Assembly: GCA_049322915.1 (NCBI GenBank)
Contig: JBMOPW010000020.1
Span: 160,001-224,000 of the forward strand
DNA length: 64,000 nucleotides
From: Candidatus Zhuqueibacterota bacterium
GTDB lineage: Bacteria; Zhuqueibacterota; Zhuqueibacteria; Thermofontimicrobiales; Thermofontimicrobiaceae
Reading direction: 5' to 3'
Shown here in pieces: positions 1 to 64,000 of the stretch (positions are counted from its first letter, which is position 1; the number at the start of each line of letters is the position of its first letter). The translations under genes and the position numbers were made by a program. The notes under the pieces were generated by a model. That model saw only the letters and a list, made by a program, of their open reading frames with translations, was not told where the DNA came from and did not search any database.

Positions 1-1
1 T

Positions 2-463
2 CTGGATGAATCTGAACTCGATTCACGGTTTGAGCAATGCGCGTACATCGCCACAAAGAAAGAAAAGGATGATTTCGAGAAGCTTTCATTTGAAGAGAAA
101 AAAATATTCTGGCGTAATTTCTGGCAGAAACGGGATTTGGACTTGAGCACGGAAATTAATGAATTTCAAATTCAGTATTTTGATCGTGTTCGCAAGGCCA
201 ATAAAGAATTCTCTGTGCAAAAAAAAGAAGGGTGGGAAACCGATCGCGGAAGGGTCCTCATTCTTTATGGAGACCCTGATGAAGTTGAATTATTCCCCCA
301 ACTAATGGAAACCAAAGCGTACGAAATTTGGCGCTATTACGGACTGCAAGGGGGCATTGAATTTGTGTTCGTCAGCTTACGCGGAGGACGCGACATGCGG
401 CTGGTTCATTCCACAGCGCAAAATGAATTGTTCGATTCCAACTGGGAGCGCTGGTTGAAGTGA
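2..463 (+). CDS. GWxTD domain-containing protein, 5'-truncated by the window edge
   Basis: Frame is open from base 2 (LDESELDSRFEQCAYIATKKE...FLRNFWQKRD) into GWETDRGRVLILYGDPDE and YEIWRY; paralogous to 2207..3628. Confidence 0.9.
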   Translation: MDESELDSRFEQCAYIATKKEKDDFEKLSFEEKKIFWRNFWQKRDLDLSTEINEFQIQYFDRVRKANKEFSVQKKEGWETDRGRVLILYGDPDEVELFPQLMETKAYEIWRYYGLQGGIEFVFVSLRGGRDMRLVHSTAQNELFDSNWERWLK

Positions 464-645
464 GTTCGTTGTGAAATGGGCAAAAATCCTTCGTACTGGG
501 ATTCCAAATCACAAAAGATTTGGTGGGCACTGCCTTGAAAAAACGATTTTCATTAGAAGAAATTGTCTGAGCCGATCTTTCGATTCCTGCTAAGTTACAG
601 TATAATTTTAAAAGCGTAAAACAATATTTTTAACTTGAGGCAAGG

Positions 646-1398
646 ATGAATAAAAAGATTAATCACGTACTTTTCATTTTATCATTCACGTGCCTATCTC
701 ATTTTTACTGTGATTTTGTCAGGCTGACAGAGGAAGAAATCGTGAAGATAAATTATCTGCCTGTCTTTAATTTTGTTACCATAGAAATTCCTCAGAAAAT
801 GGTGACTTCTACAGATTCAATGGCGCAGAGACTACTGAAATTATTGGAATTTCATAATAGCATGCAGAATTACGTTGAACTTTTGGAGATGCCATTAGAT
901 AGCATGGATGCCGGGCCGCCTTGGGAAAAAAAGATTAAACTGGAGAAGGGTGTGCTTACTACACTTTATTTGTATTATGAACAGGATATGGAAAGCTACG
1001 TTTGGAATGTTACAAAATCGGGTTATGACTCCCTTTCCGAAGTGACATTTGATGACTGGCTCAGTGTCATTGCTGAATATGAGCCAGCCAGTGGTTCGGA
1101 ATATCTTTCGGTATTTGATAAGAACACTGATTGGTATAAAGTACGGATGTCGTTTAATTATTCAAGCGCCGGGAAAATGATTCTCTTGCTTTATACGACC
1201 TATCTGGTTGATCTTCCAGGACATTTCGTGATCGAATATTTCGATGAAGTCCAAACTATAAATACCGAGTTTCACGCTAATGGGCATGTTGCGTATTTGG
1301 AAGGTTTCATTTATTTCGATATTTATTGGAATGAACAGGGCAACGGATACTGGCGGCTCACAGAAGAAGGGGAGATCGCTGAATCAGGTACATGGTGA
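646..1398 (+). CDS. Hypothetical exported/lipoprotein-like protein
   Basis: 250-aa AT-rich ORF with GAGG RBS and a hydrophobic N-terminus containing Cys; no recognisable family. Confidence 0.7.
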   Translation: MNKKINHVLFILSFTCLSHFYCDFVRLTEEEIVKINYLPVFNFVTIEIPQKMVTSTDSMAQRLLKLLEFHNSMQNYVELLEMPLDSMDAGPPWEKKIKLEKGVLTTLYLYYEQDMESYVWNVTKSGYDSLSEVTFDDWLSVIAEYEPASGSEYLSVFDKNTDWYKVRMSFNYSSAGKMILLLYTTYLVDLPGHFVIEYFDEVQTINTEFHANGHVAYLEGFIYFDIYWNEQGNGYWRLTEEGEIAESGTW

Positions 1399-1637
1399 TA
1401 TTGTTCAGACAGTTTATGTGCGTCGGAGACTTCATATACCTGGCGTATTTATCGAATGAACAAGATAATTTTCCTATTTGTCTCAACAGCTATTGTCCTA
1501 TTCGCGTCCGATTAGCCAACGCCACAGGAATTTATCCTGAAACAGGGTTGCTTTATTCAGCACTATCTTTTCGATTTTATTGCAAGACCTGCTGCACTTG
1601 CTGCTTCAGCGGATTCCGTGTCCCAGACAATTGTTGT

Positions 1638-1804
1638 TAGCCTGCATTATTCATAGTATTTTTAAAGGAGGCTGGCTAACCTGAATGGTGCTCTTTTTAG
1701 AATAAACGTACAAAAACTGAGTTTCAAAATTGCTTAACCTTTAGCTAATTGAAAATCTGAATGTTGACTCAAATTCTGAGCATGTTCATGAATAATTCAG
1801 GTTA
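1638..1804. mobile_element. MITE-like element with ~17-bp terminal inverted repeats
   Basis: TAGCCTGCATTATTCAT (1638-1654) vs ATGAATAATTCAGGTTA (1788-1804), 15/17 complementary; a second left end CTAACCTGAAT (1676-1686) is the perfect complement of 1795-1805. Confidence 0.5.
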
Positions 1805-2142
1805 GAATTCAAAAATAAAATTCCACTATTGACTATACCGCTCTTTTTGAGGTTGAGAAATAGGAAGTAACATGAAATTATCAATGGAAGAAAATACGGG
1901 CCAATGACAACGGTGTATAGGTGACAACTTATCCGATATCATTTCAATATATTTGCAGAATTCATTGCAGCGGAACGGATACAAACTCCGGGAAACAGGT
2001 CGAAAATTGGCTTTTTTTTAGAACAAGTCAGAGAGTCTGATGTTGTTATAATCCAGGGGGAGCAGAGATTGGTATATGACTGTCAATTAGTACTTTTGAG
2101 CAGAAATCAATTTGTGTGCACCAAATAATTTGAAAAATCATA

Positions 2143-2171
2143 TTGCTTTATTGTAACGGAATCATTACATT
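2143..2171 (+). promoter_or_regulatory. Putative sigma-70 promoter
   Basis: TTGCTT-N17-TACATT, 35 nt upstream of the GTG start at 2207. Confidence 0.45.
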
Positions 2172-2206
2172 GAGCCGTGTAAACGAACATCACGAAAGGA
2201 GCTACC

Positions 2207-3628
2207 GTGAGAACAGGCAGGACTCAAACCACGTTTCGATTCATCCGGTGGATCGGAGTGAGTCTTTTTTTCATTCTTCTTCCGATGAATTCGGCAGATG
2301 CCCAGGTTGAGAAAGATGGATTTGTGCTGGACTTCAACCGATTCAGCCTTAAAAATGGGGATTCATTTGTCGAGATTTATTACTCCATTCCGAGGCAAAA
2401 ATTGAACTATCAGGCAATCAGCGATGGGCATCAGGCGGGTGGGCTCATTCAAACCTTTATTAAAATGGGCGATAAAGCCATGCTGGCCGATAGCCTGGTC
2501 ATCACCGATGTCACCAAATCGCTTTCGGAAATTACTCCAACCCAGAAATTCACCGAGCAGACCAATATTCAATTATCCCCGGGCCGCTATGAAATTGTCA
2601 CGCGGTTCATCGACCTCGTCTCGAAAAAAATGACTCTGGTGACAGATAGCATTCGCATCTCTGCCCGGGCGACGATGCCGGCCATCAGCGATATTCAATT
2701 GGCCAGTACCCTCAGCCGGCAGCCGAAAGCGGAGAACAAATTCGATAAAAATGGACTGCGGGTCGTCCCCAATCCATCGCGCGCGTACGGCTCCGGCTTT
2801 TCGAAACTCTTCTATTATGCGGAAATATACGCGCTGGAATTCCAAGGCGCCGGAAGCGATTCCACGTTTTGTGTGAATTATGCGGTGCTGGATGTCTCCG
2901 GCGCTGTTGTGAAGCAAGTGCCCGGCAATCATCAGACAAAACCGGGCAGTTCGGCTGTCATTCACGGTTCCTTTGATCTGGAAGGATTGTCCAGCGGTTT
3001 CTACAGTTTCCAAATCGAGGTCACGGACGATCGGAATGGCCGAACTGCGGTGCAGCAGAAGGAATTTCAGATTTTCAGGCCCGGCGATTTTCTCGTTTCC
3101 CAGACGGAAAGTCCTAAGCCCATAGAAGAGACCGGCAAAGTCGATGATGAATTTGCATTGATGAGTGAGAAGGAGATCGATGACTATTTTCTGATGGTGA
3201 AATACATAGCCCTGAAGGATGAAAAGAAACTGTTCGATAATCTCGACCTCAATGGCAAACGCAATTTTATGAATAACTTCTGGCAGCAGCGGGATCCTGA
3301 GCCGAGAACTGCCATCAATGAGCGGAAGAAAGAATACCTGGAGTGCATGGGTCGCGCCAATGAACAATTCTCCATGGGCCAGAAAATGGGGTGGAAGACG
3401 GATCGCGGTCGCGTGCTGCTGGTATATGGTCATCCCGACGAAATCGAGAGTGTCCCTTCCGACGGGAGCACAAAGTCGTACGAGATCTGGCATTATTACT
3501 CTGTGGAGGGAGGGGTCATCTTTGTGTTTGTCGATATTATGAGAATCAAAGATTACCGGCTGGTCCATTCCACGCATCGCAATGAGATTCAGGAGCCAGG
3601 GTGGCAGGAGCGTTATCTGGGCTTATAA
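2207..3628 (+). CDS. GWxTD domain-containing protein (signal peptide)
   Basis: FWQQRDP, GWKTDRGRVLLVYGHPDE and YEIWHY motifs; N-terminal signal peptide; AAAGGAG RBS. Confidence 0.92.
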   Translation: MRTGRTQTTFRFIRWIGVSLFFILLPMNSADAQVEKDGFVLDFNRFSLKNGDSFVEIYYSIPRQKLNYQAISDGHQAGGLIQTFIKMGDKAMLADSLVITDVTKSLSEITPTQKFTEQTNIQLSPGRYEIVTRFIDLVSKKMTLVTDSIRISARATMPAISDIQLASTLSRQPKAENKFDKNGLRVVPNPSRAYGSGFSKLFYYAEIYALEFQGAGSDSTFCVNYAVLDVSGAVVKQVPGNHQTKPGSSAVIHGSFDLEGLSSGFYSFQIEVTDDRNGRTAVQQKEFQIFRPGDFLVSQTESPKPIEETGKVDDEFALMSEKEIDDYFLMVKYIALKDEKKLFDNLDLNGKRNFMNNFWQQRDPEPRTAINERKKEYLECMGRANEQFSMGQKMGWKTDRGRVLLVYGHPDEIESVPSDGSTKSYEIWHYYSVEGGVIFVFVDIMRIKDYRLVHSTHRNEIQEPGWQERYLGL

Positions 3629-3644
3629 ATTATCCTGTTCCTAA

Positions 3645-3801
3645 ATTGAGCGATTAGCGATTAGCAACCAGCCATCAGCTCTTACAAATTCAATCAGTTA
3701 AGCCTGACCCGCTTTTTCTGTTTTAGGTGATTTCAGGCTTGTATCTAACGCCATGTTATTTCTTTCGCTGAACGATGATCGCTGTAAGCTGACCGCTTAT
3801 T
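3645..3801. repeat. Gene-less heptamer inverted-arm element (copy 1)
   Basis: Left arm attgagc-gattagc-gattagc-aaccagc-catcagc (3645-3679); right arm gctgaac-gatgatc-gctgtaa-gctgacc-gcttatt (3767-3801). Confidence 0.8.
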
Positions 3802-3833
3802 TTACGCTATCATTAAAATCAAAGGCATGAAGT

Positions 3834-4958
3834 ATGGTCAAAGTATCGGAACGTTTACTCTCTCTTGATGTGTTTCGTGGACTCACGATCGCCGGGATGA
3901 TTCTGGTCAATAACCCCGGCAGTTGGAGTCATATTTATCCGCCGCTGGGACACGCTCCCTGGAATGGCTGGACTCCCACAGATTTCATCTTCCCTTTTTT
4001 CCTGTTCATCGTTGGCGTGGCCATGTCGCTTTCGTTCTCGAAACGAATTGAACAGGGCGATGGTTTGGCGCAATTGATGGGCAAGGTGACCAGGCGAACT
4101 CTGATTATTTTTGCCATCGGTCTGTTCCTGAATTTATTTCCGTTCTTCAATTTCAATGTAGTCCGCATTCCTGGCGTGCTGCAACGGATTGCGGTCTGTT
4201 ACTTCTTCGCTGGGCTCATCATCATTTACGCCAATAAAAAATTTCAGATTGTCTGGACGGCTGGATTGCTGATCGGCTACTGGCTCCTGGTGAAGCTGGT
4301 CCCTGTTCCGGGATACGGCGCCGGTGTGCTGGAACCGATGGGCAGCCTCTGCTGGTACGTGGATAGCAATCTGCTGGCCGGACATACCTGGCGAGGCGCC
4401 CCGGTGCCGGGTTTCGATCCTGAGGGATTGGTCAGCACACTGCCGGCAATCGCCACGGTGATGTTCGGCATTTTCGCCGGGGATTGGATTCGTTCTCCGC
4501 GCGATCACTTCGAGAAGATCAGCGGCATGTTTGTGTTCGGCGTGCTGGGCCTTGTGCTCGGCGAAATGTTAAAAGGCTGGCTGCCCATCAACAAGAATCT
4601 CTGGACAAGCACCTATTCCATTTTCATGGCTGGCATGGCGCTCATCTTCCTGGCTATGTGCTACTGGTTCATTGATATCAAAGGATATAAACGCTGGGTG
4701 AAGCCGTTCATCGTGTTTGGCAGCAATGCCATCATCGTGTTCGCGCTGTCCTCGCTGGTTGCGAAGTTGTTTTACATCATCAAAGTGACCTCGCCGGATG
4801 GGGCCAAAATCACCGTGACCCAATTCATTTACACGAACTGGTTCCTACCCTGGGCCGGAGAACTCAACGGCTCCCTGTTTTATGCCATCGCCTACATTTC
4901 GATCTGGCTCGGTTTAGCCTGGTTGTTGTACTGGAGGAAAATCTTTATTAAAGTGTAA
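3834..4958 (+). CDS. Heparan-alpha-glucosaminide N-acetyltransferase-like membrane acyltransferase (DUF5009/NagX-like)
   Basis: RLLSLDVFRGLT..MILVNNPG, H..WNGWTPTD.IFPFFLFIVG, GVLQRIA, DPEGL, PINKNLWTST motifs; multiple TM segments. Confidence 0.9.
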   Translation: MVKVSERLLSLDVFRGLTIAGMILVNNPGSWSHIYPPLGHAPWNGWTPTDFIFPFFLFIVGVAMSLSFSKRIEQGDGLAQLMGKVTRRTLIIFAIGLFLNLFPFFNFNVVRIPGVLQRIAVCYFFAGLIIIYANKKFQIVWTAGLLIGYWLLVKLVPVPGYGAGVLEPMGSLCWYVDSNLLAGHTWRGAPVPGFDPEGLVSTLPAIATVMFGIFAGDWIRSPRDHFEKISGMFVFGVLGLVLGEMLKGWLPINKNLWTSTYSIFMAGMALIFLAMCYWFIDIKGYKRWVKPFIVFGSNAIIVFALSSLVAKLFYIIKVTSPDGAKITVTQFIYTNWFLPWAGELNGSLFYAIAYISIWLGLAWLLYWRKIFIKV

Positions 4959-4980
4959 TGCGAGCAACGTATGAATTGTG

Positions 4981-5009
4981 CATCCTGCCTGGAACGACCG
5001 GGCAGGATG
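4981..5009 (+). terminator. Hairpin after the acyltransferase gene
   Basis: CATCCTGCCTGG-AACGA-CCGGGCAGGATG stem-loop; no clear U-tract. Confidence 0.45.
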
Positions 5010-6088
5010 TCGGCGTATTCGTCACTCTTTTTGATCTGATACAGAATGAAAAATTCCCAGGGTGGAGAGAAGTCCGTTGCACGGGCTGCGCAGTCAGCGA
5101 ATTGACTCCGCCTTTCTGCTTTGTCTGGCTGAGGCCTCATGGAAGCAACGAATGATGCGAGTGAATTCGCAATGGCCGGACGTTACCGGCGCTTCGCAAT
5201 CGTCCCCGTCCACATCCTATGCTACTATCTCTTCGCTTCAGCGACCTGCCCCTCTTGTCGTTACACTTGAACATCGTCCCGGTTAATCCTGTCATCGCCC
5301 CGGCCCGACATCCTTTGTGTCGGGAGTTCATTCTATCTGCGATAGCATGGTGCAATCACTGAAAATTGCATACGCACGCCAACACCGCGGAGCTACATAA
5401 TTGAAATTGCGTTGAGAAATAGCCGAAGCGGGAATGGCAGCGTCGTGTGACTCTTCTTTTTATTTTCTCGCTGTGACTTTTTTTCGCTTGACTATCGGCG
5501 TCTTAATGTTTAAATTACCCGTTGAATTTGACAAAGATAACTCGGATTCTCGATATGTCATTGCAGCGGATCCCGTCATTAGTGGTGCTGTGACTAAGAT
5601 GATTCGTGAAGTACGTTAACGCTGTTGAGTGTGAACTCAAAGAATGGTTTACGCGAAATGCTCGGCTTGAACGTAGTTATAACCTGATAAAGCAATGAAA
5701 TCTGGGTGGTTAGTGGTTGAGGTGAGAAATTCCTTTTCACTGAATTCGATGGATGAGTGAACCCATTTGAAATGAGAAAACCATGCGCCAACCAGGCGTT
5801 TTTCGGGGGGATCGCTTCACTTCTTTTGTTGATATTTTCGGTGTGAGAAATTCACGTCACGAAGAATTATTGAATCAACCCTTTCTCATTTTTTGCTTCC
5901 ACTTCCCTCGAAAACCGTGCGCAGAATCGATTGAATTTCAAACTGATTATAAATATTGAAAGCATAAGAAATTGCAGGATGAGCAATTTTGTATGTTGCT
6001 AAAAAATTGAGAAAAGGAGGTGAGACTCGGAGTTTACAAGTTATTAAGTTACTAATACACGTGATCGCAAACGAATACGGAGGACCAG

Positions 6089-9000
6089 ATGAAAAAAGTT
6101 TTTCTGTTTACACTCATGGTGTCAATTTTGTTAACTTCATTTGTTTTTGGGCAGGATGCAAAGATGTACCGGGGTGATCGGACGACTTTGCAGACCGATG
6201 TCAACGATTTTGTAGGGTATGTGCCCAACGCAATTGTTGTGAAATTCAGTGCCTCTTCATTGAATACTATCGAAACATCCTCGCTTTTGCAGGGCATCAC
6301 AGGCAACAGGCAGATCGATGCGTTGAATCAGAAATACAATGTCCGGGCGTTTCAGGAAATGTTCCCCAATGCAGAAACCAGGTTTTTCGAAGGCAAACGA
6401 GTTGAATTAGCTGGCTATTATCGAATTACGTTTAAATCCCAATTGAAAAACGTCGAACAGGTTGTCGCGGAATATGAAGCGATTCCCGGCGTTGAAAAAG
6501 CTGAACCGATTGGCGTTCATGCGGTTCATGCCGATCCCAATGACGGCAACTATTCCGATCAATGGCATCTCAACCAGACCAACGACAATGACGTGGATGC
6601 TCCTGAAGCCTGGGATGTTGAAACCGGCAATTCCAGCATCATCGTTGGAATTCTGGATACCGGCGTTCGGTATTTCCACAAAGACCTTGGCGGCGCCAAT
6701 GCGTCGTATTCCAATCCCCAGGGAACGGATGGCAACATGTGGATCAACTGGACCGAGAAAAACGGTACGACCGGCGTCGACGATGACGGGAACGGCTATG
6801 TGGACGACTGGGTAGGCTGGGACTTTGTGAACGATGCGGATGATTATTACTATCCCATCTGGCCTGGTGAAGACGGCGATGTTGAAGACAACGATCCCCG
6901 CGATTTTAATGGACACGGCACGCATTGCGCCGGCAACGTGGGCGCCATCAATAACAACGGCTACGCGACCTGCGCGCCCTCTGGTGGCTGGGGAAGCGAT
7001 GGCAATGGCGTGAAAGTTATGGCCCTGCGAGTTGGCTGGTCAGTGAAATACCTCCGCAAGAATTACGAAGTCGGACTTATTCGAATGGATTTCGCTGCTC
7101 AGGCCATGTATTACGCTGCCAACAACGGCGCGAAAATCATCTCCTGCAGTTGGGGATCTTCCAACAGCGGCGGTATCGAAGATGCTTTGAATTACTTCGT
7201 CGGCAGCGGCGGATTGATCTTCAAATCAGCCGGCAATAGCGACAACGAAAGCACCGATTTTATGACCGCGCGAAGCGATGTCATCGCCGTTGCGGCGAGC
7301 GACCAGAACGACTGTCGCTCCGATTTTTCTAGCTACGGCACCTGGGTGGATATCACCGCCCCCGGCACGGACATTTTGAGCCTTTACGAAAACCATGCGG
7401 ATACCCAGAATGACTACGTCGCAACCTTAAGCGGCACTTCGATGGCGTCGCCATTGGCTGCCAGCGTTGCAGCGTTGATCTGGTCACAGAATCCCGGTCA
7501 GAGCGCGAACGATGTAAAACAAAAACTGTTCGATACTGCGGACAATATTTATACTGAATCATGCAATGCCAGCTATGCCGGCAAATTGGGCGCTGGCCGC
7601 GTGAATGCGTTCGAAGCTGTCAGTGGCTCAGGACCGGTTGCGCCAACCGCGCAATTCTCCGGCGCCCCTGTTTCTGGGAACGCGCCACTGGTCGTGAATT
7701 TCACGGACATGTCGACCGGCACGGTTGAATCGTGGTCATGGAACTTCGGCGATGGCGGCACCTCGACCTCGCAGAATCCATCTCATACCTACTCGGCCGC
7801 TGGAACGTACAGCGTCGAATTGACGGTCACTGGCCCGGCTGGTTCCGATTCTGAACTGAAAACAAATTATATCACCGTCACCATTCCTGCGCCGGTTGCG
7901 GCATTTTCAGGAACACCAACTTCCGGAACCGCTCCGCTGAACGTGAGCTTCACCGATGCGTCCACCGGAAATATCAGTTCCTGGTCATGGAATTTTGGTG
8001 ATGGCGGCGCCTCGACTGCCCAGAATCCAAGCCACAGCTACGCGGCGGTTGGCACATACACGGTTGCGTTGACCGTGACCGGCCCCGGTGGTTCGGATAC
8101 TGAAACCAAAACCAATTATATCACTGTCAATCCTGAACCAGTACCTCCAGTCGCAGCATTTTCAGGCGTCCCGACATCAGGCAATGCCCCGTTGTCCGTG
8201 GTTTTCACGGATGCTTCGACCGGTGATGTTACATCCTGGTCGTGGACATTCGGTGATGGTGGTACATCTACCGCGGAAAATCCGACTCATGTTTACAACG
8301 CTGCCGGCGCCTACACAGTCGCGTTGACCGTCACCGGCCCGGCCGGCTCGGATACAGAGACGAAAACCAATTATATCACTGTTACAGTAGCAGCCCCGGT
8401 GGCCGCATTCTCCGGCACACCAACATCCGGCACAGTGCCACTTACAGTGAATTTTACCGATGCGTCAACTGGCAGCGTTTCAAGCTGGTCATGGAATTTT
8501 GGCGATGGTGGAATGTCCACAGCGCAGAATCCATCACATCAATATACGACTGCCGGAACCTACACCGTGTCGCTGACAGTGACCGGCCCTGGCGGCTCGG
8601 ACACTGAAACCAAAACCAATTATATCACTGTCAATGCGCAACCTGTCCCACCGGTGGCGCAATTCTCAGGCTCGCCCACTTCAGGGACCGCCCCGCTCGC
8701 AGTGAATTTCACCGATGCTTCCACTGGCCAAATTTCAAGCTGGTCATGGAATTTTGGCGATGGCGGCACGTCGACGCAGCAGAATCCGTCTCATACCTAT
8801 TCCACCGCTGGCACATACACAGTCGCTTTGACAGTCACCGGCCCGGGCGGTTCAGACACGGAGACAAAAGCGAGTTATATCACCGTGAATCCAGGCGCTC
8901 AGAATTTAATGCATGTCAACGACGTCAAAGTGACCAAAATTCAGGTGCTTAAAAAATGGAATTATGGCAAAGCTGAAGTGCAAATCGTCGATCAAAACGG

Positions 9001-9568
9001 CGCCGCAGTCAGCAACGCGACAGTTACCGGCGAATGGACACAGGGCGCAAGCGGCACTGCCACCTTCACCACTGGCTCCAATGGCTGGGGCAGCGTATCG
9101 ACTTCCTACAGCAAAACCGCGACAGTCTATTGCTTCAGGGTGACCAATGTGACAAAGACCGATTGGACCTATGATTCTGAAGCCAACGTCGAGACCTGGG
9201 CGTGCAGCGACGGTTCTTCCGGCCTCGATATATCGCTACCGAAATTGTTGACCAGTCAGGCGCCTGTGGTTTCCGATGAGGCGCAGTTGGATGAAGACGA
9301 TATCGTCGCTTATCCCAATCCGTTCAATTCTTCCACAGTGATCACGTTCTTCGCTCCATCCGCCGGACGGGTGACCGTGGATATTTACAACATCCTGGGT
9401 GAGAAAATAACCACACTCATCGACCAGGAAGTTCAGGTTGGTCCGACCACAGTGCGCTGGAACGGAACCAATGCGAACGGAGACATTGTGAGCGGCGGCT
9501 ATTATTTCTACAATATCCGATTCAACACTGGACAGACTATTACCAAGAAAATGTTATACCTAAAGTAA
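6089..9568 (+). CDS. Secreted S8 (subtilisin-like) serine protease with 5 PKD domains and a C-terminal FlgD/T9SS-type-A-like sorting domain
   Basis: Catalytic motifs ILDTG, HGTHCAG and SGTSMASP; five WSWNFGDG PKD repeats; C-terminal AYPNPFN...KKMLYLK. Confidence 0.95.
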   Translation: MKKVFLFTLMVSILLTSFVFGQDAKMYRGDRTTLQTDVNDFVGYVPNAIVVKFSASSLNTIETSSLLQGITGNRQIDALNQKYNVRAFQEMFPNAETRFFEGKRVELAGYYRITFKSQLKNVEQVVAEYEAIPGVEKAEPIGVHAVHADPNDGNYSDQWHLNQTNDNDVDAPEAWDVETGNSSIIVGILDTGVRYFHKDLGGANASYSNPQGTDGNMWINWTEKNGTTGVDDDGNGYVDDWVGWDFVNDADDYYYPIWPGEDGDVEDNDPRDFNGHGTHCAGNVGAINNNGYATCAPSGGWGSDGNGVKVMALRVGWSVKYLRKNYEVGLIRMDFAAQAMYYAANNGAKIISCSWGSSNSGGIEDALNYFVGSGGLIFKSAGNSDNESTDFMTARSDVIAVAASDQNDCRSDFSSYGTWVDITAPGTDILSLYENHADTQNDYVATLSGTSMASPLAASVAALIWSQNPGQSANDVKQKLFDTADNIYTESCNASYAGKLGAGRVNAFEAVSGSGPVAPTAQFSGAPVSGNAPLVVNFTDMSTGTVESWSWNFGDGGTSTSQNPSHTYSAAGTYSVELTVTGPAGSDSELKTNYITVTIPAPVAAFSGTPTSGTAPLNVSFTDASTGNISSWSWNFGDGGASTAQNPSHSYAAVGTYTVALTVTGPGGSDTETKTNYITVNPEPVPPVAAFSGVPTSGNAPLSVVFTDASTGDVTSWSWTFGDGGTSTAENPTHVYNAAGAYTVALTVTGPAGSDTETKTNYITVTVAAPVAAFSGTPTSGTVPLTVNFTDASTGSVSSWSWNFGDGGMSTAQNPSHQYTTAGTYTVSLTVTGPGGSDTETKTNYITVNAQPVPPVAQFSGSPTSGTAPLAVNFTDASTGQISSWSWNFGDGGTSTQQNPSHTYSTAGTYTVALTVTGPGGSDTETKASYITVNPGAQNLMHVNDVKVTKIQVLKKWNYGKAEVQIVDQNGAAVSNATVTGEWTQGASGTATFTTGSNGWGSVSTSYSKTATVYCFRVTNVTKTDWTYDSEANVETWACSDGSSGLDISLPKLLTSQAPVVSDEAQLDEDDIVAYPNPFNSSTVITFFAPSAGRVTVDIYNILGEKITTLIDQEVQVGPTTVRWNGTNANGDIVSGGYYFYNIRFNTGQTITKKMLYLK
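7637..8890 (+). repeat. Five tandem PKD-domain coding repeats (~250 nt each)
   Basis: Repeated P.AxFSGxPxSGxAPL.V.FTD.STG.....WSW.FGDGGTST..NP.H.Y...GTY.V.LTVTGP.GSD.E.K.NYITV. Confidence 0.95.
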
Positions 9569-9589
9569 TTCTCAATTCGATTTTAAAAT

Positions 9590-9626
9590 CAGGGCGCCGG
9601 CTTTCTATGCTGGCGCCCTGGTTTTT
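9590..9626 (+). terminator. Rho-independent terminator
   Basis: CAGGGCGCCGGC-loop-GCTGGCGCCCTG followed by GTTTTT. Confidence 0.8.
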
Positions 9627-9810
9627 ACCGAAGCATCTGACCGAATCCTATTCCTGATCCCCTTGATTTTAGTACCATTTCCGGAAGCTGATTTTATTCG
9701 ACGTGACGAAATCCCTGAGAGAAGCTGAACTCCCAATCATTGGGGATGTTGTTACAATGACGCCCGAAATCAGGTGTTCTCCGGACATTTGATGTTATCC
9801 CTGATTACCC

Positions 9811-10069
9811 GGCTATGCCCCGGCGACGACACCGGCCGAAGCGACGCTGGGAATGGCTGTGAAGAAATGCGGCCGCACCACCTGACTCACGTTTGGGACG
9901 GTCACCGGCGTGAATGTAACGATTGTCGTCAACTACATGCCGGCCGGGTATGCCCGTTTTGAAAACCCAGCCTGTGGCGCTTCATTTTGCCGGAGGCAGC
10001 ACTGCCGGCTACGGCAATCCCATTCAGCCAATTCTGGATTATTTTGGCGTGACGATTTACAATAATTAA
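9811..10069 (+). pseudogene. Decayed C-terminal part of a Nal1-like trypsin-fold serine protease
   Basis: Manual translation gives LGMAVKKCGRTT*LTFGTVTGVNVTIVVNY...ARFEN, a frameshift at ~9967, then QPVALHFAGGST.GYGNPIQPILDYFGVTI; stop at 9883-9885; the GDSGS segment is missing. Confidence 0.7.
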
Positions 10070-10151
10070 GCAAGCGAAGCAAAATTCACAGGGGGATTTC
10101 TTGCTGAAGAACTCCCCCTGTTTTTATTCAATCAAAGGAAAGGAGAATACA

Positions 10152-10370
10152 ATGGACAGACCAACGATCGAAGAGACCAAAAAGAAATTTCAGAAGCAAA
10201 TAATGGCCATCCGCGGCGTGGTGGGACTGGGCATTGCGCTGGAAAATGGCGATGAGGTGATCAAAGTGATGGTCGCGAAACATACCAAAGCGATCGATCA
10301 GAAAATTCCGAAAGACCTGGATGGCTATCGCGTGGTCATTTCCGAGACAGGTATTATTCGCGCATTCTGA
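10152..10370 (+). CDS. Small protein resembling the N-terminal prodomain of Nal1-like proteases
   Basis: AAAGGAG RBS; 72 aa, IMAIRGVVGLGIA...IKVMVAK...IPKDLDGYRVVISETGIIRA. Confidence 0.7.
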   Translation: MDRPTIEETKKKFQKQIMAIRGVVGLGIALENGDEVIKVMVAKHTKAIDQKIPKDLDGYRVVISETGIIRAF

Positions 10371-10706
10371 CGGTTGGATGAAACAGCGATTCATTTGCTC
10401 GTTCGAAAAGATACCGGATTTGAGGCTGGACGCGCCGACCCGTTTGGTTCAACGGCAGTGGTTTGAATAGACAGGCTTTCCGCGCTCCGACGACTGAAAA
10501 TTATCTTTCAACAATTCTTGCTGCAGCATTCCCGCAACGTGCCTGACTGAAATTTTTCATTCATGTCATATAAATTTCATTTGAATTTTACAAAATATTT
10601 AGTAACTTATAGACCGAAAATTCACAGCAAATATATTTTGCGCGTTTTCAGAACGATATTATAGTGTCATGAAAATCAAATCTTATTTGATTTTAGGGAT
10701 TGAAGA

Positions 10707-12383
10707 ATGATAAGATTAATCAACTTAGAAATTGACAACTTTCGATCAATTATTAGCACGACTTTACAAATTGAATTTTCCAATATAACATCGGTAATTG
10801 GACCCAATAATTCTGGAAAGTCAAATATTCTTCGTGCGCTACAACTTTTTTTTAATGGTAAAATAGATAATAAACCGTATACAGCTGATCTTGATTATCC
10901 AAAGAATTCAAGTTTGAGTCCTAGTAAACAAACAAAGATTACAGTTACTATAAGCTATGAACCTCATAGAGAAACTATTATCAATAATGCAATTCAAGAA
11001 CTTGAAAATAATTCTGGACAGCAGAGATTAGATAATAATCAAGTTAGGTTGAGACTATCTTATTCCAAAAAGGGAATCGAATCATGGCAGTTTATAGGTC
11101 GTGGAGGAGCACGAAATATCTCAAAGGAATTGATTAACAAAGTTAGAGATGCTGTACGTTCTTCGGTAAGATTTAAGTATATTCCTGTTGGACGAGATAT
11201 TAAAGAAACGATATATTCTGAATTAAGTGATGAATTGATCAGAACAATTTTTAGTGGCTGGAGTGGACAAATTCAATCAAGACAAGCGATAAATAATGCA
11301 ATTCAAAATTTAATTATGTCTTTAGAACCTAAATTAAATGAGACTAGTAATTCAATTACTCACTCAATAAATGATGCTTTCCAAGAAATACAAAATTTAT
11401 CATTTTCTCTACCATTTAATGATTTAGAAAGTATGTTGCCGTCATTATCGCTTAATATAACAGATAATTATGAAACAGGATTAACTGAAAAGGGTGCAGG
11501 TATTCAAACAAGTAGTCTAATTTTTCTTTTAAAGTATTTAGCAGATAATCATCCTCAAAGACATAACTCTAGAGTAACATTTTTTTGGGCTATTGAAGAA
11601 CCAGAATCGTATTTACACCCCGCAAGACAAAAAAATATCTCATCAATTTTAAACAGTTTCTCAAGTGAAGTGCAAACTATTATTACTACGCATAGTCCAC
11701 ATTTTGTACCAAGAACAAATAAAGAAAAATCATATATCATAGAAAAAAGTAATGATGAACCCTATTCTACGATGATAATAGGTCAAGATTATGAGCTTGC
11801 AAGAAATTCTCTTGGTGTAACATTACTTGATTCCATGTATTTACAACAAATAAACATCGTTGTTGAAGGTCCTTCTGATGAAATCGTACTCCGAAATGTT
11901 ATTGAGAAAGCATATTCTAATTCTCAATTAAATCTTGATCCAACAGAAATAAAATTTTTCCCATCTGGGAATGCTCAATCAGCATGCTATTTATATGAAT
12001 CACTTAGATATTTTGGGGATTCAGATCAAACTAATATCTACTTAATAATTGATGGTGACGATGCAGGTCGAAAGGCACTAAATGGATTGATAAATAGACT
12101 GAGAAATATATCTGGAATAACAATCAAAGCCAATAAAGATTATTTTCAGTTGCCGATTGATGTAGAGAACTTGACTCCACGTCGGATAATTGAAATATTA
12201 GAGCAGGAGAGACCAGCTCAAGTTCAGGTTAATCGTGATACAAACAGTCAGATTACTTTTTTTAAAATATTAGACAGTCATAAAAAAGCTGTTGCTAGAC
12301 GAATCGGGGAGCTAATTCAAGAAGAAGAACTAAATGAATATTTGACCATATTTAAAACAATAGAATCACTTTCGCAGATATAA
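10707..12383 (+). CDS. OLD-family ATP-dependent nuclease (ABC ATPase + TOPRIM)
   Basis: NFRSI, GPNNSGKS (Walker A), KGAG signature, IEEPESYLHP (Walker B), TTHSP; TOPRIM VVEGPSD and DGDDAG; strongly AT-rich. Confidence 0.88.
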   Translation: MIRLINLEIDNFRSIISTTLQIEFSNITSVIGPNNSGKSNILRALQLFFNGKIDNKPYTADLDYPKNSSLSPSKQTKITVTISYEPHRETIINNAIQELENNSGQQRLDNNQVRLRLSYSKKGIESWQFIGRGGARNISKELINKVRDAVRSSVRFKYIPVGRDIKETIYSELSDELIRTIFSGWSGQIQSRQAINNAIQNLIMSLEPKLNETSNSITHSINDAFQEIQNLSFSLPFNDLESMLPSLSLNITDNYETGLTEKGAGIQTSSLIFLLKYLADNHPQRHNSRVTFFWAIEEPESYLHPARQKNISSILNSFSSEVQTIITTHSPHFVPRTNKEKSYIIEKSNDEPYSTMIIGQDYELARNSLGVTLLDSMYLQQINIVVEGPSDEIVLRNVIEKAYSNSQLNLDPTEIKFFPSGNAQSACYLYESLRYFGDSDQTNIYLIIDGDDAGRKALNGLINRLRNISGITIKANKDYFQLPIDVENLTPRRIIEILEQERPAQVQVNRDTNSQITFFKILDSHKKAVARRIGELIQEEELNEYLTIFKTIESLSQI

Positions 12384-12391
12384 AATATTTA

Positions 12392-12515
12392 TTATAACAA
12401 TTGACTTCACTTGGTATAACCGCTGATGATGAATTCTATAATTTTGAAAATTTAATCGTTCATTACTTTAGTATAATACGGTGTAACGGTTTTGCAGGTG
12501 AGCCGCCCGATAAAT
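12392..12515 (+). other. Degenerate integron attC-like site
   Basis: TTATAAC-AATTGA-CTTCACTTG-GTATAACCG ... CGGTTTTG-CAGGTGAG-CCGCCC-GATAAAT, ~124 bp starting just after the stop; right core reads GAT instead of GTT. Confidence 0.45.
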
Positions 12516-12587
12516 AGCTGCATGATTGAATCATGCGTTGTTGCCATGTTGAAATGAGTTTGAACCCGGAAAAATAAGGAGTGGCAG

Positions 12588-14246
12588 ATGGATGAATTAT
12601 TGAAACAACTGAACCATATTGTTGGCCAGGACTATGTCATAAGTCCTGATAAACCCGAGTATTTCGCCTATACATTTGGGGATGCGACGATGTATCGGTC
12701 CAAGCCGGAGGTGATTGTCTACCCCGGCGCCGTGGAGGAAATTCAGCAGATCGTGAAGCTGGCGAATGAGAAAAAGATCGCTGTCACGACGAGCGCCGGA
12801 CTCACCGGTCTGTCCGGAGGCGCCATTGCGCAAAAAGGCATCCTGCTCAATGTATCCCGGTTGAGGCGCATTGTGGCCGTGGACGAAGTGTCCAAAACAG
12901 TGACGGTTGAGCCTGGCGTGAGTTGCGCCAAACTGAACGACTATTTAGCGCAATACAGATTGATTATCCCGGTGGCGCCGGCTTCGCATTTAATCTCGAC
13001 GTTAGGCGCCAATATCGCTGAGGCTTCCGGCGGAACGTTCGGCATGTCCAAAGGGACATTCAAGAACTATTTGCTCACGCTGAATGTGGTTGACGGTCAG
13101 GGAAATCTGTTTCAAACGGGCAGACCGTTCCCCAAGCAGAGCACTGGTCCGGATCTGACAGCGCTTTTCCTCGGTTCTGAAGGGACTATGGGCATCATCA
13201 CGGAAATGACCTTCCGCTGCGACTACCTGCCTGAGGATACCTGGACGATTCGCTGCCAGTTCGAAGATGAATCTGCGCTGCAAGCCATTCACGAAGGATT
13301 GGCCAGGGAGAAAATCGAGCTGTTCTCGTTCGAATATATGGACGATAAAATCATGAAGTGCCTGGGAAAAGAGCACATGCTGCTATTGCTGCAAACCGCC
13401 GGCTCCAAACAGTGTTCGAAGATCAATGCCGAAAAAGTGGTTGCGCTGCTCGAAAAGCTTCATCCCATAGAATTGAAATATACCAACGATCCCAAAGAAG
13501 CGGATGTCTTGTACACGGAGCGCAGAAGCGCTCTGGGCGCGCTGGCTAAAGCGGACCCGAATAAGCCGGTCATCGTTCAATTCGATCCGGTGCTGCCGCT
13601 TCACAAATTCAACGAGGGCGTGAAAAAAATGCGCGAGTTGGCTGCCCGCGAAAATCTTGAATTGATCATTTACGGCCATGCCGGCGATGGCAATCTCCAT
13701 CCCAGTTTCATTGTCGAAGATGATATTGAGCAGAAGAAGAAGGCCCGGAAGGTGATCCGCGAGTTCGACGTATGGATTGAAAAAGAGGGCGGTGTGTATG
13801 CCGGCGAGCATGCCGTTGGTTTCTTCTTAGGACGCGGTCAGGATTTTATCCGGCCGGAGGTCGGCCGATACCTCAGCGCGATCAAAGATACCTTCGATCC
13901 CAATCACGTTCTCAATCCCGGGAAAATTGTGCATATCGAGGAACCGTCCCTGGAACTGGAACCGGTCAAAGAACAGTACAAGCCCATCGCCGCAATCTGC
14001 TCGCTGTGCGCCAAGTGTCACCTGTGCAAGAATGACAGCCCGAAATTTGCCCAGATGCCATTCGAGCACAATACAATACGCGGGCGCATTGCCATGATCG
14101 ATTCGGCAACGCGCGGGAAAATCCCGTTCGACGAGATCAAACCATTTGTCGCGGAGATGGAGCCCTGGACCAAAGGGATGAATTGCCCGACATTCATCAA
14201 GAACAGAATGGGCGAGTTGATCTCGCTGAGTCTATCCGAAGTCTGA
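12588..14246 (+). CDS. FAD-linked oxidoreductase, GlcD/D-lactate dehydrogenase family, with a short Cys-containing C-terminal extension
   Basis: GLTGLSGGA, VEPGV, GSEGTMGIIT, GHAGDGNLH, GEHAVG, FDPNHVLNPGK; tail CAKCHLC...RGRI...NCP. Confidence 0.88.
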   Translation: MDELLKQLNHIVGQDYVISPDKPEYFAYTFGDATMYRSKPEVIVYPGAVEEIQQIVKLANEKKIAVTTSAGLTGLSGGAIAQKGILLNVSRLRRIVAVDEVSKTVTVEPGVSCAKLNDYLAQYRLIIPVAPASHLISTLGANIAEASGGTFGMSKGTFKNYLLTLNVVDGQGNLFQTGRPFPKQSTGPDLTALFLGSEGTMGIITEMTFRCDYLPEDTWTIRCQFEDESALQAIHEGLAREKIELFSFEYMDDKIMKCLGKEHMLLLLQTAGSKQCSKINAEKVVALLEKLHPIELKYTNDPKEADVLYTERRSALGALAKADPNKPVIVQFDPVLPLHKFNEGVKKMRELAARENLELIIYGHAGDGNLHPSFIVEDDIEQKKKARKVIREFDVWIEKEGGVYAGEHAVGFFLGRGQDFIRPEVGRYLSAIKDTFDPNHVLNPGKIVHIEEPSLELEPVKEQYKPIAAICSLCAKCHLCKNDSPKFAQMPFEHNTIRGRIAMIDSATRGKIPFDEIKPFVAEMEPWTKGMNCPTFIKNRMGELISLSLSEV

Positions 14247-14377
14247 TTCACTCGGGATTGATTTAGAAGCAAGTTCATTGACATCCGGTCGCGCATGACC
14301 CTGTCGCGTGTGCGACCGGATCGCTCCCTGATTCCGTACACACCATATCGAAAATCGGCAAGCATAGGAGACCGTGG

Positions 14378-16897
14378 ATGAAGAAACGCTGTTGTTGGGC
14401 GGTTTTATTCGTGCTGCTCGGATTGACTTCCCTGCCATTGTTCTCACAATCGCTGCAACATCCAAATGAATATTTTAATCTCACCCTGGGCGCAGACCGT
14501 ACGCTCGTCAACTATGAGCAACTCCTCGACTATTTCGACTATCTCTCCCGGCATTCTCCCCGAATTCAAATCGAAAACCTGGGTGTTACAACTGAGCGTC
14601 GTTCGCTTGTGCTGGCAATTATCAGTTCGGAAAAAAACATGCGTCACCTGGAGCAACTCCGCAGCATGCAGCAGGCACTGGCTGACCCACGCCGGGTGAA
14701 ACAGGACGAGCTCTCCATGCTGCTGTCTCAGGGAAGATCGATTGTCAGCGTCAACTGTTCCATTCACTCGACGGAAATTGGAGCCACGCAAATGGCGCCG
14801 CTGCTGGCCTACTATCTGACGACCGATACCTCGCGCTACGTGCGGGAAATACTGGATGAAGTGATTCTATTGCTGCTGCCGTGTCAAAATCCGGATGGGA
14901 TGAATAGCGTTGTCGACTGGTACAAGCGCAATCTGGGAACTCAGTATGAAACCGCGCCGCTGCCGTGGCTGTACCACACCTATACCGGGCATGATATCAA
15001 TCGGGATTGGTACATGCTGAGCCAGCGGGAGACGCGACTCACGGCCGAGAAAATTTACAATGTCTGGCACCCTGTCATCACGCTGGATATGCATCAGATG
15101 GGCGGCCAGGGCGTGCGACTGTTCGTTCCGCCCTACGTCGATCCGATCGATCCAAACGTGGATCCGCTTCTGGTCAGTGAGATCAATATGCTGGGCTGCA
15201 CCATCGCAGCGGATTTGACAGCCAGGGGTAAGTCCGGCGTCATCACACATAGTGGATTTGACGCCTGGTCGCCGTCCCGGACCTACAGCCATTACCACGG
15301 CGGAATCCGCATTCTCTCCGAAGTCGCAAGCTGCTACATCGCAACACCCATTGAACCAATTTCCGAACGCCATCCGTCCCGAACCATGAAGCCATCGTGG
15401 AATCTGCCGCTGCCGTGGAACGAGTCCGCGTGGCGTCTGTCCGATATTATCGATTATGACAGGGACGTGGTTCTGTCCGTACTGACTCACGCGGCGCGGT
15501 ATCGGGAGAACTGGCTGCGAAATTTTTATCAGGTGGGCGTGAACGCCATCCGAGATACGTCCTGCTTCGCCTATGTCATTCCCGACAGCCAGCGCGATCC
15601 GGCCCTGGCCTGGGAGTTGTTGCGCGTGCTGGAACGGGGACAGGTGGAAATTCATCGCTCAGAATCCGGTTTCCAGGCTGACGGCAAGCGCTTTGAAGCG
15701 GGCAGCTATATCGTGTACAATGCCCAGCCGTACGGCGCGTTCGCCCGAACCCTGCTGAACGCGCAGCATTATTCGTGGGAAGAAAACGCCCAGGCTTACG
15801 ACATCGTTGGGCATACGCTTCCGTTGGCGATGGGAGTCAGTGTCGACCGAATTCGCCGGCCATTCGATGTCGCTGTCAGTAAAATGGATACGTGCCTGTT
15901 GGCTGAAGGCGTCGTCGTTGATTCGGCCGCTAAACTTTTTTTGTGCGAAAACCGATCTACCTACACGGCCAGAGCCATAAACCAATTGCTGAAAAAGGGC
16001 GTCCCTGTTCACTGGTCGGTCAAGCCAGTTGAAATCGATGGCCGCGTTTATTCCGAAGGCAGCATCGTCGTGGAGACGGATCGCGCTGCCGAGGTCTTGC
16101 AGCCTCTGTCCCGCGATCTGGGATTGTCGTTCTTCGGCGCCCGACTGAGAAAAGAAGACCTGTCGCTGAAGCGAATCCGGCCATTCACGGCTGGATTGTA
16201 CCGGAGCTGGACCGCCAATATCGATGAAGGCTGGCTGCGATTCGTTCTGGAGGAATATGGCTTCAATTTCAAACCTCTCTTTGATGCGGATATCCGCGCC
16301 GGCAAGCTGGGGCGAACATGTCACGCCATCATTTTCCCGGATATCGCGGGGGATGGAATTGTGCACGGCAATCGGCCGGAGCGGATGCCGGAGCTCTATT
16401 GCGGCGGCATTGGCGAGGAAGGCATTCAAAATTTGAAGTCGTTTGTGCTGGAAGGGGGAACGCTTGTCCTCGTCGGGGACGCTGCATTTTTAGGATTGAA
16501 TCATTTCGATGCGCCGGTGGGCGATTTCCAGGCCAGCCAGACAAAAGGATTTCGCGTCGGCGGGTCCATCCTCAAACTGAATCTGGATACCACCTCGCCG
16601 ATCTGTTACGGGATGCCGGCGCAGGTGAGCATCCTGTTTCAGCAGCGGAATCCCCTGTTCGAGACAGCGACTGCCCGCACCGTCGGTCGGTTTCCTGACA
16701 AGGATTTGCTGCTGAGCGGCGGACTGTTGGGCGAGGAGGCCATCGCCAATAAAGCTGCCATTGTCCACGTCCCTTATGGCAAAGGCCAGCTCATCCTGTT
16801 CGGATTTCGACCCTATTTCCGCGCGCAAACCCGGGGGACGTACAAATTATTATTCAATGCCCTGTTTTTATCCAATTTGAAAAAGCAGGAAAATTAG
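14378..16897 (+). CDS. M14 zinc carboxypeptidase family protein with a C-terminal GATase-like domain
   Basis: Signal peptide; IHSTE (HxxE), NPDG, HDINRDW, DMHQMG; C-terminal DEGWLR and FVLEGGTLV. Confidence 0.88.
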   Translation: MKKRCCWAVLFVLLGLTSLPLFSQSLQHPNEYFNLTLGADRTLVNYEQLLDYFDYLSRHSPRIQIENLGVTTERRSLVLAIISSEKNMRHLEQLRSMQQALADPRRVKQDELSMLLSQGRSIVSVNCSIHSTEIGATQMAPLLAYYLTTDTSRYVREILDEVILLLLPCQNPDGMNSVVDWYKRNLGTQYETAPLPWLYHTYTGHDINRDWYMLSQRETRLTAEKIYNVWHPVITLDMHQMGGQGVRLFVPPYVDPIDPNVDPLLVSEINMLGCTIAADLTARGKSGVITHSGFDAWSPSRTYSHYHGGIRILSEVASCYIATPIEPISERHPSRTMKPSWNLPLPWNESAWRLSDIIDYDRDVVLSVLTHAARYRENWLRNFYQVGVNAIRDTSCFAYVIPDSQRDPALAWELLRVLERGQVEIHRSESGFQADGKRFEAGSYIVYNAQPYGAFARTLLNAQHYSWEENAQAYDIVGHTLPLAMGVSVDRIRRPFDVAVSKMDTCLLAEGVVVDSAAKLFLCENRSTYTARAINQLLKKGVPVHWSVKPVEIDGRVYSEGSIVVETDRAAEVLQPLSRDLGLSFFGARLRKEDLSLKRIRPFTAGLYRSWTANIDEGWLRFVLEEYGFNFKPLFDADIRAGKLGRTCHAIIFPDIAGDGIVHGNRPERMPELYCGGIGEEGIQNLKSFVLEGGTLVLVGDAAFLGLNHFDAPVGDFQASQTKGFRVGGSILKLNLDTTSPICYGMPAQVSILFQQRNPLFETATARTVGRFPDKDLLLSGGLLGEEAIANKAAIVHVPYGKGQLILFGFRPYFRAQTRGTYKLLFNALFLSNLKKQEN

Positions 16898-16970
16898 CGT
16901 CGATGCAAAGGCGCTGGGCCGCTCCGCTGCCGGCCAATTCATTCACCAAACGCCACGAAAGGGTACAATT

Positions 16971-17702
16971 ATGGTGCATTCCACCCGCGATGTGAGTCCT
17001 TATTTGCGAAGTATCAAAGACTGGCAGGTTCGTGATATTATCAGTCGCTACCTTGAAGCGTTCATTATGTTCAAAGAATTCAACCAATCGTTCAGCAAGG
17101 GCGAGATCATGTCGTTCGGCAATCTTCGGAAAATCCATGACATTTTATGGGATGTGAAGGAGAAGCTGCATCTCATTTTCAAGCGCGTAATAAATCCGAA
17201 AAAGCGCATCTTTGAGCAGGCGAATAAATTCACGCCGACAGCAAGTGAAATCGATTTCATGAACAATGTTGGATTGCTCTTTCACAAAGTGATGGTAGCG
17301 CGGGAGTTGAAATACGTTCTGGATTATTACCAGGAAGAGGACGCCGGATTTCAGGAGACAAAGGCATCGCTCGACCACAATCTGGATCGGGTAAGCGCCT
17401 TGTTCGATCAGGGAGTTGAGCTGCTGGTTCAGACGCTGGTCAATTACAGGGACAATATTCAACTGCTCACCTATTTTCTGGAAAATAAAGAAGTCTGCGA
17501 ACCGCTGCTGAAGCGGCGTCATGAAGAGATATTGAAGATAATTTCCGGAGGGAGCGCGCTCGAAGATATTTACATGGCCGTGGTGAGGTACTACCAGTAT
17601 AGCGGCTGGATCCATAAGGCGGAAGTGGTTTTGAAAGAACTGTTGGATATTCGGCCGGGACATAAAGAGGCGACCGTGCTTCTGCAGGCGATCAATATGT
17701 AG
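16971..17702 (+). CDS. Hypothetical helical protein with a C-terminal TPR-like segment
   Basis: 243-aa ORF; YYQYSGWIHKAEVVLKELLDIRPGHKEA resembles a TPR. Confidence 0.75.
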   Translation: MVHSTRDVSPYLRSIKDWQVRDIISRYLEAFIMFKEFNQSFSKGEIMSFGNLRKIHDILWDVKEKLHLIFKRVINPKKRIFEQANKFTPTASEIDFMNNVGLLFHKVMVARELKYVLDYYQEEDAGFQETKASLDHNLDRVSALFDQGVELLVQTLVNYRDNIQLLTYFLENKEVCEPLLKRRHEEILKIISGGSALEDIYMAVVRYYQYSGWIHKAEVVLKELLDIRPGHKEATVLLQAINM

Positions 17703-17703
17703 C

Positions 17704-18657
17704 TCAATCCTGATCCGCGTATTTGATGAGCGTCACCTCGTTGCCGCTTTCATTGAATTTCACCTCATCGAAATAAAACCGGGTCATCAAAATCCCTCGT
17801 CCGTGCGGCCGGCTGAGCGTTTCCATGTCATCTTCGTAAGTCACGGATTCCCAATCGAATCCCTTTCCCTGGTCGCGAATGGTGAACCGGAGCTTTTCAT
17901 CATCCATTTCGTAATCGATGATCACTTTCCTTTTCTGATAATCCGGATTATTGAATCGCGCTTCCAGCAAATCGTTGTAAGCGTCCTGATCCAGCGCGTG
18001 GCTCTTTTCCTCGAAGGTGATATCGAGATTGCCGTGCTCGATGGCGTTGATGATCATTTCATACAAGCCGGTCTTCAATCCGGTCAGAGAAGCCGGTTTG
18101 CAAATATTGGAAGCGCACTGGAGCAACTGGTTGATCACGCCGGAGATTTCATAGATATTATTATCAACGGATAACAGCTTCCGTTCCTGCTTCACCGGCA
18201 CCACAGTTATTTTCTTCTGCTGCTCCTCGTGATACAGAGTAACGATTTTTTTTGTGATCAAGATAAGCTCCTCAATGTTGACAGGCTTTTTTAAATAATT
18301 CAATGCGCCGGCTCTCAGGGCGCGAATGATCATTTCTTCCGTGCCGTAGCCGGAGAGCAACACCACGTTTGCGCCGGGGTCCAGCTCTTTCAATTTTTCG
18401 AGAAAGGTGAGCCCGTCCATCACCGGCATGATGATGTCGCTGAAGACGCAGATCGGTTTGAATTGACGATACAATTCCAGAGCCTCTTTGCCATTGCCGG
18501 CGCATACGATTTTGTAGGTGCTGAATTTGGCGAGAGTCCTTTGTATGAGCAATCGAATCATCTCTTCGTCATCGACCACCAGAATCGTGACGTGTTCTTC
18601 TTTCAGTATTATCCTGTTTGGAATCATGAGTTGTACAGTTGTATTAATTTTTCCCAC
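17704..18657 (-). CDS. Response regulator receiver fused to an anti-sigma-factor-type ATPase (HATPase_c_2)
   Basis: ILVVDDE, SDIIMPVMDG and YLKKP; C-terminal EMIINAIEHGN, IRDQGKGF, HGRGI and FNESGN; start uncertain (GTG 18657 or ATG 18627). Confidence 0.88.
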   Translation of the reverse strand: MGKINTTVQLMIPNRIILKEEHVTILVVDDEEMIRLLIQRTLAKFSTYKIVCAGNGKEALELYRQFKPICVFSDIIMPVMDGLTFLEKLKELDPGANVVLLSGYGTEEMIIRALRAGALNYLKKPVNIEELILITKKIVTLYHEEQQKKITVVPVKQERKLLSVDNNIYEISGVINQLLQCASNICKPASLTGLKTGLYEMIINAIEHGNLDITFEEKSHALDQDAYNDLLEARFNNPDYQKRKVIIDYEMDDEKLRFTIRDQGKGFDWESVTYEDDMETLSRPHGRGILMTRFYFDEVKFNESGNEVTLIKYADQD

Positions 18658-18902
18658 ACATGCAAACGGTTTTCTCTTTTATTTTCGACATGTTTCTATT
18701 TTTATTCATCGTGTTTAAGAAAAATTAAGAATTGCGCCGGTTGCAACAGCCATATCCCGTACCAAACGGACGAAGCAGCGTGTGCCTTGCTCTGGAAAGA
18801 CATGCTATTTCCGCACATGCAATCAATGCCCGGAACAGGAATGCGAAGGACGCGTTGGCGCAGGGTGCCATGCGGCTCGCCAGGAGATTCCCAATTCGGG
18901 GC

Positions 18903-18931
18903 TTGACTTGTACGCTTAATTTTTTTATATT
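18903..18931 (+). promoter_or_regulatory. Putative sigma-70 promoter for the araA operon
   Basis: TTGACT-N17-TATATT. Confidence 0.55.
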
Positions 18932-19060
18932 GGCTGAACAAAGCCGGGACCATCCCGGAATAGGTCGGGGAAGGCATCCCCGGGTTTCGATTGCAGACCA
19001 AAGGATGAGCGTTCGAAGCGGTGCTTCTGCGACGGTTGGTTCGATTTAATTAATTTCTAA

Positions 19061-19189
19061 ATTGAGCGATAAGCGAACAGCATTCAGCCATCAGCTTATA
19101 ACAACAATGAATTGGGACATTTGCAAGGTTTCACACATTTGGCGATAGCTGATAGCTGACGGCTGATAGCTATAAGCTATTCGCTTCTT
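19061..19189. repeat. Gene-less heptamer inverted-arm element (copy 2)
   Basis: Left arm attgagc-gataagc-gaacagc-attcagc-catcagc; right arm ggcgata-gctgata-gctgacg-gctgata-gctataa-gctattc-gcttctt; shares CTAAATTGAGCGAT with copy 1. Confidence 0.85.
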
Positions 19190-19224
19190 TTCGTTAATCA
19201 TCTACTGAGTGAAAGGTATGATCC

Positions 19225-20721
19225 ATGATCCATTTCAAGGAACTGGAAGTCTGGTTTGTGACTGGCAGTCAGCACCTGTACGGCGAAGCCACCCTGGCGC
19301 GGGTGGCAGAAGATTCCACTGCCATTGCAAACGCATTGAACGACTCGTTGAAAATCCCTGTGCGCGTTGTGTTCAAACCGGTACTGAAAACGCCGGATGA
19401 AATTTACAATCTCTGCATCGAGGCCAATACCTCGCCGCGGTGCATCGGGCTCTTGACCTGGATGCACACGTTTTCCCCTGCGAAAATGTGGATTGATGGA
19501 TTGAAGGCGCTCCACAAGCCTTTTCTGCACCTGCATACCCAGTTCAATCAGCTCATTCCCTGGGCGGATATTGACATGGATTTTATGAACCTCAACCAGT
19601 CGGCGCACGGTGGACGCGAGTTCGGTTTTATCTGCACGCGAATGGGGCTGCATCGTAAAGTGGTGGTCGGACATTGGCAGGATGAAGCGGTGCAAGGCCA
19701 GGTCGCTGTGTGGATGCGCGCCGCGGCTGCCTGGGCCGATTGGCAGGGCGCAAAATTCGCTCGCTTCGGCGATAACATGCGGGAGGTGGCTGTCACTGAA
19801 GGGGATAAGGTGGAGGCGCAGATCAAATTGGGATATTCCGTCAATGGGTACGGTGTCGGCGAACTGGTCGATCGCGTTCAGGCTGTGGCGGATCCCGACG
19901 TCGGCCGGCTGGTGGCGGAGTACCTCGATTCATACCAGGTGGCAGCTTCCCTCCGCCAGTCCGGGGTGAAGAATCATTCGCTGCGAACCGCGGCGAAGAT
20001 CGAATTGGGTCTGCGCGCTTTTCTCACGGAAGGAAATTTTAAAGGCTTCACCACGACGTTCGAAGACCTGCATGGCCTCGATCAATTGCCCGGTCTGGCG
20101 GTGCAACGGCTCATGGCTGATGGCTACGGATTTGGCGCCGAGGGTGACTGGAAAACAGCGGCGCTGGTTCGCGCCATGAAAGTGATGAGCGTCGGATTAG
20201 AAGGCGGCACATCTTTCATGGAGGATTATACCTATCACCTGGATCCCGCCGGCATGAAAGTGCTTGGCGCGCACATGTTGGAAGTATGCGCTTCCATCGC
20301 GCCGGACAAACCCTCGCTGGAGGTGCATCCCCTTTCCATCGGCGGCAAGGCGGATCCGGCGCGACTCGTGTTCGATGTTCCTCCCGGGCCTGCGTTAAAC
20401 GCCACGTTGATCGATATGGGCAATCGGTTCCGGCTGATTGTCAATGCGGTGGAAGTTATTGCTCCGGCAGCGCCGCTGCCCAAACTCCCTGTGGCGCGAG
20501 CGCTTTGGGTTCCCCTGCCAAATCTCAACGTGGCGGCTGCAGCGTGGATACTGGCCGGGGGCGCGCATCACACCAGTTTCAGCCAGAGCCTTTCAATGGA
20601 ATATCTGGAAGACTTCGCAGGGATGGCCGGCATTGAGTGTCTGTTTATTGATGAATCAACCCGGCTTTCACAATTCAAAAAAGAGCTTCTGTGGAATGAC
20701 GCCGCTTATTCATTCCGATGA
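19225..20721 (+). CDS. araA: L-arabinose isomerase
   Basis: [63 protein letters not shown]. Confidence 0.97.
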
Positions 20722-22106
20722 AGTTGCTGAGGCTGCGCCAAATTCATTCTTACAACCAAGACTTGAAGAGGTCCGCTTTGTTGACATCAAAATCAAAATT
20801 CATTAACAAGTACTTCTGGATTTTTGCCATCGCCCTGATTGCTGTTATGATCGGCATCTCCTCTATCGTGCCTGTCAGTTTTAACTTCAGCTCACCCGAC
20901 CGGGTCAGTCGGATCTACTATGCCGACAATCTCTCCATCGCGCACCAGCAGTTGATTGAAAAATTCAATCGCGAGTACCACGGGAAAATTGAAGTGATCC
21001 CTGTCGATTTGCCCTTCACCAAATTTAGCACCAACGAGCGAAAAGAACTCCTGGCGCGATCGTTGCGCAGCAAGAGCAATCGCATCGATGTCTTTTCCGT
21101 GGACGTCATCTGGGTGCCGCGATTCGCGCGATGGAGCGAGCCGCTCGACCGCTATTTCAGCAAGGCTGAGACAGACTGCATCATCCCTGATGTATTAAAA
21201 TCATGCTACACTGACACCATGTTGTACGCGCTCCCACATTACTCGGATATTGGCGTGTTGTATTATCGCAGCGATCTGCTGAGCCGCCTGCCTGATGCCG
21301 ATGCGCTCGATCAGAAATTACAGCAATCCATCACATGGGAGGAGTTCATCGAGTTGGGCTATCGGTTCCCGCAGTCAAAAGATGCATATTACCTGTTCGC
21401 CGCCGACAATTTTGAAGGCTTGATTTGCAGCTACATCGAAGGACTTGCCGGGCTAAACCAGCCGATGTTTCATAATGATTCCCTGCTGCTGGACACTCCC
21501 AACAGCCGAAAAGCGGTGCAGCTGCTCGTGGATCTGGTACACACGCATCATTTAACATCGCCAGCCGTCACCAAATACGATGAGTTTGAATGCTATCTCT
21601 ATGCTTTTAAAAACAACACTGTGTTTTTCAGGGGCTGGCCTGGTTTTCTGAGGCATTTCAAAAAAATCTTCGATGGCGTCGAAGCGACAAAGTACATCAA
21701 AACCGCGCCGCTGCCTCATTTCAAGGGGGGCGTTCCGGCGTTTGTGTTCGGCGGCTGGAATCTGATGGTCTCCAAATATTCAAACAATAAAGATGAGGCT
21801 GTCACGTTCATCAAATTTTTGCTCCGGGAAGAAAACCAGAAACTTTTCTATAGCACCGGCGGGTACCTGCCGATCATCCAGTCGGTCTACGAAGACACCG
21901 CGTATTGCGCGAAAGAACCGGACATTCAGTTTTATCGGGGACTCATGGAGTCCGGCGTGCACCGGCCGTACCTGGTCGAATATACAAAAATATCAGACAT
22001 CATTTCCTATTATGTCCATCAGGCCATTAAAAAAGAAATAACGGTTGCCGAATGTCTGCAGCGAGCCACTGCCCTCGTGAATGATAACTATGTCCTCATC
22101 AAATAA
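20718..22106 (+). CDS. Membrane-anchored extracellular sugar solute-binding protein (family 1)
   Basis: N-terminal [19 protein letters not shown] and [11 protein letters not shown] motifs; start uncertain. Confidence 0.82.
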
Positions 22107-22119
22107 AAGAGCGCTTACA

Positions 22120-23610
22120 ATGAGAAAATTAAAGAAGAAACGCATTGTCGATAAAGTAAAAAACTATCATTTTGAATTGCGGCATCTGTTGGTCTTGCTG
22201 ATAATCCTGTTTTCGTTTCAAATTTTCACCACGTTAATTCAAAAGGTATCCATGCGGAAGTTCCTGCTGGAAACGCAGGAATGGTATCAGCAAGACTTCG
22301 CCGAACGCATCGCCAATCTCACCGCTACATCGCTGGAGATGCTTTTGGAAACTTCAGCCCTGAACCAGAAACTCGGTCAGGTGGAGATCAAAAAAATCAT
22401 CCAGGCGTTCAACATCATCCTCAGCCAGCAACTCCTCCAGCATCACGTGGAGGATGTCTGCGTCATTTTATCCACCAAGGGCGAGCAGATCATTGCCACG
22501 GACAATGGCCAGGTGCTGTTCTCCTACTTTTTCGAGGAATCGCGGATGCCCATTTTTGCCGATACCACGCATTCGCACGTCATTGAAATGTATAAAAAAC
22601 TGTCCCGGCAGATTGAGGCGTCCGAGCAAATCTACAGTTATCTGGAGGGCAAACAGACCTTCCACGTATTTGTGCCGTTTGTACCCAAAGGCGAATATGC
22701 CGGGGCTGTGTACATGAAGAGCAATCCCGAATTCACATTGATCACCAGCGGCATCATTTCCGGCTACAATGAAATCAGTCTTCTCTCGACCGGTCTGATT
22801 CTGTTCGGGTTACTGGCTATGTTCTACATTTCAACGTACACACTTCAGGAAAGGAATGAGGCGCAGGAGTTGCTGTTTCAGGAGCGGGAACGGCAGATTA
22901 AAGAAAATATCCACCTGCAGAAGGAGTCCCTGTTCACGAAGCGGATTTATCACACGCATCACAAGGCGGAGAAGATCATGGGATTCATCAAGGAAGACCT
23001 GGCCGCGCTGGCCCAGGATAATATCGCCGTCATCAAATATCGGATGACAAAGTATGCCAATTTCATCTCGCGCGTCATCTACGACATGAAGTGGTTCGAG
23101 CCGCCGATTCATGCGATCCGAAATCCCATTTTTCAGACCGATTTAAATGAGTTGATTCGCTTTATAATTGACAATATCTTTTTGCGGATTTCCAAAAACC
23201 GGGATCAAAATGTTTTTCTGCTGGACCTTGATCCGACATTGCCGAAGCTGCAAGTGAATGAATTTGTCATTTGGGAAATTCTGGAGCCGTTGATTCAGAA
23301 CAGCATCGACCATTCGGACGATCAGAAAATTATCGTCAGTATCCGGACGAAATTCGATGCTGACCAGAAAATTTCCCGGGTGGTCGTTTCAGATGGTGGA
23401 AAAGGCATTAATCCGATACTGCTGCAGAAGAATGAAGTGGGAATAAAAAAAATCTTTTTAGAGAATGTGTCCACCAAACCGCAGAGCCGGAAGTCCGGGT
23501 ATGGCTGCTACATCGCCTACGAAATTGCTACCGAGCGATGCGGCTGGACGATCGACGCGGAGAATTTACCGGATCGGGGCTGCCAGTTTATATTGACGAT
23601 CCCGCATTAA
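22120..23610 (+). CDS. Membrane sensor histidine kinase-like protein with an atypical H-box
   Basis: Two TM segments; YHTHHKAEK; N box QNSIDH, G1 SDGGKGI, G2 GYGCYI. Confidence 0.8.
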   Translation: MRKLKKKRIVDKVKNYHFELRHLLVLLIILFSFQIFTTLIQKVSMRKFLLETQEWYQQDFAERIANLTATSLEMLLETSALNQKLGQVEIKKIIQAFNIILSQQLLQHHVEDVCVILSTKGEQIIATDNGQVLFSYFFEESRMPIFADTTHSHVIEMYKKLSRQIEASEQIYSYLEGKQTFHVFVPFVPKGEYAGAVYMKSNPEFTLITSGIISGYNEISLLSTGLILFGLLAMFYISTYTLQERNEAQELLFQERERQIKENIHLQKESLFTKRIYHTHHKAEKIMGFIKEDLAALAQDNIAVIKYRMTKYANFISRVIYDMKWFEPPIHAIRNPIFQTDLNELIRFIIDNIFLRISKNRDQNVFLLDLDPTLPKLQVNEFVIWEILEPLIQNSIDHSDDQKIIVSIRTKFDADQKISRVVVSDGGKGINPILLQKNEVGIKKIFLENVSTKPQSRKSGYGCYIAYEIATERCGWTIDAENLPDRGCQFILTIPH

Positions 23611-23721
23611 AAGATGCGGCTGTCTCCTGCATGCACTGCGGCTGACGGATAGCCGCGCTGCAAACGGACATCGTTCCCGCCCCCTGCTTTTTCATCGTGG
23701 AGGCGCTGCTTTTATTTTAAA

Positions 23722-24180
23722 TAGTATCTGTCCGAAAAAACCTCAATTAGCTATGGGGTTGATATTTTCAAACTTCATTACATCAGACCTCATCCACTAA
23801 ACCCTTTCATACCCTGCGGGCAAGAAGGGGAATATCTGTTTTCCCTCGCCTTTTAGGCTTACCCTTACCCATATCTTTTCTAAGGCAGAGGTCGCAGAGA
23901 CCGCAGAGTTTTGTTATTGAAAAAAGATGTTTGCAAACTCATGAAACAAGGTATTTTCCCGGTTATTTTGGTCTTCTGTTACTATGGGTGAACATGATTT
24001 TCATTGGTTGATTGAAAATTTTACAATCACCCAGGCCAATTTAAAGCGGGTCATTTCTCTGCGCCCTTCGCGACCTCTGCGTTTCTATTGATTTGTTAAT
24101 ATCCTCCAACATATGTAAGGATTAGCCATTTAGGAGAGGGTTAAGGTGGGGTCAATATAAGAAGTTTCCGGACGACACTA
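23722..24180. mobile_element. Four nested inverted-repeat mini-elements
   Basis: Concentric IR pairs at 23722/24180, 23786/24153, 23856/24127 and 23885/24080 (see findings). Confidence 0.7.
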
Positions 24181-24269
24181 AAACTAACTCTCGAATTCAA
24201 GGATAAAAAAAACACATGGTCGAAAAGTCAGCGACCATGTGTTTTTTGTTTCGATCAAATTCAACACTA

Positions 24270-26354
24270 TCAGCGGGCAGATTCAATCTCATCGACGAGA
24301 TTTTTCGCATCGTACAGGGAGCGCAGCGCTTTCAAAATATAGCCGCTGTGCACCGAGACGGCCCGGTTTTTCGTCCCATCGTAGACAAATCGTCCCGGCA
24401 AACTTTCAATATTCCCATCAAAAATTAGCCCAACCAGTTCAGCATTTTTATTGATAACCGGGGAACCGGAATTGCCGCCAATGATATCGCACGTGCTGAC
24501 AAAATTGACTGGGGTTGCCAGATCCAGTTGATCTTTTCTGTCCCAGAAACGCTTCGGCAGTTCAAAGTCGCCTTTATTTCCGAAGCTCGCTGCGCGGTCG
24601 TAAGCGCCATACAGCGTTGTTTGATATGGAGCAATCGTCCCATTGTAGGGATATCCCTGAACAGTGCCATAGGAAAGTCGCAGCGTGAACGTTGCGTCCG
24701 GATAGGTCGTTTTGCCGTACACTGCGAAGCGGGCTTTGGCGACTTTTTCCGAAGCCGGCGTCAGTTTGCTCTCGACATTTTCGCGGAACCATGTATCGCT
24801 TTCGCGCAACATGGGATCGATTTTCAGCGCCAATTTGATCAGCGGGTCCTGGCAATTTTTCACCGCATCGGCTCCGCCTTCGATCAGTTTCGTGCGGAAC
24901 TCGGCTTTATCCATCTGGGAATTCTCGATGAGGTTTTTGACCACGTCGGCAGGATTCTTGCCATCCAGAACCAGTGTCAGAAACTGGTCATTCGCGCCCA
25001 GAGCCGCGACGGCGCTTTCCAGCATTTTTGTGAAGATGGTAATCTCCATATCTTTGTAAATCGGCGCCGGAGAGAGTAATCGAAATTTCAGCTCATCGGT
25101 TTGAGAATCGTGATAGCCAGGCAGCCGGTCGGCATCGTTCTTTTTAATTTCTTCCACGAAGCGAACAATCGTCAGCGCATTGCCAGCCATGGTTGAGCCG
25201 CGGAGGCTGCGGTAAAAGCGTTTTTCGGCGAGGTTGAAATTTTCCTTCATGATTTTTTCGATAGTGTCCCACGCGTCGCCGAATTGTTGCTGCAGTTCAG
25301 GATTGTCAGCGACAAGCTTGCGAAACTCCTGCTCGTCTTTGAGGCGTTTCGCCATGAGCTCTTCGTCCAGCAGCCCCTGGTACTCGCCGGTCATGGCTTT
25401 CTTTCCGTTCTCAAGTCCAAAAATACGGCCAAGCGCCCGTCGCGATTGCTCTTCGCCCTGGCTGGCGTATTCGCGCAAAGCTTCCAGGTATTTATCGATG
25501 TATTTCAGGATAAACGCATATTGAAAATCACGTTGGTCCACAAGCTGCGCGTAGGTGTACAGGCGGTCCGTTGAACCGGGATGACCCGAAACAAAGACCA
25601 ATTCATTTTCGGCAGCGCCGTTTTCATTCCATTTGAAGTAATGTTTGGACTGAATGGGTTTGTCATTTTCATAAACTCGGAAAAATGCCATATCCAGATC
25701 GTAGCGGGGATAGGTGAAGTTATCATAATCGCCGCCAAAGTAGGCAGCTTGACGCTCCGGCGCCATGACGAGCCGGACATCGGTATATTTTTTATACTGG
25801 TACAGCCAGTATTCGCCGCCATGGTACAGGCTGACGACGTCGGAGCGCAGACCGGTCTTTTTAAGGCTCTTCTTCTCGATCTCAGCGATGACCGCGCGTC
25901 GCGCTTTGAGCGCTTCGGCTTCATTCATATCTTTTTTGATCGCTTTACGAACCTGGTCGGTGACATTTTCCACTGCGACCAGTATATTTACTTCCAGATC
26001 CGGGCATTTAATTTCCTCAGCCAGCGAATTGGCTAAAAATCCTGTAGCCACATAATTGTGCTCGGCCGTGGATAATTTCTGGAGCTGACCCATAGCGACG
26101 TGGTGATTGGTGAGTACAAGTCCATTGGGGCTGATGAAAGAGCCTGAGCCGCCATCCATGAAACGAACACTGGCTAACCGAACCAGGTCGAGCCATTCCT
26201 GAGTCGGAGTGAAACCATATTGTTCCTGAAGTTGTTTGATCGGCGGATTATCGAACGTCCACATGCCTTCATCCGGGAAAGCATGAACGCCCGCCGTCAT
26301 TGCCAGGAAAATGAAAACTCCAACAACCATAATTACCATCTGTTTTTTAAGCAT
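24270..26354 (-). CDS. S46 family dipeptidyl peptidase (DPP7/DPP11-like)
   Basis: Signal peptide; DEGMW, LTNHH, PDATFTLRLSYG, DIIGGNSGSP and GLIFDGN. Confidence 0.95.
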   Translation of the reverse strand: MLKKQMVIMVVGVFIFLAMTAGVHAFPDEGMWTFDNPPIKQLQEQYGFTPTQEWLDLVRLASVRFMDGGSGSFISPNGLVLTNHHVAMGQLQKLSTAEHNYVATGFLANSLAEEIKCPDLEVNILVAVENVTDQVRKAIKKDMNEAEALKARRAVIAEIEKKSLKKTGLRSDVVSLYHGGEYWLYQYKKYTDVRLVMAPERQAAYFGGDYDNFTYPRYDLDMAFFRVYENDKPIQSKHYFKWNENGAAENELVFVSGHPGSTDRLYTYAQLVDQRDFQYAFILKYIDKYLEALREYASQGEEQSRRALGRIFGLENGKKAMTGEYQGLLDEELMAKRLKDEQEFRKLVADNPELQQQFGDAWDTIEKIMKENFNLAEKRFYRSLRGSTMAGNALTIVRFVEEIKKNDADRLPGYHDSQTDELKFRLLSPAPIYKDMEITIFTKMLESAVAALGANDQFLTLVLDGKNPADVVKNLIENSQMDKAEFRTKLIEGGADAVKNCQDPLIKLALKIDPMLRESDTWFRENVESKLTPASEKVAKARFAVYGKTTYPDATFTLRLSYGTVQGYPYNGTIAPYQTTLYGAYDRAASFGNKGDFELPKRFWDRKDQLDLATPVNFVSTCDIIGGNSGSPVINKNAELVGLIFDGNIESLPGRFVYDGTKNRAVSVHSGYILKALRSLYDAKNLVDEIESAR

Positions 26355-26424
26355 ACATCACCTCTTTGTTATTAGATTAAGAAAATTAGTTATCAATTTA
26401 CGGGATAAACATAAAAAGTTTCAA

Positions 26425-26453
26425 AAGATATGAAATCCCCCGGGAAAAGTCAA
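26425..26453 (-). promoter_or_regulatory. Putative sigma-70 promoter for the S46 peptidase
   Basis: Minus strand TTGACT-N17-TATCTT. Confidence 0.5.
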
Positions 26454-26555
26454 GTGAATTTATGGAGGAGAGCAATGCCGGAAGTTGCCCGATCGTTAAC
26501 GCCGCAACCGGAATGAGCGACGTTTATTTCTGTATCGTGTTGGGAATTGAATCTG

Positions 26556-27227
26556 CTACTTTGATTTTTTATGAATCATACCATCGACCAGGTGAATGGT
26601 GCGGTGGCCGTATGCTGCCCACTTTTCGTTATGCGTCACCTGAACGATCGTGGCGCCCTGTTCGTTCAGCTTTTTCAACATGTCCATTATCTCTTTGCCC
26701 TGGGCTGAATTCAAATTGCCGGTTGGCTCGTCCGCCAGTATCACTTTCGGATCTGTGATGATGGCGCGGGCGATACCGACAATCTGTTGCTGCCCGCCGG
26801 AGAGTTGATTGGGGAATAAATCCTTTTTGGCGACAATCTGAAATCGGTCGAGCGCGTCTGCCACCAGTGCTTTTCGTTCTGAAGCCGGCACCTTTTTATA
26901 GAGCAAGGGCGTTTCCAGATTTTCGTACACAGTCAAATCATCGATCAAATGGTATGCCTGAAAAATGAAACCGATGTTCTGCTGGAACAGTTGTGTCCGT
27001 TCACGTTCCTTGAGTTGAAAAACAGATTGATCCCCGAAAAAATATTCGCCGTCCGATGGTTCGTCCAGCATGCCGATGATATGCATCAGAGTGGATTTAC
27101 CGGCGCCCGATGGGCCCATGATGGTGATGAATTCGCCAGGATTAATTTCCATCGAGATATCCTGAAGCACATACGTTTTCACAAATCGGTTGGAGTAGTA
27201 TTTGAAAATATCATGCAGTCTAATCAT
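26556..27227 (-). CDS. ABC transporter ATP-binding protein (LolD/MacB-type)
   Basis: [26 protein letters not shown] and VTH; GAAAGGA RBS before ATG 27227. Confidence 0.95.
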
Positions 27228-27573
27228 GGACATTCCTTTCAATGGTAATGTAAGCATTATTTTTAGTTGAAATGGATTCGGATCGCAACGGCAGTTGACG
27301 GAATGGTCGAAGTACCGAAAGCAACGGCAACGAAATCCGGCTTTTCAATGATGAGATTTCTCTCTGCTGAATTCCGTTGGGCAGTAAGTCCCCGTTCGGA
27401 GTCGGATGCCGTAAAGCTTGTTTCTTTCCCAGTGATGCAGCTTGTCTATTTTTACATGCGCAGCGACCTTCTGCTCTGGAGCAACGATTCAATCGGATAA
27501 AAGGTCTTGGAATTTCCAAACTGCAATAATTCATATCTCAAACTCTTCATCCGCCAAAGGACAGATTTCATCA

Positions 27574-29919
27574 CTACTCACAACGCAGTGATTCCACTGG
27601 ATTCGCCAGCGCCGCTTTAATCGACTGATAGCTCACTGTTAAAAATGCGATCATTAATGCCAGCAATGCTGCTAAAACAAACATCCACCAATTGATTGCA
27701 ATTCGATACGCAAAATCATGGAGCCATTGATTCATAAAATAATAAGCCACTGGCCAGGCGATGAGATTGGCGATCAACACCCATTTGGCGAATTCTCTGG
27801 ACAGCAAAACCACAATTCCTGCGATGGATGCGCCCAGCACCTTCCTTACTCCAATCTCTTTGGTGCGTTGTTCCGCCATGAATGACGCCAGACCGAATAG
27901 TCCAAGACATGAGAGAAAGATCGCCAGCAGGGCAAAGGTACGGACGATGTTGGTGGTTCGGTCGATCCAATGGTACATTTGATCGTACGCCTCGTCCAGA
28001 AAATGGTATTCAAACGGATAATTCGGATTAAATTTAGTGACCACGTCTTTGATAAAAGTAATCGTCTGCGGAACGTCTGGCGCATTAATTTTCAGGTACA
28101 CGTAGCGATAAGGGCGAATGTCTGGATTATTGAAAATCATGATCGGCCCGATCTCTCCCTCGTGAACAGGCTTGAAATGAAAATCTTTGACGATCCCGAT
28201 AATTTCAAGCGAAATATCACCACGATAGATTCGATTGCCCGCTGCGGTTTCCACATTCATCATCTGAGCCAAACGCTCGTTAATGACGACGACCGCCTGA
28301 TTTTTTGATTCCTCAGTAAAAAAGCGACCGTTTGCCATGTCGATCTGGAAGGTCTTCAGAAAATCGGCATCGACCTGAAAATAGGTGATCAGTGGATTTA
28401 CGTTGGGATCTTTTTCCTGCCATTGCCAGTCCTGACCGTTCCAATAAATTCCTGTAATCGCATCCGAAGCAAGCGAAATACTCTGGATCGCTGGATTTTT
28501 TAATAATTCATTTTTCACCGTTTCATTATTTTCTCCCAGATTTCCTTCGACAGGGAGGGACAGGATTTGTTCTTTGTTCAATCCCAGGTTTTTATTGCGC
28601 ATAAAATGGACTTGATTGTAAACCACCGTCGTGGCTATGATGAGGATGATCGACAGCGTAAACTGCGTGACGACCAGTATCTTTCTGAATGAACTACCTT
28701 TCGAACTCGAAAATCGTAAACCTGTGAAAATCTGGACAGGTTGAAACGATGAAAGGAACAGCGCTGGATAGCTTCCTGATATGATTCCTGTGACAATGGC
28801 AATCCCCATGATTCCCATTAAAGCGGAGAGATTTTTCAAATAATGCAGCTCTAATGGTCGTTGCGTCATTTGTCGAAAAACAGGCAAGAAAAGCTCAACC
28901 AAAAAGATGGCAAGCGCCAGTGAAATAATAGTCAGCAAAATCGATTCGCCAAAGAATTGCCGCACCAGATGTTTTCGCTGGGCGCCGACGACCTTGCGCA
29001 AGCCCACTTCCTTTATTCGTCTGGCTGAGCGTGCCGTGGTGAGATTCATGAAATTGATGCAGGCGATAACCAGAACAAACAGGGCAATCACCCCGAAAAT
29101 TTTGACCTGATCCAGCCGTCCCCATAGCTTCAAATAAATATCTTTGAACGGGTAGAGGAACGGTTCCAATATGGTATTGGGATCGGATTGACGAATGCGA
29201 TTGGCGATTTTTTGGTTGAATTCCTGGTATGAGACATTTTCCGCCAGTTGAACGTACGTGCGAAACGCCAGGTTGTACCAGGTATCGAGATAATTGGGTC
29301 GATATATTTCCCTGGTAAAATCAATTGGTATCCAGATCGCAAAATCTATGGTTGAATTATACGGAATATCTTCAATCACACCAACCACCTTAAACTCATA
29401 CCGATTCTCCAATGTAACGATCTTGCCGATGGGATTCTCATTGCCAAAATATTTCTGCGCCGTCTTTTCGGCCATGACCAAAACATGCGGATCTGAGAAG
29501 GCGTCCTTTGAATTTCCTTTCACAAAAGGAATAGTAAAAATCTCAAAAACCGTCGGCTCAGCCAATTGGACTTCATCCTTGAATTTTTTATTTTCGTATT
29601 GAATGAGAAATTCATGCAGTCCATTATTGATTAACGCTGAATTGACTACTTCGGGGAATTCGGTTTTCAGTGTTCGTCCCAGAATGGGCGGTGTGCCCTG
29701 GCCTGGCATCCTTTCAGCTCCATATTGCTCCCAGCAGCGCATCAGGTAAATCGAATCGAGGTTTTTGTGCATCGAATTGAAGCTCAATTCATATTGAATC
29801 CATAGCATGATCAGAATGCAGCACGCCATGCCGATTGCAAGACCCAGAATGTTGATGAAAGAATAAGCTTTGTGGCGTCGGATGTTTCGCAAAGCGATTT
29901 TTAAGTAGTTTTTAAACAT
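27574..29919 (-). CDS. MacB/FtsX-type ABC permease, array member A
   Basis: MFKNYLKIALRN...INFMNL..AR...EVGLRKVVGA...EIGVRKVLGAS...ANPVESLRCE. Confidence 0.95.
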   Translation of the reverse strand: MFKNYLKIALRNIRRHKAYSFINILGLAIGMACCILIMLWIQYELSFNSMHKNLDSIYLMRCWEQYGAERMPGQGTPPILGRTLKTEFPEVVNSALINNGLHEFLIQYENKKFKDEVQLAEPTVFEIFTIPFVKGNSKDAFSDPHVLVMAEKTAQKYFGNENPIGKIVTLENRYEFKVVGVIEDIPYNSTIDFAIWIPIDFTREIYRPNYLDTWYNLAFRTYVQLAENVSYQEFNQKIANRIRQSDPNTILEPFLYPFKDIYLKLWGRLDQVKIFGVIALFVLVIACINFMNLTTARSARRIKEVGLRKVVGAQRKHLVRQFFGESILLTIISLALAIFLVELFLPVFRQMTQRPLELHYLKNLSALMGIMGIAIVTGIISGSYPALFLSSFQPVQIFTGLRFSSSKGSSFRKILVVTQFTLSIILIIATTVVYNQVHFMRNKNLGLNKEQILSLPVEGNLGENNETVKNELLKNPAIQSISLASDAITGIYWNGQDWQWQEKDPNVNPLITYFQVDADFLKTFQIDMANGRFFTEESKNQAVVVINERLAQMMNVETAAGNRIYRGDISLEIIGIVKDFHFKPVHEGEIGPIMIFNNPDIRPYRYVYLKINAPDVPQTITFIKDVVTKFNPNYPFEYHFLDEAYDQMYHWIDRTTNIVRTFALLAIFLSCLGLFGLASFMAEQRTKEIGVRKVLGASIAGIVVLLSREFAKWVLIANLIAWPVAYYFMNQWLHDFAYRIAINWWMFVLAALLALMIAFLTVSYQSIKAALANPVESLRCE

Positions 29920-29939
29920 TTCATTTTCTCCATTTTCCT

Positions 29940-29991
29940 GCAGAGCGCATAGCCTAAATTTACGCTATGCGCTCTGCGCCATGCTCTATGC
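29940..29991. repeat. Junction heptamer hairpin between permeases B and A
   Basis: gcagagc-gcatagc / gctatgc-gctctgc-gccatgc-tctatgc; perfect 14-bp stem. Confidence 0.85.
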
Positions 29992-29995
29992 ATTT

Positions 29996-32389
29996 TTACT
30001 CATACCGCAGCGATTCCACTGGATTCGCCAATGTAACTTTCAATGTTTGTGATGTAACAGCAACCAGCGCTGTACCGAACGAAATGAAAATCACAAATAG
30101 ATATGTCCCGACGCCAATCCCTTGCATGTACAACAATCCAGTCTGCAATACTTGATTCCATCCAAAATGGATGATTGATAAGCCAATGACGTTGGCAAGG
30201 ACGACCAGCATGATAAATTCCCTGATCATGGTCCAGGTTACACGGATCATGGAAGCGCCAAGCACCTTGCGAATGCAGATTTCTTTTGTCCTCTGTTCTA
30301 CCAGGTAAGATACCAATCCCAGCAATCCCAGGCAGGAGAAAAATACGGCAACGAATCCAATCAAACCGAAAAAACCAGAGATTTTATTCACAAGTCCCAA
30401 AACATCCTGGAAATAATCATCAATGGATGTGCAGTCAAAAGGCAGATCAGGGAAAAAAACCAGCCATTGTTCTTTCAAGAGATGTTCGATGTCCTTGAAA
30501 TCATGGGCAGCAGAGTATTTGACCAGAAGATAATTTAAATCTTCAGGCGCTAAATATAAAGCGGCAGGAGGAATTTCAAAACCAATATCGGCAAAGAGAA
30601 AATCCTTTGCCACCCCGATTACCATGCCAGCCCTGTCCCCAATTATTATCTGTTTGCCAATCGGATCTTCAATATTCAATCTTTTGACAGCACTTTCATT
30701 CAGGATAATGCTGTTAACATCCTTGTTTTCCCTTGAAAAGCTTCTGCCGTTGGTCAGCTTCATCTCAAGGGCTTCGATAAAATTGTAGTCAACGCCGTAA
30801 GCCTCAATTGTTTTGGCGTCTTGCTCATTTTGCTCTGGCAGCCTGGCACGTTTTGGCGATGACCATATTAAAGGGATGTTAGCTGAAGCCGAAACAAGAT
30901 TTATCCCTGCCTGACGGGTAATTTCTGTTTTGAGAGCTTCGAGCCTGGGGCGAGATTCATCGGAAAGCTTCACCACAGCCAATCGCTCTCGATTGTAACC
31001 AAAGTCAGCTTTTAGCAGGTGATCCAGTTGGCCTTTTAATAAGCTTGCAAAGGCAATCAAGATGATCGACAAAGTAAATTGGGTGACGATTAAAATTTTG
31101 CTGCCACGTCTTTTTTTCTTGCCTGTCTGCAAGCTGCCTTTGAGCACTGCCTGGGGTTGAAATTTGGACAAAAAGAATGCTGGATAGGCGCCTGAAAATA
31201 TGCCCACTAAAAATGATGTGCCAACAAGATATTTCAACAGGAACGGATAGTTCCAGATCGAGTTGGAGACCTTCGGCGTGTACATCGTCGCTGAAAGCTT
31301 TCCGACATAAGCCGTGTAAATCGGTTCGATTAATTCATAAAGTATCAGGGCGACGGGTAACGCAATCAGCGATAACAAAACCGATTCGCTAATAAATTGA
31401 ATGATCAACTGCGAGCGTCGAGCGCCGATGACTTTTCGTACACCAACCTCTTGAACCCGCTGCATATATCTGGCAGTTGACAGGTTTATGAAATTAATGC
31501 TGACGATCAGCAGCAGGATGATTCCAATGCCCAAAATGATTACAATACCTGCCCGATTGCTGCTGCTCAGGAAAGAAGTAATATGTTCCGAATCCAGCCG
31601 AAAACTTAGAAAGGGGAAAAGATACATTTTCTTTGGTGATTCAGGCGTGTCTCCCAGGTATTTCTTTATCAGCGACTGGAATTTAGCCTCAAACTGTACC
31701 CGATCAAATTCTTCAGAGAGCAGCACAAAAGTAGCCAGTTGATTTTGTTTCCAGTCATCGGTTAAATGGTATAATGATCGGGCGGTCTCCATCGAGATCA
31801 GAAAATCAAATCTCATGGATGAAGTTCGGGGCACATTCTGAACAACTCCTGTAACAGTAACATCGCTATTTTTTTCAAGCGTCAGCACCTTTCCAATTGG
31901 ATCATGATTGCCGAAATATTTTTCGGCGAAGGCTTTGGTCAAAACAATCGAATTGGGTCTTGCCAGCGCTGTTTGTGGATTCCCCGCAATCATTTCAAAT
32001 GTGAAAAACGACAGAAAATTCGAGTCAACGAACAGGATGTTGCTTTCATAAAAAGCATCGGCTTCCCGCTTGATCGTCATTTTATTCACAGGATAAATTC
32101 TCAAGCCAGCTTCGATTCCAGGAAATTCATTTTGCAACGCATGGAGGAGTGGCATTGGCGTAAAGGCAGTGTGTTCCTCTTTTTTATTTTCCGATTGGAG
32201 CACCTGAACGACGCTGAAAATTCTCGTGGCATTTTTATGGAATTTATCCGCATTCAGTTTTACTCCCGCAGTTAAAGCAAAGATAGCAAATCCTGTCATC
32301 CCGACCGCCATTCCCAAAATGTTGATGAGAGAATAGGCTTTTTGTTTTTTCAGATTTCGTAATGCGACAAGTAAATAATTTTTGAACAT
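29996..32389 (-). CDS. MacB/FtsX-type ABC permease, array member B
   Basis: AAGGAG RBS, MFKNYLLVALRN...ANPVESLRYE; same architecture as member A. Confidence 0.95.
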   Translation of the reverse strand: MFKNYLLVALRNLKKQKAYSLINILGMAVGMTGFAIFALTAGVKLNADKFHKNATRIFSVVQVLQSENKKEEHTAFTPMPLLHALQNEFPGIEAGLRIYPVNKMTIKREADAFYESNILFVDSNFLSFFTFEMIAGNPQTALARPNSIVLTKAFAEKYFGNHDPIGKVLTLEKNSDVTVTGVVQNVPRTSSMRFDFLISMETARSLYHLTDDWKQNQLATFVLLSEEFDRVQFEAKFQSLIKKYLGDTPESPKKMYLFPFLSFRLDSEHITSFLSSSNRAGIVIILGIGIILLLIVSINFINLSTARYMQRVQEVGVRKVIGARRSQLIIQFISESVLLSLIALPVALILYELIEPIYTAYVGKLSATMYTPKVSNSIWNYPFLLKYLVGTSFLVGIFSGAYPAFFLSKFQPQAVLKGSLQTGKKKRRGSKILIVTQFTLSIILIAFASLLKGQLDHLLKADFGYNRERLAVVKLSDESRPRLEALKTEITRQAGINLVSASANIPLIWSSPKRARLPEQNEQDAKTIEAYGVDYNFIEALEMKLTNGRSFSRENKDVNSIILNESAVKRLNIEDPIGKQIIIGDRAGMVIGVAKDFLFADIGFEIPPAALYLAPEDLNYLLVKYSAAHDFKDIEHLLKEQWLVFFPDLPFDCTSIDDYFQDVLGLVNKISGFFGLIGFVAVFFSCLGLLGLVSYLVEQRTKEICIRKVLGASMIRVTWTMIREFIMLVVLANVIGLSIIHFGWNQVLQTGLLYMQGIGVGTYLFVIFISFGTALVAVTSQTLKVTLANPVESLRYE

Positions 32390-32406
32390 GATTTTCTCCT
32401 TCTCGT

Positions 32407-32563
32407 GCATAGCGCAGAGCGTTATACGTGGGACGAGAGACGGCAGACGTGAGACGAAAAAGTTGGCGTCTCACATTTCACGTTTGACGTTTCACGCAAA
32501 TTACGCTATGCGCTTATTCGTATCTCTAACTCTCCATCCGCCAAAGGACGGATTTCATCACTA
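32407..32563. repeat. Junction module between permeases C and B (nested heptamer hairpins + 47-nt terminal duplication)
   Basis: gcatagc-gcagagc-gttata-(cgtgaga-type)x4 ... (cgtttca-type)x4-gctatgc, then TTATTCGTATCTCTAACTCTCCATCCGCCAAAGGACGGATTTCATCACTA. Confidence 0.9.
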
Positions 32564-34987
32564 CTCACATCGCAAGGATTCAACTGGATTTGCCAGCGCT
32601 GCTTTAATCGATTGATAACTCACCGTAATCACTGCAATAATGAGCGCTAAAGTTCCTGCCAATAAAAATGTCCACCAGCTAATATGAATCCGATAAGCGA
32701 AGTTTTGTAACCATCGATTTACGGCAAAATAGGCAATTGGCCAGGCGATTATGTTTGAAATAAGAATCCATTTGACAAAATCTCGATTTAGCCACTGAAT
32801 GATATTTATAACCGAAGCACCAAGTACTTTACGGATGCCTATTTCTTTGGTGCGCTGCTTTGCAATAAATAGAGCCAAACCAAATAATCCAAGGCTGGCA
32901 ATAAACAATCCCATGATGGTAATAATACTTAATAATCGACTCACTTGCTCTTCAAACCGATATTGTCGATCGAAATCTTCATCGAGAAAAATTCCTTCAT
33001 ACGGGATCGATGGATGTAATTCACTCCATTTCGATTCGATGAATTTTAAAGTTTTATTTAAATTTTTAGTATTTAAAGACAATGTGATCACATTGAACAA
33101 AGATGGCTCATATTCCATAAAAAGGGGTTCTACAGTACTTTGCATTCCCTGATAATGAAAATTTTTTGTCACACCGACGATTTCCTTCTGGGTGAAGCCA
33201 CTATATATTTTCTTCCCAATCGCTTCTTCCGGTGAGCTCCAGCCGAGCAGTCCGACGGCAGCTTCATTAATAAGAAAGGCATTTTTCTCGTCATTTTGTT
33301 CTTTCAGGAAGGGGCGCCCAGCAACAAGCTCGATACCATATTCAGGGATAAAATCATGATCTACAGCCATATATTTCAAATCAAAAGGCTTTACCAAAAT
33401 ATCATTGCTAAAGCTTAATGAGTTATGAAGAACAGAACGCCCAGGGACGCTCGAAGATACGGTTGTACCAACAATCGCATGGTATTTATCGAATTCACTT
33501 TTCAACACTGTGTAATGGTCGCATACTTTTTTATTCATCCGAAACGGAATGACAAGTTTCTGCTCTTTGTTAAATCCCAACGATTGACTCTTCATAAAAT
33601 GAAGTTGGTTATAGATTGTGATCGTGCTTATGGTTAATAATATCGAAATCGCAAATTGTCCGATAACAAGTACCTTCAGGAGAAAAGTCCCACGTGAGTT
33701 GGTTACAGTTGATCCTTGAATCATAAGCGATGGTTTGAAGGCAGTCAAAATAAAAGCAGGATAACCGCCAGCAACAATACTGATAAATAATAAAAGACCC
33801 ACCAGCGCGAGAAGTACTGTCGGCTGAAAGAGTCCTCTGTGGGATAATTCAGTGCCAGCCATCTCGTTAAATAGGGGTAATAATATTTCTAACAACAGAA
33901 ATGCGAAAATCAATGCCAGGATGGTGATGATTATGGACTCACCCAAAAACTGCTTGATCAATTGAAATCGTTTGGCGCCGACAACCTTGCGCAAACCAAC
34001 TTCTTTGGTTCGATAAACCGACCGCACATTGGAAAGGTTTATGTAATTCATACAGCCAATTAATAAAATCAAAAATCCTATTACCGAATAAATGTATAGA
34101 TAAAGCTTGTTTCCTGGCGGTTCTATTTCATACCTCAGATTCGAATTGTAATGAATATCGAGTAACGGCTGCAAAAAATAGGTCCGTGTTTGTCCCCATA
34201 GGTCTAACTGTTTTTTGACATACTTGTAGGCAAGTCCACTGATTGACTCTTTGAATTCATTCACATTAGTGTTCGATCTGATCTTAACATACGTATACGC
34301 CGCACTGGAATGCCATTCTCGCAACAGAAAACCCCCTTCGTGTGTTTTCAAGGAGAGAAGTAAATCATATTTAAAATGAGAGTTTGAACGAGAGTTCTCG
34401 ATCACTCCAGTTACTATATAATCACAGACAGCAGGGAACGGCGCATAAAATCCACGAAATTCATAAATTGGATCTTTAATCTGGATTGTTTTACCGATTG
34501 GATTTTCATCTCCAAAATATTTCTTTGCCATATTTGTAGTCATCACGACCGTTCTTGGATTTTCTAATGCTGTTTCCGAATCACCTTGGATAAACGGCAT
34601 TGTAAATATTTTAAATATTTCCTGATCAACGTAGAACATTCGTTCCTCATAAAACGCCTTGTTTTCGTACCTGACAAATCCATCATTTAGTTGTAGGATT
34701 CTGGCTGCATGCTCAACCTGTGGGAAATCACTTTTCAGGACTGTCGCCACAACAGGACTGATTCGAGCAAATTTGAACTCGCCCAACGGAACCTTTCTAT
34801 ATTCGGCAATGCGATAAATTCTCACTGCGTCTTTATTGAATCGATCATACGACGATTCACTGGCGACATAAAGAAATATCACCATGCAGCAGGCGATTCC
34901 TATTGCCAGTCCTGCGATATTGATGGCAGAATATGTTTTATGCTTTTTAATATTTCGAAGAGTGATTTTCAAATAATTCTCTAGCAT
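32561..34987 (-). CDS. MacB/FtsX-type ABC permease, array member C (AT-rich)
   Basis: MLENYLKITLRN...ANPVESLRCE. Confidence 0.95.
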   Translation of the reverse strand: MLENYLKITLRNIKKHKTYSAINIAGLAIGIACCMVIFLYVASESSYDRFNKDAVRIYRIAEYRKVPLGEFKFARISPVVATVLKSDFPQVEHAARILQLNDGFVRYENKAFYEERMFYVDQEIFKIFTMPFIQGDSETALENPRTVVMTTNMAKKYFGDENPIGKTIQIKDPIYEFRGFYAPFPAVCDYIVTGVIENSRSNSHFKYDLLLSLKTHEGGFLLREWHSSAAYTYVKIRSNTNVNEFKESISGLAYKYVKKQLDLWGQTRTYFLQPLLDIHYNSNLRYEIEPPGNKLYLYIYSVIGFLILLIGCMNYINLSNVRSVYRTKEVGLRKVVGAKRFQLIKQFLGESIIITILALIFAFLLLEILLPLFNEMAGTELSHRGLFQPTVLLALVGLLLFISIVAGGYPAFILTAFKPSLMIQGSTVTNSRGTFLLKVLVIGQFAISILLTISTITIYNQLHFMKSQSLGFNKEQKLVIPFRMNKKVCDHYTVLKSEFDKYHAIVGTTVSSSVPGRSVLHNSLSFSNDILVKPFDLKYMAVDHDFIPEYGIELVAGRPFLKEQNDEKNAFLINEAAVGLLGWSSPEEAIGKKIYSGFTQKEIVGVTKNFHYQGMQSTVEPLFMEYEPSLFNVITLSLNTKNLNKTLKFIESKWSELHPSIPYEGIFLDEDFDRQYRFEEQVSRLLSIITIMGLFIASLGLFGLALFIAKQRTKEIGIRKVLGASVINIIQWLNRDFVKWILISNIIAWPIAYFAVNRWLQNFAYRIHISWWTFLLAGTLALIIAVITVSYQSIKAALANPVESLRCE

Positions 34988-35009
34988 GATTCATTTCCTT
35001 TGATTTTCC

Positions 35010-35076
35010 GCTTAGCGCAAAGAGCATGGCGCATCGCATCCTTTTCGCCATGCCCTTTGCTTTATACACCATACGC
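35010..35076. repeat. Junction heptamer hairpin between permeases D and C
   Basis: gcttagc-gcaaaga-gcatggc-gcatcgc / gccatgc-cctttgc-tttatac-accatac. Confidence 0.75.
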
Positions 35077-37476
35077 TTATTCGTATCTCAAACTCTTCAC
35101 TGGATTCGCCAGTGCCGCTTTAATCGAATGATAGCTGACTGTCAACAAAGCAATGAGCAAAGTTGCCGATCCAGCCACCACAAATGTCCACCATTCCAGG
35201 TTGATCCGATACGTGAAATTTTGCAGCCATTGCGTCAGGCAGTAATAGGCAACGGGCCAGGCGATGATGTTGGCAATCAACACCCATCTGGTGAAATTCC
35301 AGGTTAACGATGATACGATACCTGGGACGGATGCGCCGAGCACTTTTCGGATGCCGATCTCTTTGGTTCGCCGCTCGGCGGTAAAAGTGGCTAAACCGAA
35401 TATGCCGAGGCATGCGATAAAAATAGCCAATATGTTTGAATACATCAGAATCTGTCCCAGCTTCTGTTCCGATTGATACATCTGATTGAATTGATCATCG
35501 AGAAAAAAATGCTGAAAAGGATATCGAACCTTGAAGCGATTATACAGGCTCTCTATTTTTGCCAGTGTCTCATGGAAATTGCCTGGGATCATTCGGATCT
35601 GAATCCAATATGAATTGGGTCGGCATCGAATAATGACGGGTTTGATATTGAAATGTAACGGACGGGCATGGAAATCTTTCACCACGCCGATAATATTGTA
35701 TCTGGCATCCTGAGGGCCGCTCCATACCTGGGGTACCTGTTTGCCAATCGGATTGGCCCAGCCTATTTGTTTCACAAAGGTTTCATTCACGATCAGGGCT
35801 GTAGCTGAATCGCTACCAAACGCTTTTGAAAAATTCCGACCCTGCACCATACGCATCTTAAACAGATCGATGAAATTATAATCGACTTCGAGAAGCTGGT
35901 AATGCACCAGTTTATTTTCCCCATTGTCTTTTTGGAATTCGATCCCAGTTGCCCAATTAATGTTAGTGGGTAGCTCGCTTGAAGTCGTGACATCGACGAC
36001 TTTGGGAATTTGCAGCAGATCATTTTTGAATGCTTCAAAATTATTGGTGATTTCCGAATCCGCCTGTCGCAGCACTAAAATCTGTTCCCTCCTGAATCCC
36101 AGGTCTTTGTGTTTGATATAACCAATCTGCCGGTATATTACGAGTGAAGCAATCATCAAAACGATTGCGATGCTGAATTGGAACAAAACCAGAAAATTCC
36201 TGAGATTCATGCCTTTTTTTTGATCCGTATTTTTTGACCTTAAAATTATCACGGGCTTCATCGAAGACAGAACGATTGAAGGATAAATACCAGAGATCAG
36301 ACCCGTGGCGATGACAACGGCAATTAATCCGAGAATCTCAGTTTTATTTAGAAAGAAACTCCAGTCAATCGTTCGCTGAATGAATTGATTGAACACTGGC
36401 AGCAGCATGGTTACCAGCGTAATTGCAGCAACAAATGCCAGTACTGACATGAATAGCGATTCTCCTGTAAACTGCCCGAACAATTGGTGACGCATTGAGC
36501 CGACCACTTTTCGAACCCCGATTTCTTTGGCTCGCTTCGAGGCATTTGCTGTCGACAAATTCACGGCATTGATGCAGGCGATCAATAGGACAAATATGGC
36601 AACGACGGTGAATAGTCGAATCAAATAGATGTCCGTGGGCGCGCCGAGTTCATAGCGATAGCCTGATGTGAGATGAACCTGGTGCAGCGGCTGCAGAAAA
36701 TAGTTGAAATTCAATCGGAATTCCCAATCACCATATTTTGTTTTGGTAAAGTCATTGAGTTTTTTTTCAAACGCCCTGGCATCGCATCCAGGCTGCAATT
36801 TAATGAAGGAGTAGTAATTATCCCAATTCCAGGCATTCAATCGCCTGTCACGATCATCAGGCTGAAACTGACTTTCGAAGGGGAGAATCCAATCAAATTG
36901 AATGTTGGAATTTTCAGGCGCATTCTCGGCAATGCCAGCGACCGTAAAATCACCGAGCGAACATGTCAGCGTTTTTCCTAATGGATCGTCGTTGCCGAAA
37001 AGTTTTTGCACCAGCCGTTGGCTGATAATGATGTTTTGCAGGTTATCCAGAATTTTCTCTTTGTCACCTTTGATCAGCTTGAAAGAAAAAATATTGAAAA
37101 AATTTTTATCAGCCAATACGCCCGCTTCAAAGAAATGCATTTCATCTCGGGACAGCAATAGCTGATTAAAGGAGCTGAATCGGGTGGCAGATTCAACTTC
37201 AGGGAACGCTTCCATCAGCGCCGCAGCCAGTGGCGCAGGTGTAATTGCCAGCATGTCCTCCGTCGTTCCAAATTTTTCACCTGGCAATTGAAAAATAATG
37301 CGAAAAATGCGATTGGAGTGCTGGTGGAAATTATCGTAGCTAAGTTCGTATTGCACGAACAGCATAATGAGCATAAAGCAGGTCATTCCAATCACCAGTC
37401 CTGCAATATTAATGAACGAATATCCCTTATTTCTCTGGATATTTCGAAGGATTAATTTCAGGTAGTTATTGAACAT
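35077..37476 (-). CDS. MacB/FtsX-type ABC permease, array member D
   Basis: MFNNYLKLILRN...ANPVKSLRYE. Confidence 0.95.
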   Translation of the reverse strand: MFNNYLKLILRNIQRNKGYSFINIAGLVIGMTCFMLIMLFVQYELSYDNFHQHSNRIFRIIFQLPGEKFGTTEDMLAITPAPLAAALMEAFPEVESATRFSSFNQLLLSRDEMHFFEAGVLADKNFFNIFSFKLIKGDKEKILDNLQNIIISQRLVQKLFGNDDPLGKTLTCSLGDFTVAGIAENAPENSNIQFDWILPFESQFQPDDRDRRLNAWNWDNYYSFIKLQPGCDARAFEKKLNDFTKTKYGDWEFRLNFNYFLQPLHQVHLTSGYRYELGAPTDIYLIRLFTVVAIFVLLIACINAVNLSTANASKRAKEIGVRKVVGSMRHQLFGQFTGESLFMSVLAFVAAITLVTMLLPVFNQFIQRTIDWSFFLNKTEILGLIAVVIATGLISGIYPSIVLSSMKPVIILRSKNTDQKKGMNLRNFLVLFQFSIAIVLMIASLVIYRQIGYIKHKDLGFRREQILVLRQADSEITNNFEAFKNDLLQIPKVVDVTTSSELPTNINWATGIEFQKDNGENKLVHYQLLEVDYNFIDLFKMRMVQGRNFSKAFGSDSATALIVNETFVKQIGWANPIGKQVPQVWSGPQDARYNIIGVVKDFHARPLHFNIKPVIIRCRPNSYWIQIRMIPGNFHETLAKIESLYNRFKVRYPFQHFFLDDQFNQMYQSEQKLGQILMYSNILAIFIACLGIFGLATFTAERRTKEIGIRKVLGASVPGIVSSLTWNFTRWVLIANIIAWPVAYYCLTQWLQNFTYRINLEWWTFVVAGSATLLIALLTVSYHSIKAALANPVKSLRYE

Positions 37477-37495
37477 TTTTTTTCTCCGCTTTTTT

Positions 37496-37652
37496 GCATA
37501 TCGCAGAGCGTTATACGTGAGACGAAAGACGAAAGAATTTAGCGTCTCGCATCTCTCGTTTGACGTTTCACAAGTTTCACGCTATGCCCTTTGCACCCCA
37601 CGCTATTCGTACCTCCAACTTTCCATCCGCCAAAGGACGGATTTCATCACTA
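37496..37652. repeat. Junction module between permeases E and D
   Basis: Near-copy of 32407-32563. Confidence 0.9.
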
Positions 37653-40013
37653 CTCACAATGCAAGGATTCAACTGGATTTGTCACTGCCGCTTTGATTGC
37701 TTGATAACTCACCGTAAAAATTGAGATCACCAGCACCACCATCGCTGACAGCACAAAAGGCTCCCATCCCAGATTGATTCGATAGGAAAAGCCTTGCAGC
37801 CATTGGCTCGCTGCCCAATACGCCACAGGCCAGGAGATAATGTTGGCAATAAGTACCCACAGGGTAAATTCTCCGGACAGCAGCAGAACGATGCCCGCAA
37901 CCTTTGCGCCCAATACTTTGCGGATGCCGATCTCTTTGGTGCGTCGTCCCGCCATGAACGACGCCAGTCCGAACAGCCCCAGGCAAGCGATGAAGATAGC
38001 CAGCCCTGAGAAATAGCCAAAAATTTTTCCGATCTTACGTTCGGTCGTGTATAAATTTTCAATTGATTCGTCAAGGAATTGGTATCGAAATGGATGTCCG
38101 GGAACGAACTTTTTCCACTTTTGCTCTAAATAACTGACGATCCCTTGTTCGCTGCCACTGTATTTAACGCAGACGAAGAAACCGTTGCGCAAGCTAATAA
38201 CTTTTGGCTGGATGAAATTCCGCAGCGAGCCGCCATGATAGTCCTTCACCACACCGATGATCGTGCCCGTTTTCCCATTGATCGTCAGGCGCTTGCCGAT
38301 CGGCTCATTCAAATCCATTCTTTTGATGGCCGATTCATTCAGAACAAAATTGGCGTCATCGCTGATGAACTCCCGTGAATAAAATCGACCTGCTGCCATT
38401 TTTAAACCAAAGGTTTTTAAAAAATCATAGTCGCCCAAATCGGAAAAAAGCATGATTTCTCTGGTCGGATCTTTGCCTTCCCACTGGACTTGTGTCGTTC
38501 CGCCAAAACCAGGCCCAGGTGGAAATGCCTGGCTCACGCTGAGAATATTTGGATTTTGGAGCAACTCATTTTTGGCGGCTTCGAAATTCATGCCGTATTG
38601 ACCATACGAGGCAAATGAAATGATATTATTCTGGTCAAAGCCCAAATCTTTATTCTGAATAAAATGAAGCTGCCAATAAATAACCGCAGTCAGGATGATC
38701 AGTGTGATGGTGATCGAGAACTGGCTGACCACGAGCACCTTCCGCAGGGCGCCGCCTTTGCCAGCGCTGAATTGAGCCATGGCTCTAAAAACGCCCGCAG
38801 GCTGAAATGATGATAAATAGAGAGCAGGGTAACTGCCTGAAACAATACCTGTTAATATGACAATCCCTAACAAGACGAACAATGAACTCAAATTTTTCGT
38901 CGGGTCGAGCGAAAGCTGCTTGCTGGCAAGCGAGTTAAAAGTCGGCAGTAGAATTTCCACAAGAATGATGCTTACAAATAGCGCTAAAAATGATAACAGT
39001 AAGGTTTCACCCAGAAACTGGATGATGATATCCCGCCGCTGGGCGCCAGTCACTTTGCGGATGCCGATTTCTTTCGCTCGTGCGCCGGAGCGGGCGGTCG
39101 AAAGGTTGGTGAAATTGATGCAGGCTAATGCCAGGATCAAGATGGCGACGATAGAAAAAATGTAAATATACGTGATATTACCTGGATTGGGGTAGACAAT
39201 GTTCCAGCTATTCAGGTGCATCGAATGTAAATGAACTGATTTTAACGGCTGGAGGTCGAGGGTGATTTTGGAATCGGGAATATTTTTGATGACCATGCCC
39301 GCCATTTTTTGTTTGAGATCATTCAGATCGATATTTTTTTTGGTCAGGATATAGGTCGTAAACTGAGTGTATGTCCAGCTATCCAGCTTGGATTCCCGCC
39401 ATTCGGTCATGTTGATGACAGGGAAGATGTAGTCGAACTGGAGATGGGAATTGTGCGGAATATCTTTCATGACTCCTGTGACCTTCAAATCCGTATCCGA
39501 CATCTGAACGATTTTCCCCATTGGCTCGTCATCGCCAAATATTTTTTTCGCTAACCTTTCGGTGAGCACAATTGAATAGCGATCGTGTAAAGCCGTTTTG
39601 GGATCGCCTTTGAGAAATGGAAATTGAAATATTTCAAAGAAAGAAGGATCGGCGCAGGCCAGCTTTTCGGTTATAAAAATTTTGTCGCCCAGATGAAGAT
39701 ACCAGTTCGACCAGCCTGATTGGACTCGAGTGAAATTTTCAACTTCGGGATATTCTTCAACCAGTGTAGGACCAATGAGTGAAGGTGATCCAACCGAGCG
39801 AATTAAATTGCCGCCCGACCTGTCTTCGGAAATGACCCGAAAAATGTGATCGTTATTTTTGTGGAATCGATCCCAACTCAATTCATCTTGCACCCACAGC
39901 AGGATGAGCGTACAGACGGCCATGCCAATAGCCAGTCCGATGACATTCAAGAACGAATAGCCTTTATAGCGTTTGATGTTTCGCAGTGCAATTGTCAAAT
40001 AATTTTTGAACAT
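37650..40013 (-). CDS. MacB/FtsX-type ABC permease, array member E
   Basis: AAGGAG RBS, MFKNYLTIALRN...TNPVESLHCE. Confidence 0.95.
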   Translation of the reverse strand: MFKNYLTIALRNIKRYKGYSFLNVIGLAIGMAVCTLILLWVQDELSWDRFHKNNDHIFRVISEDRSGGNLIRSVGSPSLIGPTLVEEYPEVENFTRVQSGWSNWYLHLGDKIFITEKLACADPSFFEIFQFPFLKGDPKTALHDRYSIVLTERLAKKIFGDDEPMGKIVQMSDTDLKVTGVMKDIPHNSHLQFDYIFPVINMTEWRESKLDSWTYTQFTTYILTKKNIDLNDLKQKMAGMVIKNIPDSKITLDLQPLKSVHLHSMHLNSWNIVYPNPGNITYIYIFSIVAILILALACINFTNLSTARSGARAKEIGIRKVTGAQRRDIIIQFLGETLLLSFLALFVSIILVEILLPTFNSLASKQLSLDPTKNLSSLFVLLGIVILTGIVSGSYPALYLSSFQPAGVFRAMAQFSAGKGGALRKVLVVSQFSITITLIILTAVIYWQLHFIQNKDLGFDQNNIISFASYGQYGMNFEAAKNELLQNPNILSVSQAFPPGPGFGGTTQVQWEGKDPTREIMLFSDLGDYDFLKTFGLKMAAGRFYSREFISDDANFVLNESAIKRMDLNEPIGKRLTINGKTGTIIGVVKDYHGGSLRNFIQPKVISLRNGFFVCVKYSGSEQGIVSYLEQKWKKFVPGHPFRYQFLDESIENLYTTERKIGKIFGYFSGLAIFIACLGLFGLASFMAGRRTKEIGIRKVLGAKVAGIVLLLSGEFTLWVLIANIISWPVAYWAASQWLQGFSYRINLGWEPFVLSAMVVLVISIFTVSYQAIKAAVTNPVESLHCE

Positions 40014-40030
40014 GATTTTCTCCTTAGCTT

Positions 40031-40213
40031 GCGTGGGGGAACGCATGGCGCAGAGCGTTATACGTGAGACGTGAGACGAAAGACGCGAGACGAAAGAATT
40101 TAGCGTCGCACATCTCTCCTTTGACGTTTAACAAGATTCACGCAATGCCCTTTGCACCCCCCTCTATTCGTACTTCCAACTCTCCATCCGCCAAAGGACG
40201 GATTTCATCACTA
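40031..40213. repeat. Junction module between permeases F and E
   Basis: Near-copy of 32407-32563 and 37496-37652, with five cgtgaga-type units in the left inner arm. Confidence 0.9.
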
Positions 40214-42601
40214 CTCACAACGCAAGGATTCAACTGGATTTGCCAGGGCAGCGCGGATTGTCTGGAAACCGGATGTCGCCAGGGCGAATGCAAGTTCAAA
40301 TGCCACCGCCAGCATGAACAGCCACCAGTTGACCTGAGTTCGATAGGCAAAATGATTCAACCAGTAATGCATGAGGCAGAATGAGAAAGGAATAGCAAGC
40401 GCGCTGGCGCCTAAAATCCAGATGATGAACTGGCGGGAAATGAGAAACGTGATGCCGAATGCGCTTGCGCCCATCACTTTTCGGATGCCGATTTCTTTCG
40501 TACGGTTTTTTGTCACGAACGAGCTGAGACCGTAAAGCCCCAGACAGGAGACGAACAGAGCCAATCCGGTAAAAATGGATAAGAGTTCCCCCGACTTTTC
40601 TTCGACGCGGTAGAGGCGCGAATAGACATCCTCTAAGAAGCGATGATTTAAGGCATACCCGGGCAGGACGCTGGTCCAAACCTCTCTCACGTGCGAAATT
40701 GTCTCCGGTATTTTGTCAGGATTCAGTCTCATTGCAACTACAATGGTCTTCCGGGTATCGATCAAAATGAGCGCGGGATTGATTTTCTTGTGAAACGATT
40801 GAATGTGAAAATCCCGCACAATGCCGATCACACTGACAGCATCGCTCCGGCCCGGAATGTGAAGCAGAGCCCCGACAGGATGAGCCAGTCCCAATGCGCG
40901 CACAGCCGATTCATTCAAAATGACGCTGCCCATAGCATCCGTGGAGATTTCGCGCGAGAAATTCCTTCCCTCAATGAACGCCAGCTTCATGGTTTCGGCA
41001 AATCCAAAGTCAGCGGGCAGCGCTTGCAGATTCACCGAGTTTTCGGCCGGGCTGCCGGCTTTTGTGACGGAGATGTTGAAGCGGCTGTTGATGCCGGGCA
41101 AGGTGTACGCGCTGGAAACACCGAGTACATTCGGATTTTTCAATAACTCGTCGCGAAGCACTGAGTACTTTCCTGCTGCGGCGTCGTCATTGAGCGGGAA
41201 ATTGAGGAGCAGCACATTGTTCTTGTCGAATCCAAGTCCGGCGTTCTTCATATAGTTCAGTTGCTTGTAAATAATCGCCGTCCCCAGGATGAGAGTCAGG
41301 GTCAACGCAAACTGCAGGACGACGATGAATTTTCGAAGATTGAGCTTATGAGTGAGGCCCAGTCGCCGTTTCTTCAGAATGTCCACGGGCCGGAATCTGG
41401 ATAAAAACAGCGCCGGGTACCCGCCGGCAATGAGACTCACTGTGACGATCAGTCCGATGATGAGGATGCTGAATTGCAGCTTGAGCGTCGGTCCCATGTA
41501 AAAATCGGTTCCCACGAAGTCGTAAAATAGTGGCCGCAGTAATTCGAAAATGACAAATCCAACGGCGATGGCGAAGAGCGTAATGAGGAACGATTCGATC
41601 AAAAGCTGATGAATGAGCTGCGGGCGGCTTGCGCCGACGACTTTGCGAATGCCGATTTCCCGGGCGCGGTTCAAATAGCGCGACGTGGATAGGTTGATAA
41701 AATTGAAGCAGGCAATGATGAGAACGAAGAAAGCAGCGGCTAAAAATATTGTCACATACATTTTGTTACCTTTGGGCCCGAGGTCGTAGTTGGAGCGCAT
41801 ATCCCAGTGAATTTCCGAAAGCGGCAGCGGTATGAATTTCATGCGCAAAGCGAACCAGTCATTGGTATTCTCCTTCAGCATGTCCGCCAGCCTGCTCATG
41901 ACCGGCCCAATGGTTGCTCTCTCTTTCAACAGTAAGTAGGTGAAATCATCGCCCCATTGATCCCAGGGCGCAGCACTGACTTTGCCGCTCGCCGCAAATG
42001 TGGCGTAGGAAATGATGAACTGGCAGTTGAGATGGGTGTTGCGCGGGAAATCCCGCATGACGCCGGTGATTTTTAAAGGGGAGTCCTGATAGACTAACGT
42101 GCGGCCAACAGGATTTTCGGCGCCGAAATATTTCCGAGCCTGCGATTCGGTCATGACCAGGGAAAACGGTTCGGAGAGGGCATTTGCCGTATCGCCCTGG
42201 ATGAGATCAAACGTGAAGATGTCGAAAATCCCTGGCTCAGCGAGAAAGACATAGTCCTCGCGGATGGATTCGTCATTCGGCCTCGTGAAAATAGCGTCGT
42301 AATCTCGGCGAATGCGAATGGCGCGTTCGACTTCAGGCGACTGCGTATTCAGAGCCGGGGCGAGTGCGGGCATGGAGCCGGCGAAAATCATTTTGCTCTC
42401 CGGCGTGCCCCACTCCAGCATGATGCGATAGATGCGGCTTTTTTTCTCATGGAAATTCTCAAAGCTGGTCTCGTACATGACGTAGGTCAGCATCACCATG
42501 CAAACAGCCAGCCCAACGGCGAGACCGAGGATATTGATTGCTGAGAATCCCTTGTTCCGGCCGACATTGCGGAACGCGATTTTGATATAGTTCTTTAACA
42601 T
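40211..42601 (-). CDS. MacB/FtsX-type ABC permease, array member F (GC-rich)
   Basis: MLKNYIKIAFRN...ANPVESLRCE. Confidence 0.95.
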   Translation of the reverse strand: MLKNYIKIAFRNVGRNKGFSAINILGLAVGLAVCMVMLTYVMYETSFENFHEKKSRIYRIMLEWGTPESKMIFAGSMPALAPALNTQSPEVERAIRIRRDYDAIFTRPNDESIREDYVFLAEPGIFDIFTFDLIQGDTANALSEPFSLVMTESQARKYFGAENPVGRTLVYQDSPLKITGVMRDFPRNTHLNCQFIISYATFAASGKVSAAPWDQWGDDFTYLLLKERATIGPVMSRLADMLKENTNDWFALRMKFIPLPLSEIHWDMRSNYDLGPKGNKMYVTIFLAAAFFVLIIACFNFINLSTSRYLNRAREIGIRKVVGASRPQLIHQLLIESFLITLFAIAVGFVIFELLRPLFYDFVGTDFYMGPTLKLQFSILIIGLIVTVSLIAGGYPALFLSRFRPVDILKKRRLGLTHKLNLRKFIVVLQFALTLTLILGTAIIYKQLNYMKNAGLGFDKNNVLLLNFPLNDDAAAGKYSVLRDELLKNPNVLGVSSAYTLPGINSRFNISVTKAGSPAENSVNLQALPADFGFAETMKLAFIEGRNFSREISTDAMGSVILNESAVRALGLAHPVGALLHIPGRSDAVSVIGIVRDFHIQSFHKKINPALILIDTRKTIVVAMRLNPDKIPETISHVREVWTSVLPGYALNHRFLEDVYSRLYRVEEKSGELLSIFTGLALFVSCLGLYGLSSFVTKNRTKEIGIRKVMGASAFGITFLISRQFIIWILGASALAIPFSFCLMHYWLNHFAYRTQVNWWLFMLAVAFELAFALATSGFQTIRAALANPVESLRCE

Positions 42602-42673
42602 GGCGTTCTCCTGCCTGATCGATTAAAAGAGAGAGCCTTCAGTCCGTGACTCACGGAGGCTCGACTGAAGGGG

Positions 42674-42865
42674 TTGGAAATCCCGGGCAGTCAGTTTTTT
42701 TCAAGCGTAATTTTATTAATGAAAATAGCTCACCGGGAGAAAAAGCGCTCGCTGCATCGGACACCAAAAAGGCAGTGATTGACCCATGTGAATGAGCGAT
42801 TTCACTTGCCCGGCACATCATTCCTGATCGCGCGGCTGCAACGCCCGGAACGCCCGGATTTCCAA
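42674..42865. mobile_element. ~190-bp element with 14-15-bp terminal inverted repeats
   Basis: TTGGAAATCCCGGGC (42674-42688) / GCCCGGATTTCCAA (42852-42865). Confidence 0.45.
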
Positions 42866-43555
42866 TTACACCCGGAATCTCTCCTTGACATTTTCCGTGA
42901 CCACCTGGCCGTCGAACAGATGAATGATGCGATGGCAATATTCAGCATAGGCCGGCGAGTGGGTGACCATGATGATCGTCGTGCCGTTCTCGTGCAGGTC
43001 GGACAACAGTTTCATCACCTCATCCCCGTGAGCTGAATCCAGGTTGCCAGTCGGCTCGTCCGCCAAAATGAGCCGGGGTTGAGCGACTACAGCTCGTCCC
43101 ACGGCGACGCGCTGCTGCTGCCCGCCGGAGAGCTGCTGTGGGAAATGATTTTTCCGATGCATCATCTGCATCTGCTCCATCACTTCATTGACGCGCGTTT
43201 TTCGTTCGGCTGACGAATAGCCCAGATACAGCAGCGGAAGTTCAATGTTTTCGAACACCGTCAATTCATCGATTAAATTAAAACTCTGAAAGACAAATCC
43301 GATATTGGCTTTTCGCAGATTCGCCCGCTGCCGTTCAGAATACCGGGATACCTCCTGGTCCAGAAAGTAGTACTCGCCGTCGTTGGGATTGTCCAGCAGC
43401 CCCAGCAGGTTGAGCAGCGTGGACTTCCCGCATCCGGACGGTCCCATGATGGCCACAAACTCTCCCTGCGTGATTTCGATGTTCACGTTATTCAGAGCAG
43501 TCGTTTCCACTTCCTCGGTCATGTAGATTTTTTTGAGATTTTTGGTTTTTATCAT
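42866..43555 (-). CDS. ABC transporter ATP-binding protein (LolD/MacB-type)
   Basis: [29 protein letters not shown] and VTH. Confidence 0.96.
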   Translation of the reverse strand: MIKTKNLKKIYMTEEVETTALNNVNIEITQGEFVAIMGPSGCGKSTLLNLLGLLDNPNDGEYYFLDQEVSRYSERQRANLRKANIGFVFQSFNLIDELTVFENIELPLLYLGYSSAERKTRVNEVMEQMQMMHRKNHFPQQLSGGQQQRVAVGRAVVAQPRLILADEPTGNLDSAHGDEVMKLLSDLHENGTTIIMVTHSPAYAEYCHRIIHLFDGQVVTENVKERFRV

Positions 43556-43621
43556 TGGTTTGTTCTCCGACTTATTGATCCTTCATTATTCTCCTGTATG
43601 GATAGAGATGTTTTAGGTTTT

Positions 43622-44066
43622 AAGATGCGTTCAGCGTTCAGCGTTCAGCGGTCAGCCTTCTGCCTTTAGCTTTTGTATCAATCCAGCCAACATTTTTTTT
43701 ACTTCTTCAATTTCATTCAACAATTTTATATACGTGTTTTCATCGAGATAATGTAAATCGTAGGCTAAAAGTGTCTGGTATTCAAGTTCACTCGCTGATC
43801 CCATTGCAATTTGCAGGAAGCGAGCAAAATCAAGGTCGCTGTTTCGTCCACAACCTTCAGCAATATTTGATGGGATAGAAATACTGGATCTACGGATTTG
43901 GCTCGTCAATCCATAGATTTCCTCTTTTGGAAATGCACGAGTGTTTTTATAAATTTGCAAGGTTAGCTCATGGCTTTTCTGCCATACATTCAACTTCCTA
44001 AAATCTTTCATTTTAATTCCTCCTGTTTTTATCTGATTGCTAATTGCTGAAAGCTGATAGCTATTT
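43622..44066. mobile_element. Four-helix-bundle gene unit bounded by inverted heptamer-repeat arms
   Basis: Left arm (gttcagc)x3-ggtcagc-cttctgc-ctttagc (43629-43670); right arm tctgatt-gctaatt-gctgaaa-gctgata-gctattt (44032-44066). Confidence 0.7.
43652..44011 (-). CDS. Four helix bundle protein (23S rRNA IVS protein / Avd-like family)
   Basis: FRKLNVWQKS, FPKEEIYGLTSQIRRS..SIPSNIAEG.GR and FLQIAMGSASE; GGAGG RBS; AT-rich relative to its neighbours. Confidence 0.95.
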   Translation of the reverse strand: MKDFRKLNVWQKSHELTLQIYKNTRAFPKEEIYGLTSQIRRSSISIPSNIAEGCGRNSDLDFARFLQIAMGSASELEYQTLLAYDLHYLDENTYIKLLNEIEEVKKMLAGLIQKLKAEG

Positions 44067-45311
44067 CAGAATCAGCTTATCCTTGTCCCCGAAATTGTCG
44101 TAGCTGGAAGTGATCACCTGTTCACCGGGGACAAGGCCGGCGGAGATTTCGTACACCTGGGTGTTGCTGCGGTGAATCTGAATCTTCCGTTTCACAGCAA
44201 AATGGCCGGAGCGGTCGAGAATATAGACCCACTGGCCGCCGGTGCTTTGATAGAATCCGCCGGTGGGCAGTAATATCGCGTCGGTGAGATCGCCCAGGTC
44301 GAGGCGAATGTGAAGCGTCTGCCCGCGCCGGATGTCAGCCGGAGGATCTCCGAGGAAGTCCAGATCGATTTCAAACCGTCCCTCTTTCACCTCAGGGTAA
44401 ACGCGCGTGACTTCGAGGCTATAGGTGCTGTTCGATAAATCGAATCGCCCAGTTCTGCCAATTTCGACGCGCGCGATGTAATGCTCGTCGATACTGGCGC
44501 GCACATTGAAGCTATCCAGCACATCGATCTGGCCCAATCGTTCTCCGGCGGACTTCGATTCGCCGATCTCCGCATTGAGCGAAGTGAGCAATCCGGCGAT
44601 GGGCGATTTAATGGTCAAATTCTCCACCTTCTGTCTGGCAATATCAAGATTAGAGGTCATCCGCTTCAACGACGCGTTCATTTCCTCAATTTGTGACAGT
44701 CTGAAGAGCGAATCCTGTCGGAAAGTCTCGATGGCCAAAACCCGGCGTTTGGTGACATAGTCGAATTCGTCTTTGATTTCTTCGAACTCCTGGTCGGAAA
44801 TGAGCTTTTGTTCCGCTAACACCTTATTCCGATCATGGAGCCGGTTCAGTTTTTTCAGGCGATAATCCAGATCATTCAATTCCGTCAGCAGGTTCAAACG
44901 ATATTGCTCCATCTGAAGACGCGTGGCCCGCAGATTATCGCTCTGGCGGAATAGCTCCGCTTCCCGTTGCATGATATTCAAAATCAAATTGGTGTTGGTG
45001 AGTTTGAGAATTTTGTCGCCAACCCTGACAAACGCGCCGGCTTCCACAAATTTCTCATCGACGCGACCGCCTTCGTCGGCGTCGAGGTAAAATGTCATCA
45101 CCGGATGGACATTGCCGATGATCGGTATGAATTCCTGGAATGGGCCGTGGGTGACCGTGGAAATGGTGATCCGCTCGCGATCCACATTGAGTTTGGAACT
45201 GCTGTCGCTGAAAATGAAGATATAAAGGACGAAGAGCGCAAATGCCGTTATGCCGGCAATCCCAATAATTTTTTTAGACGTCCATTTTTTCTTTTGAATT
45301 GGTCGATCCAT
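44061..45311 (-). CDS. Efflux periplasmic adaptor subunit (HlyD/MacA family)
   Basis: N-terminal TM, lipoyl-like EGGRV...GD.IL, coiled coil, KSPIAG and GL.PGEQVI. Confidence 0.92.
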   Translation of the reverse strand: MDRPIQKKKWTSKKIIGIAGITAFALFVLYIFIFSDSSSKLNVDRERITISTVTHGPFQEFIPIIGNVHPVMTFYLDADEGGRVDEKFVEAGAFVRVGDKILKLTNTNLILNIMQREAELFRQSDNLRATRLQMEQYRLNLLTELNDLDYRLKKLNRLHDRNKVLAEQKLISDQEFEEIKDEFDYVTKRRVLAIETFRQDSLFRLSQIEEMNASLKRMTSNLDIARQKVENLTIKSPIAGLLTSLNAEIGESKSAGERLGQIDVLDSFNVRASIDEHYIARVEIGRTGRFDLSNSTYSLEVTRVYPEVKEGRFEIDLDFLGDPPADIRRGQTLHIRLDLGDLTDAILLPTGGFYQSTGGQWVYILDRSGHFAVKRKIQIHRSNTQVYEISAGLVPGEQVITSSYDNFGDKDKLILK

Positions 45312-45393
45312 TCAAGTTCCCTCGCGTTTTAATCCACAGATTTATTCGTGATAGGTGGGCATTTGGTTGAAGTGAAATGTTAAATCTGAGCAC

Positions 45394-45409
45394 TTCAATA
45401 TCCGTGCCA
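45394..45409 (-). promoter_or_regulatory. Putative sigma-54 (-24/-12) promoter of the adaptor/ABC operon
   Basis: Minus strand TGGCAC-GGATA-TTGAA (variant -12 box), 83 nt upstream of the adaptor start and divergent from a sigma-54 activator gene. Confidence 0.65.
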
Positions 45410-45484
45410 TCATTATAATTTAATGACTTAAGCTTGAAAACACAAAATTTTAAACGATGAAACTATCCGCTTCCATGACACTCG

Positions 45485-45502
45485 GTGTTCGGAACCGTAC
45501 AC
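45485..45502. promoter_or_regulatory. Palindromic candidate upstream activator site
   Basis: GTGTTCGG-AA-CCGTACAC, ~80-90 nt upstream of the -24 box. Confidence 0.55.
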
Positions 45503-45528
45503 TTTTTCATGTCAAACCAACAAAATAC

Positions 45529-45557
45529 TTGCTTTTTAAAAACAAAAATTGTATATA
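45529..45557 (+). promoter_or_regulatory. Putative sigma-70 promoter for the two-component genes
   Basis: TTGCTT-N17-TATATA. Confidence 0.4.
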
Positions 45558-45652
45558 GTTAAAACTTGAACCACGGCCTGCTGTCGCCGGGGAACGAGGC
45601 GCCGGCGCACAATCAGGAGGCCGGTGAGCATTCAGCAAAAGAGAAAAAATTC

Positions 45653-47029
45653 ATGACTCCCAAAGTTGGCAAGATACTTGTCATTGACGACGACGAAGAT
45701 GTGCTGCACGCCGCCCGTCTTTTTCTGAAGCAGCACGTGAATTTGGTTCACACCGAAAAGAATCCGGGCAATATTGCCAGCCTGATGAAAAATGAGAATT
45801 ACGATGTCATCCTCCTGGACATGAATTTCACCAGGGACGTCACCAGCGGCGGCGAGGGATTTGTCTGGCTCAACAGAATTCTGGAAATCGATCCGTCCGC
45901 CGTTGTCGTGATGGTTACGGCTTACGGCGATGTGGAATTGGCGGTGCGGGCGATCAAAGAGGGGGCGACGGAATTTGTGCTCAAGCCGTGGCAGAACGAA
46001 AAGCTGCTGGCGACAATTTCGGCGGCGCTGAATCTGCGGCGCACGCGCAGCGAAGTCGCTGATCTGCGCGATCGGCAAAAACAGCTCAGCGCGGATCTGG
46101 ACCAGCCGTTTCATGAGTTCATCGGTTCCTGCCCGGCCATGCAGCAGGTATTCAAGACCATCGAGAAAGTGGCCAACACTGTCGCCAATGTGCTTATCCT
46201 GGGCGAAAACGGCACAGGCAAAGAGCTCGTGGCCCGCGAACTGCATCGCCAGTCGGCGCGGGCTCAGGAGGTTTTCATCAGCGTGGATATGGGCGCATTG
46301 ACAACCACGCTCTTCGAGAGCGAATTGTTCGGGCATGTGAAAGGCGCTTTCACGGACGCCAAAGAAGATCGCGCCGGCCGATTCGAAGTTGCCTCCGGCG
46401 GAACCCTGTTCCTGGACGAAATCGGCAATATTCCGTTGCCGCTTCAGGCGAAACTGCTGACCGTGCTTCAGAATCGGGAGGTGACGCGTATCGGTTCCAA
46501 TCGGGCCAAACCCATCGACATTCGTCTGATCTGCGCCACGAATCGGAACATCTTTGAACTGGTAGCGCAAAAGCAGTTTCGGGAGGATTTGCTTTACCGA
46601 ATCAATACGGTGGAAATTCATCTGCCGCCGCTGAGAGAGAGAATCGATGATATTCTGGCGCTGGTCGATTTTTTCCTCGGCGTGTATTGCAGGAAATACA
46701 ATGCGCCACGCAAGCGGGTCAACAGCGCCACACTGAAAAAGCTGGAAAAATACCACTGGCCGGGCAATGTGCGCGAATTGCAGCATGCCATTGAACGCGC
46801 TGTAATTATGACCGATGCCACCGTGCTCAATCCCCCGGACATATTTTTCCCGACCCGTGAATCCCGCGAAGACGGGTTGATTTTCGATAATTACAATCTG
46901 GAAGAAGCAGAAAAAATGATCATCCGCAAGGCCATTGACAAGCACAACGGCAATATTTCCAGAGCAGCGCGAGAGCTGGGCGTCACGCGAACCTCACTTT
47001 ATCGAAGATTAGAGAAATATGGTATTTAG
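45653..47029 (+). CDS. Sigma-54-dependent response regulator (NtrC family)
   Basis: REC domain, [38 protein letters not shown] and a Fis-type HTH; start may be further upstream. Confidence 0.96.
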
Positions 47030-48353
47030 ACATTTCAGGTTTATCATATCGCTGCGGATTTTCCTGCTGGCGGCGAACGGTCTGCTGTTCAGTTTTTTCA
47101 TACTGAAGACAGTCCATTATGCTGTCATTGGAGTCAGCGGGCTGGTCTTTGTCTATCAGATCTATTCGCTCATCCGCTACGTGGAAAAAACCAATCGCGA
47201 TCTGAATCGTTTTCTCGATGCCATTCGGTACGACGATTTTTCTCAGTCGTTCAGCGGTCTCTCGTTAGGCGCTTCGTTCGATGAACTCCGAAAGGCGTTC
47301 AATGACGTCCTGGAGAAATTCAAGCGGACCCGGTCGGAAAAGGAGGAGCACTTCCGGTACCTGCACACTGTGGTGCAGCATGTGGGCATTGGCCTGATTA
47401 CGTTTCAGCCAAATGGCGACGTCCAGCTCATCAACACTGCGGCGAAGCGATTGCTCAAAGTGAATCGGTTGAGAAACATCGAACAACTCAGCTCGCTGAG
47501 CCAGGACCTGGGGACGCGGCTGAAAAAAATGAAGTCCGGAGAAAAGGCGCTGGTCAAAGTGAGCGACGAAGACAGCGCGTTGCAGTTGACCATTTCCGCC
47601 ACGGAATTTCGGATGCAGGGCCAGCAATTCACGCTCGTCTCGCTGCAAAATATTCAGAGCGAATTGGAAGAGAAGGAGATGGATGCCTGGCAAAACCTGA
47701 TCCGCGTGCTCACCCATGAAATCATGAATTCGGTGACGCCCATTTCCTCCCTCGCGTCGACGGTCAATTGTCTGCTCTCTGATTCGCCGCAACTGACCGG
47801 GGAAACAATCGACGACGTCCGCAGCGCGGCTCAGACCATTGAAAAACGCAGCAACGGCCTGCTCCATTTTGTGGAATCATACCGCAAGCTCACACGCATC
47901 CCGCGTCCCAATTTTCAGATTTTCGGAGTGGCTGCGCTGATTGGCCGCGTCGAAAAGTTGATGAGCAGCCATGTTGCCGAGACCAATATCGCCGTCACCT
48001 CCGGCGTGGAACCCCGGCACCTGGAAATTACCGCGGATCCGGAGCTCATCGAACAGGTGCTCATCAACCTGCTGCTCAATGCAATCGAGTCAGTGAAAGG
48101 GCAATCCGCGCCGCAGATTGAATTGATGGCGCGAATCGATGCGCGGGGACGGGCGATCATTCAGGTGGCGGACAATGGGCCGGGCATTGCTCCGGACCTG
48201 CTGGATAAAATTTTCGTCCCATTTTTCACCACAAAAAAAGACGGCTCCGGCATCGGGCTCAGTCTGTCGCGGCAGATTATGCGGCTGCATCGGGGGGCGA
48301 TCTCGGCTTCATCCAACCCGGGCATCCGAACGGTCTTCACACTGCGGTTTTAA
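47019..48353 (+). CDS. Sensor histidine kinase (PAS, NtrY-like)
   Basis: LTHEIMNS H-box, NLLLNA, DNGPGI, FFTTK and GSGIGL. Confidence 0.95.
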   Translation: MVFRHFRFIISLRIFLLAANGLLFSFFILKTVHYAVIGVSGLVFVYQIYSLIRYVEKTNRDLNRFLDAIRYDDFSQSFSGLSLGASFDELRKAFNDVLEKFKRTRSEKEEHFRYLHTVVQHVGIGLITFQPNGDVQLINTAAKRLLKVNRLRNIEQLSSLSQDLGTRLKKMKSGEKALVKVSDEDSALQLTISATEFRMQGQQFTLVSLQNIQSELEEKEMDAWQNLIRVLTHEIMNSVTPISSLASTVNCLLSDSPQLTGETIDDVRSAAQTIEKRSNGLLHFVESYRKLTRIPRPNFQIFGVAALIGRVEKLMSSHVAETNIAVTSGVEPRHLEITADPELIEQVLINLLLNAIESVKGQSAPQIELMARIDARGRAIIQVADNGPGIAPDLLDKIFVPFFTTKKDGSGIGLSLSRQIMRLHRGAISASSNPGIRTVFTLRF

Positions 48354-48461
48354 TAATTGCTCACGGCGCGAGACGAAAAGGCAAGGGGCACAAGGTCAGG
48401 ATTCAGCTTTGTCTTCCTTGGCGGAGAAACGGATTATTTCAGAGACGAGAGGAGTCGCTCC

Positions 48462-49319
48462 ATGGAACATGAATTGAGGAAGTCGGTGGATTCGCCCATT
48501 TACGTGGTGTCTGGCTATTCCGGCGCGAGCGGCGAGCAACTGGTGCACACGGTGCTGGCGCAGTTTCCGAATGTTGTTGTGCCGGTGAAAATGGTGACGC
48601 ATGTCCGACAGATGGAGCAGGTGATAAAAGTCGTGAATGATGCCAGGGAGACCGGCGGAACCATTGTCCATACCATGGTGGACGATGCGTTGCGCAATCG
48701 GCTCGTCGAGCTGTGCCGCGAGGTTGGCGTGAAGGCCATCGATCTTGTCGGTGATTTGTATGCCTGGCTGATTGAAGCGCTGCAGCAGCAGCCGGCCGGC
48801 ATCCCCGGGCTGTACCGCCAATTGCACAAGGTGTATTTCGATCGGGTGGAGGCCATTGAATTTTCCATGGCGCATGACGACGGCCAGAAACCGCACGAAC
48901 TGGGCAAAGCGGAAATTGTCCTCACCGGCGTGTCCCGCGTTGGCAAAACACCGCTCTCCATGTACCTGGCAGTCCTCGGCTGGAAGGTGGCGAATGTCCC
49001 GCTCGTCAAAGGAATCGACCCGCCAACAGAATTGTTTCAGGTGGATCGCCGCCGCGTCATCGGTTTGACCATCGATGCCGTGCAGCTTCTGAAATACCGC
49101 AACGCTCGATTGCATCGATTAACCGGCAGCGGCATGAGTGAGTATACCGATCCCCATGTGATTTTCGAGGAAGTTGAGGCTGCGGAGGAATTATGCCGTC
49201 GGCATCGTTTTTCGCTCATCGGCGTGTCCAACAAGCCGATTGAGACCAGCGCCAACGAGATCATCGATTTGATTACCAACCGATTCAAGGATGAAAGTCA
49301 CGGGAACATGAAGCAATAA
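48462..49319 (+). CDS. Pyruvate phosphate/water dikinase regulatory protein (kinase-pyrophosphorylase, DUF299)
   Basis: YFDRVEAIEF...HDDG, GVSRVGKTPLSMYLA, KVANVPL and KPIETSA; GAGGAG RBS. Confidence 0.92.
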   Translation: MEHELRKSVDSPIYVVSGYSGASGEQLVHTVLAQFPNVVVPVKMVTHVRQMEQVIKVVNDARETGGTIVHTMVDDALRNRLVELCREVGVKAIDLVGDLYAWLIEALQQQPAGIPGLYRQLHKVYFDRVEAIEFSMAHDDGQKPHELGKAEIVLTGVSRVGKTPLSMYLAVLGWKVANVPLVKGIDPPTELFQVDRRRVIGLTIDAVQLLKYRNARLHRLTGSGMSEYTDPHVIFEEVEAAEELCRRHRFSLIGVSNKPIETSANEIIDLITNRFKDESHGNMKQ

Positions 49320-49403
49320 ATCGCCATTTTTCAATCGGCGAATTCGGCGCAGACTGATGGATTGAACGTGTCGCAATGACTGCAAAGGAGGCGTTACTAC
49401 AAA

Positions 49404-49838
49404 ATGGATTCAAAAGAAGAAGTCCGAAATATCCTGACACTCACGGGCAATAATTATTTGCAGGCGCTGGATTTGCTGGAGCGTCAGCTCAATGTGCTGC
49501 ATACGCGCGCTCAGGTGCTGATGAGCCTGGCGGGAATCGTCCTCACCATCACCGGCTTTTCGGGCCGGCTCATCGCCGGCACGTCGCAGTCAGCTCAGAT
49601 TCTTGTCATTCTCGGGCTGGCCACGGTTCTGTCCAGCGCCGTCTGGGTTTTCCTGCAAGTGATGCAGGTGAAATGGCTCACCGGGGAAGTCGTTCTGAAC
49701 GATCCGCGCAGTCTGGAAAAGGTGATCCTGCGCCGGACAAAAAAGACCCGCGCCTATACATCCGGCGGATTCGTTCTTTGCATCGGTCTGTTTTTATACT
49801 GCATTGCCTTTGCGCTGATGCTGATGAATCAGCAATAG
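49404..49838 (+). CDS. Hypothetical 3-TM membrane protein
   Basis: AAGGAGG RBS; three hydrophobic segments in 144 aa. Confidence 0.8.
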   Translation: MDSKEEVRNILTLTGNNYLQALDLLERQLNVLHTRAQVLMSLAGIVLTITGFSGRLIAGTSQSAQILVILGLATVLSSAVWVFLQVMQVKWLTGEVVLNDPRSLEKVILRRTKKTRAYTSGGFVLCIGLFLYCIAFALMLMNQQ

Positions 49839-49945
49839 ATGACCGATCTCATAAACCTTCACAGGCTTTGATACGTTGTGATAAATTCTATTCCACGTTA
49901 TAGATGACGTGGCAACTCATTAAAAAAAAATTTAGATAACTTGAA

Positions 49946-50005
49946 TAGCCCCGACTTTTAAGTCAGGGAACAGAAATTCACCTCTGATTTTGGGGCTTCA
50001 GCTCC
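49946..50005. repeat. REP-like palindrome pair
   Basis: TAGCCCCGACTTTTAAGTCAGGG and GGGGCTTCAGCTCC. Confidence 0.45.
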
Positions 50006-50094
50006 TTTTTGAGTGGACTCAGAAATAAAACAGATTTTTCCTTCCATTGAACGCATGCTTGATTCAGGCATATTTTATTGAGGAGAAAAAAAGA

Positions 50095-51006
50095 ATGATC
50101 TGCGCCGGAAAGATGCTTCTTTATCTTGGGATTTTCATCAGCCCGTTCTTTTTCCTGTCATGCAGACACCACCTGATTGACAATGCCAACTGGGAACTCG
50201 TCGCCACCGGGTTCAGCTTTCCCGAGGGGCCTGCCTGGGACGGTCAGGGTTTGCTGTACGTATCCAATTGCAATTCCGACTGGATCGCCCGAATTGAAAA
50301 TGGCGAGGTCGACAGGTTCCTCTCCGCGTCCGAGCGCACATTTGGCAAGACAAACGGAATGATTGTCTCTAAAACCGGCGATCTGTACGCCTGCGATTTC
50401 GGTCGGGGCGCAATTCTGAAAATTTCCTGGTCCGGCGAGGTACGGGTCGTCACGTCGGGATTTCAGGGCGCGCGATTCAATCGTCCCAACGATATTAATT
50501 TTGACCGAAGCGGAAATCTCTATTTCACCGATCCCAAAAGTTATCAGGCAGCGCAGCCGGATGGCCGCGTGTTTTACCACGATATCGCGGCTGACACTAC
50601 CAGACTGGTCGCGGTAAATATGGACTTTCCCAACGGTCTGGCCATGTCGCCGCGCGAGGCGAAATTATTTGTGTGCGAATCCGGCAAGTCGCGCATTGTA
50701 CGCTTCGATGTGGTTGAATCGGGGCGATTGGCAAATATGCAGGTTTTTGTGGAGTTGCCCGGCGGCGACCCGGACGGGCTGGAATTCGACACAGAAGGAA
50801 ATCTCTGGGTCGCTCATTTCGGCTCCGGCACGGTGTTCGTCATCGCGCCGGACGGTCACATTTTGCATCGGATAAAAACCCCGGGGAAGAAACCGAGCAA
50901 TCTCGAGTTTGGCGACGCGGACGGACGAACGCTTTTTCTCACCGAAGATGAAACGAACAGCATTTACAAATTGAGAGTCTGCGTGACCGGCTATCGGGCT
51001 TTTTAA
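50095..51006 (+). CDS. SMP-30/gluconolactonase family lipoprotein
   Basis: Lipobox-like FLSC; FPEGPAW, NRPND, YFTDP, FPNGL, PDGL and NLEFG. Confidence 0.92.
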   Translation: MICAGKMLLYLGIFISPFFFLSCRHHLIDNANWELVATGFSFPEGPAWDGQGLLYVSNCNSDWIARIENGEVDRFLSASERTFGKTNGMIVSKTGDLYACDFGRGAILKISWSGEVRVVTSGFQGARFNRPNDINFDRSGNLYFTDPKSYQAAQPDGRVFYHDIAADTTRLVAVNMDFPNGLAMSPREAKLFVCESGKSRIVRFDVVESGRLANMQVFVELPGGDPDGLEFDTEGNLWVAHFGSGTVFVIAPDGHILHRIKTPGKKPSNLEFGDADGRTLFLTEDETNSIYKLRVCVTGYRAF

Positions 51007-51046
51007 CGTTGTCCTGATGAGGTATAAAAATTATAGCTACTATTCA

Positions 51047-51203
51047 GCCACAAAATCTCTACGACACAAAGAAAAAGAAATATCTATAATAATCGATTCT
51101 GTAAAGCTGAAGTTGGCATTAAAAAAATACTGAATATCGGATTTAAAGATTGAATAAAAAGTTGGACACTACGTGTAACTTCGTGACCTGGCGCCTTTGA
51201 GGC
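51047..51203. repeat. Degenerate inverted-arm element with ~8-nt periodicity
   Basis: GCCACAAAATCTCTACGACACAAAG vs CTTCGTGACCTGGCGCCTTTGAGGC (17/25 complementary) around an AT-rich core. Confidence 0.4.
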
Positions 51204-51377
51204 AAAAATACATGCCTGAATAGTTGTGAATCATGAGGCATCGCTGCCGCGACGGGATGGGATGGCCGGCAGTGCCGAATCTGAATACGAATGAAATACA
51301 AGGTCCTTTTTTAATGTTCAAAATGGTCGAATGACGATATAGATGAAACATCAGTTCAATCAATCAAGGAGTGTTGT

Positions 51378-52730
51378 ATGAGTTTTCCAAAAAAATTTGT
51401 ATGGGGTGCTGCGGCAGCAAGCTATCAAATCGAAGGCGGCGCATTCGAGGATGGCAGAGGTCTTTCTGTGTGGGACATGATGTGCCGAATTCCCGGAAAA
51501 ATAATGAACGGACATACCGGCGCTGTGGCCTGCGATCACTATCACCGCTTCCGCGAGGACGCCGGGTTGATGGGAGAGATCGGGCTCAACGCGTATCGGC
51601 TATCCATTGCCTGGCCCCGCGTGATTCCCGAAGGGGTCGGCAAAGTGAATGATAAAGGTATTGAATTTTATGATGCTCTTATCGATGCACTGCTGGAGAA
51701 TGGTGTGCAGCCGTGGGTCACGCTGTTCCATTGGGATTATCCCTATGCGCTGTACTGCCGCGGCGGCTGGCTAAATGCGGACAGCTCGGATTGGTTCGCT
51801 GAATACACGCAGGTGATTGTCGATCGGCTCTCGGATCGCGTCTCGCACTGGATGACGCTGAACGAGCCGCAGTGCTTCATCGGATTGGGACATCAGGACG
51901 GCTCTCATGCGCCCGGGTTGAAGCTCGGCTTTTCTGAAGTGCTGCTGGCGGCGCACAACGCCCTGCTTGCTCATGGCAAATCCGCGCAGATCATTCGCGC
52001 CCGAGCCAGAACGCAGCCGTCCATTGGCGCAGCGCCGGTGGGAATCGTCAAAGCGCCGGCAACCGAATCGAAGAAGGACATCGAAGCGGCCAGGGAAGGC
52101 ATGTTCGCCATCTCCGGTCTGAATTGCTGGAACAACACCTGGTTCGCCGATCCCATGGTGTGGGGCCATTACCCGGCCGATGGCCTGAAATTATTCGAAC
52201 CGTATCTGCCCAAAATCAAAGATGGCGATCTGAAGACCATCGGGCAGCCCCTGGATTTCTATGGCGCCAATATTTACCACTGCGACTTTTATCGCGCCGG
52301 CGCACATGGCAGCCCGGAACTGGCTCCCTTCCCGGTCAATCAATCCTACACGCTGATGGACTGGCCGGTCACCCCGGACGCGCTCTATTGGGGACCGCGG
52401 TTTTTGTACGAGCGCTACAAGCTGCCCATTGTAGTCACTGAAAATGGGATATCCATTTCGGATTGGGTGCAACGCGATGGCCAGGTCCACGATTCCCAGC
52501 GCATCGATTTTTTGGCAGGTTACCTGAAGGCCTATAAGCGCGCAATCGCCGGGGGAGTGGATGCCCGCGGCTATTTTCTCTGGTCGATCATGGATAATTT
52601 TGAGTGGGCCTATGGGTACAAACAGCGCTTCGGGATCATCTTTACCGACTATGCCACTAACACGCACATCCTCAAGGATTCGGCGCAATGGTACAAAGAG
52701 GTGATCAAAACCAATGGCGAGAATCTTTGA
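51378..52730 (+). CDS. Beta-glucosidase, glycoside hydrolase family 1
   Basis: FVWGAAAASYQIEG, ACDHYHR, TLNEP, VTENG and DNFEW..GY..RFG. Confidence 0.97.
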   Translation: MSFPKKFVWGAAAASYQIEGGAFEDGRGLSVWDMMCRIPGKIMNGHTGAVACDHYHRFREDAGLMGEIGLNAYRLSIAWPRVIPEGVGKVNDKGIEFYDALIDALLENGVQPWVTLFHWDYPYALYCRGGWLNADSSDWFAEYTQVIVDRLSDRVSHWMTLNEPQCFIGLGHQDGSHAPGLKLGFSEVLLAAHNALLAHGKSAQIIRARARTQPSIGAAPVGIVKAPATESKKDIEAAREGMFAISGLNCWNNTWFADPMVWGHYPADGLKLFEPYLPKIKDGDLKTIGQPLDFYGANIYHCDFYRAGAHGSPELAPFPVNQSYTLMDWPVTPDALYWGPRFLYERYKLPIVVTENGISISDWVQRDGQVHDSQRIDFLAGYLKAYKRAIAGGVDARGYFLWSIMDNFEWAYGYKQRFGIIFTDYATNTHILKDSAQWYKEVIKTNGENL

Positions 52731-52848
52731 TTTGCCGCAGGAAGGCAGCGTGATGATTTTTTCGAATGATAAGTTGGTTGGAACGGTGAAACGAATCATA
52801 AAAACTGACTCGAATTTGTAGCGCAGATTAACGGTGTAAAAACCATGA

Positions 52849-52883
52849 ACCGGAGTCAGGCGAAGCAATTGCCTGGCTCCGGT
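52849..52883. terminator. Hairpin between convergent genes
   Basis: ACCGGAGTCAGGC-N9-GCCTGGCTCCGGT. Confidence 0.55.
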
Positions 52884-52892
52884 CAATGGACG

Positions 52893-54191
52893 TCAGTTGT
52901 TTGAGCCGGGGTCTGCCGGCGCTGCTTTCTGTTTCAATCGGTCGATCTTTTTAGCGGCCTCTTTGGCCTTTTTATGCTCGCTGTACGTATCCACAATTTT
53001 CTGGTAGCAGTTCATTGCTTTTTCGGTGTGGTTCAATTTGCTCTCATAAATGACGCCGGCGTCCATGAGCCTGTCCGGCGCTTTGGCATAATCCGGATAT
53101 TTTTCCGCGATGGAAAAAAAGGTCGCTGCCGCCTGTTCATAATCCTTCATTTTGTTCTCATAAATATCTGCAATTTCTTCCAATGACAGCACTGCCTTTT
53201 GATTGGATGTATCGGCTTCGATGATGTTGTTGAACGCCAGAATGGCCGTGGGATACTCCTTCAGATTATCCTTGTTGATCTTGGCAATATTCCATAGCGC
53301 TTCGATTTTCTGTGAGCTTTGAGGATAATCATCCACGACAAACCGATAGTCGGCAATCGCTCCCTGGAAATCCTTTTTCTTCTCTTTCTTAATTTCTCCT
53401 GACAATATCAACGCTTCCGGGGCGAACTGGCTCTCTGGAAATTCCGATTTGATTCTGGCAAGGGTGGCTATGGCATCATCATTCTGCTTCAATTTCTGAT
53501 ATTGTAGCGTGCCTCTGCGGTACAGCACTTCAGCCATATTCTGACTTTCCGGGAACAGCGCGATAAATTTTGCATAGCTCAAATCCGCTTCCCGGTTCTC
53601 ATCATTCTGGGCGTAGGTTTCGCCGATCCAGATTTGTACCTGTTCATTGCGGGCGTCTGTCGGGAAGTGAAGCGTGAATTCGCGCAAGGCGCTCAAAACA
53701 TAGGGATTAAAATGGGATTCCCTGACCGGCATAATGGTTTCCAGATAAGTATAAAAACGGTTGGCGCCGGAGTCAGCAGTTGCGGGGGAGCCAATCGAAT
53801 TCAACAGGAATGTTCGCTGCTCCGCGAATCGGCGCTCGTTGCCGATCAGTTGCCGGACAAGCTCTCTGGCTTCGTTGGCCTTTTCATCCTCCGGATACAG
53901 GAATAGCGCCTTCAGATACAACGCCAGCGCAGCGCTTTTATCGCCGGTCGCCTCGTTGGCTTTGGCCAGCAGAATCAGCACCTCCGGCGCGTGCGGGCTC
54001 TGCGGGAACGTCAGCAGGAAATGCTCCATTTCGCTGAACGTGAAGGCGTTCAATTTTTTTTCGTGCTGTTTGTAAATCTGCTGCAAAAAGGCAAACGCTT
54101 TTTCTTCGTCATACTGGGCATGAACATGGGTGACCCCCACCATTATCGCGAACAGTACGATCATTGGTACGAGAAAGTGTTTCATGTGCAT
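52893..54191 (-). CDS. Exported tetratricopeptide repeat protein (BamD/CpoB-like repeats)
   Basis: Signal peptide; repeated FP.S..A.EAL TPR units; GGAGG RBS. Confidence 0.88.
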   Translation of the reverse strand: MHMKHFLVPMIVLFAIMVGVTHVHAQYDEEKAFAFLQQIYKQHEKKLNAFTFSEMEHFLLTFPQSPHAPEVLILLAKANEATGDKSAALALYLKALFLYPEDEKANEARELVRQLIGNERRFAEQRTFLLNSIGSPATADSGANRFYTYLETIMPVRESHFNPYVLSALREFTLHFPTDARNEQVQIWIGETYAQNDENREADLSYAKFIALFPESQNMAEVLYRRGTLQYQKLKQNDDAIATLARIKSEFPESQFAPEALILSGEIKKEKKKDFQGAIADYRFVVDDYPQSSQKIEALWNIAKINKDNLKEYPTAILAFNNIIEADTSNQKAVLSLEEIADIYENKMKDYEQAAATFFSIAEKYPDYAKAPDRLMDAGVIYESKLNHTEKAMNCYQKIVDTYSEHKKAKEAAKKIDRLKQKAAPADPGSNN

Positions 54192-54266
54192 GGCAAACCT
54201 CCATTGTAATGTTCTGGCTGACTGCATTTCCATCGTTGCGATACAAATCCCCGGTAGAATTCCCGC

Positions 54267-55433
54267 TCAATACAGGCACTTCCTGGCTTCGTCAGCAAAG
54301 GCGCTGATGAGTTCGATGTCGGCGTCAAAAAAGTGATCCGACGGGCAAAGGATATAGCCGCCATTTTCGCCGGCGTCTTCAAAGCATTTTCGTACGGCAG
54401 CGCGGGTTTCGGCCGGTGAACAGCCGGAGAAGTAGTGGAACTGGTCGAATCCGCCAATCATGCAGACTTTGTCGCCGATCCGTTTTTTCGCTTCAGCGAG
54501 ATTCACGTCCGCGCCCATGGAAGGCGGGGTGAATGTCTCCATGGCGTCTGGTTTCATGGCGGCAATGTCCTCCAGAATGGGCATCATGCCGCCGCAGGTG
54601 TGGTACACAATGCGCTGGCCGACGTTGTGCGCTTCCTCGATGAGCACCGAATCGAATGGCGCGACGAATTCATTGAATAATTTGGGAGAGATCACCGTGG
54701 TCGAGGCGTCGCCTCCACCCAATTCCAGAATGTCATATCGGGCGCCTTTGAGTGATCGGATGAAATGAATTTTCCGCTGTTGAAGGATTGTCAAAAATTC
54801 GCGCACCCACACCGGGTCGTCGTAGACTTCCATGATCATTTTCTCGGTGCCGTACAGGCAGCAGGCATCCTGCCAGCAGCCGGGCTGGCCGTAAATATCG
54901 AAGCAGATGATGTGGCCACGCACGAGACCGCGTTCCCCAAATTCCTCAGCCGTTGCATTGACGGAATCCACGTCGGACAGCGGGTAGGGCACGAATTCAG
55001 CAATGAGATCGATGTCGCGCTTGTCCTTCACCAGATGCTCCGTCACCCAGGTCGTTTGCACATTGGATTGAAGCAATGTCGTCATTGTCCCTTTGGGCGT
55101 GATCACTTCGAACCGCTCGGTTTTATACTGGGGATCCGGCACCGGGGTAGAGGTGATTTTCCACGTGTCGCTGAAAATTTGCTGACTGCCCAGAAATGGG
55201 TGATTTTCCTGACCCGGGGAAAAATACGCGCGCCGCTGGGTATCCGGTCTGTGGGGCACAGTCCACACAATGGGATCCAGGCCGAAATGGTCGAAAAATG
55301 TGAAATAGTCGACGCCGTTCATGTAGGTGTCCAGAAAATAGGGCATGATGTGGTGCGAGGTCACCGGCAATCGGTCCGGCTTCTCGCGTCGGATCGCCGC
55401 GAGCATTCGCTGTTTGGAAGTCATAGCTGTCAC
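54267..55433 (-). CDS. Uroporphyrinogen decarboxylase / MtaA-CmuA methyltransferase superfamily protein
   Basis: MTSKQRMLAAI...PDRLPV, ISPKLFNEFV.P, YHTCG, IGGFD and GGYILCPSDH. Confidence 0.88.
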   Translation of the reverse strand: MTAMTSKQRMLAAIRREKPDRLPVTSHHIMPYFLDTYMNGVDYFTFFDHFGLDPIVWTVPHRPDTQRRAYFSPGQENHPFLGSQQIFSDTWKITSTPVPDPQYKTERFEVITPKGTMTTLLQSNVQTTWVTEHLVKDKRDIDLIAEFVPYPLSDVDSVNATAEEFGERGLVRGHIICFDIYGQPGCWQDACCLYGTEKMIMEVYDDPVWVREFLTILQQRKIHFIRSLKGARYDILELGGGDASTTVISPKLFNEFVAPFDSVLIEEAHNVGQRIVYHTCGGMMPILEDIAAMKPDAMETFTPPSMGADVNLAEAKKRIGDKVCMIGGFDQFHYFSGCSPAETRAAVRKCFEDAGENGGYILCPSDHFFDADIELISAFADEARKCLY

Positions 55434-55507
55434 TCCTCAGAATTAAATCAGTTTTTCGCATTGCGAAGTTGCATCGTCTGCCAGTCAGGCAGGGCATCGA
55501 TGGCAAA

Positions 55508-56686
55508 TTATTTACGCGCAGGCGTTTGCCAGATTGTGCCGCGGATGTCCGGCCGCGAGCGTTTCGGGTCCGGCGGATTCATGCGCTGATGGCCATCTCC
55601 GGGATCCGGCTGATAATAGACTGTCAACACGCGTCCCGGCTCCAGTTCGATGGACGTGGGATAGCCCAGGTCTTTGTTATCCGCATCGTCGCGGAGAATC
55701 ACTTCATTCCTGATATCCCAAGTGACGCCATCCTCGCTGATAATGGCGCGTTGCCCGAATGGTGGCCGGCGAAAGCCATAGGAACACAGCACGCGGCCAT
55801 CGTTGAGCAGCAGCAAATGCGGGGGGAATCCCCACATGGGCGTCCGGAACGGCTCGACCCAGGTTAAACCATTGTCATCGGAATAGGTTTCCAGCAGAAA
55901 ACAGCGCCGATCACCATCGTTGTAAGGGATCGTTGTCACGCGAATCATCATGATCAGTCTGCCCGTTGCCAGCCGGAGCATGTGCGGCTCGCCGATGCGA
56001 ATGCTGTCCGGCTGCGGGGACAGGATCGCTGCAATTTTCTGCCATTCACCCCCGATTGCTTTGGCCGAATACACGCCGATGCTGCTGCCCTCGGTGTAGT
56101 ACGAGGCGACGAGCAGCGAACCATCAGGGAGTTGTATCCCGCCGTGGATGGAATCCGTGCCGGGCATGGGCGGCGACCAGGTGACGCCGTTGTCCACACT
56201 CACCAGGCAGCGGGCGCCATGCTCTCCGGCAGCGTGTTTGTACTCAGGCCGCTCGACATACCTGATCCATCGTTCGAGTACGTCCGCCTCGTACGAATTG
56301 GGCGGCAGACCAGTATACTTGTCGGCTGACCAGAAAGTGGACCAGCACAATGCGAGGATCGAGCCGTCGTTCAAAACAGTCAGCCCAGCATGGCGGTCGT
56401 CGATGGGCGTGGCCAGCAGGGGAGTCGGCCGACTCCACGTTTTGCCGTTATCCGAAGAACGAACCGTGACAATCTCTCCGTTGGGTCCGAGATGCTCTTC
56501 GTTGATGCAGAAACTCACCAGCAGATCGCCGTTGGCCGCGCGAACCATGGCCGGCCAGGCGCAATACTCGTCGTGCGAGGCATAGACCGCCAGATGTTCG
56601 ATGATGTGCGGCCGGGGCGCTTTCGGCGACTGACACGACGCGCCCAGAACGATCGTGATTAAAATGAAAGAGACACTGCACCGCAT
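55508..56686 (-). CDS. BNR/Asp-box sialidase-like lipoprotein
   Basis: Lipobox GASC; Asp boxes SSDNGKTW, SVDNGVTW, SDDNGLTW and SEDGVTW; DLGYP. Confidence 0.88.
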   Translation of the reverse strand: MRCSVSFILITIVLGASCQSPKAPRPHIIEHLAVYASHDEYCAWPAMVRAANGDLLVSFCINEEHLGPNGEIVTVRSSDNGKTWSRPTPLLATPIDDRHAGLTVLNDGSILALCWSTFWSADKYTGLPPNSYEADVLERWIRYVERPEYKHAAGEHGARCLVSVDNGVTWSPPMPGTDSIHGGIQLPDGSLLVASYYTEGSSIGVYSAKAIGGEWQKIAAILSPQPDSIRIGEPHMLRLATGRLIMMIRVTTIPYNDGDRRCFLLETYSDDNGLTWVEPFRTPMWGFPPHLLLLNDGRVLCSYGFRRPPFGQRAIISEDGVTWDIRNEVILRDDADNKDLGYPTSIELEPGRVLTVYYQPDPGDGHQRMNPPDPKRSRPDIRGTIWQTPARK

Positions 56687-56793
56687 GGCTGAATTCCTTT
56701 CTGTGAATGATGAAGGGCGCAACGCTTCGCTGCCCGTCAGATTGATTGAAGGGTGTCAGTGATCGTGGACTAATTCGGGGCGTCCTGGAAAAT

Positions 56794-58293
56794 TCAATTC
56801 TCCATCTCCGTCAAGCCAGTGGCGCACACCATGACCTTTTCCGGCGTGGCTTCCTGCCGGGTGAATTCGCTGGTAATGCGGCCCCGGAACATGACGTAAA
56901 TCCGATCGCAAATTCCCAGCACTTCAGGCAACTCCGATGAAATCAATATAATGGCCATTCCCTTTTTGATGAATTCATTGATCAGCCCGTAAATTTCCTG
57001 CTTGGCCCCGATATCGATGCCCTGAGTGGGTTCATCTAAAATTAGCACTCTCGGATTGCTGCCGAGCCAGCGCGCCAGCACCACTTTTTGCTGGTTGCCG
57101 CCGCTCAGTTTCATGGTGAATTGATCGATGCCCGGCGTTTTGATGTTCATGGTTTTAATGTAGCGATGGACGATCTCATTCTCAGCGCGCCGGCGAATGA
57201 AGCTGAATCGGGTGATGGATTTGAGATTGGGAAGCGTCATGTTTTCTTTCACCGACATGGACAGGACAAGTCCCTGCGTCTTTCGATCTTCGGTGGCAAA
57301 GGCAATGCCGGCGTTGATGGCGTCCTTGGGCGACTTGATGGCTAACGGTAGCCCCTCCAGCAGTATCTGCCCGGAGTGAATGGGATCGATGCCGAAAATG
57401 ACCCGCGCCAATTCTGTCCTGCCAGCGCCCACCAGTCCGAACAGTCCCACCACTTCGCCCTTGCGAATGGTCAGGTTGATATCCCTGAGTTTATTTACTG
57501 TCTCGAGATTGCGGATGACCAGCGCGTTTTCGCCAAGCGCCGGGGTGCGCATCGGAAATTCCTCTTCCAATGACCGGCCCACCATCAACTTGATCACCTC
57601 AGCTTTATCGGTCGATTTGGTTTCCAAAACGCCGACCATCTGCCCGTCGCGGAACACGGTGATGTTTTCTGTGATTTCAAAAATTTCTTCCAGCTTGTGA
57701 GAAATGAAGACGATGGTTTTCCCTTTGTTTTTCAATTCCCGGATGACCCGGAACAGGTTGTCGATTTCGTGGGAAGTCAACGTCGCGGTGGGTTCATCCA
57801 TGATGATGAGGCGCGAGTTGAACGAGAGCGCCCGGGCGATCATCACCAACTGCTTCTGGGCGATGCTCAGTTTTCGTACGATCTGCCCGGTGTCGAGATC
57901 GAAATTCATTTCGGCCAGTATCTGCTGCGCGCGGGCGTACAGCGACTTCCAGTCGATGAGCCCTGTTTTAAATTTTGGCTCATGGCCTAACAAAATATTT
58001 TCAGCGACTGAAATATCGGGGAAGAGCTGCAAGTCCTGAAAGATCGTGCTGATGCCCAATTCCTGAGCTTGCTGCGGATTACGGATTTCGACTTTCTTTC
58101 CGGCGAAAAGAATTTCTCCGCTATCCGGTTTGAAAATGCCATTGATAATTTTCACGAGAGTGGATTTGCCGGCGCCGTTCTCGCCGATGAGCGCGTGGAT
58201 TTCATTGGGCCGAACCCGGAACTCGACATTGTCCAGCGCTTTGACGCCGGGGAATTGCCGCGTGATATTTTTCATGTGAAGGAGATAGTCCAT
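56794..58293 (-). CDS. Monosaccharide ABC transporter ATP-binding protein (RbsA-like)
   Basis: GENGAGKST, MDEPT, LSGGNQQK and ISSELPE; duplicated ATPase domains. Confidence 0.96.
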   Translation of the reverse strand: MDYLLHMKNITRQFPGVKALDNVEFRVRPNEIHALIGENGAGKSTLVKIINGIFKPDSGEILFAGKKVEIRNPQQAQELGISTIFQDLQLFPDISVAENILLGHEPKFKTGLIDWKSLYARAQQILAEMNFDLDTGQIVRKLSIAQKQLVMIARALSFNSRLIIMDEPTATLTSHEIDNLFRVIRELKNKGKTIVFISHKLEEIFEITENITVFRDGQMVGVLETKSTDKAEVIKLMVGRSLEEEFPMRTPALGENALVIRNLETVNKLRDINLTIRKGEVVGLFGLVGAGRTELARVIFGIDPIHSGQILLEGLPLAIKSPKDAINAGIAFATEDRKTQGLVLSMSVKENMTLPNLKSITRFSFIRRRAENEIVHRYIKTMNIKTPGIDQFTMKLSGGNQQKVVLARWLGSNPRVLILDEPTQGIDIGAKQEIYGLINEFIKKGMAIILISSELPEVLGICDRIYVMFRGRITSEFTRQEATPEKVMVCATGLTEMEN

Positions 58294-58302
58294 CGTCGCG
58301 CC

Positions 58303-59229
58303 CTATTCTATTTCCATGCCGCGTTGAAGTCGTACAGCCACCAGAATCACCAGCCCTTTGACAGCCATCTGGTAGTAAGCGGATACATCCAGCATATTCA
58401 GTCCGTTATTCAAAATGCCCATGATGTACGCGCCAATGAGAGTGCCCCAGATCCATCCCTTGCCGCCGGTGATGCTCGTCCCGCCAATCACCGCAGCGGC
58501 GATGGCGTCCAGTTCCATACCTGTGCCCATGTTGGGATCGCCGGAATTCATGCGGGAGGTCAAAATCAGCGCGCCAACCCCGGACGCCAGTCCGCAGATC
58601 CCGTAAATGGCAATTTTGATTTTATCCACAGCTAACCCGACGAACCGCGACGCTTCCTCGTTGCCGCCGATGGCGTAGACATAGCGGCCAAAGCTCGTGT
58701 GCTGCAACACCAGATAGGCCAGAAAGTACACGACCAGCATGATGACGACCGGGATGGGAATAGACCCGAAATAGCCGCGACCCACCTGTTGAAATTGCTC
58801 GCCCAGTTCCGAAATCGGAAAGCCGCCGGTGATGATGAAACACAAGCCCCGTCCGATGACCATGGTGGCCAGCGTGACGATGAAGAAAGGGATTTTTATT
58901 TTAGCGATGAAAAAGCCGTTCAACAGCCCCACTGCGAGGCTGCTCATCAGGCCAATGATGACGGACAGATAGACCGGCGCGCCGAGTTCCTGCACAAAGT
59001 AGCTGATGATGATGCCGGTCAGGGCGACGATCGAGCCGACGGACAGGTCGATGCCGGCGCTCAGAATGACGAATGTCATGCCCACGCCCACAATGGCCAT
59101 GACCGAGATTTGCCGGCTGATGTTCAGCAGATTGGAGAACGATAGGAATCGCGGGGACAGAAAAGACATGATGACGATCATGACTGCCAGGACAACGAGA
59201 ATCCCGTACTTGTTTAAAATCGAACGCAC
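58303..59229 (-). CDS. Monosaccharide ABC transporter permease (RbsC-like)
   Basis: GIDLSVGS, FGRYVYAIGGN and ELDAIAAAVIGGTS..GGKG. Confidence 0.96.
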   Translation of the reverse strand: MRSILNKYGILVVLAVMIVIMSFLSPRFLSFSNLLNISRQISVMAIVGVGMTFVILSAGIDLSVGSIVALTGIIISYFVQELGAPVYLSVIIGLMSSLAVGLLNGFFIAKIKIPFFIVTLATMVIGRGLCFIITGGFPISELGEQFQQVGRGYFGSIPIPVVIMLVVYFLAYLVLQHTSFGRYVYAIGGNEEASRFVGLAVDKIKIAIYGICGLASGVGALILTSRMNSGDPNMGTGMELDAIAAAVIGGTSITGGKGWIWGTLIGAYIMGILNNGLNMLDVSAYYQMAVKGLVILVAVRLQRGMEIE

Positions 59230-59335
59230 GAATCACTCCTCTTTGAGGTACCGGAAACATATCGAAAAATTTGATAATTCAAAGCCATTGCAGGGATTAG
59301 CGCTGCTCTCGCGTGATGCAATTGAATCGACGACG

Positions 59336-60295
59336 CTATTCCGGCAGTCGTCCCCATTCCACAGAGAGCGTGTCGATATTTTCATGCGTGAGCAATTTCA
59401 CCGGGATCAAAATCTCCGCCGGCGTTTCATTGCCTTTTAAAATTTGTATGGCAGATTCAATGGCTGTCTTTCCAATGGAGTAGGGGAAGACCAGGGCCGC
59501 GCCCCGCAGGCATGGGTCATCGGCGTCAAATCGCTCGAAAGCCTCCTTCTGGCCGCCGCAGACCATCACCGCTTTGACGTCATCGATGCGGCCGGCTCCT
59601 TCAATGGACGCCATGGCGCCCAACGTCATCACATCGTTGATGCCAAAAATATAATCCACATCCGGGTGCGAAATCAACAGGTCTTCCATCAGCGCCATCG
59701 CCTTTTCGCGCCGGGATTCGGCGTTCAACTCGGATAAAATTGTGATGCCGGGGTAATTGCTCATCACGTCGCGAAATCCGATCACGCGATTGATGCACGA
59801 CGTGAGGACCGGGTGAGTAATAATACCCACTTCGCCCTGACCATTCAGTTGCCCGGCGATGAACCGCGCACAGATTCGGCCGGCCTCCACATCGTCGGAC
59901 ATGATGTGCGTCTTCACCTCGCCCTTCTCCGACTTGATGTCCACGGTGATGACCGGAATTCCCTGCCGATTCACTTCGTCGATGGTGGGGCCGATGGCTG
60001 TCGGACTCACCGGACTCACAATGAGCACATCGATATTCTGCTGCATGAAATCTTCGATGTCGCTGATCTGTTTATTCAATTTCAGGTCCGCATTGCGGGA
60101 GAGCACTTTGATTTTGAAGTCAGTGCTTTTGGCGGCAGTTTCGAGCAGGCCTCTGTTCAGGGTGATGTAAAAATCATCCTGCATCGTCAACAGCGACGCT
60201 CCGATCAGAATCTCTTTATCATCCGTCTTGCGGGAGCAGTCTGTCAGAAGAACAACGCTCAGGAGAATCAAAATGAACGGGGTGATGCGCTTCAT
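59336..60295 (-). CDS. Monosaccharide ABC transporter substrate-binding lipoprotein (RbsB-like)
   Basis: Lipoprotein signal (LTDC); GIPVITVD, R..GF and ND.M.LGA. Confidence 0.92.
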   Translation of the reverse strand: MKRITPFILILLSVVLLTDCSRKTDDKEILIGASLLTMQDDFYITLNRGLLETAAKSTDFKIKVLSRNADLKLNKQISDIEDFMQQNIDVLIVSPVSPTAIGPTIDEVNRQGIPVITVDIKSEKGEVKTHIMSDDVEAGRICARFIAGQLNGQGEVGIITHPVLTSCINRVIGFRDVMSNYPGITILSELNAESRREKAMALMEDLLISHPDVDYIFGINDVMTLGAMASIEGAGRIDDVKAVMVCGGQKEAFERFDADDPCLRGAALVFPYSIGKTAIESAIQILKGNETPAEILIPVKLLTHENIDTLSVEWGRLPE

Positions 60296-60380
60296 AGTGT
60301 GCCTTTCATGATTTGAAGTGAGAGTTCAGTATGGACATGACGTCTTGAATCATGTGCATTTTAAAACAACGCGGCTCGTT

Positions 60381-62645
60381 TCAATCCCGATAGCGCGGCA
60401 GGGATTTCCGATACTCATCCACGCGGAGCCCAATTTTTTCCACCGGAATTTGTTTGAATCCGGTCGCAAACGCCGGGGAATTTTCTTTCAGCCGAAAATC
60501 TTCTTTTTCGAAATTGACAAAGCCGGGATTTTCTTTGAGCACAAGATTGTCTTTGAATAATTCCGCGATGCTTTCTCCCACATCCGTGTGATAGATGTAG
60601 CCGGCTTCATTGTCCAGGTTGAGATAATATGGCTCCCAACCGGCCGGGGCAGTTTTGACATGCTTGCAAATGATGGAGTCGGCAATCACATTGTTTTTCA
60701 TGGTGATGACCGACAGATCGTAGGCGAAGAAATCATACAGTTCGATCCATTTCCCGGCGACGGAGATGTTGTTCAAAATGCGGTTGTTTTTGGGAACCGC
60801 CGGATCGTCGTCCAGCAGGGTCCGCAATTCCGGATACTTTTCGCTGTAGGGCGGCTCAGTGGCAGTCAGCGCTTTCAATGAATCGAACAGCACCGGATAG
60901 GTTCCGTCGAAATAATAGCTGGCCCAGCTCAGGCCACGCGCGTCGAGGACAATGGAAGGCTGACAGGCAATGAACACGTTGTTCTGGACGAGATTGTCGC
61001 GCCCGCCACCGAGCAATGCGCCGCGCCCGGATTTGTAGCAGATGTTCCCGTAAATTTTGAAGCCGGACGCGAAGTCGTCCAGATAAATCGCGGTGACGCC
61101 ATGCAGCCCGGGGCCTTTGAGATGATGGAAATAATTATAACGATACTCATTGCCGCGCCAGGTATAATTTCGACCGGTGTGAGTCGCGCCGGCGTCGCCG
61201 GTCTCGTTGCAGACATTGAATATTTCGTTGTATTCCAGCAGGTGATCGTTGCCGCAGATATACATGCCTTCGTGCGGCGCGTCGTGAATGACGTTATGGG
61301 CGACATACTGGCCCACGCCGGAGATGAAGATGGCGTACTGACCAGTCCGCACCCAAGTGCTGTAATGGTGGATATAGTTATTGGTGGCGAAATTATGCGC
61401 CGGCGTCAACGTCTTCCGGCTCCCGCTTTTGAGCAGTATCCCGCTCTTGGCCACGTCGTGAATGTCGCTGCTGGTGATGCCGTTGTTCGACCCGCCGATA
61501 ATGACGACAGCATCATCGCCCAAAAAGCTGAAGTCGCAGCCGGCAATCGCATTATTCGTCCCGCCGGAAATGGTGACGCCCTGTCCCCGCGAGTATTTGA
61601 AAGACATTCCCTCCAGCCGAACGCCGTTGCAATGGCTGAGGCTGATCAGAGGCTGGTCGAGAACCGATGCGTAGATTTCGCTGTTATCGGGATCCCCGGG
61701 CAGCCAGACGTACACCGTGCCAGAGTCCCGGTCGAGGTACCATTCTCCCGGCGCGTCCAGTTCTTCGGGAAAATGGAGAAAATAGAATCGCTGATTTTTG
61801 GTGTAGCCGTAATGATGATGCGGCTCGGCCAGCGTGATTTCGCCCTTTTGAAAATCGATCGCTTCAATTTTCTGGTAGGAATCGCTCCAATCCCAGGTCC
61901 AGTAGCCGTGGAGGTAGATGTCGTCGACACGGGCCCAGTGAAGCGGCCTGGCGCTGGTGAATTTGATCTTGCCATAATGCCGTCCCACCGGAACGCCATC
62001 GAACCGCTTCTCCCGCTCCAGCCCTTTGTTGAGAAGCCGCTCGCCTGTCTGAGGCACATCGGCGATGGTCAGCCACCCTTCGTTGGGGTAGCGGGCCGGC
62101 GTCATTCGCTGGCCCTGGCTAAAAAGCTCGAGTCCCGGAGCGCCGCGCTGGGTGATGTCCCCATAATCGGAAATCCCATTGGCCGTCATATCGAGCTGGA
62201 TGACGTTCCCCCTGGCTGGCGCCGGCAGGCGGTCGAGCACGCTGGTATCGGTTACAATTTCAAACCCGGTGAGGCGCTTGCCGCCCATGACTGTGACTTC
62301 ACCGTCGCCGTAATTTTGCCAGATGATCCGGGATTCGGTGTCGCCGGCATTCAGTGAGTCGAGGCGCAGCGTCTCAGCGAATGGGTATAAGCCGGCCCGC
62401 ACGCGAATGACGATGCTGCTGGCGGACTCAGCTTTTTTCAATTCGCGAATTCGCTCGCTGGCCTGGTGGAACGTGGCCAGGGGTCCATCGCTGTTGGTTT
62501 CGTTGGGGCGATCCAGGGCGCCGGACCAGGCGTCGTTCCCGAATGGGGAAATGTACAGCGTGATGGTCTTTTCATTTCGAAGAGGAGAACAAAATGCAAC
62601 GAGAAGCGTGAGGGACAGCAGAGCTAATAACGTGTGGATTTTCAT
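60381..62645 (-). CDS. Right-handed parallel beta-helix protein (GH141-like)
   Basis: YISP.GND.WSG, ARYPN, ELDAPGEWY, DAGA and AIYLDD motifs; parallel beta-helix repeats. Confidence 0.85.
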   Translation of the reverse strand: MKIHTLLALLSLTLLVAFCSPLRNEKTITLYISPFGNDAWSGALDRPNETNSDGPLATFHQASERIRELKKAESASSIVIRVRAGLYPFAETLRLDSLNAGDTESRIIWQNYGDGEVTVMGGKRLTGFEIVTDTSVLDRLPAPARGNVIQLDMTANGISDYGDITQRGAPGLELFSQGQRMTPARYPNEGWLTIADVPQTGERLLNKGLEREKRFDGVPVGRHYGKIKFTSARPLHWARVDDIYLHGYWTWDWSDSYQKIEAIDFQKGEITLAEPHHHYGYTKNQRFYFLHFPEELDAPGEWYLDRDSGTVYVWLPGDPDNSEIYASVLDQPLISLSHCNGVRLEGMSFKYSRGQGVTISGGTNNAIAGCDFSFLGDDAVVIIGGSNNGITSSDIHDVAKSGILLKSGSRKTLTPAHNFATNNYIHHYSTWVRTGQYAIFISGVGQYVAHNVIHDAPHEGMYICGNDHLLEYNEIFNVCNETGDAGATHTGRNYTWRGNEYRYNYFHHLKGPGLHGVTAIYLDDFASGFKIYGNICYKSGRGALLGGGRDNLVQNNVFIACQPSIVLDARGLSWASYYFDGTYPVLFDSLKALTATEPPYSEKYPELRTLLDDDPAVPKNNRILNNISVAGKWIELYDFFAYDLSVITMKNNVIADSIICKHVKTAPAGWEPYYLNLDNEAGYIYHTDVGESIAELFKDNLVLKENPGFVNFEKEDFRLKENSPAFATGFKQIPVEKIGLRVDEYRKSLPRYRD

Positions 62646-62783
62646 GCAGATTCCTTGTGCTTGGTCAATCGAACTGCGTTACGAAAAATTCAGTGAGTCG
62701 CACTGTGGACTCAATCTGTCATTTGAAAACAATCAGATAAACATGAACCAGGGGAAGGTATTTCTTTGTTTTGAAATTTTCAA

Positions 62784-62812
62784 AATGTAAAAAAATATCC
62801 GGCCATTGTCAA
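62784..62812 (-). promoter_or_regulatory. Putative sigma-70 promoter of the sugar utilisation operon
   Basis: Minus strand TTGACA-N17-TACATT. Confidence 0.65.
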
Positions 62813-63048
62813 TAAGTATTTGTGAATTATTTGGGATTCAGGCATACCCCGGAGCCAGGATTCGGACGTGCGGTTGAGCTACCCACCGAATTTTGGGCCG
62901 GCATCAGCATACGGCGAATGCCCGGAGGCGCGCCGTCGGGATTCTATTGGAGCGAAAAAAAAATGTATGATTCCTGAAAAAAAATTCTTATCTTGCCGGA
63001 GCTAATTTGTACACCAGAGTGGTTGCGCAGAGAAACACGGAGAACAGG

Positions 63049-63612
63049 ATGATTAGACTGGTTGTTGCGCTGGGAAATCCGGATCGGCAGTACCTGAAAA
63101 CGCGGCACAATATTGCCTGGCAGTTCATCGAATATTTATCCTTTTACAGCAATCTGGATTGGCAGAAAAAATTCAAGGGCGACTATGCAGCGCGCAGGTT
63201 TTCCGGCGAGATGATCTATTTTCTGAAACCGCAGACTTACATGAATCGCAGCGGAGAGAGCGTTCAGGCGCTGATGCAATTTTACAAGGTATTGCCGGAA
63301 GAGATGCTGGTCATTCACGACGACCTGGAACTGAATTTCGGTGAGGTCGGATTCAAAAAAGGCGGGGGAGTGGCCGGCCACAATGGGCTGAGGTCCATCG
63401 TCGCGTCGGCTGGCGCGGGCGATTTCTATCGGTTCCGACTGGGCATTTCCCGGCCAGACCACGGCAATGTCACGGCCTGGGTGCTGGGCAATTTTTCCGG
63501 GGATGAGACCATTCGGCTGTCGGGTTATCTGAAAAAAGCTGCGGCGATATTCGAAGACCACTTCACCGGAAATCTGGAAACACTGAGCGCTAAAACCAGA
63601 TGCATCCAGTGA
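63049..63612 (+). CDS. pth: Peptidyl-tRNA hydrolase
   Basis: LGNP...Y..TRHN, KPQTYMNRSG, HDDLEL, GHNGLRSI and RLGISRP. Confidence 0.95.
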   Translation: MIRLVVALGNPDRQYLKTRHNIAWQFIEYLSFYSNLDWQKKFKGDYAARRFSGEMIYFLKPQTYMNRSGESVQALMQFYKVLPEEMLVIHDDLELNFGEVGFKKGGGVAGHNGLRSIVASAGAGDFYRFRLGISRPDHGNVTAWVLGNFSGDETIRLSGYLKKAAAIFEDHFTGNLETLSAKTRCIQ

Positions 63613-63641
63613 CGTCAGCCCGGCGCGACCGTCCAGTCGAA

Positions 63642-64000
63642 TTAAACGTTCTTCTTTTTGGGGTCGAAATAGTCCAGTTTCTCCATTTTGCTGTGCAGGG
63701 TGCTGCGCGGTATTTTCAGCAGTCGGGCGGCATTGCTGATGTTGTGCGCGGACTCTTTCAACGCCCAATCAATGACGCTGCGCTCGTAGTCGCGCAGCAG
63801 TTCATCGAATGACCTGTCTGCCGGGAGCGGGCTTCCGGCGGCCGGCGCGGCGGGTGACTGACGCGAGAGGGCAGTCGGCTCTTCCGCGAAATTCAGCACA
63901 TCAATTTCCTGAGGCAGTGCCAGCATTCGCTGCACCGTGTTTTCGAGCTCGCGCACATTGCCCGGCCAGTGATAGCGCATCATCCGATCGAGTTGGGCCG
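63642..64000 (-). CDS. Sigma-54-dependent regulator, C-terminal part (5' end outside the window)
   Basis: [10 protein letters not shown] and a Fis-type HTH (NISNAARLLKIPRSTL). Confidence 0.9.
   Translation of the reverse strand, partial: AQLDRMMRYHWPGNVRELENTVQRMLALPQEIDVLNFAEEPTALSRQSPAAPAAGSPLPADRSFDELLRDYERSVIDWALKESAHNISNAARLLKIPRSTLHSKMEKLDYFDPKKKNV

Follow-up and report, generated by a model that had tools for sequence, protein, structure and literature searches.

There are integrating phages and genomic islands that put a new 3′ terminus on a gene, with the old one remaining downstream, as e14 does in icd of E. coli, and translational bypass inserts are known from T4 gene 60 and, as 'byps', from yeast mitochondria. 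In the account of Di Nocera et al. (2013, PMC3733652), GTAG-tagged REPs are short palindromes that lie mostly just downstream of reading frames and often supply a TAG stop from their termini; they are described there as thought to be mobilised by RAYT transposases, as probably transcribed into RNA hairpins and as varying in presence between relatives. MITEs and the palindromic elements found inside Rickettsia protein genes are, as Delihas describes them (2008, PMC2229807), small, non-autonomous, hairpin-forming inserts that are tolerated by the genes they enter. In insertion with long target duplication, as presented by Furuta et al. (2010, PMC2853133), the inserted DNA lies between two copies of the target, an arrangement that may overlap the 3′ end of a gene and that in their model requires no transposase or integrase.

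The window (the whole 64,000-nt stretch of DNA analysed here, from a Candidatus Zhuqueibacterota bacterium) contains an array of six MacB/FtsX (ADOP-like) permease paralogues, A to F, on the minus strand. Four of these six neighbouring transporter genes (A, C, E and F) carry a 47-nt block at the 3′ end, and B and D are without it.

44061..45311, minus strand: gene for a periplasmic adaptor (HlyD/RND-MFP type), context, opens the apparent operon
42866..43555, minus strand: gene for an ABC ATP-binding protein, context, upstream of the array
40211..42601, minus strand: permease gene F, 796 aa, insert carrier
37650..40046, minus strand: permease gene E, 798 aa, insert carrier
35077..37476, minus strand: permease gene D, 799 aa, without insert
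32561..34987, minus strand: permease gene C, 808 aa, insert carrier
29996..32410, minus strand: permease gene B, 804 aa, without insert
27574..29919, minus strand: permease gene A, 781 aa, MacB_PCD plus FtsX twice, insert carrier, the last permease gene of the array
26556..27257, minus strand: gene for a second ABC ATP-binding protein, context, downstream of gene A

Pfam MacB_PCD and FtsX both exceed their cut-offs in all six array genes. Against TIGR03434 (ADOP family duplicated permease; curated cut-off 622.3 bits) A scores 306 bits and F 291 bits, and by NCBI's threshold the host genes are relatives of that family, not members. The proteins of the four carriers are 28–45% identical to one another and their third codon positions match at 28–37% gene-wide; over the last 12 codons, third positions of C, E and F match at 10–11 of 12.

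Read on the coding strand, all four carriers end AAT CCA GTN GAA TCN YTG CRN TGT GAG TAG TGA TGA AATC(C/T)GTCCTTTGGCGGATG, and a second gene end follows 3′ of the block in the +2 frame. The block lies between the NPV codons and the resident E-S-L-R-Y-E-stop. It consists of six recoded terminal codons, TAG TGA TGA and then the hairpin core, and contains two small hairpins. Located by their lowest base, the real stops are at 27574 (A), 32561 (C), 37650 (E) and 40211 (F), and the second ends finish 47 nt beyond them, at 27527, 32514, 37603 and 40164.

27548..27594, minus strand: insert copy A, 47 nt, E-S-L-R-C-E, TAG TGA TGA and hairpin-2 core
27570-27592 and 27549-27566: hairpins 1 and 2 of copy A, with 8 pairs in hairpin 1, which closes over the stop region
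32535..32581, minus strand: insert copy C, 47 nt, hairpin 1 at 32557-32579 (one internal mismatch), hairpin 2 at 32536-32553
37624..37670, minus strand: insert copy E, 47 nt, hairpin 1 at 37646-37668, hairpin 2 at 37625-37642
40185..40231, minus strand: insert copy F, 47 nt, hairpin 1 at 40207-40229, hairpin 2 at 40186-40203
27527..27547, minus strand: displaced end of A, AAG AGT TTG AGA TAT GAA TTA, K-S-L-R-Y-E, former stop now TTA
32514..32534, minus strand: displaced end of C, GAG AGT TAG AGA TAC GAA TAA, E-S-stop-R-Y-E-stop
37603..37623, minus strand: displaced end of E, GAA AGT TGG AGG TAC GAA TAG, E-S-W-R-Y-E-stop
40164..40184, minus strand: displaced end of F, GAG AGT TGG AAG TAC GAA TAG, E-S-W-K-Y-E-stop

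The original prediction had described 47-nt duplicated ends on these four genes, and both the stop coordinates and the sequences bear it out. Its statement that the second stop falls exactly 47 nt on holds for C, E and F; in A that place is a lost stop (TTA), as its notation had implied. The endings of the other two genes also agree with what it had said of them: D ends directly in the relic form, AAG AGT TTG AGA TAC GAA TAA, in the 'resident' codon style, B ends GAA TCG CTG CGG TAT GAG TAA, in the codon style of the insert-borne end, and both keep Tyr. Likewise the claim that the core is near-invariant while the relic decays is matched by pairwise identities of 43–46/47 nt among the four inserts and 14–19/21 among the relics, with 22–38/48 in the 48 nt upstream of the insert and, ungapped, 5–35/40 in the 40 nt past the relic, where E and F are alike too (35/40). 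The window has 4 matches to the 18-nt core where 0.14 would be expected, none of 100 shuffles reached 4, and the whole 6.25-Mb genome holds the same 4 occurrences, all inside the array.

Compared with the systems above, the cassette resembles integrating phages and islands in that the incoming DNA gives the gene a new end and the old end is displaced and decays. It differs in having no integrase, cargo or att core and a unit of only ~50 nt: in all modules read, from this and other genomes, the two ends are spaced by 26–33 nt, with no integrase or cargo remnant between them, and the neighbours of the array are transporter parts. With bypass inserts it shares a ~50-nt insert in the reading frame with a stop codon and a hairpin, but bypass is neither needed nor likely here, and the matched take-off and landing codons and open, conserved landing frame of the gene 60 type were not found. 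Short palindromic units behind reading frames, a supplied TAG stop, probable transcription as RNA hairpins and varying presence are common to the cassette and to REPs or BIMEs as those are described; unlike them, the cassette is confined to one gene family and one codon position, and its six codons and stop replace the gene end. The hundreds of copies and high-copy dispersal of REPs contrast with 4 genomic copies in one array, and hairpin 2 of the window has no GTAG at its stem base, whereas a sub-type in another genome, G166, has GTAG before hairpin 2. MITEs and the Rickettsia elements are, like the cassette, small tolerated inserts that form hairpins and are non-autonomous; by the published description they are read through in frame and add a peptide, whereas the cassette ends translation and re-creates the C-terminus. 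It also shows neither the terminal inverted repeats nor the short target duplication of a MITE: its hairpins are internal and in the same orientation, and its flanks, each an unbroken half of a single codon string, have no short stretch duplicated identically. Long target duplication likewise leaves the inserted DNA between two target copies, at times over a gene's 3′ end, but, as reported, it involves kilobase cargo (restriction-modification genes) and nearly identical repeats of 30–400 bp, whereas the cassette has 26–33 nt of non-coding DNA and gene ends of 21 nt that have only 10 of 21 bases in common (copy F, new versus resident end, hand count), not a near-identical repeat of more than 30 bp; moreover, its first target copy is recoded, and travels and is conserved with the insert, not with the gene. 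Searches of the literature found no description of such a cassette, and the family is apparently undescribed.

The element is not private to this genome, as the same build occurs in many other genomes of the phylum. A double-end pattern gave 30 matches, distributed over 21 of the 125 genomes of the class, and none in the reversed control. With a covariance model built without the second gene end and a module threshold of ~48 bits, 32 of the phylum's 151 genomes reach that score, and 6 of these 32 lie outside the class; plain gene ends score 34–42 bits under this model, and 33 of the best 40 new matches inspected show the module. Throughout, the module opens with a new gene end, the codons of which base-pair with the stretch past the stop; next come a second hairpin similar to the Asn-Pro codons and then the displaced end. 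Stop-to-stop offsets are 44, 47, 49, 51 or 54 nt. A loose pattern at the level of the order gave three extra matches, all coding DNA of other genes. The transporter families themselves are large, and one relative has at least 69 matches to a single family member.

A search of genomes for the core had been proposed with the original prediction and gave, beyond the 4 copies in the genome itself, 9 stretches among public species genomes, of which 1 is real (its sequence is the same as that of G010) and 8 lie in unrelated coding DNA, and 29 stretches among metagenome contigs, none of them real. Since these exact-core scans give a single real match outside, the 47-nt sub-type is rare though the family is wide. 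Between G010 and the window, 2 of 29 non-coding bases differ compared with 6 of 18 coding bases of the new end; the non-coding core is more conserved between genera than the synonymous sites of the adjoining codons.

We scored relic decay as E-x-L-R-Y-E-stop on 33 modules found without using the second end. Eleven score 7/7, two score 6, eight score 5, five score 4 and seven score 3 or less, and the other two frames at the relic position never score above 3. Displaced ends grade from intact to decayed, with decay in two thirds of modules.

The original prediction had named one outcome against itself, that A, C, E and F form one recent clade that simply inherited the motif, with no presence or absence between orthologues. 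This was not what we obtained: the AU test rejects A+C+E+F as a clade (p = 4.9e-55) and the five carriers as one group (p 9.3e-6), at least 4 changes of insert state are needed on the tree of 27 family paralogues, and the tree neighbours of F, C and the G010 carrier are genes of other genomes without the 47 nt. The comparison of alleles with and without the insert, also proposed there, succeeded in part, in that these tree neighbours lack the block; no near-identical allele pair was found in public run contigs, where the only runs other than the source hold just fragments. In the probable source run, contigs are interrupted at the repeated block, and a contig of a second run matches gene C at ~96%, the fit ending exactly at the stop codon of C with 45 letters further in the contig.

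The cassette is discrete and far better conserved than its carrier genes; it sits in paralogues that are not sisters, and many genomes of the phylum have it. Carriers in G078 and G029 encode proteins that are 37% identical, with third positions matching at 30–37%, and 50 of 51 bases of their inserts are equal; identity begins at the GAA codon after NPV, and 4 of the 6 codons just upstream differ synonymously. In genome G166 a single 51-nt sub-type is present 12 times in near-identical form, each time in another of 12 divergent paralogues whose flanks are unconverted. Mean pairwise identity there is 0.91 in the new end and 0.84 in the 30 nt behind the stop, compared with 0.52 in the 87 nt upstream, 0.66 in the resident end and 0.33 downstream. 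Each of the 12 paralogues retains an intact resident end, with codon choices that vary between them, and GTAG stands directly before hairpin 2, where the window has TGAA. From these comparisons the insert appears to travel separately from the gene body. The available homology arms are short (~12 nt and 21–24 nt) and in G166 only 66–84% alike, and the bases directly beside the insert are not co-converted there, so ordinary RecA-type gene conversion fits poorly and a site-specific mechanism is favoured.

On balance, we lean towards reading the 47-nt block as one sub-type of tiny, non-autonomous terminal-replacement cassettes, 44–54 nt from stop to stop, that are specific to ADOP-like MacB/FtsX permease genes and appear to have spread between gene ends. 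The site taken by such a cassette has the Asn-Pro-Val codons on one side and the resident Glu-(Ser/Ala)-Leu-(Arg/Lys)-Tyr-Glu-stop on the other; the cassette brings its own recoded copy of the six codons with a stop, so that the C-terminus of the protein stays normal. In hairpin 1 the new-end codons make up the 5′ arm, and bases that follow or overlap the stop make up the 3′ arm; the second hairpin, with a 5′ arm resembling the Asn-Pro codons, comes next, and the displaced resident end is left untranslated downstream and then decays. From one gene end to another the likeliest route would be ectopic recombination or templated repair in a homing-like process, for which the conserved codons flanking the site would act as short homology arms. 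The hairpins probably work in the mRNA, as 3′ stem-loops of the polycistronic array. Within the window, the C, E and F copies would be older, slightly degenerate and further homogenised among themselves, and the A copy more diverged with hairpin 1 intact. Both readings that the original prediction had offered, a tiny site-specific insertion or a recombination module spread between paralogues, gain support from the non-clade distribution, the presence and absence, the many genomes and the movement of the insert apart from the gene body; its 'att-like scar' of a larger integrating element does not, the unit being only 44–54 nt with nothing that points to an integrase or cargo. A bolder reading, which we regard as less likely than not, would make the cassettes a mobile element of a new kind, self-compensating and site-specific: a ~50-nt unit whose recoded coding end renders insertion harmless and which an enzyme or repair route places at an exact codon boundary.

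Both hairpins covary across the family. Base pairing on 59 modules holds in 78.6% of cells, versus 65.4% in shuffles and 27–48% with slid partners, and the covariation score on these modules, from an alignment itself fitted to the model, is 0.301 versus 0.143, with none of 500 shuffles reaching 0.301. For hairpin 1, a templated origin instead of selection could be the source of the covariation. A structural role is not evident in the window, because hairpin 1 of C, E and F has a mismatch and the folding of these copies is no more stable than that of shuffles (z -0.95 to -1.34); copy A, with hairpin 1 intact, has z -2.71. One hairpin-2 pair is broken in G010, and in some modules (L110, L115, L120) the hairpin-1 arm no longer matches its own gene end. 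The stop codon lies inside or beside the hairpin-1 loop in nearly all modules. An attenuator-like 1-2-3 scheme, in which the second end pairs with the arm that follows the stop, fits L104 (hand pairing) and L087, where the minimum-energy fold makes this pairing, but not the window copies, G078 or L107, and is not general. None of the 24 terminator-like sites in 26300-43800, a chance-level count, lies at a module as an intrinsic terminator (G+C-rich stem plus T run). A search of Rfam 15 with the window copies and 12 loci with other modules matched no family over the modules at E <= 1; Gut-1 RNA (RF01706) scores 27.1 bits on copy A and 13.7 bits on copy F against a gathering threshold of 50 bits, with no match on the 12 other loci, and C/D-box look-alikes score far under threshold. 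The remaining Rfam hits are unrelated (tRNA-Sec elsewhere in L103, weak miRNA models). A mini-ORF (ATG GAG AGT to a stop, or longer from GTG ATG AAA) was rejected, being truncated in copy C; both G010-versus-window changes within hairpin 2 alter its amino acids, and other sub-types have ATT, ATC or GTG there.

Spread by transposition would make the unit a non-autonomous REP/MITE-like element, whose hairpins an enzyme supplied in trans (e.g. a Y1 HUH transposase of the RAYT/IS200 kind) reads as single-stranded DNA and inserts at a fixed codon position. The exact position and unconverted flanks in the 12 G166 paralogues and in G078 versus G029, the short, diverged homology arms and the two small hairpins all suit such a process, and the GTAG before hairpin 2 in G166 recalls GTAG-tagged REPs, whose termini often give a TAG stop as described in PMC3733652. 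Y1_Tnp genes are present in all five genomes checked, but these include G001, which is without the module, so their presence is uninformative. We regard transposition as unlikely, given the very low copy number (4 in the genome, in one array), the lack of any copy seen away from the ends of this permease family or of visible terminal inverted repeats or a fixed target duplication, the untagged hairpin 2 of the window, a hairpin 1 that is coding sequence varying between sub-types, and the recombination-like similarity of E and F past the relic. That the block was merely inherited by recent tandem duplicates forming a single clade, or that it is an assembly artefact, is scarcely credible: the genes are indeed tandem and the source contigs do break at the block, but the AU test rejects the clade and the same build, with compensatory changes, recurs in more than 30 independent assemblies.

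A different account of the conservation is a cis-acting RNA element under selection, either a translation-coupled switch with alternative pairings or a stabilising or processing 3′ structure, for which occurrence in many paralogues would mean function and not mobility. We consider this improbable, although the covariation of both hairpins, the conservation of the non-coding core between genera above adjoining synonymous sites, the position of the stop at the hairpin-1 loop and the L087 fold all point towards it. The second end is decayed in two thirds of modules and in the window copies cannot pair with the arm behind the stop; close relatives of the carrier genes do without the insert and show no visible replacement; there is neither a terminator-like site at the modules nor an Rfam family, and the window copies fold no better than shuffles. 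Function would, in addition, leave the 12 near-identical G166 copies beside divergent flanks unexplained. Programmed recoding, in which ribosomes bypass or shift across the insert and translate the second end, is very improbable. In its favour are the likeness of a ~50-nt insert with a stop codon and hairpin to the gene 60 gap, and the GAG before the stop with GAG or GAA opening the second end in 4 of 5 copies. Against it, the new end already completes the consensus C-terminus and has three stops behind it in frame, the second end of copy C is interrupted by a stop after two codons, copy A opens with AAG at the landing place, the five offsets give no fixed frame, and second ends decay.

Under the terminal-replacement reading, a gene 3′ end would be swapped cheaply and harmlessly, the incoming DNA carrying the codons that are lost while the old end decays. 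Such units would blur the border between repeats, mobile elements and RNA structure, and with the cassettes as natural markers, recombination among the paralogues of large transporter families can be followed. They also set traps, in annotation through false extended or alternative gene ends and spurious ORFs starting in the relic, and in assembly through contigs breaking at the block. If the cassettes are moved by an enzyme, they would represent a very precise small-cargo insertion system; if they are not, they would illustrate clearly how a homing-like spread can proceed with no homing enzyme.

The six permease genes lie in an apparent operon that runs from a periplasmic adaptor and an ABC ATPase, through permeases F, E, D, C, B and A, to a second ATPase:

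44061-45311, minus strand: periplasmic adaptor, start of the apparent operon
42866-43555, minus strand: ABC ATPase, between the adaptor and the permease genes
42601 down to 27574, minus strand: six tandem permease genes (F, E, D, C, B, A)
26556-27257, minus strand: second ATPase, after gene A

All six permeases contain two MacB_PCD + FtsX domain pairs and are similar to the ADOP family, with scores under the family cut-off. Judged by their sequences, A-F are old paralogues (protein identity 28-45%, nucleotide identity 46-54%, third codon positions 28-37%). The genome encodes only one further full-length paralogue, which is on a different contig and has an ordinary end.

In genes A, C, E and F, a 47-nt insert separates the NPV codons from the resident gene end. 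The original prediction described these four ends correctly base for base, and its notation already implied that the second end of gene A lacks a stop (TTA). The insert comprises E-S-L-R/H-C-E codons, TAG TGA TGA and AAATC(C/T)GTCCTTTGGCGGATG; its core occurs four times, against 0.14 expected, and the rest of the 6.25-Mb genome has no further copy. The four copies are identical at 43-46 of 47 positions within the insert, at 14-19 of 21 in the displaced resident end and at 22-38 of 48 immediately upstream. In the last 12 codons of C, E and F, third positions are alike at 10-11 of 12, and E and F also have the 40 nt past the displaced end in common (35/40), so there has been some recombination homogenisation within the array. 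In public contigs, probably of the source run, ends and overlaps fall exactly at window 32540-32557, 37630-37651 and 40191-40207, where the near-identical inserts form a repeated block at which assemblies break. A contig from a different run, roughly 96% similar to gene C, ceases to fit at the stop codon of C and continues for 45 further letters. A 104-codon ORF (27220-27534, minus strand) starts at an ATG within the displaced end of gene A (TAT GAA read as ATG AA.). The product, rich in Cys and Arg, seems spurious, and an annotator could take the ORF for a gene.

To search for the same build elsewhere we used a degenerate pattern of a gene end, 18-50 nt and a second Tyr-Glu-stop. Of 125 genomes in the class, 21 gave matches (30 in total), and the reversed control gave none; this tally, like those from the covariance model and of family expansion below, takes in the unpublished genomes G117 and G121, on neither of which a specific claim rests. 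All real matches follow a common plan. A complete gene end is followed by hairpin 1, in which the stretch past the stop is complementary to the (Glu)-Ala/Ser-Leu-Arg codons and the stop lies in or beside the loop; then by G-A and hairpin 2, formed from a stretch that resembles the Asn-Pro codons, the loop and the complement of that stretch; and then by a second Glu-x-Leu-Arg-Tyr-Glu-stop. The stop-to-stop offset is 44, 47, 49, 51 or 54 nt, and therefore no reading frame is kept. A covariance model was built from 25 such modules cut ahead of the second end, which thus plays no part in selection. Modules score at least 49 bits, above the 34-42 bits of plain gene ends; about 70 listed matches in the class reach 49 bits. 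When the phylum was sampled, 151 genomes yielded 32 with a match at or above about 48 bits; six of the 32 fall outside the class, including one (G138) with a 47-nt insert similar to that of G010, a carrier genome of another genus. The module was present in 33 of the best 40 new hits fetched and absent in 7. These counts rest on the stricter filters of the model and on 40 + 17 fetched regions. No Rfam family matches the modules.

The hairpins were evaluated in 59 modules aligned to the covariance model, a fit that itself favours the structure. Of all cells, 78.6% were paired, whereas shuffles gave 65.4% and slid partners 27-48%, and 86 cells had changed on both sides (39.7 in shuffles). The covariation score of 0.301, versus 0.143, was reached by none of 500 shuffles. 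Several relatives fold clearly better than their shuffles (z -2.0 to -4.5), as does copy A (-2.71); copies C, E and F fold no better (z -0.95 to -1.34). We also scored the stretch past hairpin 2 as E/D-A/S-L-R/K-Y-E/D/K-stop in 33 modules picked without the second end. Eleven scored 7/7, two 6, eight 5, five 4 and seven 3 or less, while the two other frames never exceeded 3. Such a series from intact to unrecognisable is what is expected of displaced coding sequence of differing ages, and on this pattern the second end is best read as a relic. The window relics sit mid-series, with Trp or a stop replacing Leu and one stop lost.

Inheritance of the insert was evaluated on a tree of 27 full-length paralogues, which came from seven genomes within the family, with the last 12 residues left out. 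The original prediction had set its reading against descent of A, C, E and F from one clade. The AU test rejects this clade (p 4.9e-55), as it does a clade of all five carriers (p 9.3e-6), and two carriers have plain-ended tree neighbours. Gene F neighbours two plain-ended genes of the related genomes G006 and G005, and G010_L014, the sole carrier of another genus in the tree, lies beside a plain-ended gene of G001, a genome of the window's genus. At least four changes of insert state are needed, and carriers cluster at the shuffle level (139/500 shuffles as low). The neighbour of gene C, G007_L051 (third gene of G007:C172), ends in insert-style codons and TAG, two bases and the last eight bases of the second end; we infer that it is a deletion derivative, the insert minus its hairpin part. 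In gene B and several G007 and G011 genes the terminal codons are insert-style and nothing follows them, and these ends could be the final state of such a deletion.

Further comparisons separate the insert from the gene body. The 51-nt inserts of G078 and G029 are alike at 50 positions, in carriers whose proteins are 37% identical and whose third positions are saturated; identity starts at the Glu codon after NPV, and four of the six preceding codons differ synonymously. Other pairs show the same behaviour: between G119 and G120a, likeness ends at the stop codon of the second end, and the orthologues of G120 in G122 and G123 (77% identical) have another insert sub-type. In G166, 12 of 17 fetched matches belong to a single 51-nt sub-type, each in a different paralogue. 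Mean pairwise identity is 0.91 in the new end, 0.84 in the 30 nt past its stop, 0.84 in the 12 nt ahead of the insert, 0.52 in the 87 nt upstream, 0.33 downstream and 0.66 in the resident end. None of the 12 resident ends has decayed, and all retain their own Val/Ala/Ile codon and codon choices, and the hairpin-1 arm tracks changes in the new end (TTA with TAA, CTA with TAG). It seems that a single unit spread recently into many gene ends and left their flanks unconverted. A unit of hairpin 2 and gene end is repeated in tandem behind a G077 gene (4.8 copies, period 51, 90% matches; L087 1301-1574), three times behind a G019 gene (L096) and at least twice at L161 of G166, where the second end equals the first exactly. 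One match in G117 appears to be a simple tandem duplicate of the entire Asn-Pro-Val...stop string that lacks hairpin 2, a state that could be a precursor.

The array spacers each contain a long imperfect palindrome:

29920-29995: intergenic spacer
32411-32513: intergenic spacer
34988-35076: intergenic spacer
37477-37602: intergenic spacer
40047-40163: intergenic spacer

The palindrome is built on gcgcagagcgcatagcg / cgctatgcgctctgc and, in the C, E and F spacers, has gtgaaacgtcaaacg / gagacg...cgtctc hairpins nested inside it. Its arms are similar to the Leu-Arg-Tyr codons at the gene end and to the complement of those codons, and the type is also found behind permease genes in G007, G011, G116 and G118. 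Some short spacer motifs recur on contigs C14, C34, C1, C38 and C41. Elsewhere, G120 has at least 69 matches to one family member and three genomes of its genus have 18, 24 and 49 (the last being unpublished G121), many in long tandem arrays, so the permease family has expanded very strongly here. On G120:C280, among many family matches, a permease gene whose match begins at 41292 has a Y1 transposase-like reading frame (40280-40618) ~0.7 kb upstream. One module-bearing permease gene has a tRNA-Sec gene ~180 nt upstream (G120:C181; L103 223-317, plus strand; 68.9 bits, above threshold).

These data allow us to propose how the cassette persists. Because it restores the C-terminus, its insertion would be nearly neutral, and since the two halves of the intact target flank it, templated repair could pass copies to empty paralogues. 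Slippage between the two ends may account for loss, as at G007_L051, and the hairpins may serve the mRNA. Simple gene conversion sits poorly with G166, where the arms are short and diverged and the flanks unconverted, which keeps alive an enzyme-driven, REP-like mechanism. Y1 transposase genes occur in all five genomes tested, including G001, which has no module. Recoding, in which the second end would be translated, is very unlikely given the three in-frame stops, a stop within the relic of C and the varying offsets. The proposal of either a site-specific insertion or a module spread between paralogues is supported.

A literature search found no description of such a unit. In the papers cited here, REPs lie behind genes and may provide a TAG stop (PMC3733652), elements located inside genes include MITEs and Rickettsia palindromic elements (PMC2229807), and in insertion with long target duplication kilobase cargo comes to lie between two near-identical target copies, which may overlap a gene end (PMC2853133). 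As described there, each has one feature in common with the cassette, but none combines its recoded, element-borne gene end with its fixed two-hairpin plan. The cassette is a discrete unit of about 50 nt, tied to this permease family and to a single codon boundary. Its two hairpins covary and its displaced end decays; it is conserved far past its hosts and occurs in non-sister paralogues across the phylum. Together these comparisons place the 47-nt block in a family of terminal-replacement mini-cassettes that extends across the phylum and is apparently undescribed.

Follow-up and report, generated by a model that had tools for sequence, protein, structure and literature searches.

Diverged permeases, shared junctions: an exporter array probably reshaped by homologous recombination and gene conversion

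Introduction

In Bacteroidota and Acidobacteriota, ADOP-like permeases commonly stand in tandem arrays, and we know of no explanation so far either for these arrays or for the 7-nt repeats of bacterial genomes. In the window analysed here (the whole stretch of 64,000 nt) six such permease genes, A to F, stand in tandem, and the question arises how genes so different from each other came to be joined by junctions that are partly alike. The original prediction proposed an integron-like repertoire of exporters, in which permeases are gained, lost or swapped through the junctions and in which, as no integrase was found, homologous recombination was regarded as the default mechanism. In integrons, an attC site consists of an inverse core (RYYYAAC) and a core (GTTRRRY) around an imperfect palindrome.

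Results

Locus and partner genes

The adaptor, ATPase 1, permeases F to A and ATPase 2 (Table 1) would form a single long operon on the minus strand, presumably read as one transcript and probably under sigma-54 control. The promoter-like site lies 84-98 nt upstream of the adaptor gene and is the sole match sensibly placed; it is treated as a mere candidate because the count across the window (three observed vs. 4.85 expected) is no higher than chance, and no match fell within any junction.

Table 1: Features of the permease locus, in positions of the window.
Feature	Position	Strand	Remarks
ABC ATPase 2	26556..27257	-	final gene of operon; domain match
Fourth block and relic, 3' of A	27527..27594	-	block 27548-27594, relic 27527-27547, then unique 270-nt spacer
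Permease A	27574..29919	-	last in array; ORF and domains
Junction B>A	29920..29995	-	perfect 14-bp hairpin 29940-29977, outer heptad family
Permease B	29996..32389 (ORF list to 32410)	-	ORF and domains; long-branch orphan in tree
Junction C>B	32390..32581	-	block 32535-32581, relic 32514-32534, two-tier heptad hairpin about 32405-32516
Permease C	32561..34987	-	ORF and domains; most AT-rich
Junction D>C	34988..35076	-	15-bp-stem hairpin 35017-35060, outer heptad family
Permease D	35077..37476	-	ORF and domains; retains original un-inserted gene end
Junction E>D	37477..37670	-	block 37624-37670, relic 37603-37623, two-tier heptad hairpin about 37490-37605
Permease E	37650..40013 (ORF list to 40046)	-	ORF and domains
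Junction F>E	40014..40231	-	block 40185-40231, relic 40164-40184, two-tier heptad hairpin about 40040-40165, then RBS
Permease F	40211..42601	-	ORF and domains; GC typical of genome
ABC ATPase 1	42866..43555	-	ABC_tran 4.2e-35
Inserted cassette with PF05635 gene	43551..44060	-	gene 43652-44011 inside inverted arms
Periplasmic adaptor (HlyD/RND_mfp type)	44061..45311	-	first gene of operon; HlyD_3; TIGR01730 120 bits, cut-off 94.9
Sigma-54-type promoter-like site	45395..45409	-	one mismatch to TGGCAC-N5-TTGC consensus; candidate only
Sigma-54 response regulator	45566-47029	+	Sigma54_activat 3.3e-67, Response_reg, HTH_8; transcribed divergently from operon
Histidine kinase	47019-48353	+	HATPase_c; regulator and kinase together span 45566..48353

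As predicted, the array has one adaptor, of the HlyD type, and is bracketed by two ATPases, which are 51% identical to each other. ATPase 1 shares 91% identity with its orthologue in G001, a genome of the same genus. ATPase 2 directly follows ATPase 1 in G001, G010 and G011, whereas here six permeases separate the two; in the syntenic operons of G001 and G010, two unrelated permeases come after the adjacent ATPases. No gene remnants were detected by blastx in the 316-nt and 264-nt spacers flanking the ATPases (E no better than 0.07). The inserted cassette has arms of inverted 7-nt repeats (44043-44057 and 43629-43656), the product of its gene is the four-helix bundle named '23S rRNA intervening-sequence' protein, and G001 and G010 each carry a PF05635 gene in the equivalent operon position. 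Of the parts of a tripartite pump, adaptor and ATPases are present as judged by sequence, and no member of the OEP/TolC family, as outer-membrane factor, was found among the 17 other window ORFs of at least 250 aa. The shared ATPases and adaptor would serve all six permeases, each of which may form with them a pump with its own periplasmic domains and, since these domains differ among the permeases, its own substrates.

The six permeases

All six proteins (781-808 aa, each on the minus strand) are duplicated permeases of MacB/FtsX type, that is, ADOP-like fused dimers. MacB_PCD and FtsX exceeded their cut-offs in 6/6 permeases, FtsX with two stretches in every one and MacB_PCD with two in five. 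Scores against the ADOP family model TIGR03434 were 246-306 bits, under the cut-off of 622.3, which places them outside the family; the match is full length in five of the six, so the architecture is nevertheless shared. With pairwise amino acid identities of 28-45%, saturated synonymous sites and third-position identities at identical residues of 0.37-0.52 in bins across the gene bodies, the six are old paralogues. Their GC content extends from 38.6% in C to 51.7% in F; among 1925 long ORFs, A-E occupy the 3rd to 12th percentile (C the 3rd) and F the 53rd. An identical 29-mer occurs exactly twice, at 32373 and 39997, and as it covers the ribosome-binding site and first five codons, the true starts of B and E are probably 32389 and 40013, both at MFKNYL. 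The original prediction had thus described correctly the divergence of the six paralogues of ~800 aa, their uneven base composition and the 29 nt common to B and E. Quarter-wise best hits of C, D, E and F revealed no chimeras in the gene bodies: C and F agreed in 4/4 quarters, D and E in the three quarters to which truncated orthologues limited the check.

Anatomy of the junctions

Junctions C>B, E>D and F>E share 73-86% mutual identity across about 170-200 nt. Within its own genome of 6.25 Mb, the E>D spacer matched F>E (85%, E 6.9e-49), C>B (73%, E 5.2e-26) and the first 45 nt after A (87%), with no further match. The repeats postulated in the original prediction are therefore real, but to call them near-identical was too strong, the longest exact runs common to the long junctions being 37-42 nt.

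Each long junction is composed of three layers: a 47-nt block, the relic of a displaced gene end, and a hairpin made of two kinds of 7-nt repeats. The block stands in for the seven terminal codons of the upstream gene and provides a near-identical new end with three stop codons (in F>E its first 21 nt are the final codons of F), while the relic is the displaced original end and untranslated. In C>B, block and relic coordinates were set by register, as the pattern search missed that copy by one base. The hairpins of B>A and D>C are shorter and derive from the same repeat family.

Several readings of these parts were rejected. The whole 173-nt junction is no genome-wide (REP) element, for it occurs in four places, all in the array, and only the heptad vocabulary is widespread. 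Translational bypass or read-through over the block is contradicted by three in-frame stops after the gene and a stop in one relic copy. A small hairpin after the stop was dismissed as an RNA element, its fold, like that of block and relic, being insignificant (z -0.8 and -0.2).

The heptad-hairpin family

Units of GCAnnGn and GnnARAY were found in 5/5 permease-permease junctions. Their inverted arms fold well in B>A (z -6.5), C>B (-6.4) and D>C (-4.7) and more weakly in F>E (-2.3) and E>D (-1.7). The latter two are 85-86% alike, yet fold poorly, and may be copies of a hairpin that had already decayed. The own genome contains 162 heptad arrays of at least three copies vs. 32 of period 8, and an inverted partner exists for 41 of the 162 vs. 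5/162 in a shuffled control. The outer heptad pattern gave 72 matches in G006, 42 in G011 and 35 in G007, where it is scattered over many contigs (reversed control 0-2 per genome); in the own genome both of its matches lie inside the array and none elsewhere, so that a special tie to the array is possible. Junction hairpins of relatives enclose AAA_14/DUF4143, AbiEii and Uma2 genes, and in the full-length form a PF05635 gene lies between the arms, for instance at 43551-44060. Heptad hairpins seem to fill intergenic spacers across the lineage, the full form enclosing small selfish genes.

The block as a derived state

The G011 orthologue of E (88% amino acid identity) ends in the relic sequence of E (17/21 nt) without the 47-nt block. 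The same pattern, an old end corresponding to the relic and no block, was seen when F was compared with its relatives in G006 and G005, and D still bears the old type of gene end. Because orthologues of E and F end in relic sequence and do not have the block, it can be said to have spread inside the own array and, on this comparison, to be a derived state. When 185,579 species genomes were scanned for the exact pattern, the block turned up in one further record only, G010. Block and relic are 83-97% alike over the four array copies and about 80-84% alike when these are compared with G010. From 29 nt before the stop to 45 nt after it, identity among A, C, E and F rises from 0.49-0.69 to 0.83-0.97, so that junction identity reaches 29 nt into coding sequence. 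Judged by these values, the module of block, relic and hairpin was copied between the junctions of diverged paralogues, although a sequence-specific function could account for the conservation of block and relic in place of recent copying.

Arrays in relatives and lateral exchange

That the array would vary among relatives was confirmed, its content and order differing from the own genome in every relative examined. G011 has the order A'-X-Y-D', orthologue-like genes of F stand first in the arrays of G006 and G005, and orthologues of E were found in five distinct neighbourhoods. Amino acid identity to G011 orthologues amounts to 88% for E, 85-87% for D and 83-84% for fragments of A. Third-position identity to the same genome reaches 0.78 in D, 0.75 in E and 0.70-0.73 in A, compared with 0.43-0.52 in 5/5 other genes of this genome pair; in relation to the same-genus G001 it is 0.46-0.59 in 7/7 genes. 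Synonymous sites 70-78% identical across genera vs. 43-52% for five other genes point to lateral exchange of A, D and E between genera, and these three genes are, by the same sites, young relative to the genomes that carry them.

The exchanged segments have boundaries that can be mapped. D and A resemble their orthologues from about 20-50 nt upstream of ATG, just before the RBS. At the 3' side, E has an identity of 0.93 up to a point about 250-290 nt short of the stop and of 0.60 beyond it, and A loses similarity about 180 nt short of its stop. The 3' boundaries thus lie inside genes, 180-290 nt before the stop, and not in the junctions through which the original prediction had the permeases swapped. 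As rearrangements that break genes are removed by selection, the position of boundaries near gene ends is partly a survivorship effect. Orthologues of E (74-88% identity; G011, L037, L038 and L040) have four different downstream sequences, none with the 47-nt block; the analysis covered four of seven metagenome loci, those other than L041-L043 (34-37% identity).

The comparison genomes are fragmented metagenome bins (G011: 730 contigs, 85% completeness, 5% contamination), and mis-binned contigs could mimic lateral transfer. For E this is countered by the G011 contig with E', where two neighbouring genes match the own genome at just 40% and 49% amino acid identity. The G011 copy of E has a 56-nt deletion and D' has overlapping frames, either of which could be an assembly error. 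The tree was a quick one with SH-aLRT support only, built from ORFs of at least 550 aa and thus excluding the G011 A' fragments, and 27/51 of its inner branches were unresolved.

Assembly and public runs

It is very improbable that junction likeness or gene order arose as an artefact when a repeat-rich metagenome bin was assembled. Among the Logan contigs of run X1, every long hairpin has a contig of its own that contains it at 0 differences, and depth is similar over the four segments (52-68); X1 may be the source sample and is then no independent support. The copies differ mutually by 14-27%, the same architecture recurs in G010 and partly in G011, and ordinary reads are longer than the exact repeats (37-42 nt). 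What speaks for an artefact is that X1 contigs end exactly at three shared block copies and none of those listed bridges them; the order of segments 32540-37651 and 37630-40207 is for this reason not independently confirmed. Run X2 yielded only contigs of 224-330 nt at low depth, and X3 and X4 cover almost nothing of the stretch. No credible joined variants were present in public contigs (contigs, not reads). Listed contig joints were given no weight as recombinants, since their short sides (20-42 nt) and 85% likeness look like cross-mapping of paralogues.

Discussion

A dynamic array

With a probability of about 0.62 we regard the array as dynamic, with homologous recombination and gene conversion as the processes that reshape it and with junctions that are local repeat DNA and no dedicated system. 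The 47-nt block would have been inserted ahead of the seven terminal codons of a permease gene, keeping the frame and displacing the old end. Block, relic and hairpin would have spread from junction to junction by gene conversion, long after the genes diverged, and recombination at conserved gene ends and junction repeats would have led to permease bodies being lost, gained, reordered and exchanged between related genera. We infer this mechanism from the fact that gene ends and junction repeats are the sole stretches alike enough for homologous recombination, through which exchange should hence pass. Against it, junctions that are 73-86% alike with exact runs of 37-42 nt are poor substrates for exchange of RecA type.

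A recombinase-free cassette system is a tentative possibility. Bodies from the RBS to about 200-290 nt before the stop would be exchanged among genera of a Cytophagia-like family and slotted into a resident scaffold of conserved gene tails and heptad-hairpin junctions. Gene conversion would keep the scaffold alike and thereby usable as portable homology, and the 47-nt end-replacement block would be the footprint of one swap. If so, heptad hairpins would help to generate transporter diversity, beyond being selfish or neutral repeats.

The integron-like form of such a system, in which a site-specific recombinase encoded at another locus would move each permease with its downstream palindrome as a cassette, is on the contrary hardly credible and did not hold up. 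Like integron cassette arrays, the locus has co-oriented genes throughout, an imperfect palindrome of 40-130 nt after each gene and a content that varies among relatives. It differs in that no IntI is encoded in 6.25 Mb: the best match to TIGR02249 (C20:99064-99870, about 87 kb from the array) reached 79 bits against a cut-off of 265, and 14/14 control genomes also give sub-threshold matches, with scores in the same range. The predicted absence of an integrase, and with it homologous recombination as default mechanism, is accordingly upheld. An inverse core plus core pair was found in 0/6 junctions (a single RYYYAAC in the spacer after A and a single GTTRRRY in F>E), palindromes do not travel with genes, as the various sequences downstream of E orthologues illustrate, and such hairpins occur genome-wide in relatives. 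Moreover, segment boundaries at the 3' side fall within genes, and the members are paralogues of one family that need common partner proteins.

Selection on RNA could also keep junctions alike, if their hairpins were RNase III/E-type processing or stabilising elements dividing a 19-kb transcript, or elements setting translation of the permease that follows. At every permease-permease junction, here and in relatives, the hairpin stands just 5' of a GGAG-type RBS; 3/5 hairpins fold far better than shuffles, the block is conserved across two genera, and RNase III excises 23S rRNA intervening sequences that are built in the same way. We nevertheless consider this explanation unlikely, as the two most alike copies fold worst, the block has no significant fold itself, no Rfam family was detected at threshold (the best, Gut-1 at 27528-27599, had 27 bits vs. 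50) and no terminator-like site lies within any junction. Since the sequences downstream of E orthologues are four unrelated ones, any function would be that of a generic hairpin and not of its own sequence. Still less likely is a MITE-like mobile hairpin that colonised each junction independently with a preference for permease 3' ends, the likeness being due to recent transposition. It would fit the occurrence of the family on many contigs of G006, G007 and G011, the selfish genes in full-length relatives of the hairpins, heptad-unit indels in a related strain (weak: one contig, depth 4.8) and the duplicated gene end, which superficially resembles a target duplication. This 21-nt 'duplication', however, is recoded, with different Ser, Arg and stop codons, instead of copied, and its length far exceeds that of usual target duplications. 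Block, relic and hairpin as a composite exist nowhere else in the own genome, there is no transposase in or adjoining the array, and the identity runs 29 nt into coding sequence.

If the array is indeed dynamic, one adaptor and an ATPase pair can work with permeases that come and go. Array members would be exchanged between genera faster than genomes diverge, and the mappable boundaries give a picture of how an exporter repertoire diversifies. Bacterial 7-nt repeats may act as homology patches or conversion tracts in a gene family, and presence or absence of the 47-nt block in orthologues offers a natural experiment for measuring gene conversion in an uncultured lineage.

Comparison with known systems

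A close counterpart is a cluster of ten paralogous duplicated permeases of the ADOP family in Psychroflexus torquis (Bacteroidota), for which passages of the source presume efflux as function. The cluster has other transporter parts as neighbours and lies on genomic island 43, DNA that is considered a horizontal acquisition (PMC3914696). Both arrays consist of tandem paralogues of ~800 aa with two MacB-type periplasmic domains and FtsX units. The array described here differs by its 246-306 bits against TIGR03434 and by the adaptor, the two ATPases and the sigma-54 two-component system that accompany its permeases in a single operon, and in the passages of PMC3914696 the description of the cluster does not include junction repeats or exchange across genera. 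In the literature searched, no paper on junction repeats or reshuffling of such arrays was found.

Heptanucleotide tandem repeats are known as STRR from heterocystous cyanobacteria, and some 23S rRNA intervening sequences carry a PF05635 gene. Passages of two further sources report TAACTGA repeats in Beggiatoaceae (PMC4679880) and heptamer repeats in Xanthomonas and Nostoc (PMC4692102). The junctions resemble these elements in tandem 7-nt units, intergenic position, inverted arms and PF05635 in the full form. In contrast, they nest two heptad families in one hairpin, which is joined to a 47-nt gene-end block, and the composite is restricted to one gene array in the own genome.

MacAB-TolC and LolCDE are assigned to the type VII ABC systems in a passage of PMC5985334. 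The locus shares with them the MacB-type periplasmic domain, the FtsX fold, a separate or shared nucleotide-binding protein (as LolD) and an adaptor (as MacA). Unlike them, it has no outer-membrane factor gene among the window ORFs of at least 250 aa, its permease is a fused pseudo-dimer, and it combines two distinct ATPases with six alternative permeases per adaptor.

Organization of the permease array

The array consists of six head-to-tail ORFs of 781-808 aa (permeases A to F, transcribed in the order F>E>D>C>B>A), each encoding two MacB periplasmic core and two FtsX units. Against the ADOP model they scored 246-306 bits, far under the cut-off of 622, with most of the length matched and full length in 5/6. 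The two ABC ATPases bracketing the array (see table) share 51% identity, and genes for a sigma-54 response regulator and a histidine kinase run divergently from the operon. The region 84-98 nt upstream of the adaptor gene, opposite the gene of the sigma-54 regulator, holds a promoter-like -24/-12 site of the sigma-54 type that has one mismatch; the window-wide count of such sites was not above chance. Neither sigma-54 promoter-like nor terminator-like sites were found in any junction; a single transcript of ~19 kb would be the simplest reading. The ORF list lengthens B by seven and E by 11 codons, and the other four genes start at MFKNYL. An identical 29-mer, occurring exactly twice, covers the ribosome-binding site (GGAG motif) and first codons of B and E, so that both probably start at MFKNYL as well. 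A T9SS sorting domain is also encoded in the window, which fits Bacteroidota.

Coordinates of features in the window, in the own genome and in relatives
Feature	Sequence	Position	Strand	Remark
HlyD-type adaptor	window	44061-45311	-	upstream of array
PF05635 '23S rRNA intervening-sequence' four-helix-bundle gene	window	43652-44011	-	between adaptor and ATPase 1
Whole PF05635 element	window	43551-44060	-	
ABC ATPase (ATPase 1)	window	42866-43555	-	upstream of array
Second ABC ATPase (ATPase 2)	window	26556-27257	-	downstream of array
Permeases A to F	window	27574-42601	-	
Probable start of B	window	32389		
Probable start of E	window	40013		
Sigma-54-type promoter-like site	window	45395-45409	-	
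Weak Gut-1 match	window	27528-27599	-	post-A block and relic
Length difference, B>A	window	29944		run X2
Length difference, F>E	window	39771-40105		run X2
Long heptad arrays (examples)	own genome, C14; C14; C2	704978-705123; 748703-748778; 124743-124826		
Syntenic locus of G006	L016, G006:C180	12339-15368		
Deletion in E'	L044, G011:C624	~1998-2000		
Hairpin-loop genes of relatives	L014; L011; L003	1873-3183; 7552-8253; 1604-2197	opposite	selfish or defence type

The original prediction described divergent paralogues with contrasting base composition, joined by near-identical junctions and sharing 29 nt between B and E, and this was confirmed, with 'near-identical' too strong a word: pairwise amino acid identity of A to F is 28-45%, and the C>B, E>D and F>E spacers are 73-86% identical in nucleotides. 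At identical residues third codon positions agree at only 0.37-0.52 in gene-body bins of A to F, hence synonymous sites are saturated, and over the last 15 codons agreement climbs to 0.65. A jump in identity, from 0.49-0.69 to 0.83-0.97, is seen among A, C, E and F between 29 nt upstream of the stop and 45 nt downstream. The E>D spacer is 85-86% identical to F>E, 73-76% to C>B and 84-87% to the first 45 nt after A, with no further match in the own 6.25-Mb genome. C has a GC content of 38.6% and F one of 51.7%; among 1925 long ORFs of the own genome A to E fall into the 3rd-12th percentile and F into the 53rd, and the loci of relatives show 37-46% GC.

Junction anatomy and origin of the block

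Gene ends aligned in register revealed successive layers after conserved Asn-Pro-Val codons: an end-replacement block of 47 nt, a relic of the displaced old gene end, a long hairpin and a GGAG-type ribosome-binding site. The first 21 nt of the block read Glu-Ser-Leu-Arg/His-Cys-Glu-stop and are followed by two further stops and a small inverted repeat; the block alone has no significant fold. The relic (21 nt) is a decayed reading of Glu/Lys-Ser-Leu-Arg-Tyr-Glu-stop, and the hairpin has outer arms of GCAnnGn and inner arms of GnnARAY heptads (7-nt repeat units). Block and relic are present 3' of four genes (A, C, E, F). In D the block is absent and relic-type sequence forms the actual gene end, and B ends in another type. 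B>A and D>C contain only outer-family hairpins, which are short and almost perfect. The Rfam Gut-1 RNA gave a sub-threshold match after A (27 bits vs 50, E 0.14), and the other three block/relic copies were not reported.

In the E orthologue of relative G011 (E', 88% aa identity) the gene lacks the block and its end matches the untranslated relic of E in 17/21 nt. Relic-type ends are likewise found in the F relatives of G006 and G005, and the block is absent from four more E orthologues (64-79% identical), found in four of the seven metagenome loci returned by search. An exact-pattern scan of one genome per species (185,579 species) recovered the block in one other record, G010, where it stands 3' of a permease in the syntenic operon. 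Four independent origins of so composite a scar are unlikely; judging from the aligned ends, the block must rather have been a derived insertion, copied between junctions of genes with saturated synonymous sites. Selection on structure could be invoked for the likeness of the junctions, yet E>D and F>E are most alike and fold worst (z -1.7 and -2.3 vs -6.4, -6.5 and -4.7 in the other three). They are thus copies of an already decayed hairpin, which argues for copying and against such selection.

Heptad hairpins as a repeat class

The junction hairpins are members of a lineage-wide class of heptad repeats. Tandem arrays of at least three copies number 162 for period 7 in the own genome, compared with 32, 77 and 55 for periods 8, 5 and 9, and 41/162 period-7 arrays lie within 2.5 kb of an inverted partner vs 5/162 with array letters shuffled. 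Long arrays of 11-21 units, built from several different 7-mers, are present elsewhere in the genome. The inner pattern occurs at 15 places (four in the array) and the outer at two, both in the array. Among relatives the outer pattern gave 72 matches in G006, 42 in G011, 35 in G007 and none in G001 and G010 (reversed control pattern: 0-2 per genome), and where abundant it is scattered over many contigs. The PF05635 gene of the operon is bounded by inverted heptad arms of another sequence, and G001 and G010 have a PF05635 gene of different sequence at the same adaptor/ATPase 1 position. Junction-hairpin loops in relatives hold AAA_14/DUF4143 (G007), AbiEii (G010) and Uma2 (G011) genes.

Array content and probable lateral exchange

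Permeases had been predicted to be gained, lost or swapped, and both content and order of the array indeed differ among relatives (G001, G010, G011). Such permeases occur in 15/31 genomes (own genome counted), several with long tandem arrays. At the syntenic locus six permeases separate the ATPases in the own genome, the two ATPases are adjacent in G011, and in G010 and the same-genus G001 adaptor, PF05635 gene, ATPase 1 and ATPase 2 are followed by two permeases, those of G001 reaching at best 37% and 43% identity to any of A to F. G006 has neither adaptor nor ATPase genes at this locus, which holds a Uma2-like ORF and small ORFs instead, and the sigma-54 regulator ORF there is without its N-terminal part. 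A single G011 contig has the order A'-X-Y-D', in which X and Y are not orthologous to B or C. Orthologues of E have five different neighbourhoods: F-E-D in the own genome; a permease, E' and unrelated genes in G011; ATPase 2, E and a permease with 35% identity to C in locus L037; no following permease in L038; and a 43%-identical permease after E in L040. A quickly built tree of 54 sequences (SH-aLRT support only, 27/51 inner branches open, fragments <550 aa excluded) pairs D and E with genes of G011, C with one of G007 and F with the genes that open the arrays of G006 and G005, leaving B on its own.

Third-position identity at identical residues between the own genome and G011 is 0.78 in D, 0.75 in E and 0.70-0.73 in two A fragments, and 0.43-0.52 in all five other genes compared (ATPase 1, ATPase 2, sugar ABC ATPase, beta-helix protein, AraA); against G001 it is 0.46-0.59 (7/7 genes). 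These values suggest that A, D and E were exchanged laterally. Mis-binning does not account for E, since the two genes beside E' on its contig find their best own-genome matches on other contigs, at no more than 40% and 49% aa. Compared with E and a metagenome orthologue, E' has a 56-nt deletion that disrupts its frame, and D' has overlapping frames; these may be pseudogenes or assembly errors.

Sliding identity placed the onset of likeness of D and A to their G011 orthologues ~20-50 nt upstream of ATG. Identity of E and E' falls from 0.93 to 0.60 ~250-290 nt before the stop, and that of A and A' drops ~180 nt before it. Breakpoints at the junctions, as expected originally, were thus found for the 5' boundaries of A and D, but the 3' boundaries of A and E lie inside the genes. 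In the tail of E, E, E' and metagenome orthologues are 73-80% alike, the level of older divergence. Quarter-by-quarter best hits gave no sign of chimerism within the C, D, E and F bodies. From three gene pairs in fragmented bins, these boundaries suggest a mobile unit of roughly ribosome-binding site plus body, with conserved tail and junction staying with the slot.

Contigs of the public run X1, which may be the source sample, end at the three block copies, so the relative placement of the two middle segments depends on the original assembly. Run X2, from a related strain of another habitat, showed B>A and F>E junctions differing in length by 14 nt (two heptads), on small contigs of low depth, one contig each (B>A insertion at depth 4.8).

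Comparison with integrons and published systems

The integron-like part of the original prediction failed: across the whole own genome, matches to the integron-integrase model reached no more than 79 bits (cut-off 265), paired inverse-core and core motifs were present in 0/6 junctions, and junctions do not travel with their genes. The junctions consist of heptad-hairpin repeats typical of the lineage, together with an end-replacement block that was copied. What stands of the modular exporter is, as far as the compared genomes indicate, a dynamic, laterally fed permease repertoire, with homologous recombination the likely means of change. The cyanobacterial STRR is another related heptamer repeat. 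Heptamer repeats have been published for Beggiatoaceae (PMC4679880) and Xanthomonas/Nostoc (PMC4692102). No publication on the anatomy of the junctions, on the block or on mapped exchange boundaries came up in a literature search; tandem ADOP-like clusters on acquired DNA have already been published (PMC3914696).

Follow-up and report, generated by a model that had tools for sequence, protein, structure and literature searches.

Based on sequence comparison, the five internal junctions of a tandem array of six permease genes are probably occupied by gene-less members of a family of palindromic elements, which resemble the intervening sequences (IVSs) of 23S rRNA, have arms composed of 7-nt units (heptamers) and lodge at operon junctions. 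In the gene-bearing form of this family, a TIGR02436 four-helix-bundle (4HB) gene is enclosed between inverted heptamer arms. The elements sit exactly in gene junctions (often from the upstream stop codon to just before the next start), the gene-bearing copies are nearly always co-oriented with the host genes, the number of units varies in 7-nt steps, and the orthologous junctions of related genomes have the element present, absent or gene-less.

The permease array is on the minus strand within the stretch of DNA analysed here (64,000 nucleotides, hereafter the window), in an operon with the following genes:

27574-42601, minus strand: six tandem duplicated-permease paralogs of the ADOP/MacB type (match to the TIGR03434 profile)
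27574-29919, minus strand: permease gene P1 (TIGR03434)
29996-32389, minus strand: permease gene P2 (TIGR03434)
32561-34987, minus strand: permease gene P3 (TIGR03434)
35077-37476, minus strand: permease gene P4 (TIGR03434)
37650-40013, minus strand: permease gene P5 (TIGR03434)
40211-42601, minus strand: permease gene P6 (TIGR03434)
42866-43555, minus strand: ABC ATPase gene, same operon as the permeases (best match to a DarD-like ATPase model)
44061-45311, minus strand: periplasmic adaptor gene, membrane fusion protein (TIGR01730)

In the NCBIfam search, P1 to P6 matched TIGR03434 with E-values from 4.9e-73 to 4.2e-91 (all six under the curated cut-off), the ATPase matched the DarD-like ATPase model with an E-value of 3e-82 (under the curated cut-off) and the adaptor matched TIGR01730 with an E-value of 8.8e-35 (over the cut-off). 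The other five permease paralogs are 32-45% identical to P1 in amino acid sequence. For both P2 and P5, the start was reassigned to an ATG with a Shine-Dalgarno sequence and the MFKNY consensus; ATG codons inside the hairpins mislead ORF callers, as seen at these two genes. The domain scan covered 38 ORFs of the window (12 with NCBIfam, 27 with Pfam and one with both) and found no integrase, transposase, reverse transcriptase or RAYT domain among them. A T9SS sorting tail and GWxTD domains were found by Pfam among the window ORFs and hint at the FCB group, while an AraA-like protein of the window yielded no useful taxonomic signal.

Direct reading of the letters gives inverted arms of 7-nt units at all five internal junctions (J1 to J5), with a second unit type nested inside three of the five hairpins (J2, J4 and J5):

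29940-29991, no strand assigned: J1, short hairpin between P2 and P1 (19-bp stem with one mismatch, followed by two extra right-arm units)
32407-32515, no strand assigned: J2, compound hairpin (outer GCATAGC/GCAGAGC units and four inner left units)
35010-35066, no strand assigned: J3, short hairpin (15-bp stem and 14-nt loop; 7-nt periodicity weaker than at the other junctions)
37496-37610, no strand assigned: J4, compound hairpin (three inner left units; degenerate arms)
40031-40170, no strand assigned: J5, compound hairpin (five inner left units; outer GGGGG/CCCCC clamp; degenerate arms)

A preliminary description of this DNA had reported (GCATAGC)n/(GCTATGC)n-type arms at the five junctions, and both the letters and the period bear this out. 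Among lags 4-12, lag 7 is the only one with at least 17/21 self-matches in the 64-kb window (27 positions vs 0), and the period-7 rows given by TRF start at 29963, 32426, 32467, 37520, 40062 and 43627. Tandem runs of at least three 7-nt units are found in the intergenic DNA, J3 being under the period-7 threshold (16/21) and absent from the lag-7 arrays. From 29940, J1 reads GCAGAGC GCATAGC, a loop, and GCTATGC GCTCTGC GCCATGC TCTATGC, and its arms (29940-29958 and 29959-29977) are 95% complementary in the inverted-repeat search; J3 reads, from 35010, GCTTAGC GCAAAGA GCATGGC GCATCGC, the 14-nt loop, and GCCATGC CCTTTGC, with arms (35017-35031 and 35046-35060) that are 93% complementary.

In the compound junctions J2, J4 and J5, units of the outer GCATAGC/GCAGAGC type are followed by GTTATAC and then by left units of the GTGAGAC/GAAAGAC type (four, three and five, respectively), with TCTCACG-type units and the outer GCTATGC arm on the far side, in agreement with the second period-7 hairpin of three to five left units previously described after GTTATA. 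The inner left units of J2 are GTGGGAC, GAGAGAC, GGCAGAC and GTGAGAC; its left arm keeps a single 7-nt register throughout (32407, 32414, 32421, 32428 and onwards), its right arm is 2 nt off phase, and complementarity is 70% for the inner arms (32427-32456 and 32467-32496) and 87% for the outer ones (32411-32425 and 32500-32514). The inverted-repeat search (seed 6) picked up the arms of J1-J3 and not those of J4 and J5, whose complementarity is about 70-75%, and under the uniform criterion used for other genomes J1 alone, among J1-J5, scores as an inverted heptamer element. The right arms of all five junctions have the core ACGC[TA]ATGC[GC]C in common, and J4, aligned with J2 and J5, has a 14-nt gap, which equals two units. 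Across the junction and some 60 nt at the end of the upstream gene, identity among J2, J4 and J5 is 70-100%, against ~40-65% for the coding flanks. In all five cases the stem follows the stop codon and precedes the next Shine-Dalgarno sequence, which it does not cover.

Compared with shuffled sequences, J1 and J3 fold far better, J2 moderately better, and J4 and J5 barely better. As mRNA-sense RNA, J1 reaches -33.4 kcal/mol (z -6.5) and J3 -31.7 kcal/mol (z -5.0), and the z-scores in the sense and antisense directions are -3.6 and -5.1 for J2, -1.3 and -3.3 for J4 (whose minimum free energy, MFE, structure pairs the arms) and -2.7 and -1.7 for J5; strand preference is mixed across the junctions of the window. 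As single-stranded DNA (ssDNA), J1 has a z of -6.2, J2 of about -3 and J3 of about -4, with values of -0.6 and -1.6 for J4 and of -0.8 and -0.4 for J5. Folding of the junctions as RNA and ssDNA, as envisaged in the preliminary description, exceeds that of shuffled sequences in J1, J3 and J2, and does so little or not at all in J4 and J5.

Three more elements with heptamer arms were found in the window:

43622-44063, minus strand: gene-bearing heptamer element, enclosing the 4HB gene (43652-44011)
3647-3800, no strand assigned: gene-less heptamer-arm element with units of the common CNNTCAG type
19062-19190, no strand assigned: second gene-less heptamer-arm element of the CNNTCAG type (-42.1 kcal/mol, z -3.6)

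The first of these lies between the adaptor and ATPase genes of the permease operon. Its gene matches TIGR02436 (S23p / 23S rRNA intervening-sequence protein) with an E-value of 3.6e-44 and a score of 149 bits (cut-off 24). The left arm (44033-44063) is formed by (CNNTYAG)4 units, starting on the adaptor gene's stop codon (TAG), and the right arm (43622-43667) by (CTGAMCG)4 units; 76% of the positions are complementary between 43631-43655 and 44033-44057, and the MFE structure of the sense transcript has the two arms paired, with the ORF enclosed between them. The grammar is the same as in J1-J5 and the units (CNNTYAG / CTGAMCG) are different, just as had been noted before. The two gene-less elements have the 5' leader CTAAATTGAGCGAT in common; in the element at 3647-3800 (right arm at ~3770-3800) the arms pair with a z of -1.5, and the element at 19062-19190 lies between divergent genes, outside any operon junction.

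The association between heptamer arrays and 4HB genes was quantified in 80 loci from more than 10 phyla, obtained by a search with the 4HB protein of the window (best match 66% identical) and holding 86 4HB genes, 85 of them with both flanks. An array was called when period 7 gave at least 16/21 self-matches within 150 nt of the 4HB gene. Such arrays are found upstream of 47/85 genes, downstream of 34/85, on both sides of 30/85 and on either side of 51/85 (the remaining 34/85 having none at the 16/21 threshold), against 6/1103 random windows from the same loci, all of these loci having been picked for carrying a 4HB gene, with genomes lacking one outside the sample. Lags 5, 6, 8, 9 and 10 gave 0-1 arrays each beside 4HB genes. 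In an independent sample of cyanobacterial plasmids (20 matching records), 13 of 14 4HB genes have a heptamer array; plasmids of Nostoc sp. PCC 7120 are among those with 4HB genes. These counts link heptamer arrays to 4HB genes in the loci sampled, and the Poribacteria described below add variation at orthologous junctions.

Gene-less elements are not restricted to the window. A total of 101 inverted heptamer-arm elements were detected in 1.27 Mb: a 4HB gene is enclosed in 53, no gene is present in 40 (loop of at most 60 nt in 25, and of 61-250 nt in 15) and 8 are of other kinds; in flanks that were not selected for a 4HB gene (958 kb), gene-less elements number 24 vs 5 gene-bearing ones. When the neighbours are co-directional (57 4HB genes), the 4HB gene is on the same strand in 51 cases and on the opposite strand in 6. 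In four loci (L058, L065, L016 and L046), 4HB genes adjoin units that differ from the outer type by at most one mismatch, and in two (L070 and L077) they adjoin units close to the inner type, these matches involving few arrays and no 4HB gene with exactly the J1-J5 units in the sampled loci. Compound arms are also present in L002, L046 and L022. The 224 arrays comprise 121 distinct consensus units, and their median length of 5.3 units says little, because the detection threshold admits only arrays of at least 4 units. Shuffling the order of the units barely reduces arm complementarity (median z 1.2-1.6), so the arms may be arrays of like units and not strict stems; since they are arrays of similar units, this shuffle has little power.

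Four syntenic Poribacteria genomes, with flanking genes 70-87% identical in nucleotide sequence, show the elements changing at orthologous positions, with cassettes at five different junctions. One of these (junction B) is filled in two of the four genomes; the remaining two have no element there, and their flanking genes overlap (ATGCTTGA). This may reflect either gain or precise loss, and no target-site duplication was seen at this clean junction. At another (junction A), one genome of the four has a 4HB gene and the other three have gene-less heptamer hairpins of differing unit types. Closely related 4HB genes are flanked by unrelated units. The motif AGCGGAACG occurs in 8 copies in two Poribacteria loci (3 inside or within 60 nt of a 4HB gene and 5 away from any), and is an internal motif that gene-bearing and gene-less elements have in common. 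The earlier suggestion that the junction hairpins are empty 4HB elements gains from the heptamer-flanked 4HB genes found across phyla and from gene-less hairpins at junctions which hold a 4HB gene in relatives; this support comes from other lineages, and the exact J1-J5 units were not met beside a 4HB gene.

The closest known system is the 23S rRNA IVS with an S23p ORF (Leptospira, Coxiella). In the available parts of the IVS literature, the ORF family is that of the 4HB gene in the window (TIGR02436 / PF05635), terminal inverted repeats forming a long stem enclose the ORF, tandem heptamers of varying copy number lie upstream of it, ORF-less forms are also known, and the distribution is sporadic and looks horizontally transferred. 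In Coxiella, for instance, the IVS contains an S23p ORF, its terminal stem measures 28 bp, and the heptamer GACAGAT is present three times in tandem, with a copy number that varies; RNase III cleaves the IVS at the first heptamer repeat (PMC4990558). Such cleavage, shown for IVSs, would apply only by analogy to the elements described here. Unlike IVSs, which are located in helix 25 or 45 of 23S rRNA, these elements lie in junctions of protein-coding operons, their arms are long heptamer arrays on both sides, and 5/6 copies in the permease operon carry no ORF. Because the hairpins are without an ORF, J1-J5 correspond to ORF-less members only.

Intergenic heptamer tandem repeats (cyanobacterial STRR and others) are likewise made of tandem 7-nt units, often arranged as convergent inverted pairs, and in the descriptions available they change quickly in length and sequence between relatives. 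They include GGGAATC in Xanthomonas, with 70-75 convergent inverted pairs (PMC4692102), inverted MTYCTGA sets in Geobacter (PMC2700814) and TAACTGA in Beggiatoaceae (PMC4679880). The unit sequences found here differ from these, and the available portions of the three papers draw no link to 4HB genes or rRNA intervening sequences. A third likeness is with REP, REPIN and BIME sequences, which are short, palindromic, non-coding, multi-copy and intergenic, operon junctions included. REP elements can stabilise the upstream mRNA, are not made of heptamer arrays and owe their movement to a RAYT transposase whose gene lies elsewhere. No RAYT (Y1 transposase) was found by Pfam within the window and no transposase is recognisable in the gene-bearing form, which has a cargo gene inside, unlike REPINs, which have none.

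REP/BIME palindromes set the relative amounts of gene products in some E. coli operons, and the junction hairpins could similarly be adaptive RNA processing or stability signals, evolved for this operon and setting the amounts of the six permease paralogs relative to one another. We consider this unlikely. The presence of a hairpin at 5/5 internal junctions, its location between the stop codon and an uncovered Shine-Dalgarno sequence, the better folding of the sense RNA than of the antisense RNA in 4/5 junctions (-31 to -50 kcal/mol) and the lack of terminator-like sites in the junctions (0/23 of the intrinsic-terminator candidates in 27000-45500) would all suit such signals, but J2 folds better in antisense, J4 has a z of -1.3, the same kind of element occurs outside operon junctions in the window (e.g. 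19062-19190, between divergent genes), and orthologous junctions in other lineages swap unit types and gain or lose the element. Furthermore, there is no G:U excess on the sense strand across the family: the sense-strand mismatches in 53 gene-oriented elements are G:U in 123 cases vs A:C in 135 (p = 0.49), and arm mismatches look random (258 transition-type vs 458 other). An Rfam search over 27000-45500 gave no junction match and no rRNA, its two sub-threshold matches (E 0.13 and 0.34) lying off the heptamer hairpins. Of the RNA processing or stability role proposed beforehand, what is left is a possible consequence of the hairpins; neither the G:U counts nor the mixed strand preference points to selection on the RNA. 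Local replication slippage with palindrome correction, inherited with the gene duplications and unrelated to 4HB genes or to mobility, is quite unlikely: it is in keeping with unit-number differences that are multiples of 7, with the right-arm core common to all five junctions and with a report that, among the periodic repeats between prokaryotic genes, heptamers are the most frequent (bioRxiv 10.1101/309039), but not with junctions that are much more alike than the genes (32-45% identity to P1 at the protein level), with the strong array-4HB association (51/85 vs 6/1103) or with the clean presence/absence at junction B, where the flanking genes otherwise overlap.

It is very improbable that the arrays are double-stranded DNA operators, bound by a regulator or by the 4HB protein itself, with hairpin formation being incidental. 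The Geobacter inverted sets of five heptamers are annotated as predicted global-regulator sites (PMC2700814), the unit-order shuffle hardly changes arm complementarity, and a median array of 5.3 units recalls the Xanthomonas 4HB protein, which is a pentamer (cited in PMC4990558); however, the threshold floor of 4 units deprives this median of meaning, and array length was discarded as a pentamer footprint, being uninformative at that detection limit. The 224 arrays have 121 different consensus units, and there is no common operator sequence, because the units on either side of closely related 4HB genes are unrelated. That the hairpins are attC-like sites, recombining as folded single strands in a cassette array of the integron kind, is scarcely credible; attC-like folded substrates had also been put forward in the preliminary description. 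Imperfect hairpins do lie at each gene boundary, as in integrons, and GTTATAC in J2, J4 and J5 resembles the GTTRRRY box of the attC consensus (RYYYAAC ... GTTRRRY), but on direct reading the right arms have no inverse RYYYAAC box, so that this pair of R/L boxes is missing, the 38 ORFs scanned contain no integrase domain, J4 and J5 are unstable as ssDNA (no better than shuffles), the genes belong to a single transporter operon, as paralogs, and, in related elements, the gene is inside the hairpin loop and not beside it.

Under the preferred reading of J1-J5 as gene-less members of the IVS-like family, the elements would be selfish, or at least fast-turning-over, DNA and not devices built for the permease operon. 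One hairpin can occupy the loop of another, and the second family nested in J2, J4 and J5 is therefore accounted for. These long copies may have spread recently among the paralogous junctions, by re-insertion or by gene conversion; J1-J5 are mutually homologous, and gene conversion without transposition could suffice. Those stems that are better preserved (J1, J3, J2 and that of the 4HB element) might act on the polycistronic mRNA as rRNA intervening sequences do, providing double-stranded substrates for RNase III or barriers to 3' exonucleases, and the ~19-kb transcript would then be cut into segments.

A broader reading, which we put forward tentatively and as a whole, is that heptamer-armed hairpins with or without a 4HB gene form one widespread class of selfish cassettes. 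In this case, 23S rRNA intervening sequences would be merely the first-noticed special case, and a large share of intergenic heptamers would be arms or relics of such cassettes. Operon junctions would have been colonised in many phyla, including those of cas, RNR, conjugation and transporter operons, and the 4HB protein (a relative of Avd, the DGR accessory protein) would act on its own arms, as RNA or ssDNA, promoting spread or excision from the transcript.

Although very common, the 4HB / S23p family has, to our knowledge, no known function. Tandem heptamers are reported as the most abundant intergenic periodic repeat in 7,006 prokaryotic genomes and, on what they do, the available text of that survey gives 'no clear clue' (bioRxiv 10.1101/309039). 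In full-text literature outside subscription journals, the Coxiella IVS case is the sole printed link found that joins heptamers to a 4HB ORF. The window and 99 4HB genes elsewhere tie the two together quantitatively, which offers a clue to the frequency of 7-base repeats between bacterial genes, and the filled, gene-less and empty states at orthologous junctions turn two unknowns into one testable object. Additionally, 4HB genes have been reported as 'associated' with CRISPR-Cas loci (in the available parts of PMC3936711 and PMC10910872), and such reports may reflect passengers hopping between junctions and not Cas accessory factors. In the plasmid sample, 4HB genes lie between cas6 and cas4 and also between cmr2 and cmr3; the two cas6|cas4 sites both have heptamer arrays, and the inverted arms at the cmr2|cmr3 site are of period 8.

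J1-J5, the hairpins in the five spaces between six tandem permease genes (P1-P6), are read here, with moderate confidence, as gene-less members of a family of heptamer-armed elements at gene junctions that resemble the intervening sequences (IVS) of 23S rRNA, a gene-bearing member being the four-helix-bundle (4HB) gene of the same operon. This single long operon lies on the window's minus strand and comprises adaptor, 4HB, ABC ATPase and permease genes.

Genes of the transporter operon
44061-45311, minus strand: periplasmic adaptor gene
43652-44011, minus strand: 4HB gene, 119 aa (TIGR02436, E 3.6e-44)
42866-43555, minus strand: ABC ATPase gene
42601 down to 27574, minus strand: six tandem ~800-aa duplicated-permease paralogs of ADOP/MacB type, in the order P6 to P1

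Direct reading of the sequence bore out the heptamer arms that the preliminary description had reported at all five permease junctions, both the short hairpins at J1 (29940) and J3 (35010), in which GCATAGC/GCAGAGC-like units face GCTATGC/GCTCTGC-like units, and the second unit type at J2 (32407), J4 (37496) and J5 (40031), present with 3-5 left units after GTTATA. In these three longer hairpins the outer units are those of J1 and J3, GTTATAC comes next, and inner GTGAGAC/GAAAGAC-type units (four in J2, three in J4, five in J5) stand opposite TCTCACG-type units. The entire left arm of J2 keeps a single 7-nt register, so the "two families" are one compound arm; compound arms of two unit types also occur in Poribacteria loci. 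What had looked like a nested second family is a hairpin lying within the loop of another, and the J1 loop matches the sequence flanking the J2 inner hairpin. Among lags 4-12, strong self-match across the whole 64 kb was found only at lag 7 (27 positions versus 0), J3 falling under the periodicity threshold of the lag-7 scan; a repeat search of the window did not detect the arms of J4 and J5.

Folding of the junction hairpins (z, RNA of the mRNA-sense strand; z, ssDNA)
J1: RNA -6.5; ssDNA about -6
J2: RNA -3.6; ssDNA about -3
J3: RNA -5.0; ssDNA about -4
J4: RNA -1.3; ssDNA -0.6 / -1.6
J5: RNA -2.7; ssDNA -0.8 / -0.4

Folding as RNA and as ssDNA, which had been proposed as a check, thus gave strong structures for J1 and J3 and a moderate one for J2, but weak ones for J4 and J5: the short hairpins are sharp, and the long ones (J2, J4, J5) are genuine in layout, yet decayed. 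For P2 and P5, the longest ORFs begin at ATG codons within the hairpins (32410 and 40046, respectively); judged by the Shine-Dalgarno sequence and the conserved N-terminal MFKNY, the real starts are 32389 and 40013.

The 4HB gene of the operon has its own arms. The left arm, (CNNTYAG)4, starts at the adaptor gene's TAG stop codon and is followed by a Shine-Dalgarno sequence, the ORF and the right arm, (CTGAMCG)4; when the sense transcript is folded to minimum energy, the arms pair around the ORF. Two gene-less hairpins elsewhere in the window have the same type of units and start with a common leader, CTAAATTGAGCGAT.

Gene-less heptamer-arm hairpins elsewhere in the window
3647-3800: CNNTCAG-type units, as at the 4HB gene of the operon
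19062-19190: CNNTCAG-type units, as at the 4HB gene of the operon

One of them lies between co-directional genes; the other has divergent genes on its two sides and is located upstream of an L-arabinose isomerase gene.

Searching genome contigs with the 4HB protein of the window gave 80 loci (best match 66% identical) from Anaerolineales, Poribacteria, Planctomycetota, Bacteroidota, Acidobacteriota, Verrucomicrobiota, Myxococcota and others. Of the 85 4HB genes having both flanks, 51 have a period-7 array no more than 150 nt away on at least one side (47 upstream, 34 downstream, 30 on both), against 0-1 at other lags and 6 of 1103 random windows from the same loci. The 1.27 Mb contain 224 period-7 arrays (0-34 at other lags) and 101 elements with inverted heptamer arms, 53 enclosing a 4HB gene, 40 gene-less and 8 other; in the unbiased flanks, more than 1.5 kb from the ascertained 4HB gene (958 kb), gene-less elements number 24 versus 5 gene-bearing ones. 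The 4HB gene has the strand of its co-directional neighbours in 51/57 cases. In an independent sample of plasmids, all 20 records matching the 4HB protein were cyanobacterial, period-7 arrays lie beside the 4HB gene in 13 of the 14 fetched, and the gene sits between cas6 and cas4, cmr2 and cmr3, two RNR subunit genes, or secretion genes. One Pseudanabaena plasmid (L081, 1390-1970) with the gene between cas6 and cas4 departs from the inverted layout, its arrays (~14 AAAAGCT units upstream, AAAAGCC units downstream) being direct and in one orientation throughout.

The 224 arrays fall into 121 consensus unit types, and there is therefore no universal unit sequence. A link between the heptamer types of the junctions and 4HB genes, raised in the preliminary description, was found in part: units at most one mismatch from the outer type of the window adjoin 4HB genes at four loci (L058, L065, L016, L046) and units near the inner type at two (L070, L077), but no exact match to the junction units stands beside a 4HB gene among the 224 arrays. 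Another locus (L001) has (TTAGACG)n arms around its second 4HB gene.

The suggestion that the junctions are empty 4HB elements is favoured by the comparison of orthologous junctions for which the preliminary description had called, made in a syntenic cluster of about 15 kb in four Poribacteria species (flanking genes 70-87% identical in nucleotides), where orthologous junctions hold a 4HB gene, a gene-less element or none, although this is another lineage. The 4HB cassettes occupy five different junctions across the four genomes. At junction B, two genomes have a 4HB gene with heptamer arms, the insert starting with AATAG and so providing a new stop codon for the upstream gene; the other two have overlapping flanking genes (ATGCTTGA) and no element between. 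Junction A has a 4HB gene in one genome and gene-less hairpins in three (three unit types; one hairpin spans only 45 nt). At junction C a 4HB gene is present in one genome and a gene-less hairpin in another, the remaining two having hardly any spacer, and junctions D and E have similar patterns. The internal motif AGCGGAACG has 8 copies in two of these loci (L016, L022), three inside or within 60 nt of a 4HB gene and five away from any. It lies just inside the right arm (e.g. L022 3153, 8518, 9972, 5044, 261), the left arm having small GC-rich hairpins with a GCTACGC loop, and both features occur in gene-bearing and gene-less elements of this lineage. At one junction with a 4HB gene in L022, L016 has instead a 155-aa ORF (12206-12673) that is unrelated, contains internal sequence repeats and lacks heptamer arrays.

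The other five permeases have only 32-45% protein identity to P1. Across the junction plus the final ~60 nt of the upstream gene, J2, J4 and J5 share 70-100% identity, versus about 40-65% in the coding flanks, and the junction sequence is therefore far younger than the permease duplications. A core is common to the right arms of all five junctions, and J4 differs from J2 and J5 by a 14-nt gap, exactly two heptamer units. These alignments suggest that the junction sequence was re-inserted or copied from junction to junction; unit number drifts by steps of seven nt. Behind four of the six permease genes there is also a 36-nt module (27547-27582, 32534-32569, 37623-37658, 40184-40219; three copies exact, one with 2 mismatches), which forms a small hairpin (ATCCG...CGGAT) and encodes the last permease codons (..SLRCE and stop); immediately behind it stands a remnant of an older gene end, similar to the ..SLRYE and stop of P4. 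Here a small insertion, or else a conversion tract, seems to have taken the place of the permease 3' end.

Other readings fare less well. The attC-like recombination substrates proposed earlier were rejected: no inverse box accompanies GTTATAC, the "cassettes" all belong to one transporter as paralogs, and the 38 window ORFs scanned include no domain of integrase, transposase, reverse transcriptase or RAYT type. The 23 terminator-like sites in 27000-45500 all fall outside the junctions, no U run follows the J1-J5 stems, and an Rfam search gave no family matching them. Selection for an RNA stem should favour G:U over A:C mismatches, and is not visible in the 53 elements oriented by their enclosed gene (123 G:U on the sense strand versus 135 A:C, p = 0.49; 458 others). 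Since, in addition, the better-folding strand in the window is sense at four junctions and antisense at one, and shuffling unit order within one arm hardly lowers complementarity, the inverted layout looks like a property of the DNA element, and any RNA role would be a consequence of it rather than a visible selective force.

The nearest described object to the heptamer-armed 4HB elements is the Coxiella 23S rRNA IVS (PMC4990558), in which an S23p (4HB) ORF lies within a 28-bp terminal stem and which RNase III cuts in vitro; three tandem GACAGAT heptamers, varying in count among strains, precede the ORF, and the 5' cut falls at the first. By analogy, the J1-J5 stems might be cut by RNase III or block exonucleases. 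Inverted heptamer pairs are known from Xanthomonas (PMC4692102) and Geobacter (PMC2700814), and heptamer repeats from Beggiatoaceae, cyanobacteria and Bacteroidetes (PMC4679880). Across 7,006 genomes, a survey ranks tandem heptamers first among intergenic periodic repeats and gives no clue to what they do (bioRxiv 10.1101/309039). 4HB genes between cas genes were earlier taken as a CRISPR association (PMC3936711). In the full-text literature searched, which covered few subscription journals, we found no paper uniting heptamer repeats, IVS and cas-linked 4HB genes.

No heptamer hairpin lies in the 264 nt that separate the ATPase gene from the first of the permease genes (42602-42865); this gap has an inverted repeat of another kind, of 9 bp, CCTTCAGTC ... 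GACTGAAGG, and may contain an internal promoter or processing site. A response-regulator-type sigma-54 activator and a histidine kinase (45566-48353), divergent from the operon, may control it. Downstream of the permease array, past a 104-aa ORF (27220-27534) that starts within what remains of the old P1 gene end, there is a second ABC ATPase gene (26556-27257). Hinting at an origin in the FCB group, the window also encodes two GWxTD-domain proteins (2-463 and 2207-3628) and a subtilase (6089-9568) that has five PKD domains along with a 255-nt tandem repeat (8051-8894) and a T9SS C-terminal sorting domain.

Follow-up and report, generated by a model that had tools for sequence, protein, structure and literature searches.

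The small gene between the adaptor and ATPase genes of an efflux operon in a Candidatus Zhuqueibacterota bacterium encodes a four-helix-bundle protein of the PF05635 family and lies inside two inverted arrays of degenerate heptamers, with which it behaves as one unit. The explanation preferred here, held with moderate confidence, is that this unit is an exchangeable cassette resembling an ORF-bearing 23S rRNA intervening sequence, lodged in an mRNA operon, co-transcribed with it and probably cut by RNase III. The analysis started from a sequence-only reading of the window (the whole 64,000-nt stretch of DNA analysed), in which a gene inside inverted period-7 arrays was taken for a selfish unit with gene-less derivatives; the observation as a whole was confirmed, and its interpretation was supported in part. 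A unit of this form occurs around much of the PF05635 family in many phyla, and no publication describing this hairpin-armed bundle-gene design was found.

Anatomy of the focal cassette

The cassette spans the interval from the adaptor stop codon to ~70 nt before the ATPase gene and is oriented in sense within a MacAB-type efflux operon (Table 1). The bundle gene is its sole ORF, and the neighbouring ORFs are efflux and two-component genes. The GC content of the cassette is 39.2% (43620-43979) compared with 51-56% in the flanks, bearing out the earlier description of an AT-rich 119-aa gene between the two host genes. The coordinates likewise agree with the claim that one arm starts from the adaptor stop codon and that the other encodes the C-terminal residues and stop of the bundle protein: the adaptor stop codon (44061-44063) falls within the 5' arm, while the 3' arm, whose heptamers are GCTGAAC-type on the transcript, overlaps the stop codon (43652-43654) and last codons of the bundle gene, the 7-nt phase continuing into KLKAEG. 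The sequence that separates the 3' arm from the start codon of the ATPase gene is likely to be native to this intergenic region.

Table 1. Coordinates of the focal cassette, its host genes and the gene-less hairpins, numbered within the window
Feature	Position	Strand	Basis and description
ABC ATPase gene (downstream host gene)	42866-43555	minus	ORF list, profiles
Spacer, 3' arm to ATPase start codon	43556-43626	minus	Weak alignment with the congener's spacer
3' arm	43627-43660	minus	TRF: unit GCGTTCA (+ strand), 4.9 copies, 88% matches
Bundle gene	43652-44011	minus	ORF list, profile matches; 119 aa, four-helix-bundle, PF05635 / TIGR02436
Spacer, 5' arm to start codon	44012-44032	minus	Shine-Dalgarno-like AGGAGG ~7 nt upstream of ATG
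5' arm (in gene sense)	44033-44066	minus	~5 degenerate heptamers, xTCAGCx on transcript, GCTGAxx on + strand
HlyD-type membrane-fusion adaptor gene (upstream host gene)	44061-45311	minus	ORF list, profiles
Gene-less hairpin	3646-3800	.	AGC/GCT heptamer arms, 75-nt conserved loop; 1 of 7 full-length copies in genome
Gene-less hairpin	19061-19185	.	AGC/GCT heptamer arms, loop ~45 nt; ~10 partial relatives in genome
Gene-less GCAGAGC/GCTCTGC-type hairpin	29940-29995	.	
Gene-less GACG/CGTC-type heptamer hairpin	40062-40135	.	Between two MacB-type permease genes
Sister copies of hairpin 40062-40135	37510-37580 and 32424-32500		

The mutual complementarity of the arms, also part of the earlier description, was recovered as a core pair of 25 nt with 76% complementarity plus two more registers, and folding of the 491-nt transcript joins the two arms in the MFE structure as well as in the centroid. 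As in rRNA intervening sequences, the ORF lies between terminal inverted repeats, which here are predicted to close a stem around it. The whole transcript has a z-score of -1.73, with 6 of 100 shuffles folding equally well, and the local-alignment score of the arms (13.5) is equalled by 1.9% of 3000 random segment pairs from the same genome. The focal stem is weak and the complementarity of its arms alone is modest; the case for the focal cassette rests on context. For the other two cassettes of the genome, the arm scores were reached by none of 3000 random pairs. The duplex energy of the 90-nt flanks gave no discrimination, as random GC-richer pairs gave lower energies, and a strict inverted-partner search picked out just 15 of the 150 arrays, without the focal pair, its scoring being too severe for arms that are degenerate.

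Distribution of period-7 arms

Three PF05635 genes were identified in the genome from 16 candidates (contigs C20, C26 and C36), all carrying period-7 inverted arms with a different heptamer in each. The 6.25-Mb genome contains 150 lag-7 arrays, which include five of the six flanks of these genes. The comparison was extended to a sample of 172 cassettes, from 40 relatives and then from 80 species belonging to 17 named phyla. Among the relatives, lag-7 arrays, defined by at least 19 of 28 positions matching, were present in 45/90 upstream and 46/87 downstream flanks, compared with 5/85 and 3/82 outer stretches and 2/92 coding stretches; other lags yielded 0-12. Among the 80 species, the flanks gave 41/80 and 47/79, and the controls 0/79, 1/77 and 1/78. 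Several isolates of Flavobacterium, Sphingobacterium and Hymenobacter are among the carriers of armed cassettes. Overall, about half of the flanks contain a period-7 array versus 0-6% of control stretches, so that the enrichment of such arms around family members, proposed as a check of the sequence-only reading, proved strong.

Flank complementarity exceeded the 95th percentile of between-locus controls at 121 of 163 loci. A periodic array was absent from 34 of the 163, of which 19 also showed no significant inverted repeat, and some whole protein clades are without arms. Where both neighbouring genes agree in orientation, the bundle gene lies in sense in every case (55/55 and 61/61, i.e., 116/116). 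Relative to the end of the upstream stop codon, the median start of the 5' array is -3 nt (within -15 to +10 in 45 of 72 cases); across the family, the median distance from the end of this array to the start codon is 30 nt, and the 3' array starts at a median of +4 nt past the bundle gene's own stop codon. About a dozen of the 42 two-armed loci are laid out differently, either as hairpin-gene-hairpin or with an array on one flank facing a hairpin on the opposite one. Array length has a mode of 4 units, a median of 4.4 and a tail to 23, and the idea that it is quantised at five units was rejected. Rfam gave no match of any kind in the window or in 12 related loci without flanking ORFs, and none of those 12 lies in rRNA.

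Exchange at the adaptor-ATPase junction

The same junction was compared in 14 genomes, eight of which carry a PF05635 gene above the cut-off, one a sub-threshold relative and five none; the junction genes belong to at least four protein clades. In the congener (G001, same genus), the adaptor and ATPase are 83% and 91% identical to their focal counterparts, the bundle gene is 40% identical and its arms are of GAAACGT type. Homology between the two loci ends at the adaptor stop codon. One further locus (L014) carries a gene-less heptamer hairpin at this junction, and in two others (L009, L012) two cassettes or hairpins stand in tandem. The search for orthologous operons without the unit, another check proposed earlier, was thus successful, and other operons were found to hold a different cassette. 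Since the junction may carry different cassettes, gene-less hairpins or nothing, comparison of these genome sequences shows DNA-level gain, replacement and loss of the unit. Four DNA runs compared with the locus gave mostly cross-matches to conserved ABC motifs, and parts of the cassette are covered, with 0-1 differences, by short contigs in X2-X4. A depth-2 contig from X4 that connects 43673 with 44039 across 13 other letters (80% likeness, short sides) was set aside because it may come from another AGC-type hairpin.

The precision of these replacements, from the upstream stop codon to the outer edge of the 3' arm, also accords with an alternative that concerns movement and is compatible with the preferred explanation. 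It is possible, though on the doubtful side, that the arms are DNA-level recombination sites, forming a hairpin or cruciform in single-stranded DNA and undergoing integron-like exchange through a host or trans-acting recombinase or through replication template switching, with the RNA stem as a by-product. The tandem arrangements and the hairpin-gene-hairpin layouts recall attC-ORF-attC arrays, related cassettes of the same clade occupy non-homologous sites in 89 of 116 pairs, and the dispersed families of gene-less hairpins, with copies 75-84% identical, multiply as DNA. However, neither the ORF list nor the profiles reveal a recombinase in or beside the cassette, and no target-site duplication is visible at the adaptor-stop junction or at the 3' edge. 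A symmetric element acting purely at the DNA level should moreover enter both ways, yet the sense orientation is without exception, a bias that selection for expression could also explain. With respect to transposons and MITEs, the cassette has inverted termini and shows neither a transposase nor a target-site duplication; the earlier statement that it contains neither transposase nor reverse transcriptase was borne out, the two reverse transcriptase matches of the genome lying on other contigs (C34 and C16).

Arm type, protein clade and gene-less hairpins

Among cassettes with at least 55% protein identity at non-homologous sites (n=39), heptamer similarity is 0.66, compared with 0.49 for same-site cassettes at 35-45% identity (n=13), and the Mantel correlation (r = 0.30) was not matched in any of 2000 permutations. 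In the cross-phylum set, the arm type is common to 8% of pairs at 50-60% identity, with a Mantel r of 0.14. The co-variation of heptamer and protein clade expected from the sequence-only reading is therefore upheld in one range: the arm type travels with the gene and not with the site above ~55-60% protein identity only, and the link fades below. Such a fading link fits plain co-inheritance equally well as protein recognition. That the arm type goes with the protein clade, together with the enrichment of arrays around homologues, supports the earlier view that gene and arms behave as one unit.

The gene-less copies previously noted at 3645 and 19061 are real and complete hairpins, although 3645 marks one arm and its partner is found at 3763-3800. 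The left arms of the two hairpins share 87.5% identity over 40 nt, and their likeness to the cassette arms is confined to the heptamer type. The search for bundle-gene remnants in the hairpin loops gave none (three PF05635 matches genome-wide), with no similarity beyond the arms. The proposal that they are MITE-like derivatives of the cassette was not supported; they represent dispersed hairpin families with conserved loops, tied to the cassette by heptamer type only. Gene-less hairpins stand behind stop codons and are multi-copy and dispersed. In the congener's operon, the GAAACGT-armed cassette is accompanied by GAAACGT-type hairpins at other junctions, and 32 of 134 gene-less arrays in the focal bacterium's genome match arm types of relatives' cassettes, versus ~7 expected. 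Gene-less hairpins of the GACG, GGTTC and GCAGAGC types are many, and the three bundle genes are of other types; hairpins thus persist without a cognate protein.

The abundance of such repeats is among the grounds for a further reading, in which the arms belong to the site as REP/BIME or simple-repeat hairpins that fill gaps, the bundle gene having landed or been preferentially kept in one of them. The genome has ~100-150 lag-7 arrays for three bundle genes, 9 of 27 TRF rows in the window have period 7, every junction of the operon has a hairpin in G000 and G001, and a gene-less heptamer hairpin can occupy the focal junction itself. This reading is nevertheless unlikely, since across genomes and sites it is the protein clade that the heptamer type goes with, and not the site when the proteins differ, the congener's cassette has a different heptamer at the same site, and the enrichment holds in phyla whose sampling took no account of repeats, where 0-1 of 77-79 outer controls had arrays.

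The bundle protein and its family

The focal protein matches PF05635 over profile positions 1-105 of 106 (E 5e-44; 149.3 bits, cut-off 33.8) and TIGR02436 with 149.4 bits (cut-off 24). The family motif, quoted as GxxRxxxSxxxNxxE in the part of the source available (PMC3936711), is represented by RxxxSxxxNxxE with R41, S45, N49 and E52 all present. Across 20 diverse members, Q38 and E52 never vary and conservation of S45 and N49 is at least 90%. Solved sequence relatives are 2GSC (XCC0516; E 2.4e-23) and 2RLD (E 4.9e-08), each deposited with 5 chains. Matches to Avd profiles are weak and below cut-off (bAvd, 24.7 bits against 40; NF033474, 30.2 against 80), and, with reverse transcriptases on other contigs, the locus does not have the make-up of a diversity-generating retroelement. 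PADLOC anti-phage models matched the three bundle proteins of the genome in 0 families at E up to 0.01. In-frame stops occur in 20 of 150 PF05635-type matches, among the matches listed, a pattern of apparent decay typical of a dispensable element.

An old, vertically inherited and fast-evolving accessory of the efflux operon, with the arms serving as an attenuator or processing signal, is very improbable: in 9 of 14 genomes of the class a PF05635-type gene does sit at the junction, and the B-type genes, which come from four genomes of the family plus one of the order, make up a well-supported clade with two other-site members, but the focal gene shares 60-64% identity with genes of G011 and of G039 (another family) as against 40% with that of its congener, its sisterhood with the congener's gene is rejected by an AU test on a 24-row tree (p = 0.00026), 5 of 14 orthologous operons do without the gene, and the same clades recur in unrelated contexts, published cases being found in cas operons (in the accessible part of PMC3936711) and in rRNA genes. 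The refuting condition named in the earlier reading, that the gene prove a conserved operon member in relatives, failed, given the number of clades at the junction and the divergence of the bundle gene between conserved flanks.

Proposed mechanism

In the preferred explanation, that of an exchangeable cassette in an mRNA operon, the unit comprises a PF05635 gene with its own ribosome-binding site inside two inverted arrays of 4-5 degenerate heptamers. The cassette would be promoter-less and read within the operon transcript; a promoter and terminator scan inside it gave nothing above shuffle expectation. On the transcript, the arms would form an imperfect ~20-25-bp stem, interrupted by internal loops at 7-nt intervals. 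RNase III probably cuts this stem, as it has been shown to do in rRNA intervening sequences, and the genome has a gene for this enzyme. After cleavage, the bundle protein would have a small mRNA of its own and the two parts of the operon transcript would no longer be coupled. The protein, a ring pentamer in solved relatives, may bind heptamer arrays of its own type.

This last step may be taken further, though only tentatively. By analogy with TRAP, which binds GAG repeats, the bundle protein could be a sequence-specific reader of own-type heptamer arrays, its five-subunit ring sitting on four to five 7-nt units. The cassette would in that case recognise itself, and the many gene-less hairpins at operon junctions might be targets of its protein, either as a private regulon of RNA processing sites or as non-autonomous copies that the protein helps to spread; we regard this pair of ideas, taken jointly, as speculative. 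The occurrence of three cassettes with three heptamers in one genome, the shared heptamer type of cassette and hairpins in the congener, and the excess of arrays matching relatives' cassettes speak for such a reader, whereas the orphan hairpin types without a cognate gene and the fading of the protein-heptamer link speak against it.

Implications

To our knowledge, PF05635/TIGR02436 is a very large family with solved structures and no known function, an excess of heptanucleotide repeats in bacteria has been reported for almost twenty years without explanation, and the intervening sequences of rRNA continue to be described as selfish elements for which no route of movement is known. The focal locus links these three subjects in a testable manner, as a single operon junction is seen filled, differently filled, hairpin-only and empty, and the rules of anatomy are strict: always sense, with a 5' array starting from the stop codon upstream and a 3' array starting from that of the bundle gene itself. 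If RNase III cuts the stem, a cassette would also alter the stoichiometry of whichever operon it enters, which in this case encodes an efflux pump. If the protein does read its own arrays, this would provide a first function for the PF05635 family and an explanation of the heptanucleotide repeat excess.

Comparison with known systems

Avd, the accessory protein of diversity-generating retroelements, belongs to a distantly related four-helix-bundle fold family, but the focal locus has no nearby reverse transcriptase or template/variable repeats. Integron cassettes are promoter-less single sense genes bounded by imperfect inverted repeats (attC) that fold as hairpins, and they are swapped or placed in tandem at one site. 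The units described here are likewise single sense genes bounded by hairpins, with different or tandem cassettes at one site. In contrast, integrons possess an integrase and attI, whereas efflux and two-component genes surround the focal cassette; the focal-type arms are tandem heptamers on both sides, and the cargo is one gene family rather than any gene. REP/BIME and MITE-type intergenic palindromes are dispersed and multi-copy, as are the gene-less hairpins of this genome, which share their position behind stop codons and their conserved loops; however, the hairpin arms are period-7 arrays, and the gene of the cassette is not a transposase.

Heptanucleotide repeats in inverted pairs have been described as GGGAATC in Xanthomonas and GGGGAYT in Nostoc (PMC4692102), together with MTYCTGA and GGACCGG elements in Geobacter metallireducens (PMC2700814) and TAACTGA repeats in Beggiatoaceae (PMC4679880). 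In the available portions of these reports, the repeats are intergenic, usually run to four or five 7-nt units whose core positions are conserved, and often form two convergent arrays with potential stem-loops, a function being unassigned. The arrays are viewed there as G-quadruplex formers or regulator sites, and those portions neither link them to a gene lying between two arrays nor mention four-helix proteins, intervening sequences or S23.

The closest counterpart is the intervening sequence in helix 45 of Coxiella burnetii 23S rRNA, which, according to the accessible text of PMC4990558, combines an S23p ORF, terminal inverted repeats and GACAGAT heptamers and is excised by RNase III; ORF-bearing intervening sequences of Leptospira and Salmonella are cited in the same text. 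The focal cassette, by contrast, sits in an operon of protein-coding genes, between those for the adaptor and the ATPase, and not in a 23S or 16S rRNA gene. In addition, to the extent covered by that text, heptamers in both arms with a different heptamer per cassette set the focal type apart, exchange of cassettes at one site is not described for the rRNA elements, and RNase III excision is shown for them whereas it is inferred for the focal cassette. On the other hand, the same source material documents the same protein family (S23p / PF05635), an ORF in the loop of a terminal-repeat stem in sense with the host transcript, tandem heptamers that form the 5' end of the Coxiella element in numbers varying by strain, and frequent decay of the ORF, all of which liken the focal cassette to an rRNA intervening sequence.

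The focal cassette and its genomic context

The four-helix-bundle gene inserted in a MacAB-type efflux operon encodes a protein that, in profile searches, scores 149.3 bits for PF05635 (cut-off 33.8) and 149.4 bits for TIGR02436, with related solved structures in 2GSC (E 2.4e-23) and 2RLD (five chains deposited for each); Avd models all scored below their cut-offs. The insert has a GC content of 39%, against 51-56% in the adjoining DNA and 48.8% in the genome. Its ribosome-binding site, AGGAGG, occupies the gap between the 5' array and the start codon, while the arms, 25 nt long and 76% complementary in three registers, are mutually paired in the MFE and centroid folds, in which internal loops of 1-2 nt interrupt the stem every 7 nt and leave blocks of 4-6 bp.

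Coordinates of the focal operon, cassette and other features in the window
Feature	Position	Strand	Remark
HlyD-type adaptor gene	44061-45311	minus	MacAB-type efflux operon
5' arm, GCTGAxx units	from 44033 into 44061-44063	units read on plus	runs into adaptor stop codon
PF05635 ORF, 119 aa	43652-44011	minus	adaptor-ATPase gap
3' arm, GCGTTCA x4.9	43627-43660	units read on plus	TRF; overlaps last codons and stop codon of the gene
ABC ATPase gene	42866-43555	minus	MacAB-type efflux operon
ATPase-first permease gap	42602-42865		264 nt
MacB-type permease gene	40211-42601	minus	MacAB-type efflux operon
MacB-type permease gene	37650-40046	minus	MacAB-type efflux operon
Gene-less hairpin, GCAGAGC type	29940
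Gene-less hairpin	19061-19185
Period-255 tandem repeat	8051-8894		3.3 copies, 72% matches
Gene-less hairpin	3646-3800

The focal stem by itself is weak, as 1.9% of 3000 random segment pairs from the source genome (G000) align equally well, and the whole focal transcript folds with z = -1.73. It is the genomic context, rather than stem strength, that leads us to take the arms as more than chance: all three PF05635 genes of this genome lie between period-7 arrays whose cores are complementary, and the heptamer differs from gene to gene (xTCAGCx at the focal gene, CAGATGG-type on contig C26, CAAAxxx-type on contig C36); five of the six flanking stretches also figure among the mere 150 lag-7 arrays (stretches matching themselves at a 7-nt offset) in 6.25 Mb, or one per 42 kb. 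The C26 and C36 arms are equalled by none of 3000 random pairs. At 20 of 28 matching positions, the genome contains 102 arrays at lag 7 versus 2-37 at lags 5, 6 and 8-11.

Elsewhere in the operon, the ATPase-first permease gap is GC-rich and without a heptamer array, whereas the other junctions have arrays; it is missing from the same-genus relative G001, which has a second ATPase-like ORF (8772-9464) there instead. The period-255 repeat probably encodes a repeated protein domain.

Inverted arms across the protein family

PF05635 is present in 39 of 41 genomes of the class (162 matches in the profile search), with in-frame stops in 20 of the 150 matches listed. The sample from relatives comprised 92 cassettes: every listed match scoring 74.9 bits or more except one at a contig edge (88 of 89), plus four weaker ones from fetched or own loci. 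A second, independent sample, drawn from a single scan of species genomes, supplied 80 loci in 17 named phyla.

Lag-7 arrays (at least 19 of 28 positions matching) around and within bundle genes
Stretch	Relatives	Cross-phylum
Upstream flanks	45/90	41/80
Downstream flanks	46/87	47/79
Outer stretches upstream (control)	5/85	0/79
Outer stretches downstream (control)	3/82	1/77
Coding stretches (control)	2/92	1/78

The sequence-only reading regarded gene and arms as one selfish unit, and period-7 arrays are indeed enriched around homologues, occurring in about half of the flanks versus 0-6% of control stretches, the outer ones being mostly coding DNA. A rough intergenic check, which assumes that all arrays are confined to a tenth of the genome, gives an expectation of approximately 5% of 210-nt flanks with an array versus 50% observed. 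Among relatives, lag 8 yielded 10-12 and the remaining lags 0-7, and arms were found on both flanks in 36 of 85 loci; across phyla, at least one arm was found in 52 of 79 loci, representing 13 of the 17 named phyla. With both sets combined, flank complementarity exceeded the 95th percentile of between-locus controls at 82 of 102 lag-7 loci, at 24 of 27 where the array has a lag of 8 or 9, and at 15 of 34 loci without any array. What stays constant is thus a gene inside an inverted repeat, of which heptamer arrays are the usual but not the sole construction.

The anatomy of these cassettes is regular. Where both neighbours are co-directional, the bundle gene lies in sense in 55/55 and 61/61 loci, with no opposing case among the 116. 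Measured from the end of the preceding gene's stop codon, the 5' array has a median start of -3 nt, with 45 of 72 arrays between -15 and +10 nt; it ends at a median of 30 nt upstream of the start codon, leaving room for a ribosome-binding site. The 3' array starts at a median of 4 nt past the bundle gene's stop codon, and within the ORF in 40 of 98 loci. Array length has a mode of 4 units, a median of 4.4 and a tail to 23 (218 arrays), and is not fixed at five. Roughly a dozen among 42 loci with arms on both sides look 'direct', consisting of a whole hairpin per side (A A' - gene - A A') or of A - gene - A A'. The focal cassette conforms to all of these rules.

Exchange of the unit at one junction

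Adaptor orthologues were detected in 14 of the 40 other genomes searched, with a readable junction in 13, so that 14 genomes including the source could be compared.

States of the adaptor-ATPase junction
State	Genomes	Remark
A-type gene, xTCAGx arms	G000, G039	proteins 59-60% identical
B-type gene, GACGTGA/GAAACGT arms	G001, G003, G005, G010, G020	in-frame TAA in G005
C-type gene, GCATAGAGC arms	G019
D-type gene between GACG-type hairpins	G018, G020	second in tandem in G020
Gene-less period-7 hairpin, GCAGAGC type	G033
Ordinary GC hairpin	G035
Short gap	G023, G028, G038	solo GGCTGAx run in G038

Orthologous operons lacking the unit thus exist, five of the 14 genomes having no bundle gene. The small, divergent D-type gene (start MK[DE]IKECNLW...; L012 965-1312 and L009 118-474 in the numbered loci of G018 and G020) matches PF05635 over its full length at a sub-threshold 24.7-27.5 bits and could represent a branch of the family that has escaped recognition. 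In G011, whose adaptor lies outside the contig concerned, an A-type cassette (64% identical, same CAGCGTT units) stands immediately 5' of the orthologous ATPase and a C-type cassette 3' of it.

Between G000 and G001, the adaptors are 83% and the ATPases 91% identical, versus 40% for the bundle genes; homology stops at the adaptor stop codon and reappears in weak form some 70 nt upstream of the ATPase start. The stop codon itself is TAG in G000 and TGA in G001, as it is part of the array. In a 24-row tree, the focal gene falls outside the clade made up by the B-type genes (100/99 support), and constraining the G000 and G001 genes as sisters costs 96 log-likelihood units (p-AU = 0.00026), for a pair set by genus and site but chosen after the first tree was seen. 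The many states of this junction and the rejected sisterhood imply that the unit was exchanged rather than merely diverged, and exchange of the whole unit at the DNA level is well supported and highly probable.

A depth-2 contig from one sequencing run (X4) joins 43673 to 44039, with 13 other letters replacing the gene; this may represent either an allele without the gene or some unrelated hairpin of AGC type. Armed cassettes L039 (G035:C62), L024 (G015:C155) and L056 (G017:C180) adjoin distant ABC-ATPase paralogues (32-36% identity), suggesting that efflux-type ABC operons may be recurrent hosts.

Arms travel with the gene among closely related proteins

In a tree of 77 proteins (15 of the 92 cassettes omitted for internal stops or odd length), well-supported clades have one heptamer type across genomes, and several clades have no arms altogether. 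Pairs at least 55% identical in different genomes show flank homology in 27 of 116 cases. At non-homologous sites (n=39), such pairs have a heptamer-profile similarity of 0.66, with 64% at 0.65 or above, compared with 0.49 and 0% for same-site pairs 35-45% identical (n=13) and 0.48-0.50 for background pairs. Heptamer and protein distances correlate among relatives (Mantel r 0.30, equalled by 0/2000 permutations) and across phyla (r 0.14, 1/2000), where 38% of 13 pairs at least 60% identical have a common heptamer type. The anticipated covariation of heptamer with protein clade therefore holds above approximately 55-60% identity and fades across phyla at 50-60% (8% of 176 pairs). The link is short-range, which matches the prediction of gene and arm co-inheritance; by itself, such a correlation would not demonstrate that the protein reads its arms.

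Gene-less hairpins and other heptamer arrays

The gene-less hairpins are real dispersed families. The one at 3646 has six more full-length G000 copies (75-84% identity) with a conserved loop and 89% of cells paired in the consensus stem-loop, the one at 19061 has about ten partial relatives, and GACG-type hairpins stand 5' of each permease gene. Comparison of the hairpin families with the PF05635 matches of G000 revealed no bundle-gene remnant in any hairpin, heptamer type being the sole feature in common with the focal cassette. Of the earlier proposal of MITE-like derivatives near 3645 and 19061, the dispersed hairpins and shared heptamer type stand, and the derivation is not supported. Against a null with permuted columns, 32 of the 134 gene-less arrays of G000 exceed the 95th percentile in their match to an arm type found in relatives' cassettes (about 7 expected), with best matches mostly to A-type and B-type arms. 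The G001 operon has a B-type cassette plus GAAACGT-type hairpins at its remaining junctions; G000 retains such hairpins, and the B-type gene is no longer there.

Other G000 arrays include a very long CCAGATA x20.9 at C14:704967-705132 and, at C14:709294-709905, some 600 nt in which one array abuts the next and the unit shifts (e.g., ATCCAAT, CAAATCA, AATCACC). A 35-37-nt element of five GGTTCxx-type heptamers occurs near-unchanged at about 20 sites across contigs (e.g., C7:43304-43340, C2:90929-90965 and C34:564482-564517), sometimes with an inverted partner 100-1000 nt off; bundle genes with GGTTCxx-type arms are absent from G000 and found in relatives (L059, L072). Inverted poly-G/poly-C long-run pairs with 11-38 nt spacing are located at C14:509480-509584 and C7:180213-180295.

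Possible function and comparison with known systems

A sequence scan of the focal cassette detected no promoter-like site above chance, which, together with the sense-only orientation and own ribosome-binding site, fits expression from the operon transcript. The bundle gene would thus be expressed from this transcript, which would be processed at the arm stem, with RNase III, encoded in G000, as the candidate enzyme. The idea that the protein binds the arms of its own cassette is appealing, and we consider it rather unlikely. The focal cassette encodes no moving enzyme and shows no target duplication, and the two RT matches of G000 are located away from it.

Heptamer repeats in inverted pairs have been reported in Xanthomonas and Nostoc (PMC4692102), Geobacter (PMC2700814) and Beggiatoaceae (PMC4679880), and the terms 'four helix', 'intervening sequence' and 'S23' are absent from the available text of these reports. 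The bundle-protein family occurs in CPR rRNA inserts (bioRxiv 10.1101/2024.02.27.582315), and 18 family genes inside cas operons were interpreted as possibly Cas-related (PMC3936711), according to the accessible portions of both sources. A term-based search of main texts, as far as these were available, found no description of heptamer-armed cassettes outside rRNA. Judging from the available part of its description (PMC4990558), the Coxiella IVS resembles the focal cassette in stem, protein family and even heptamers; given this likeness and the RNase III gene, processing at the stem is rated the likeliest RNA-level role, to which we assign about an even chance.
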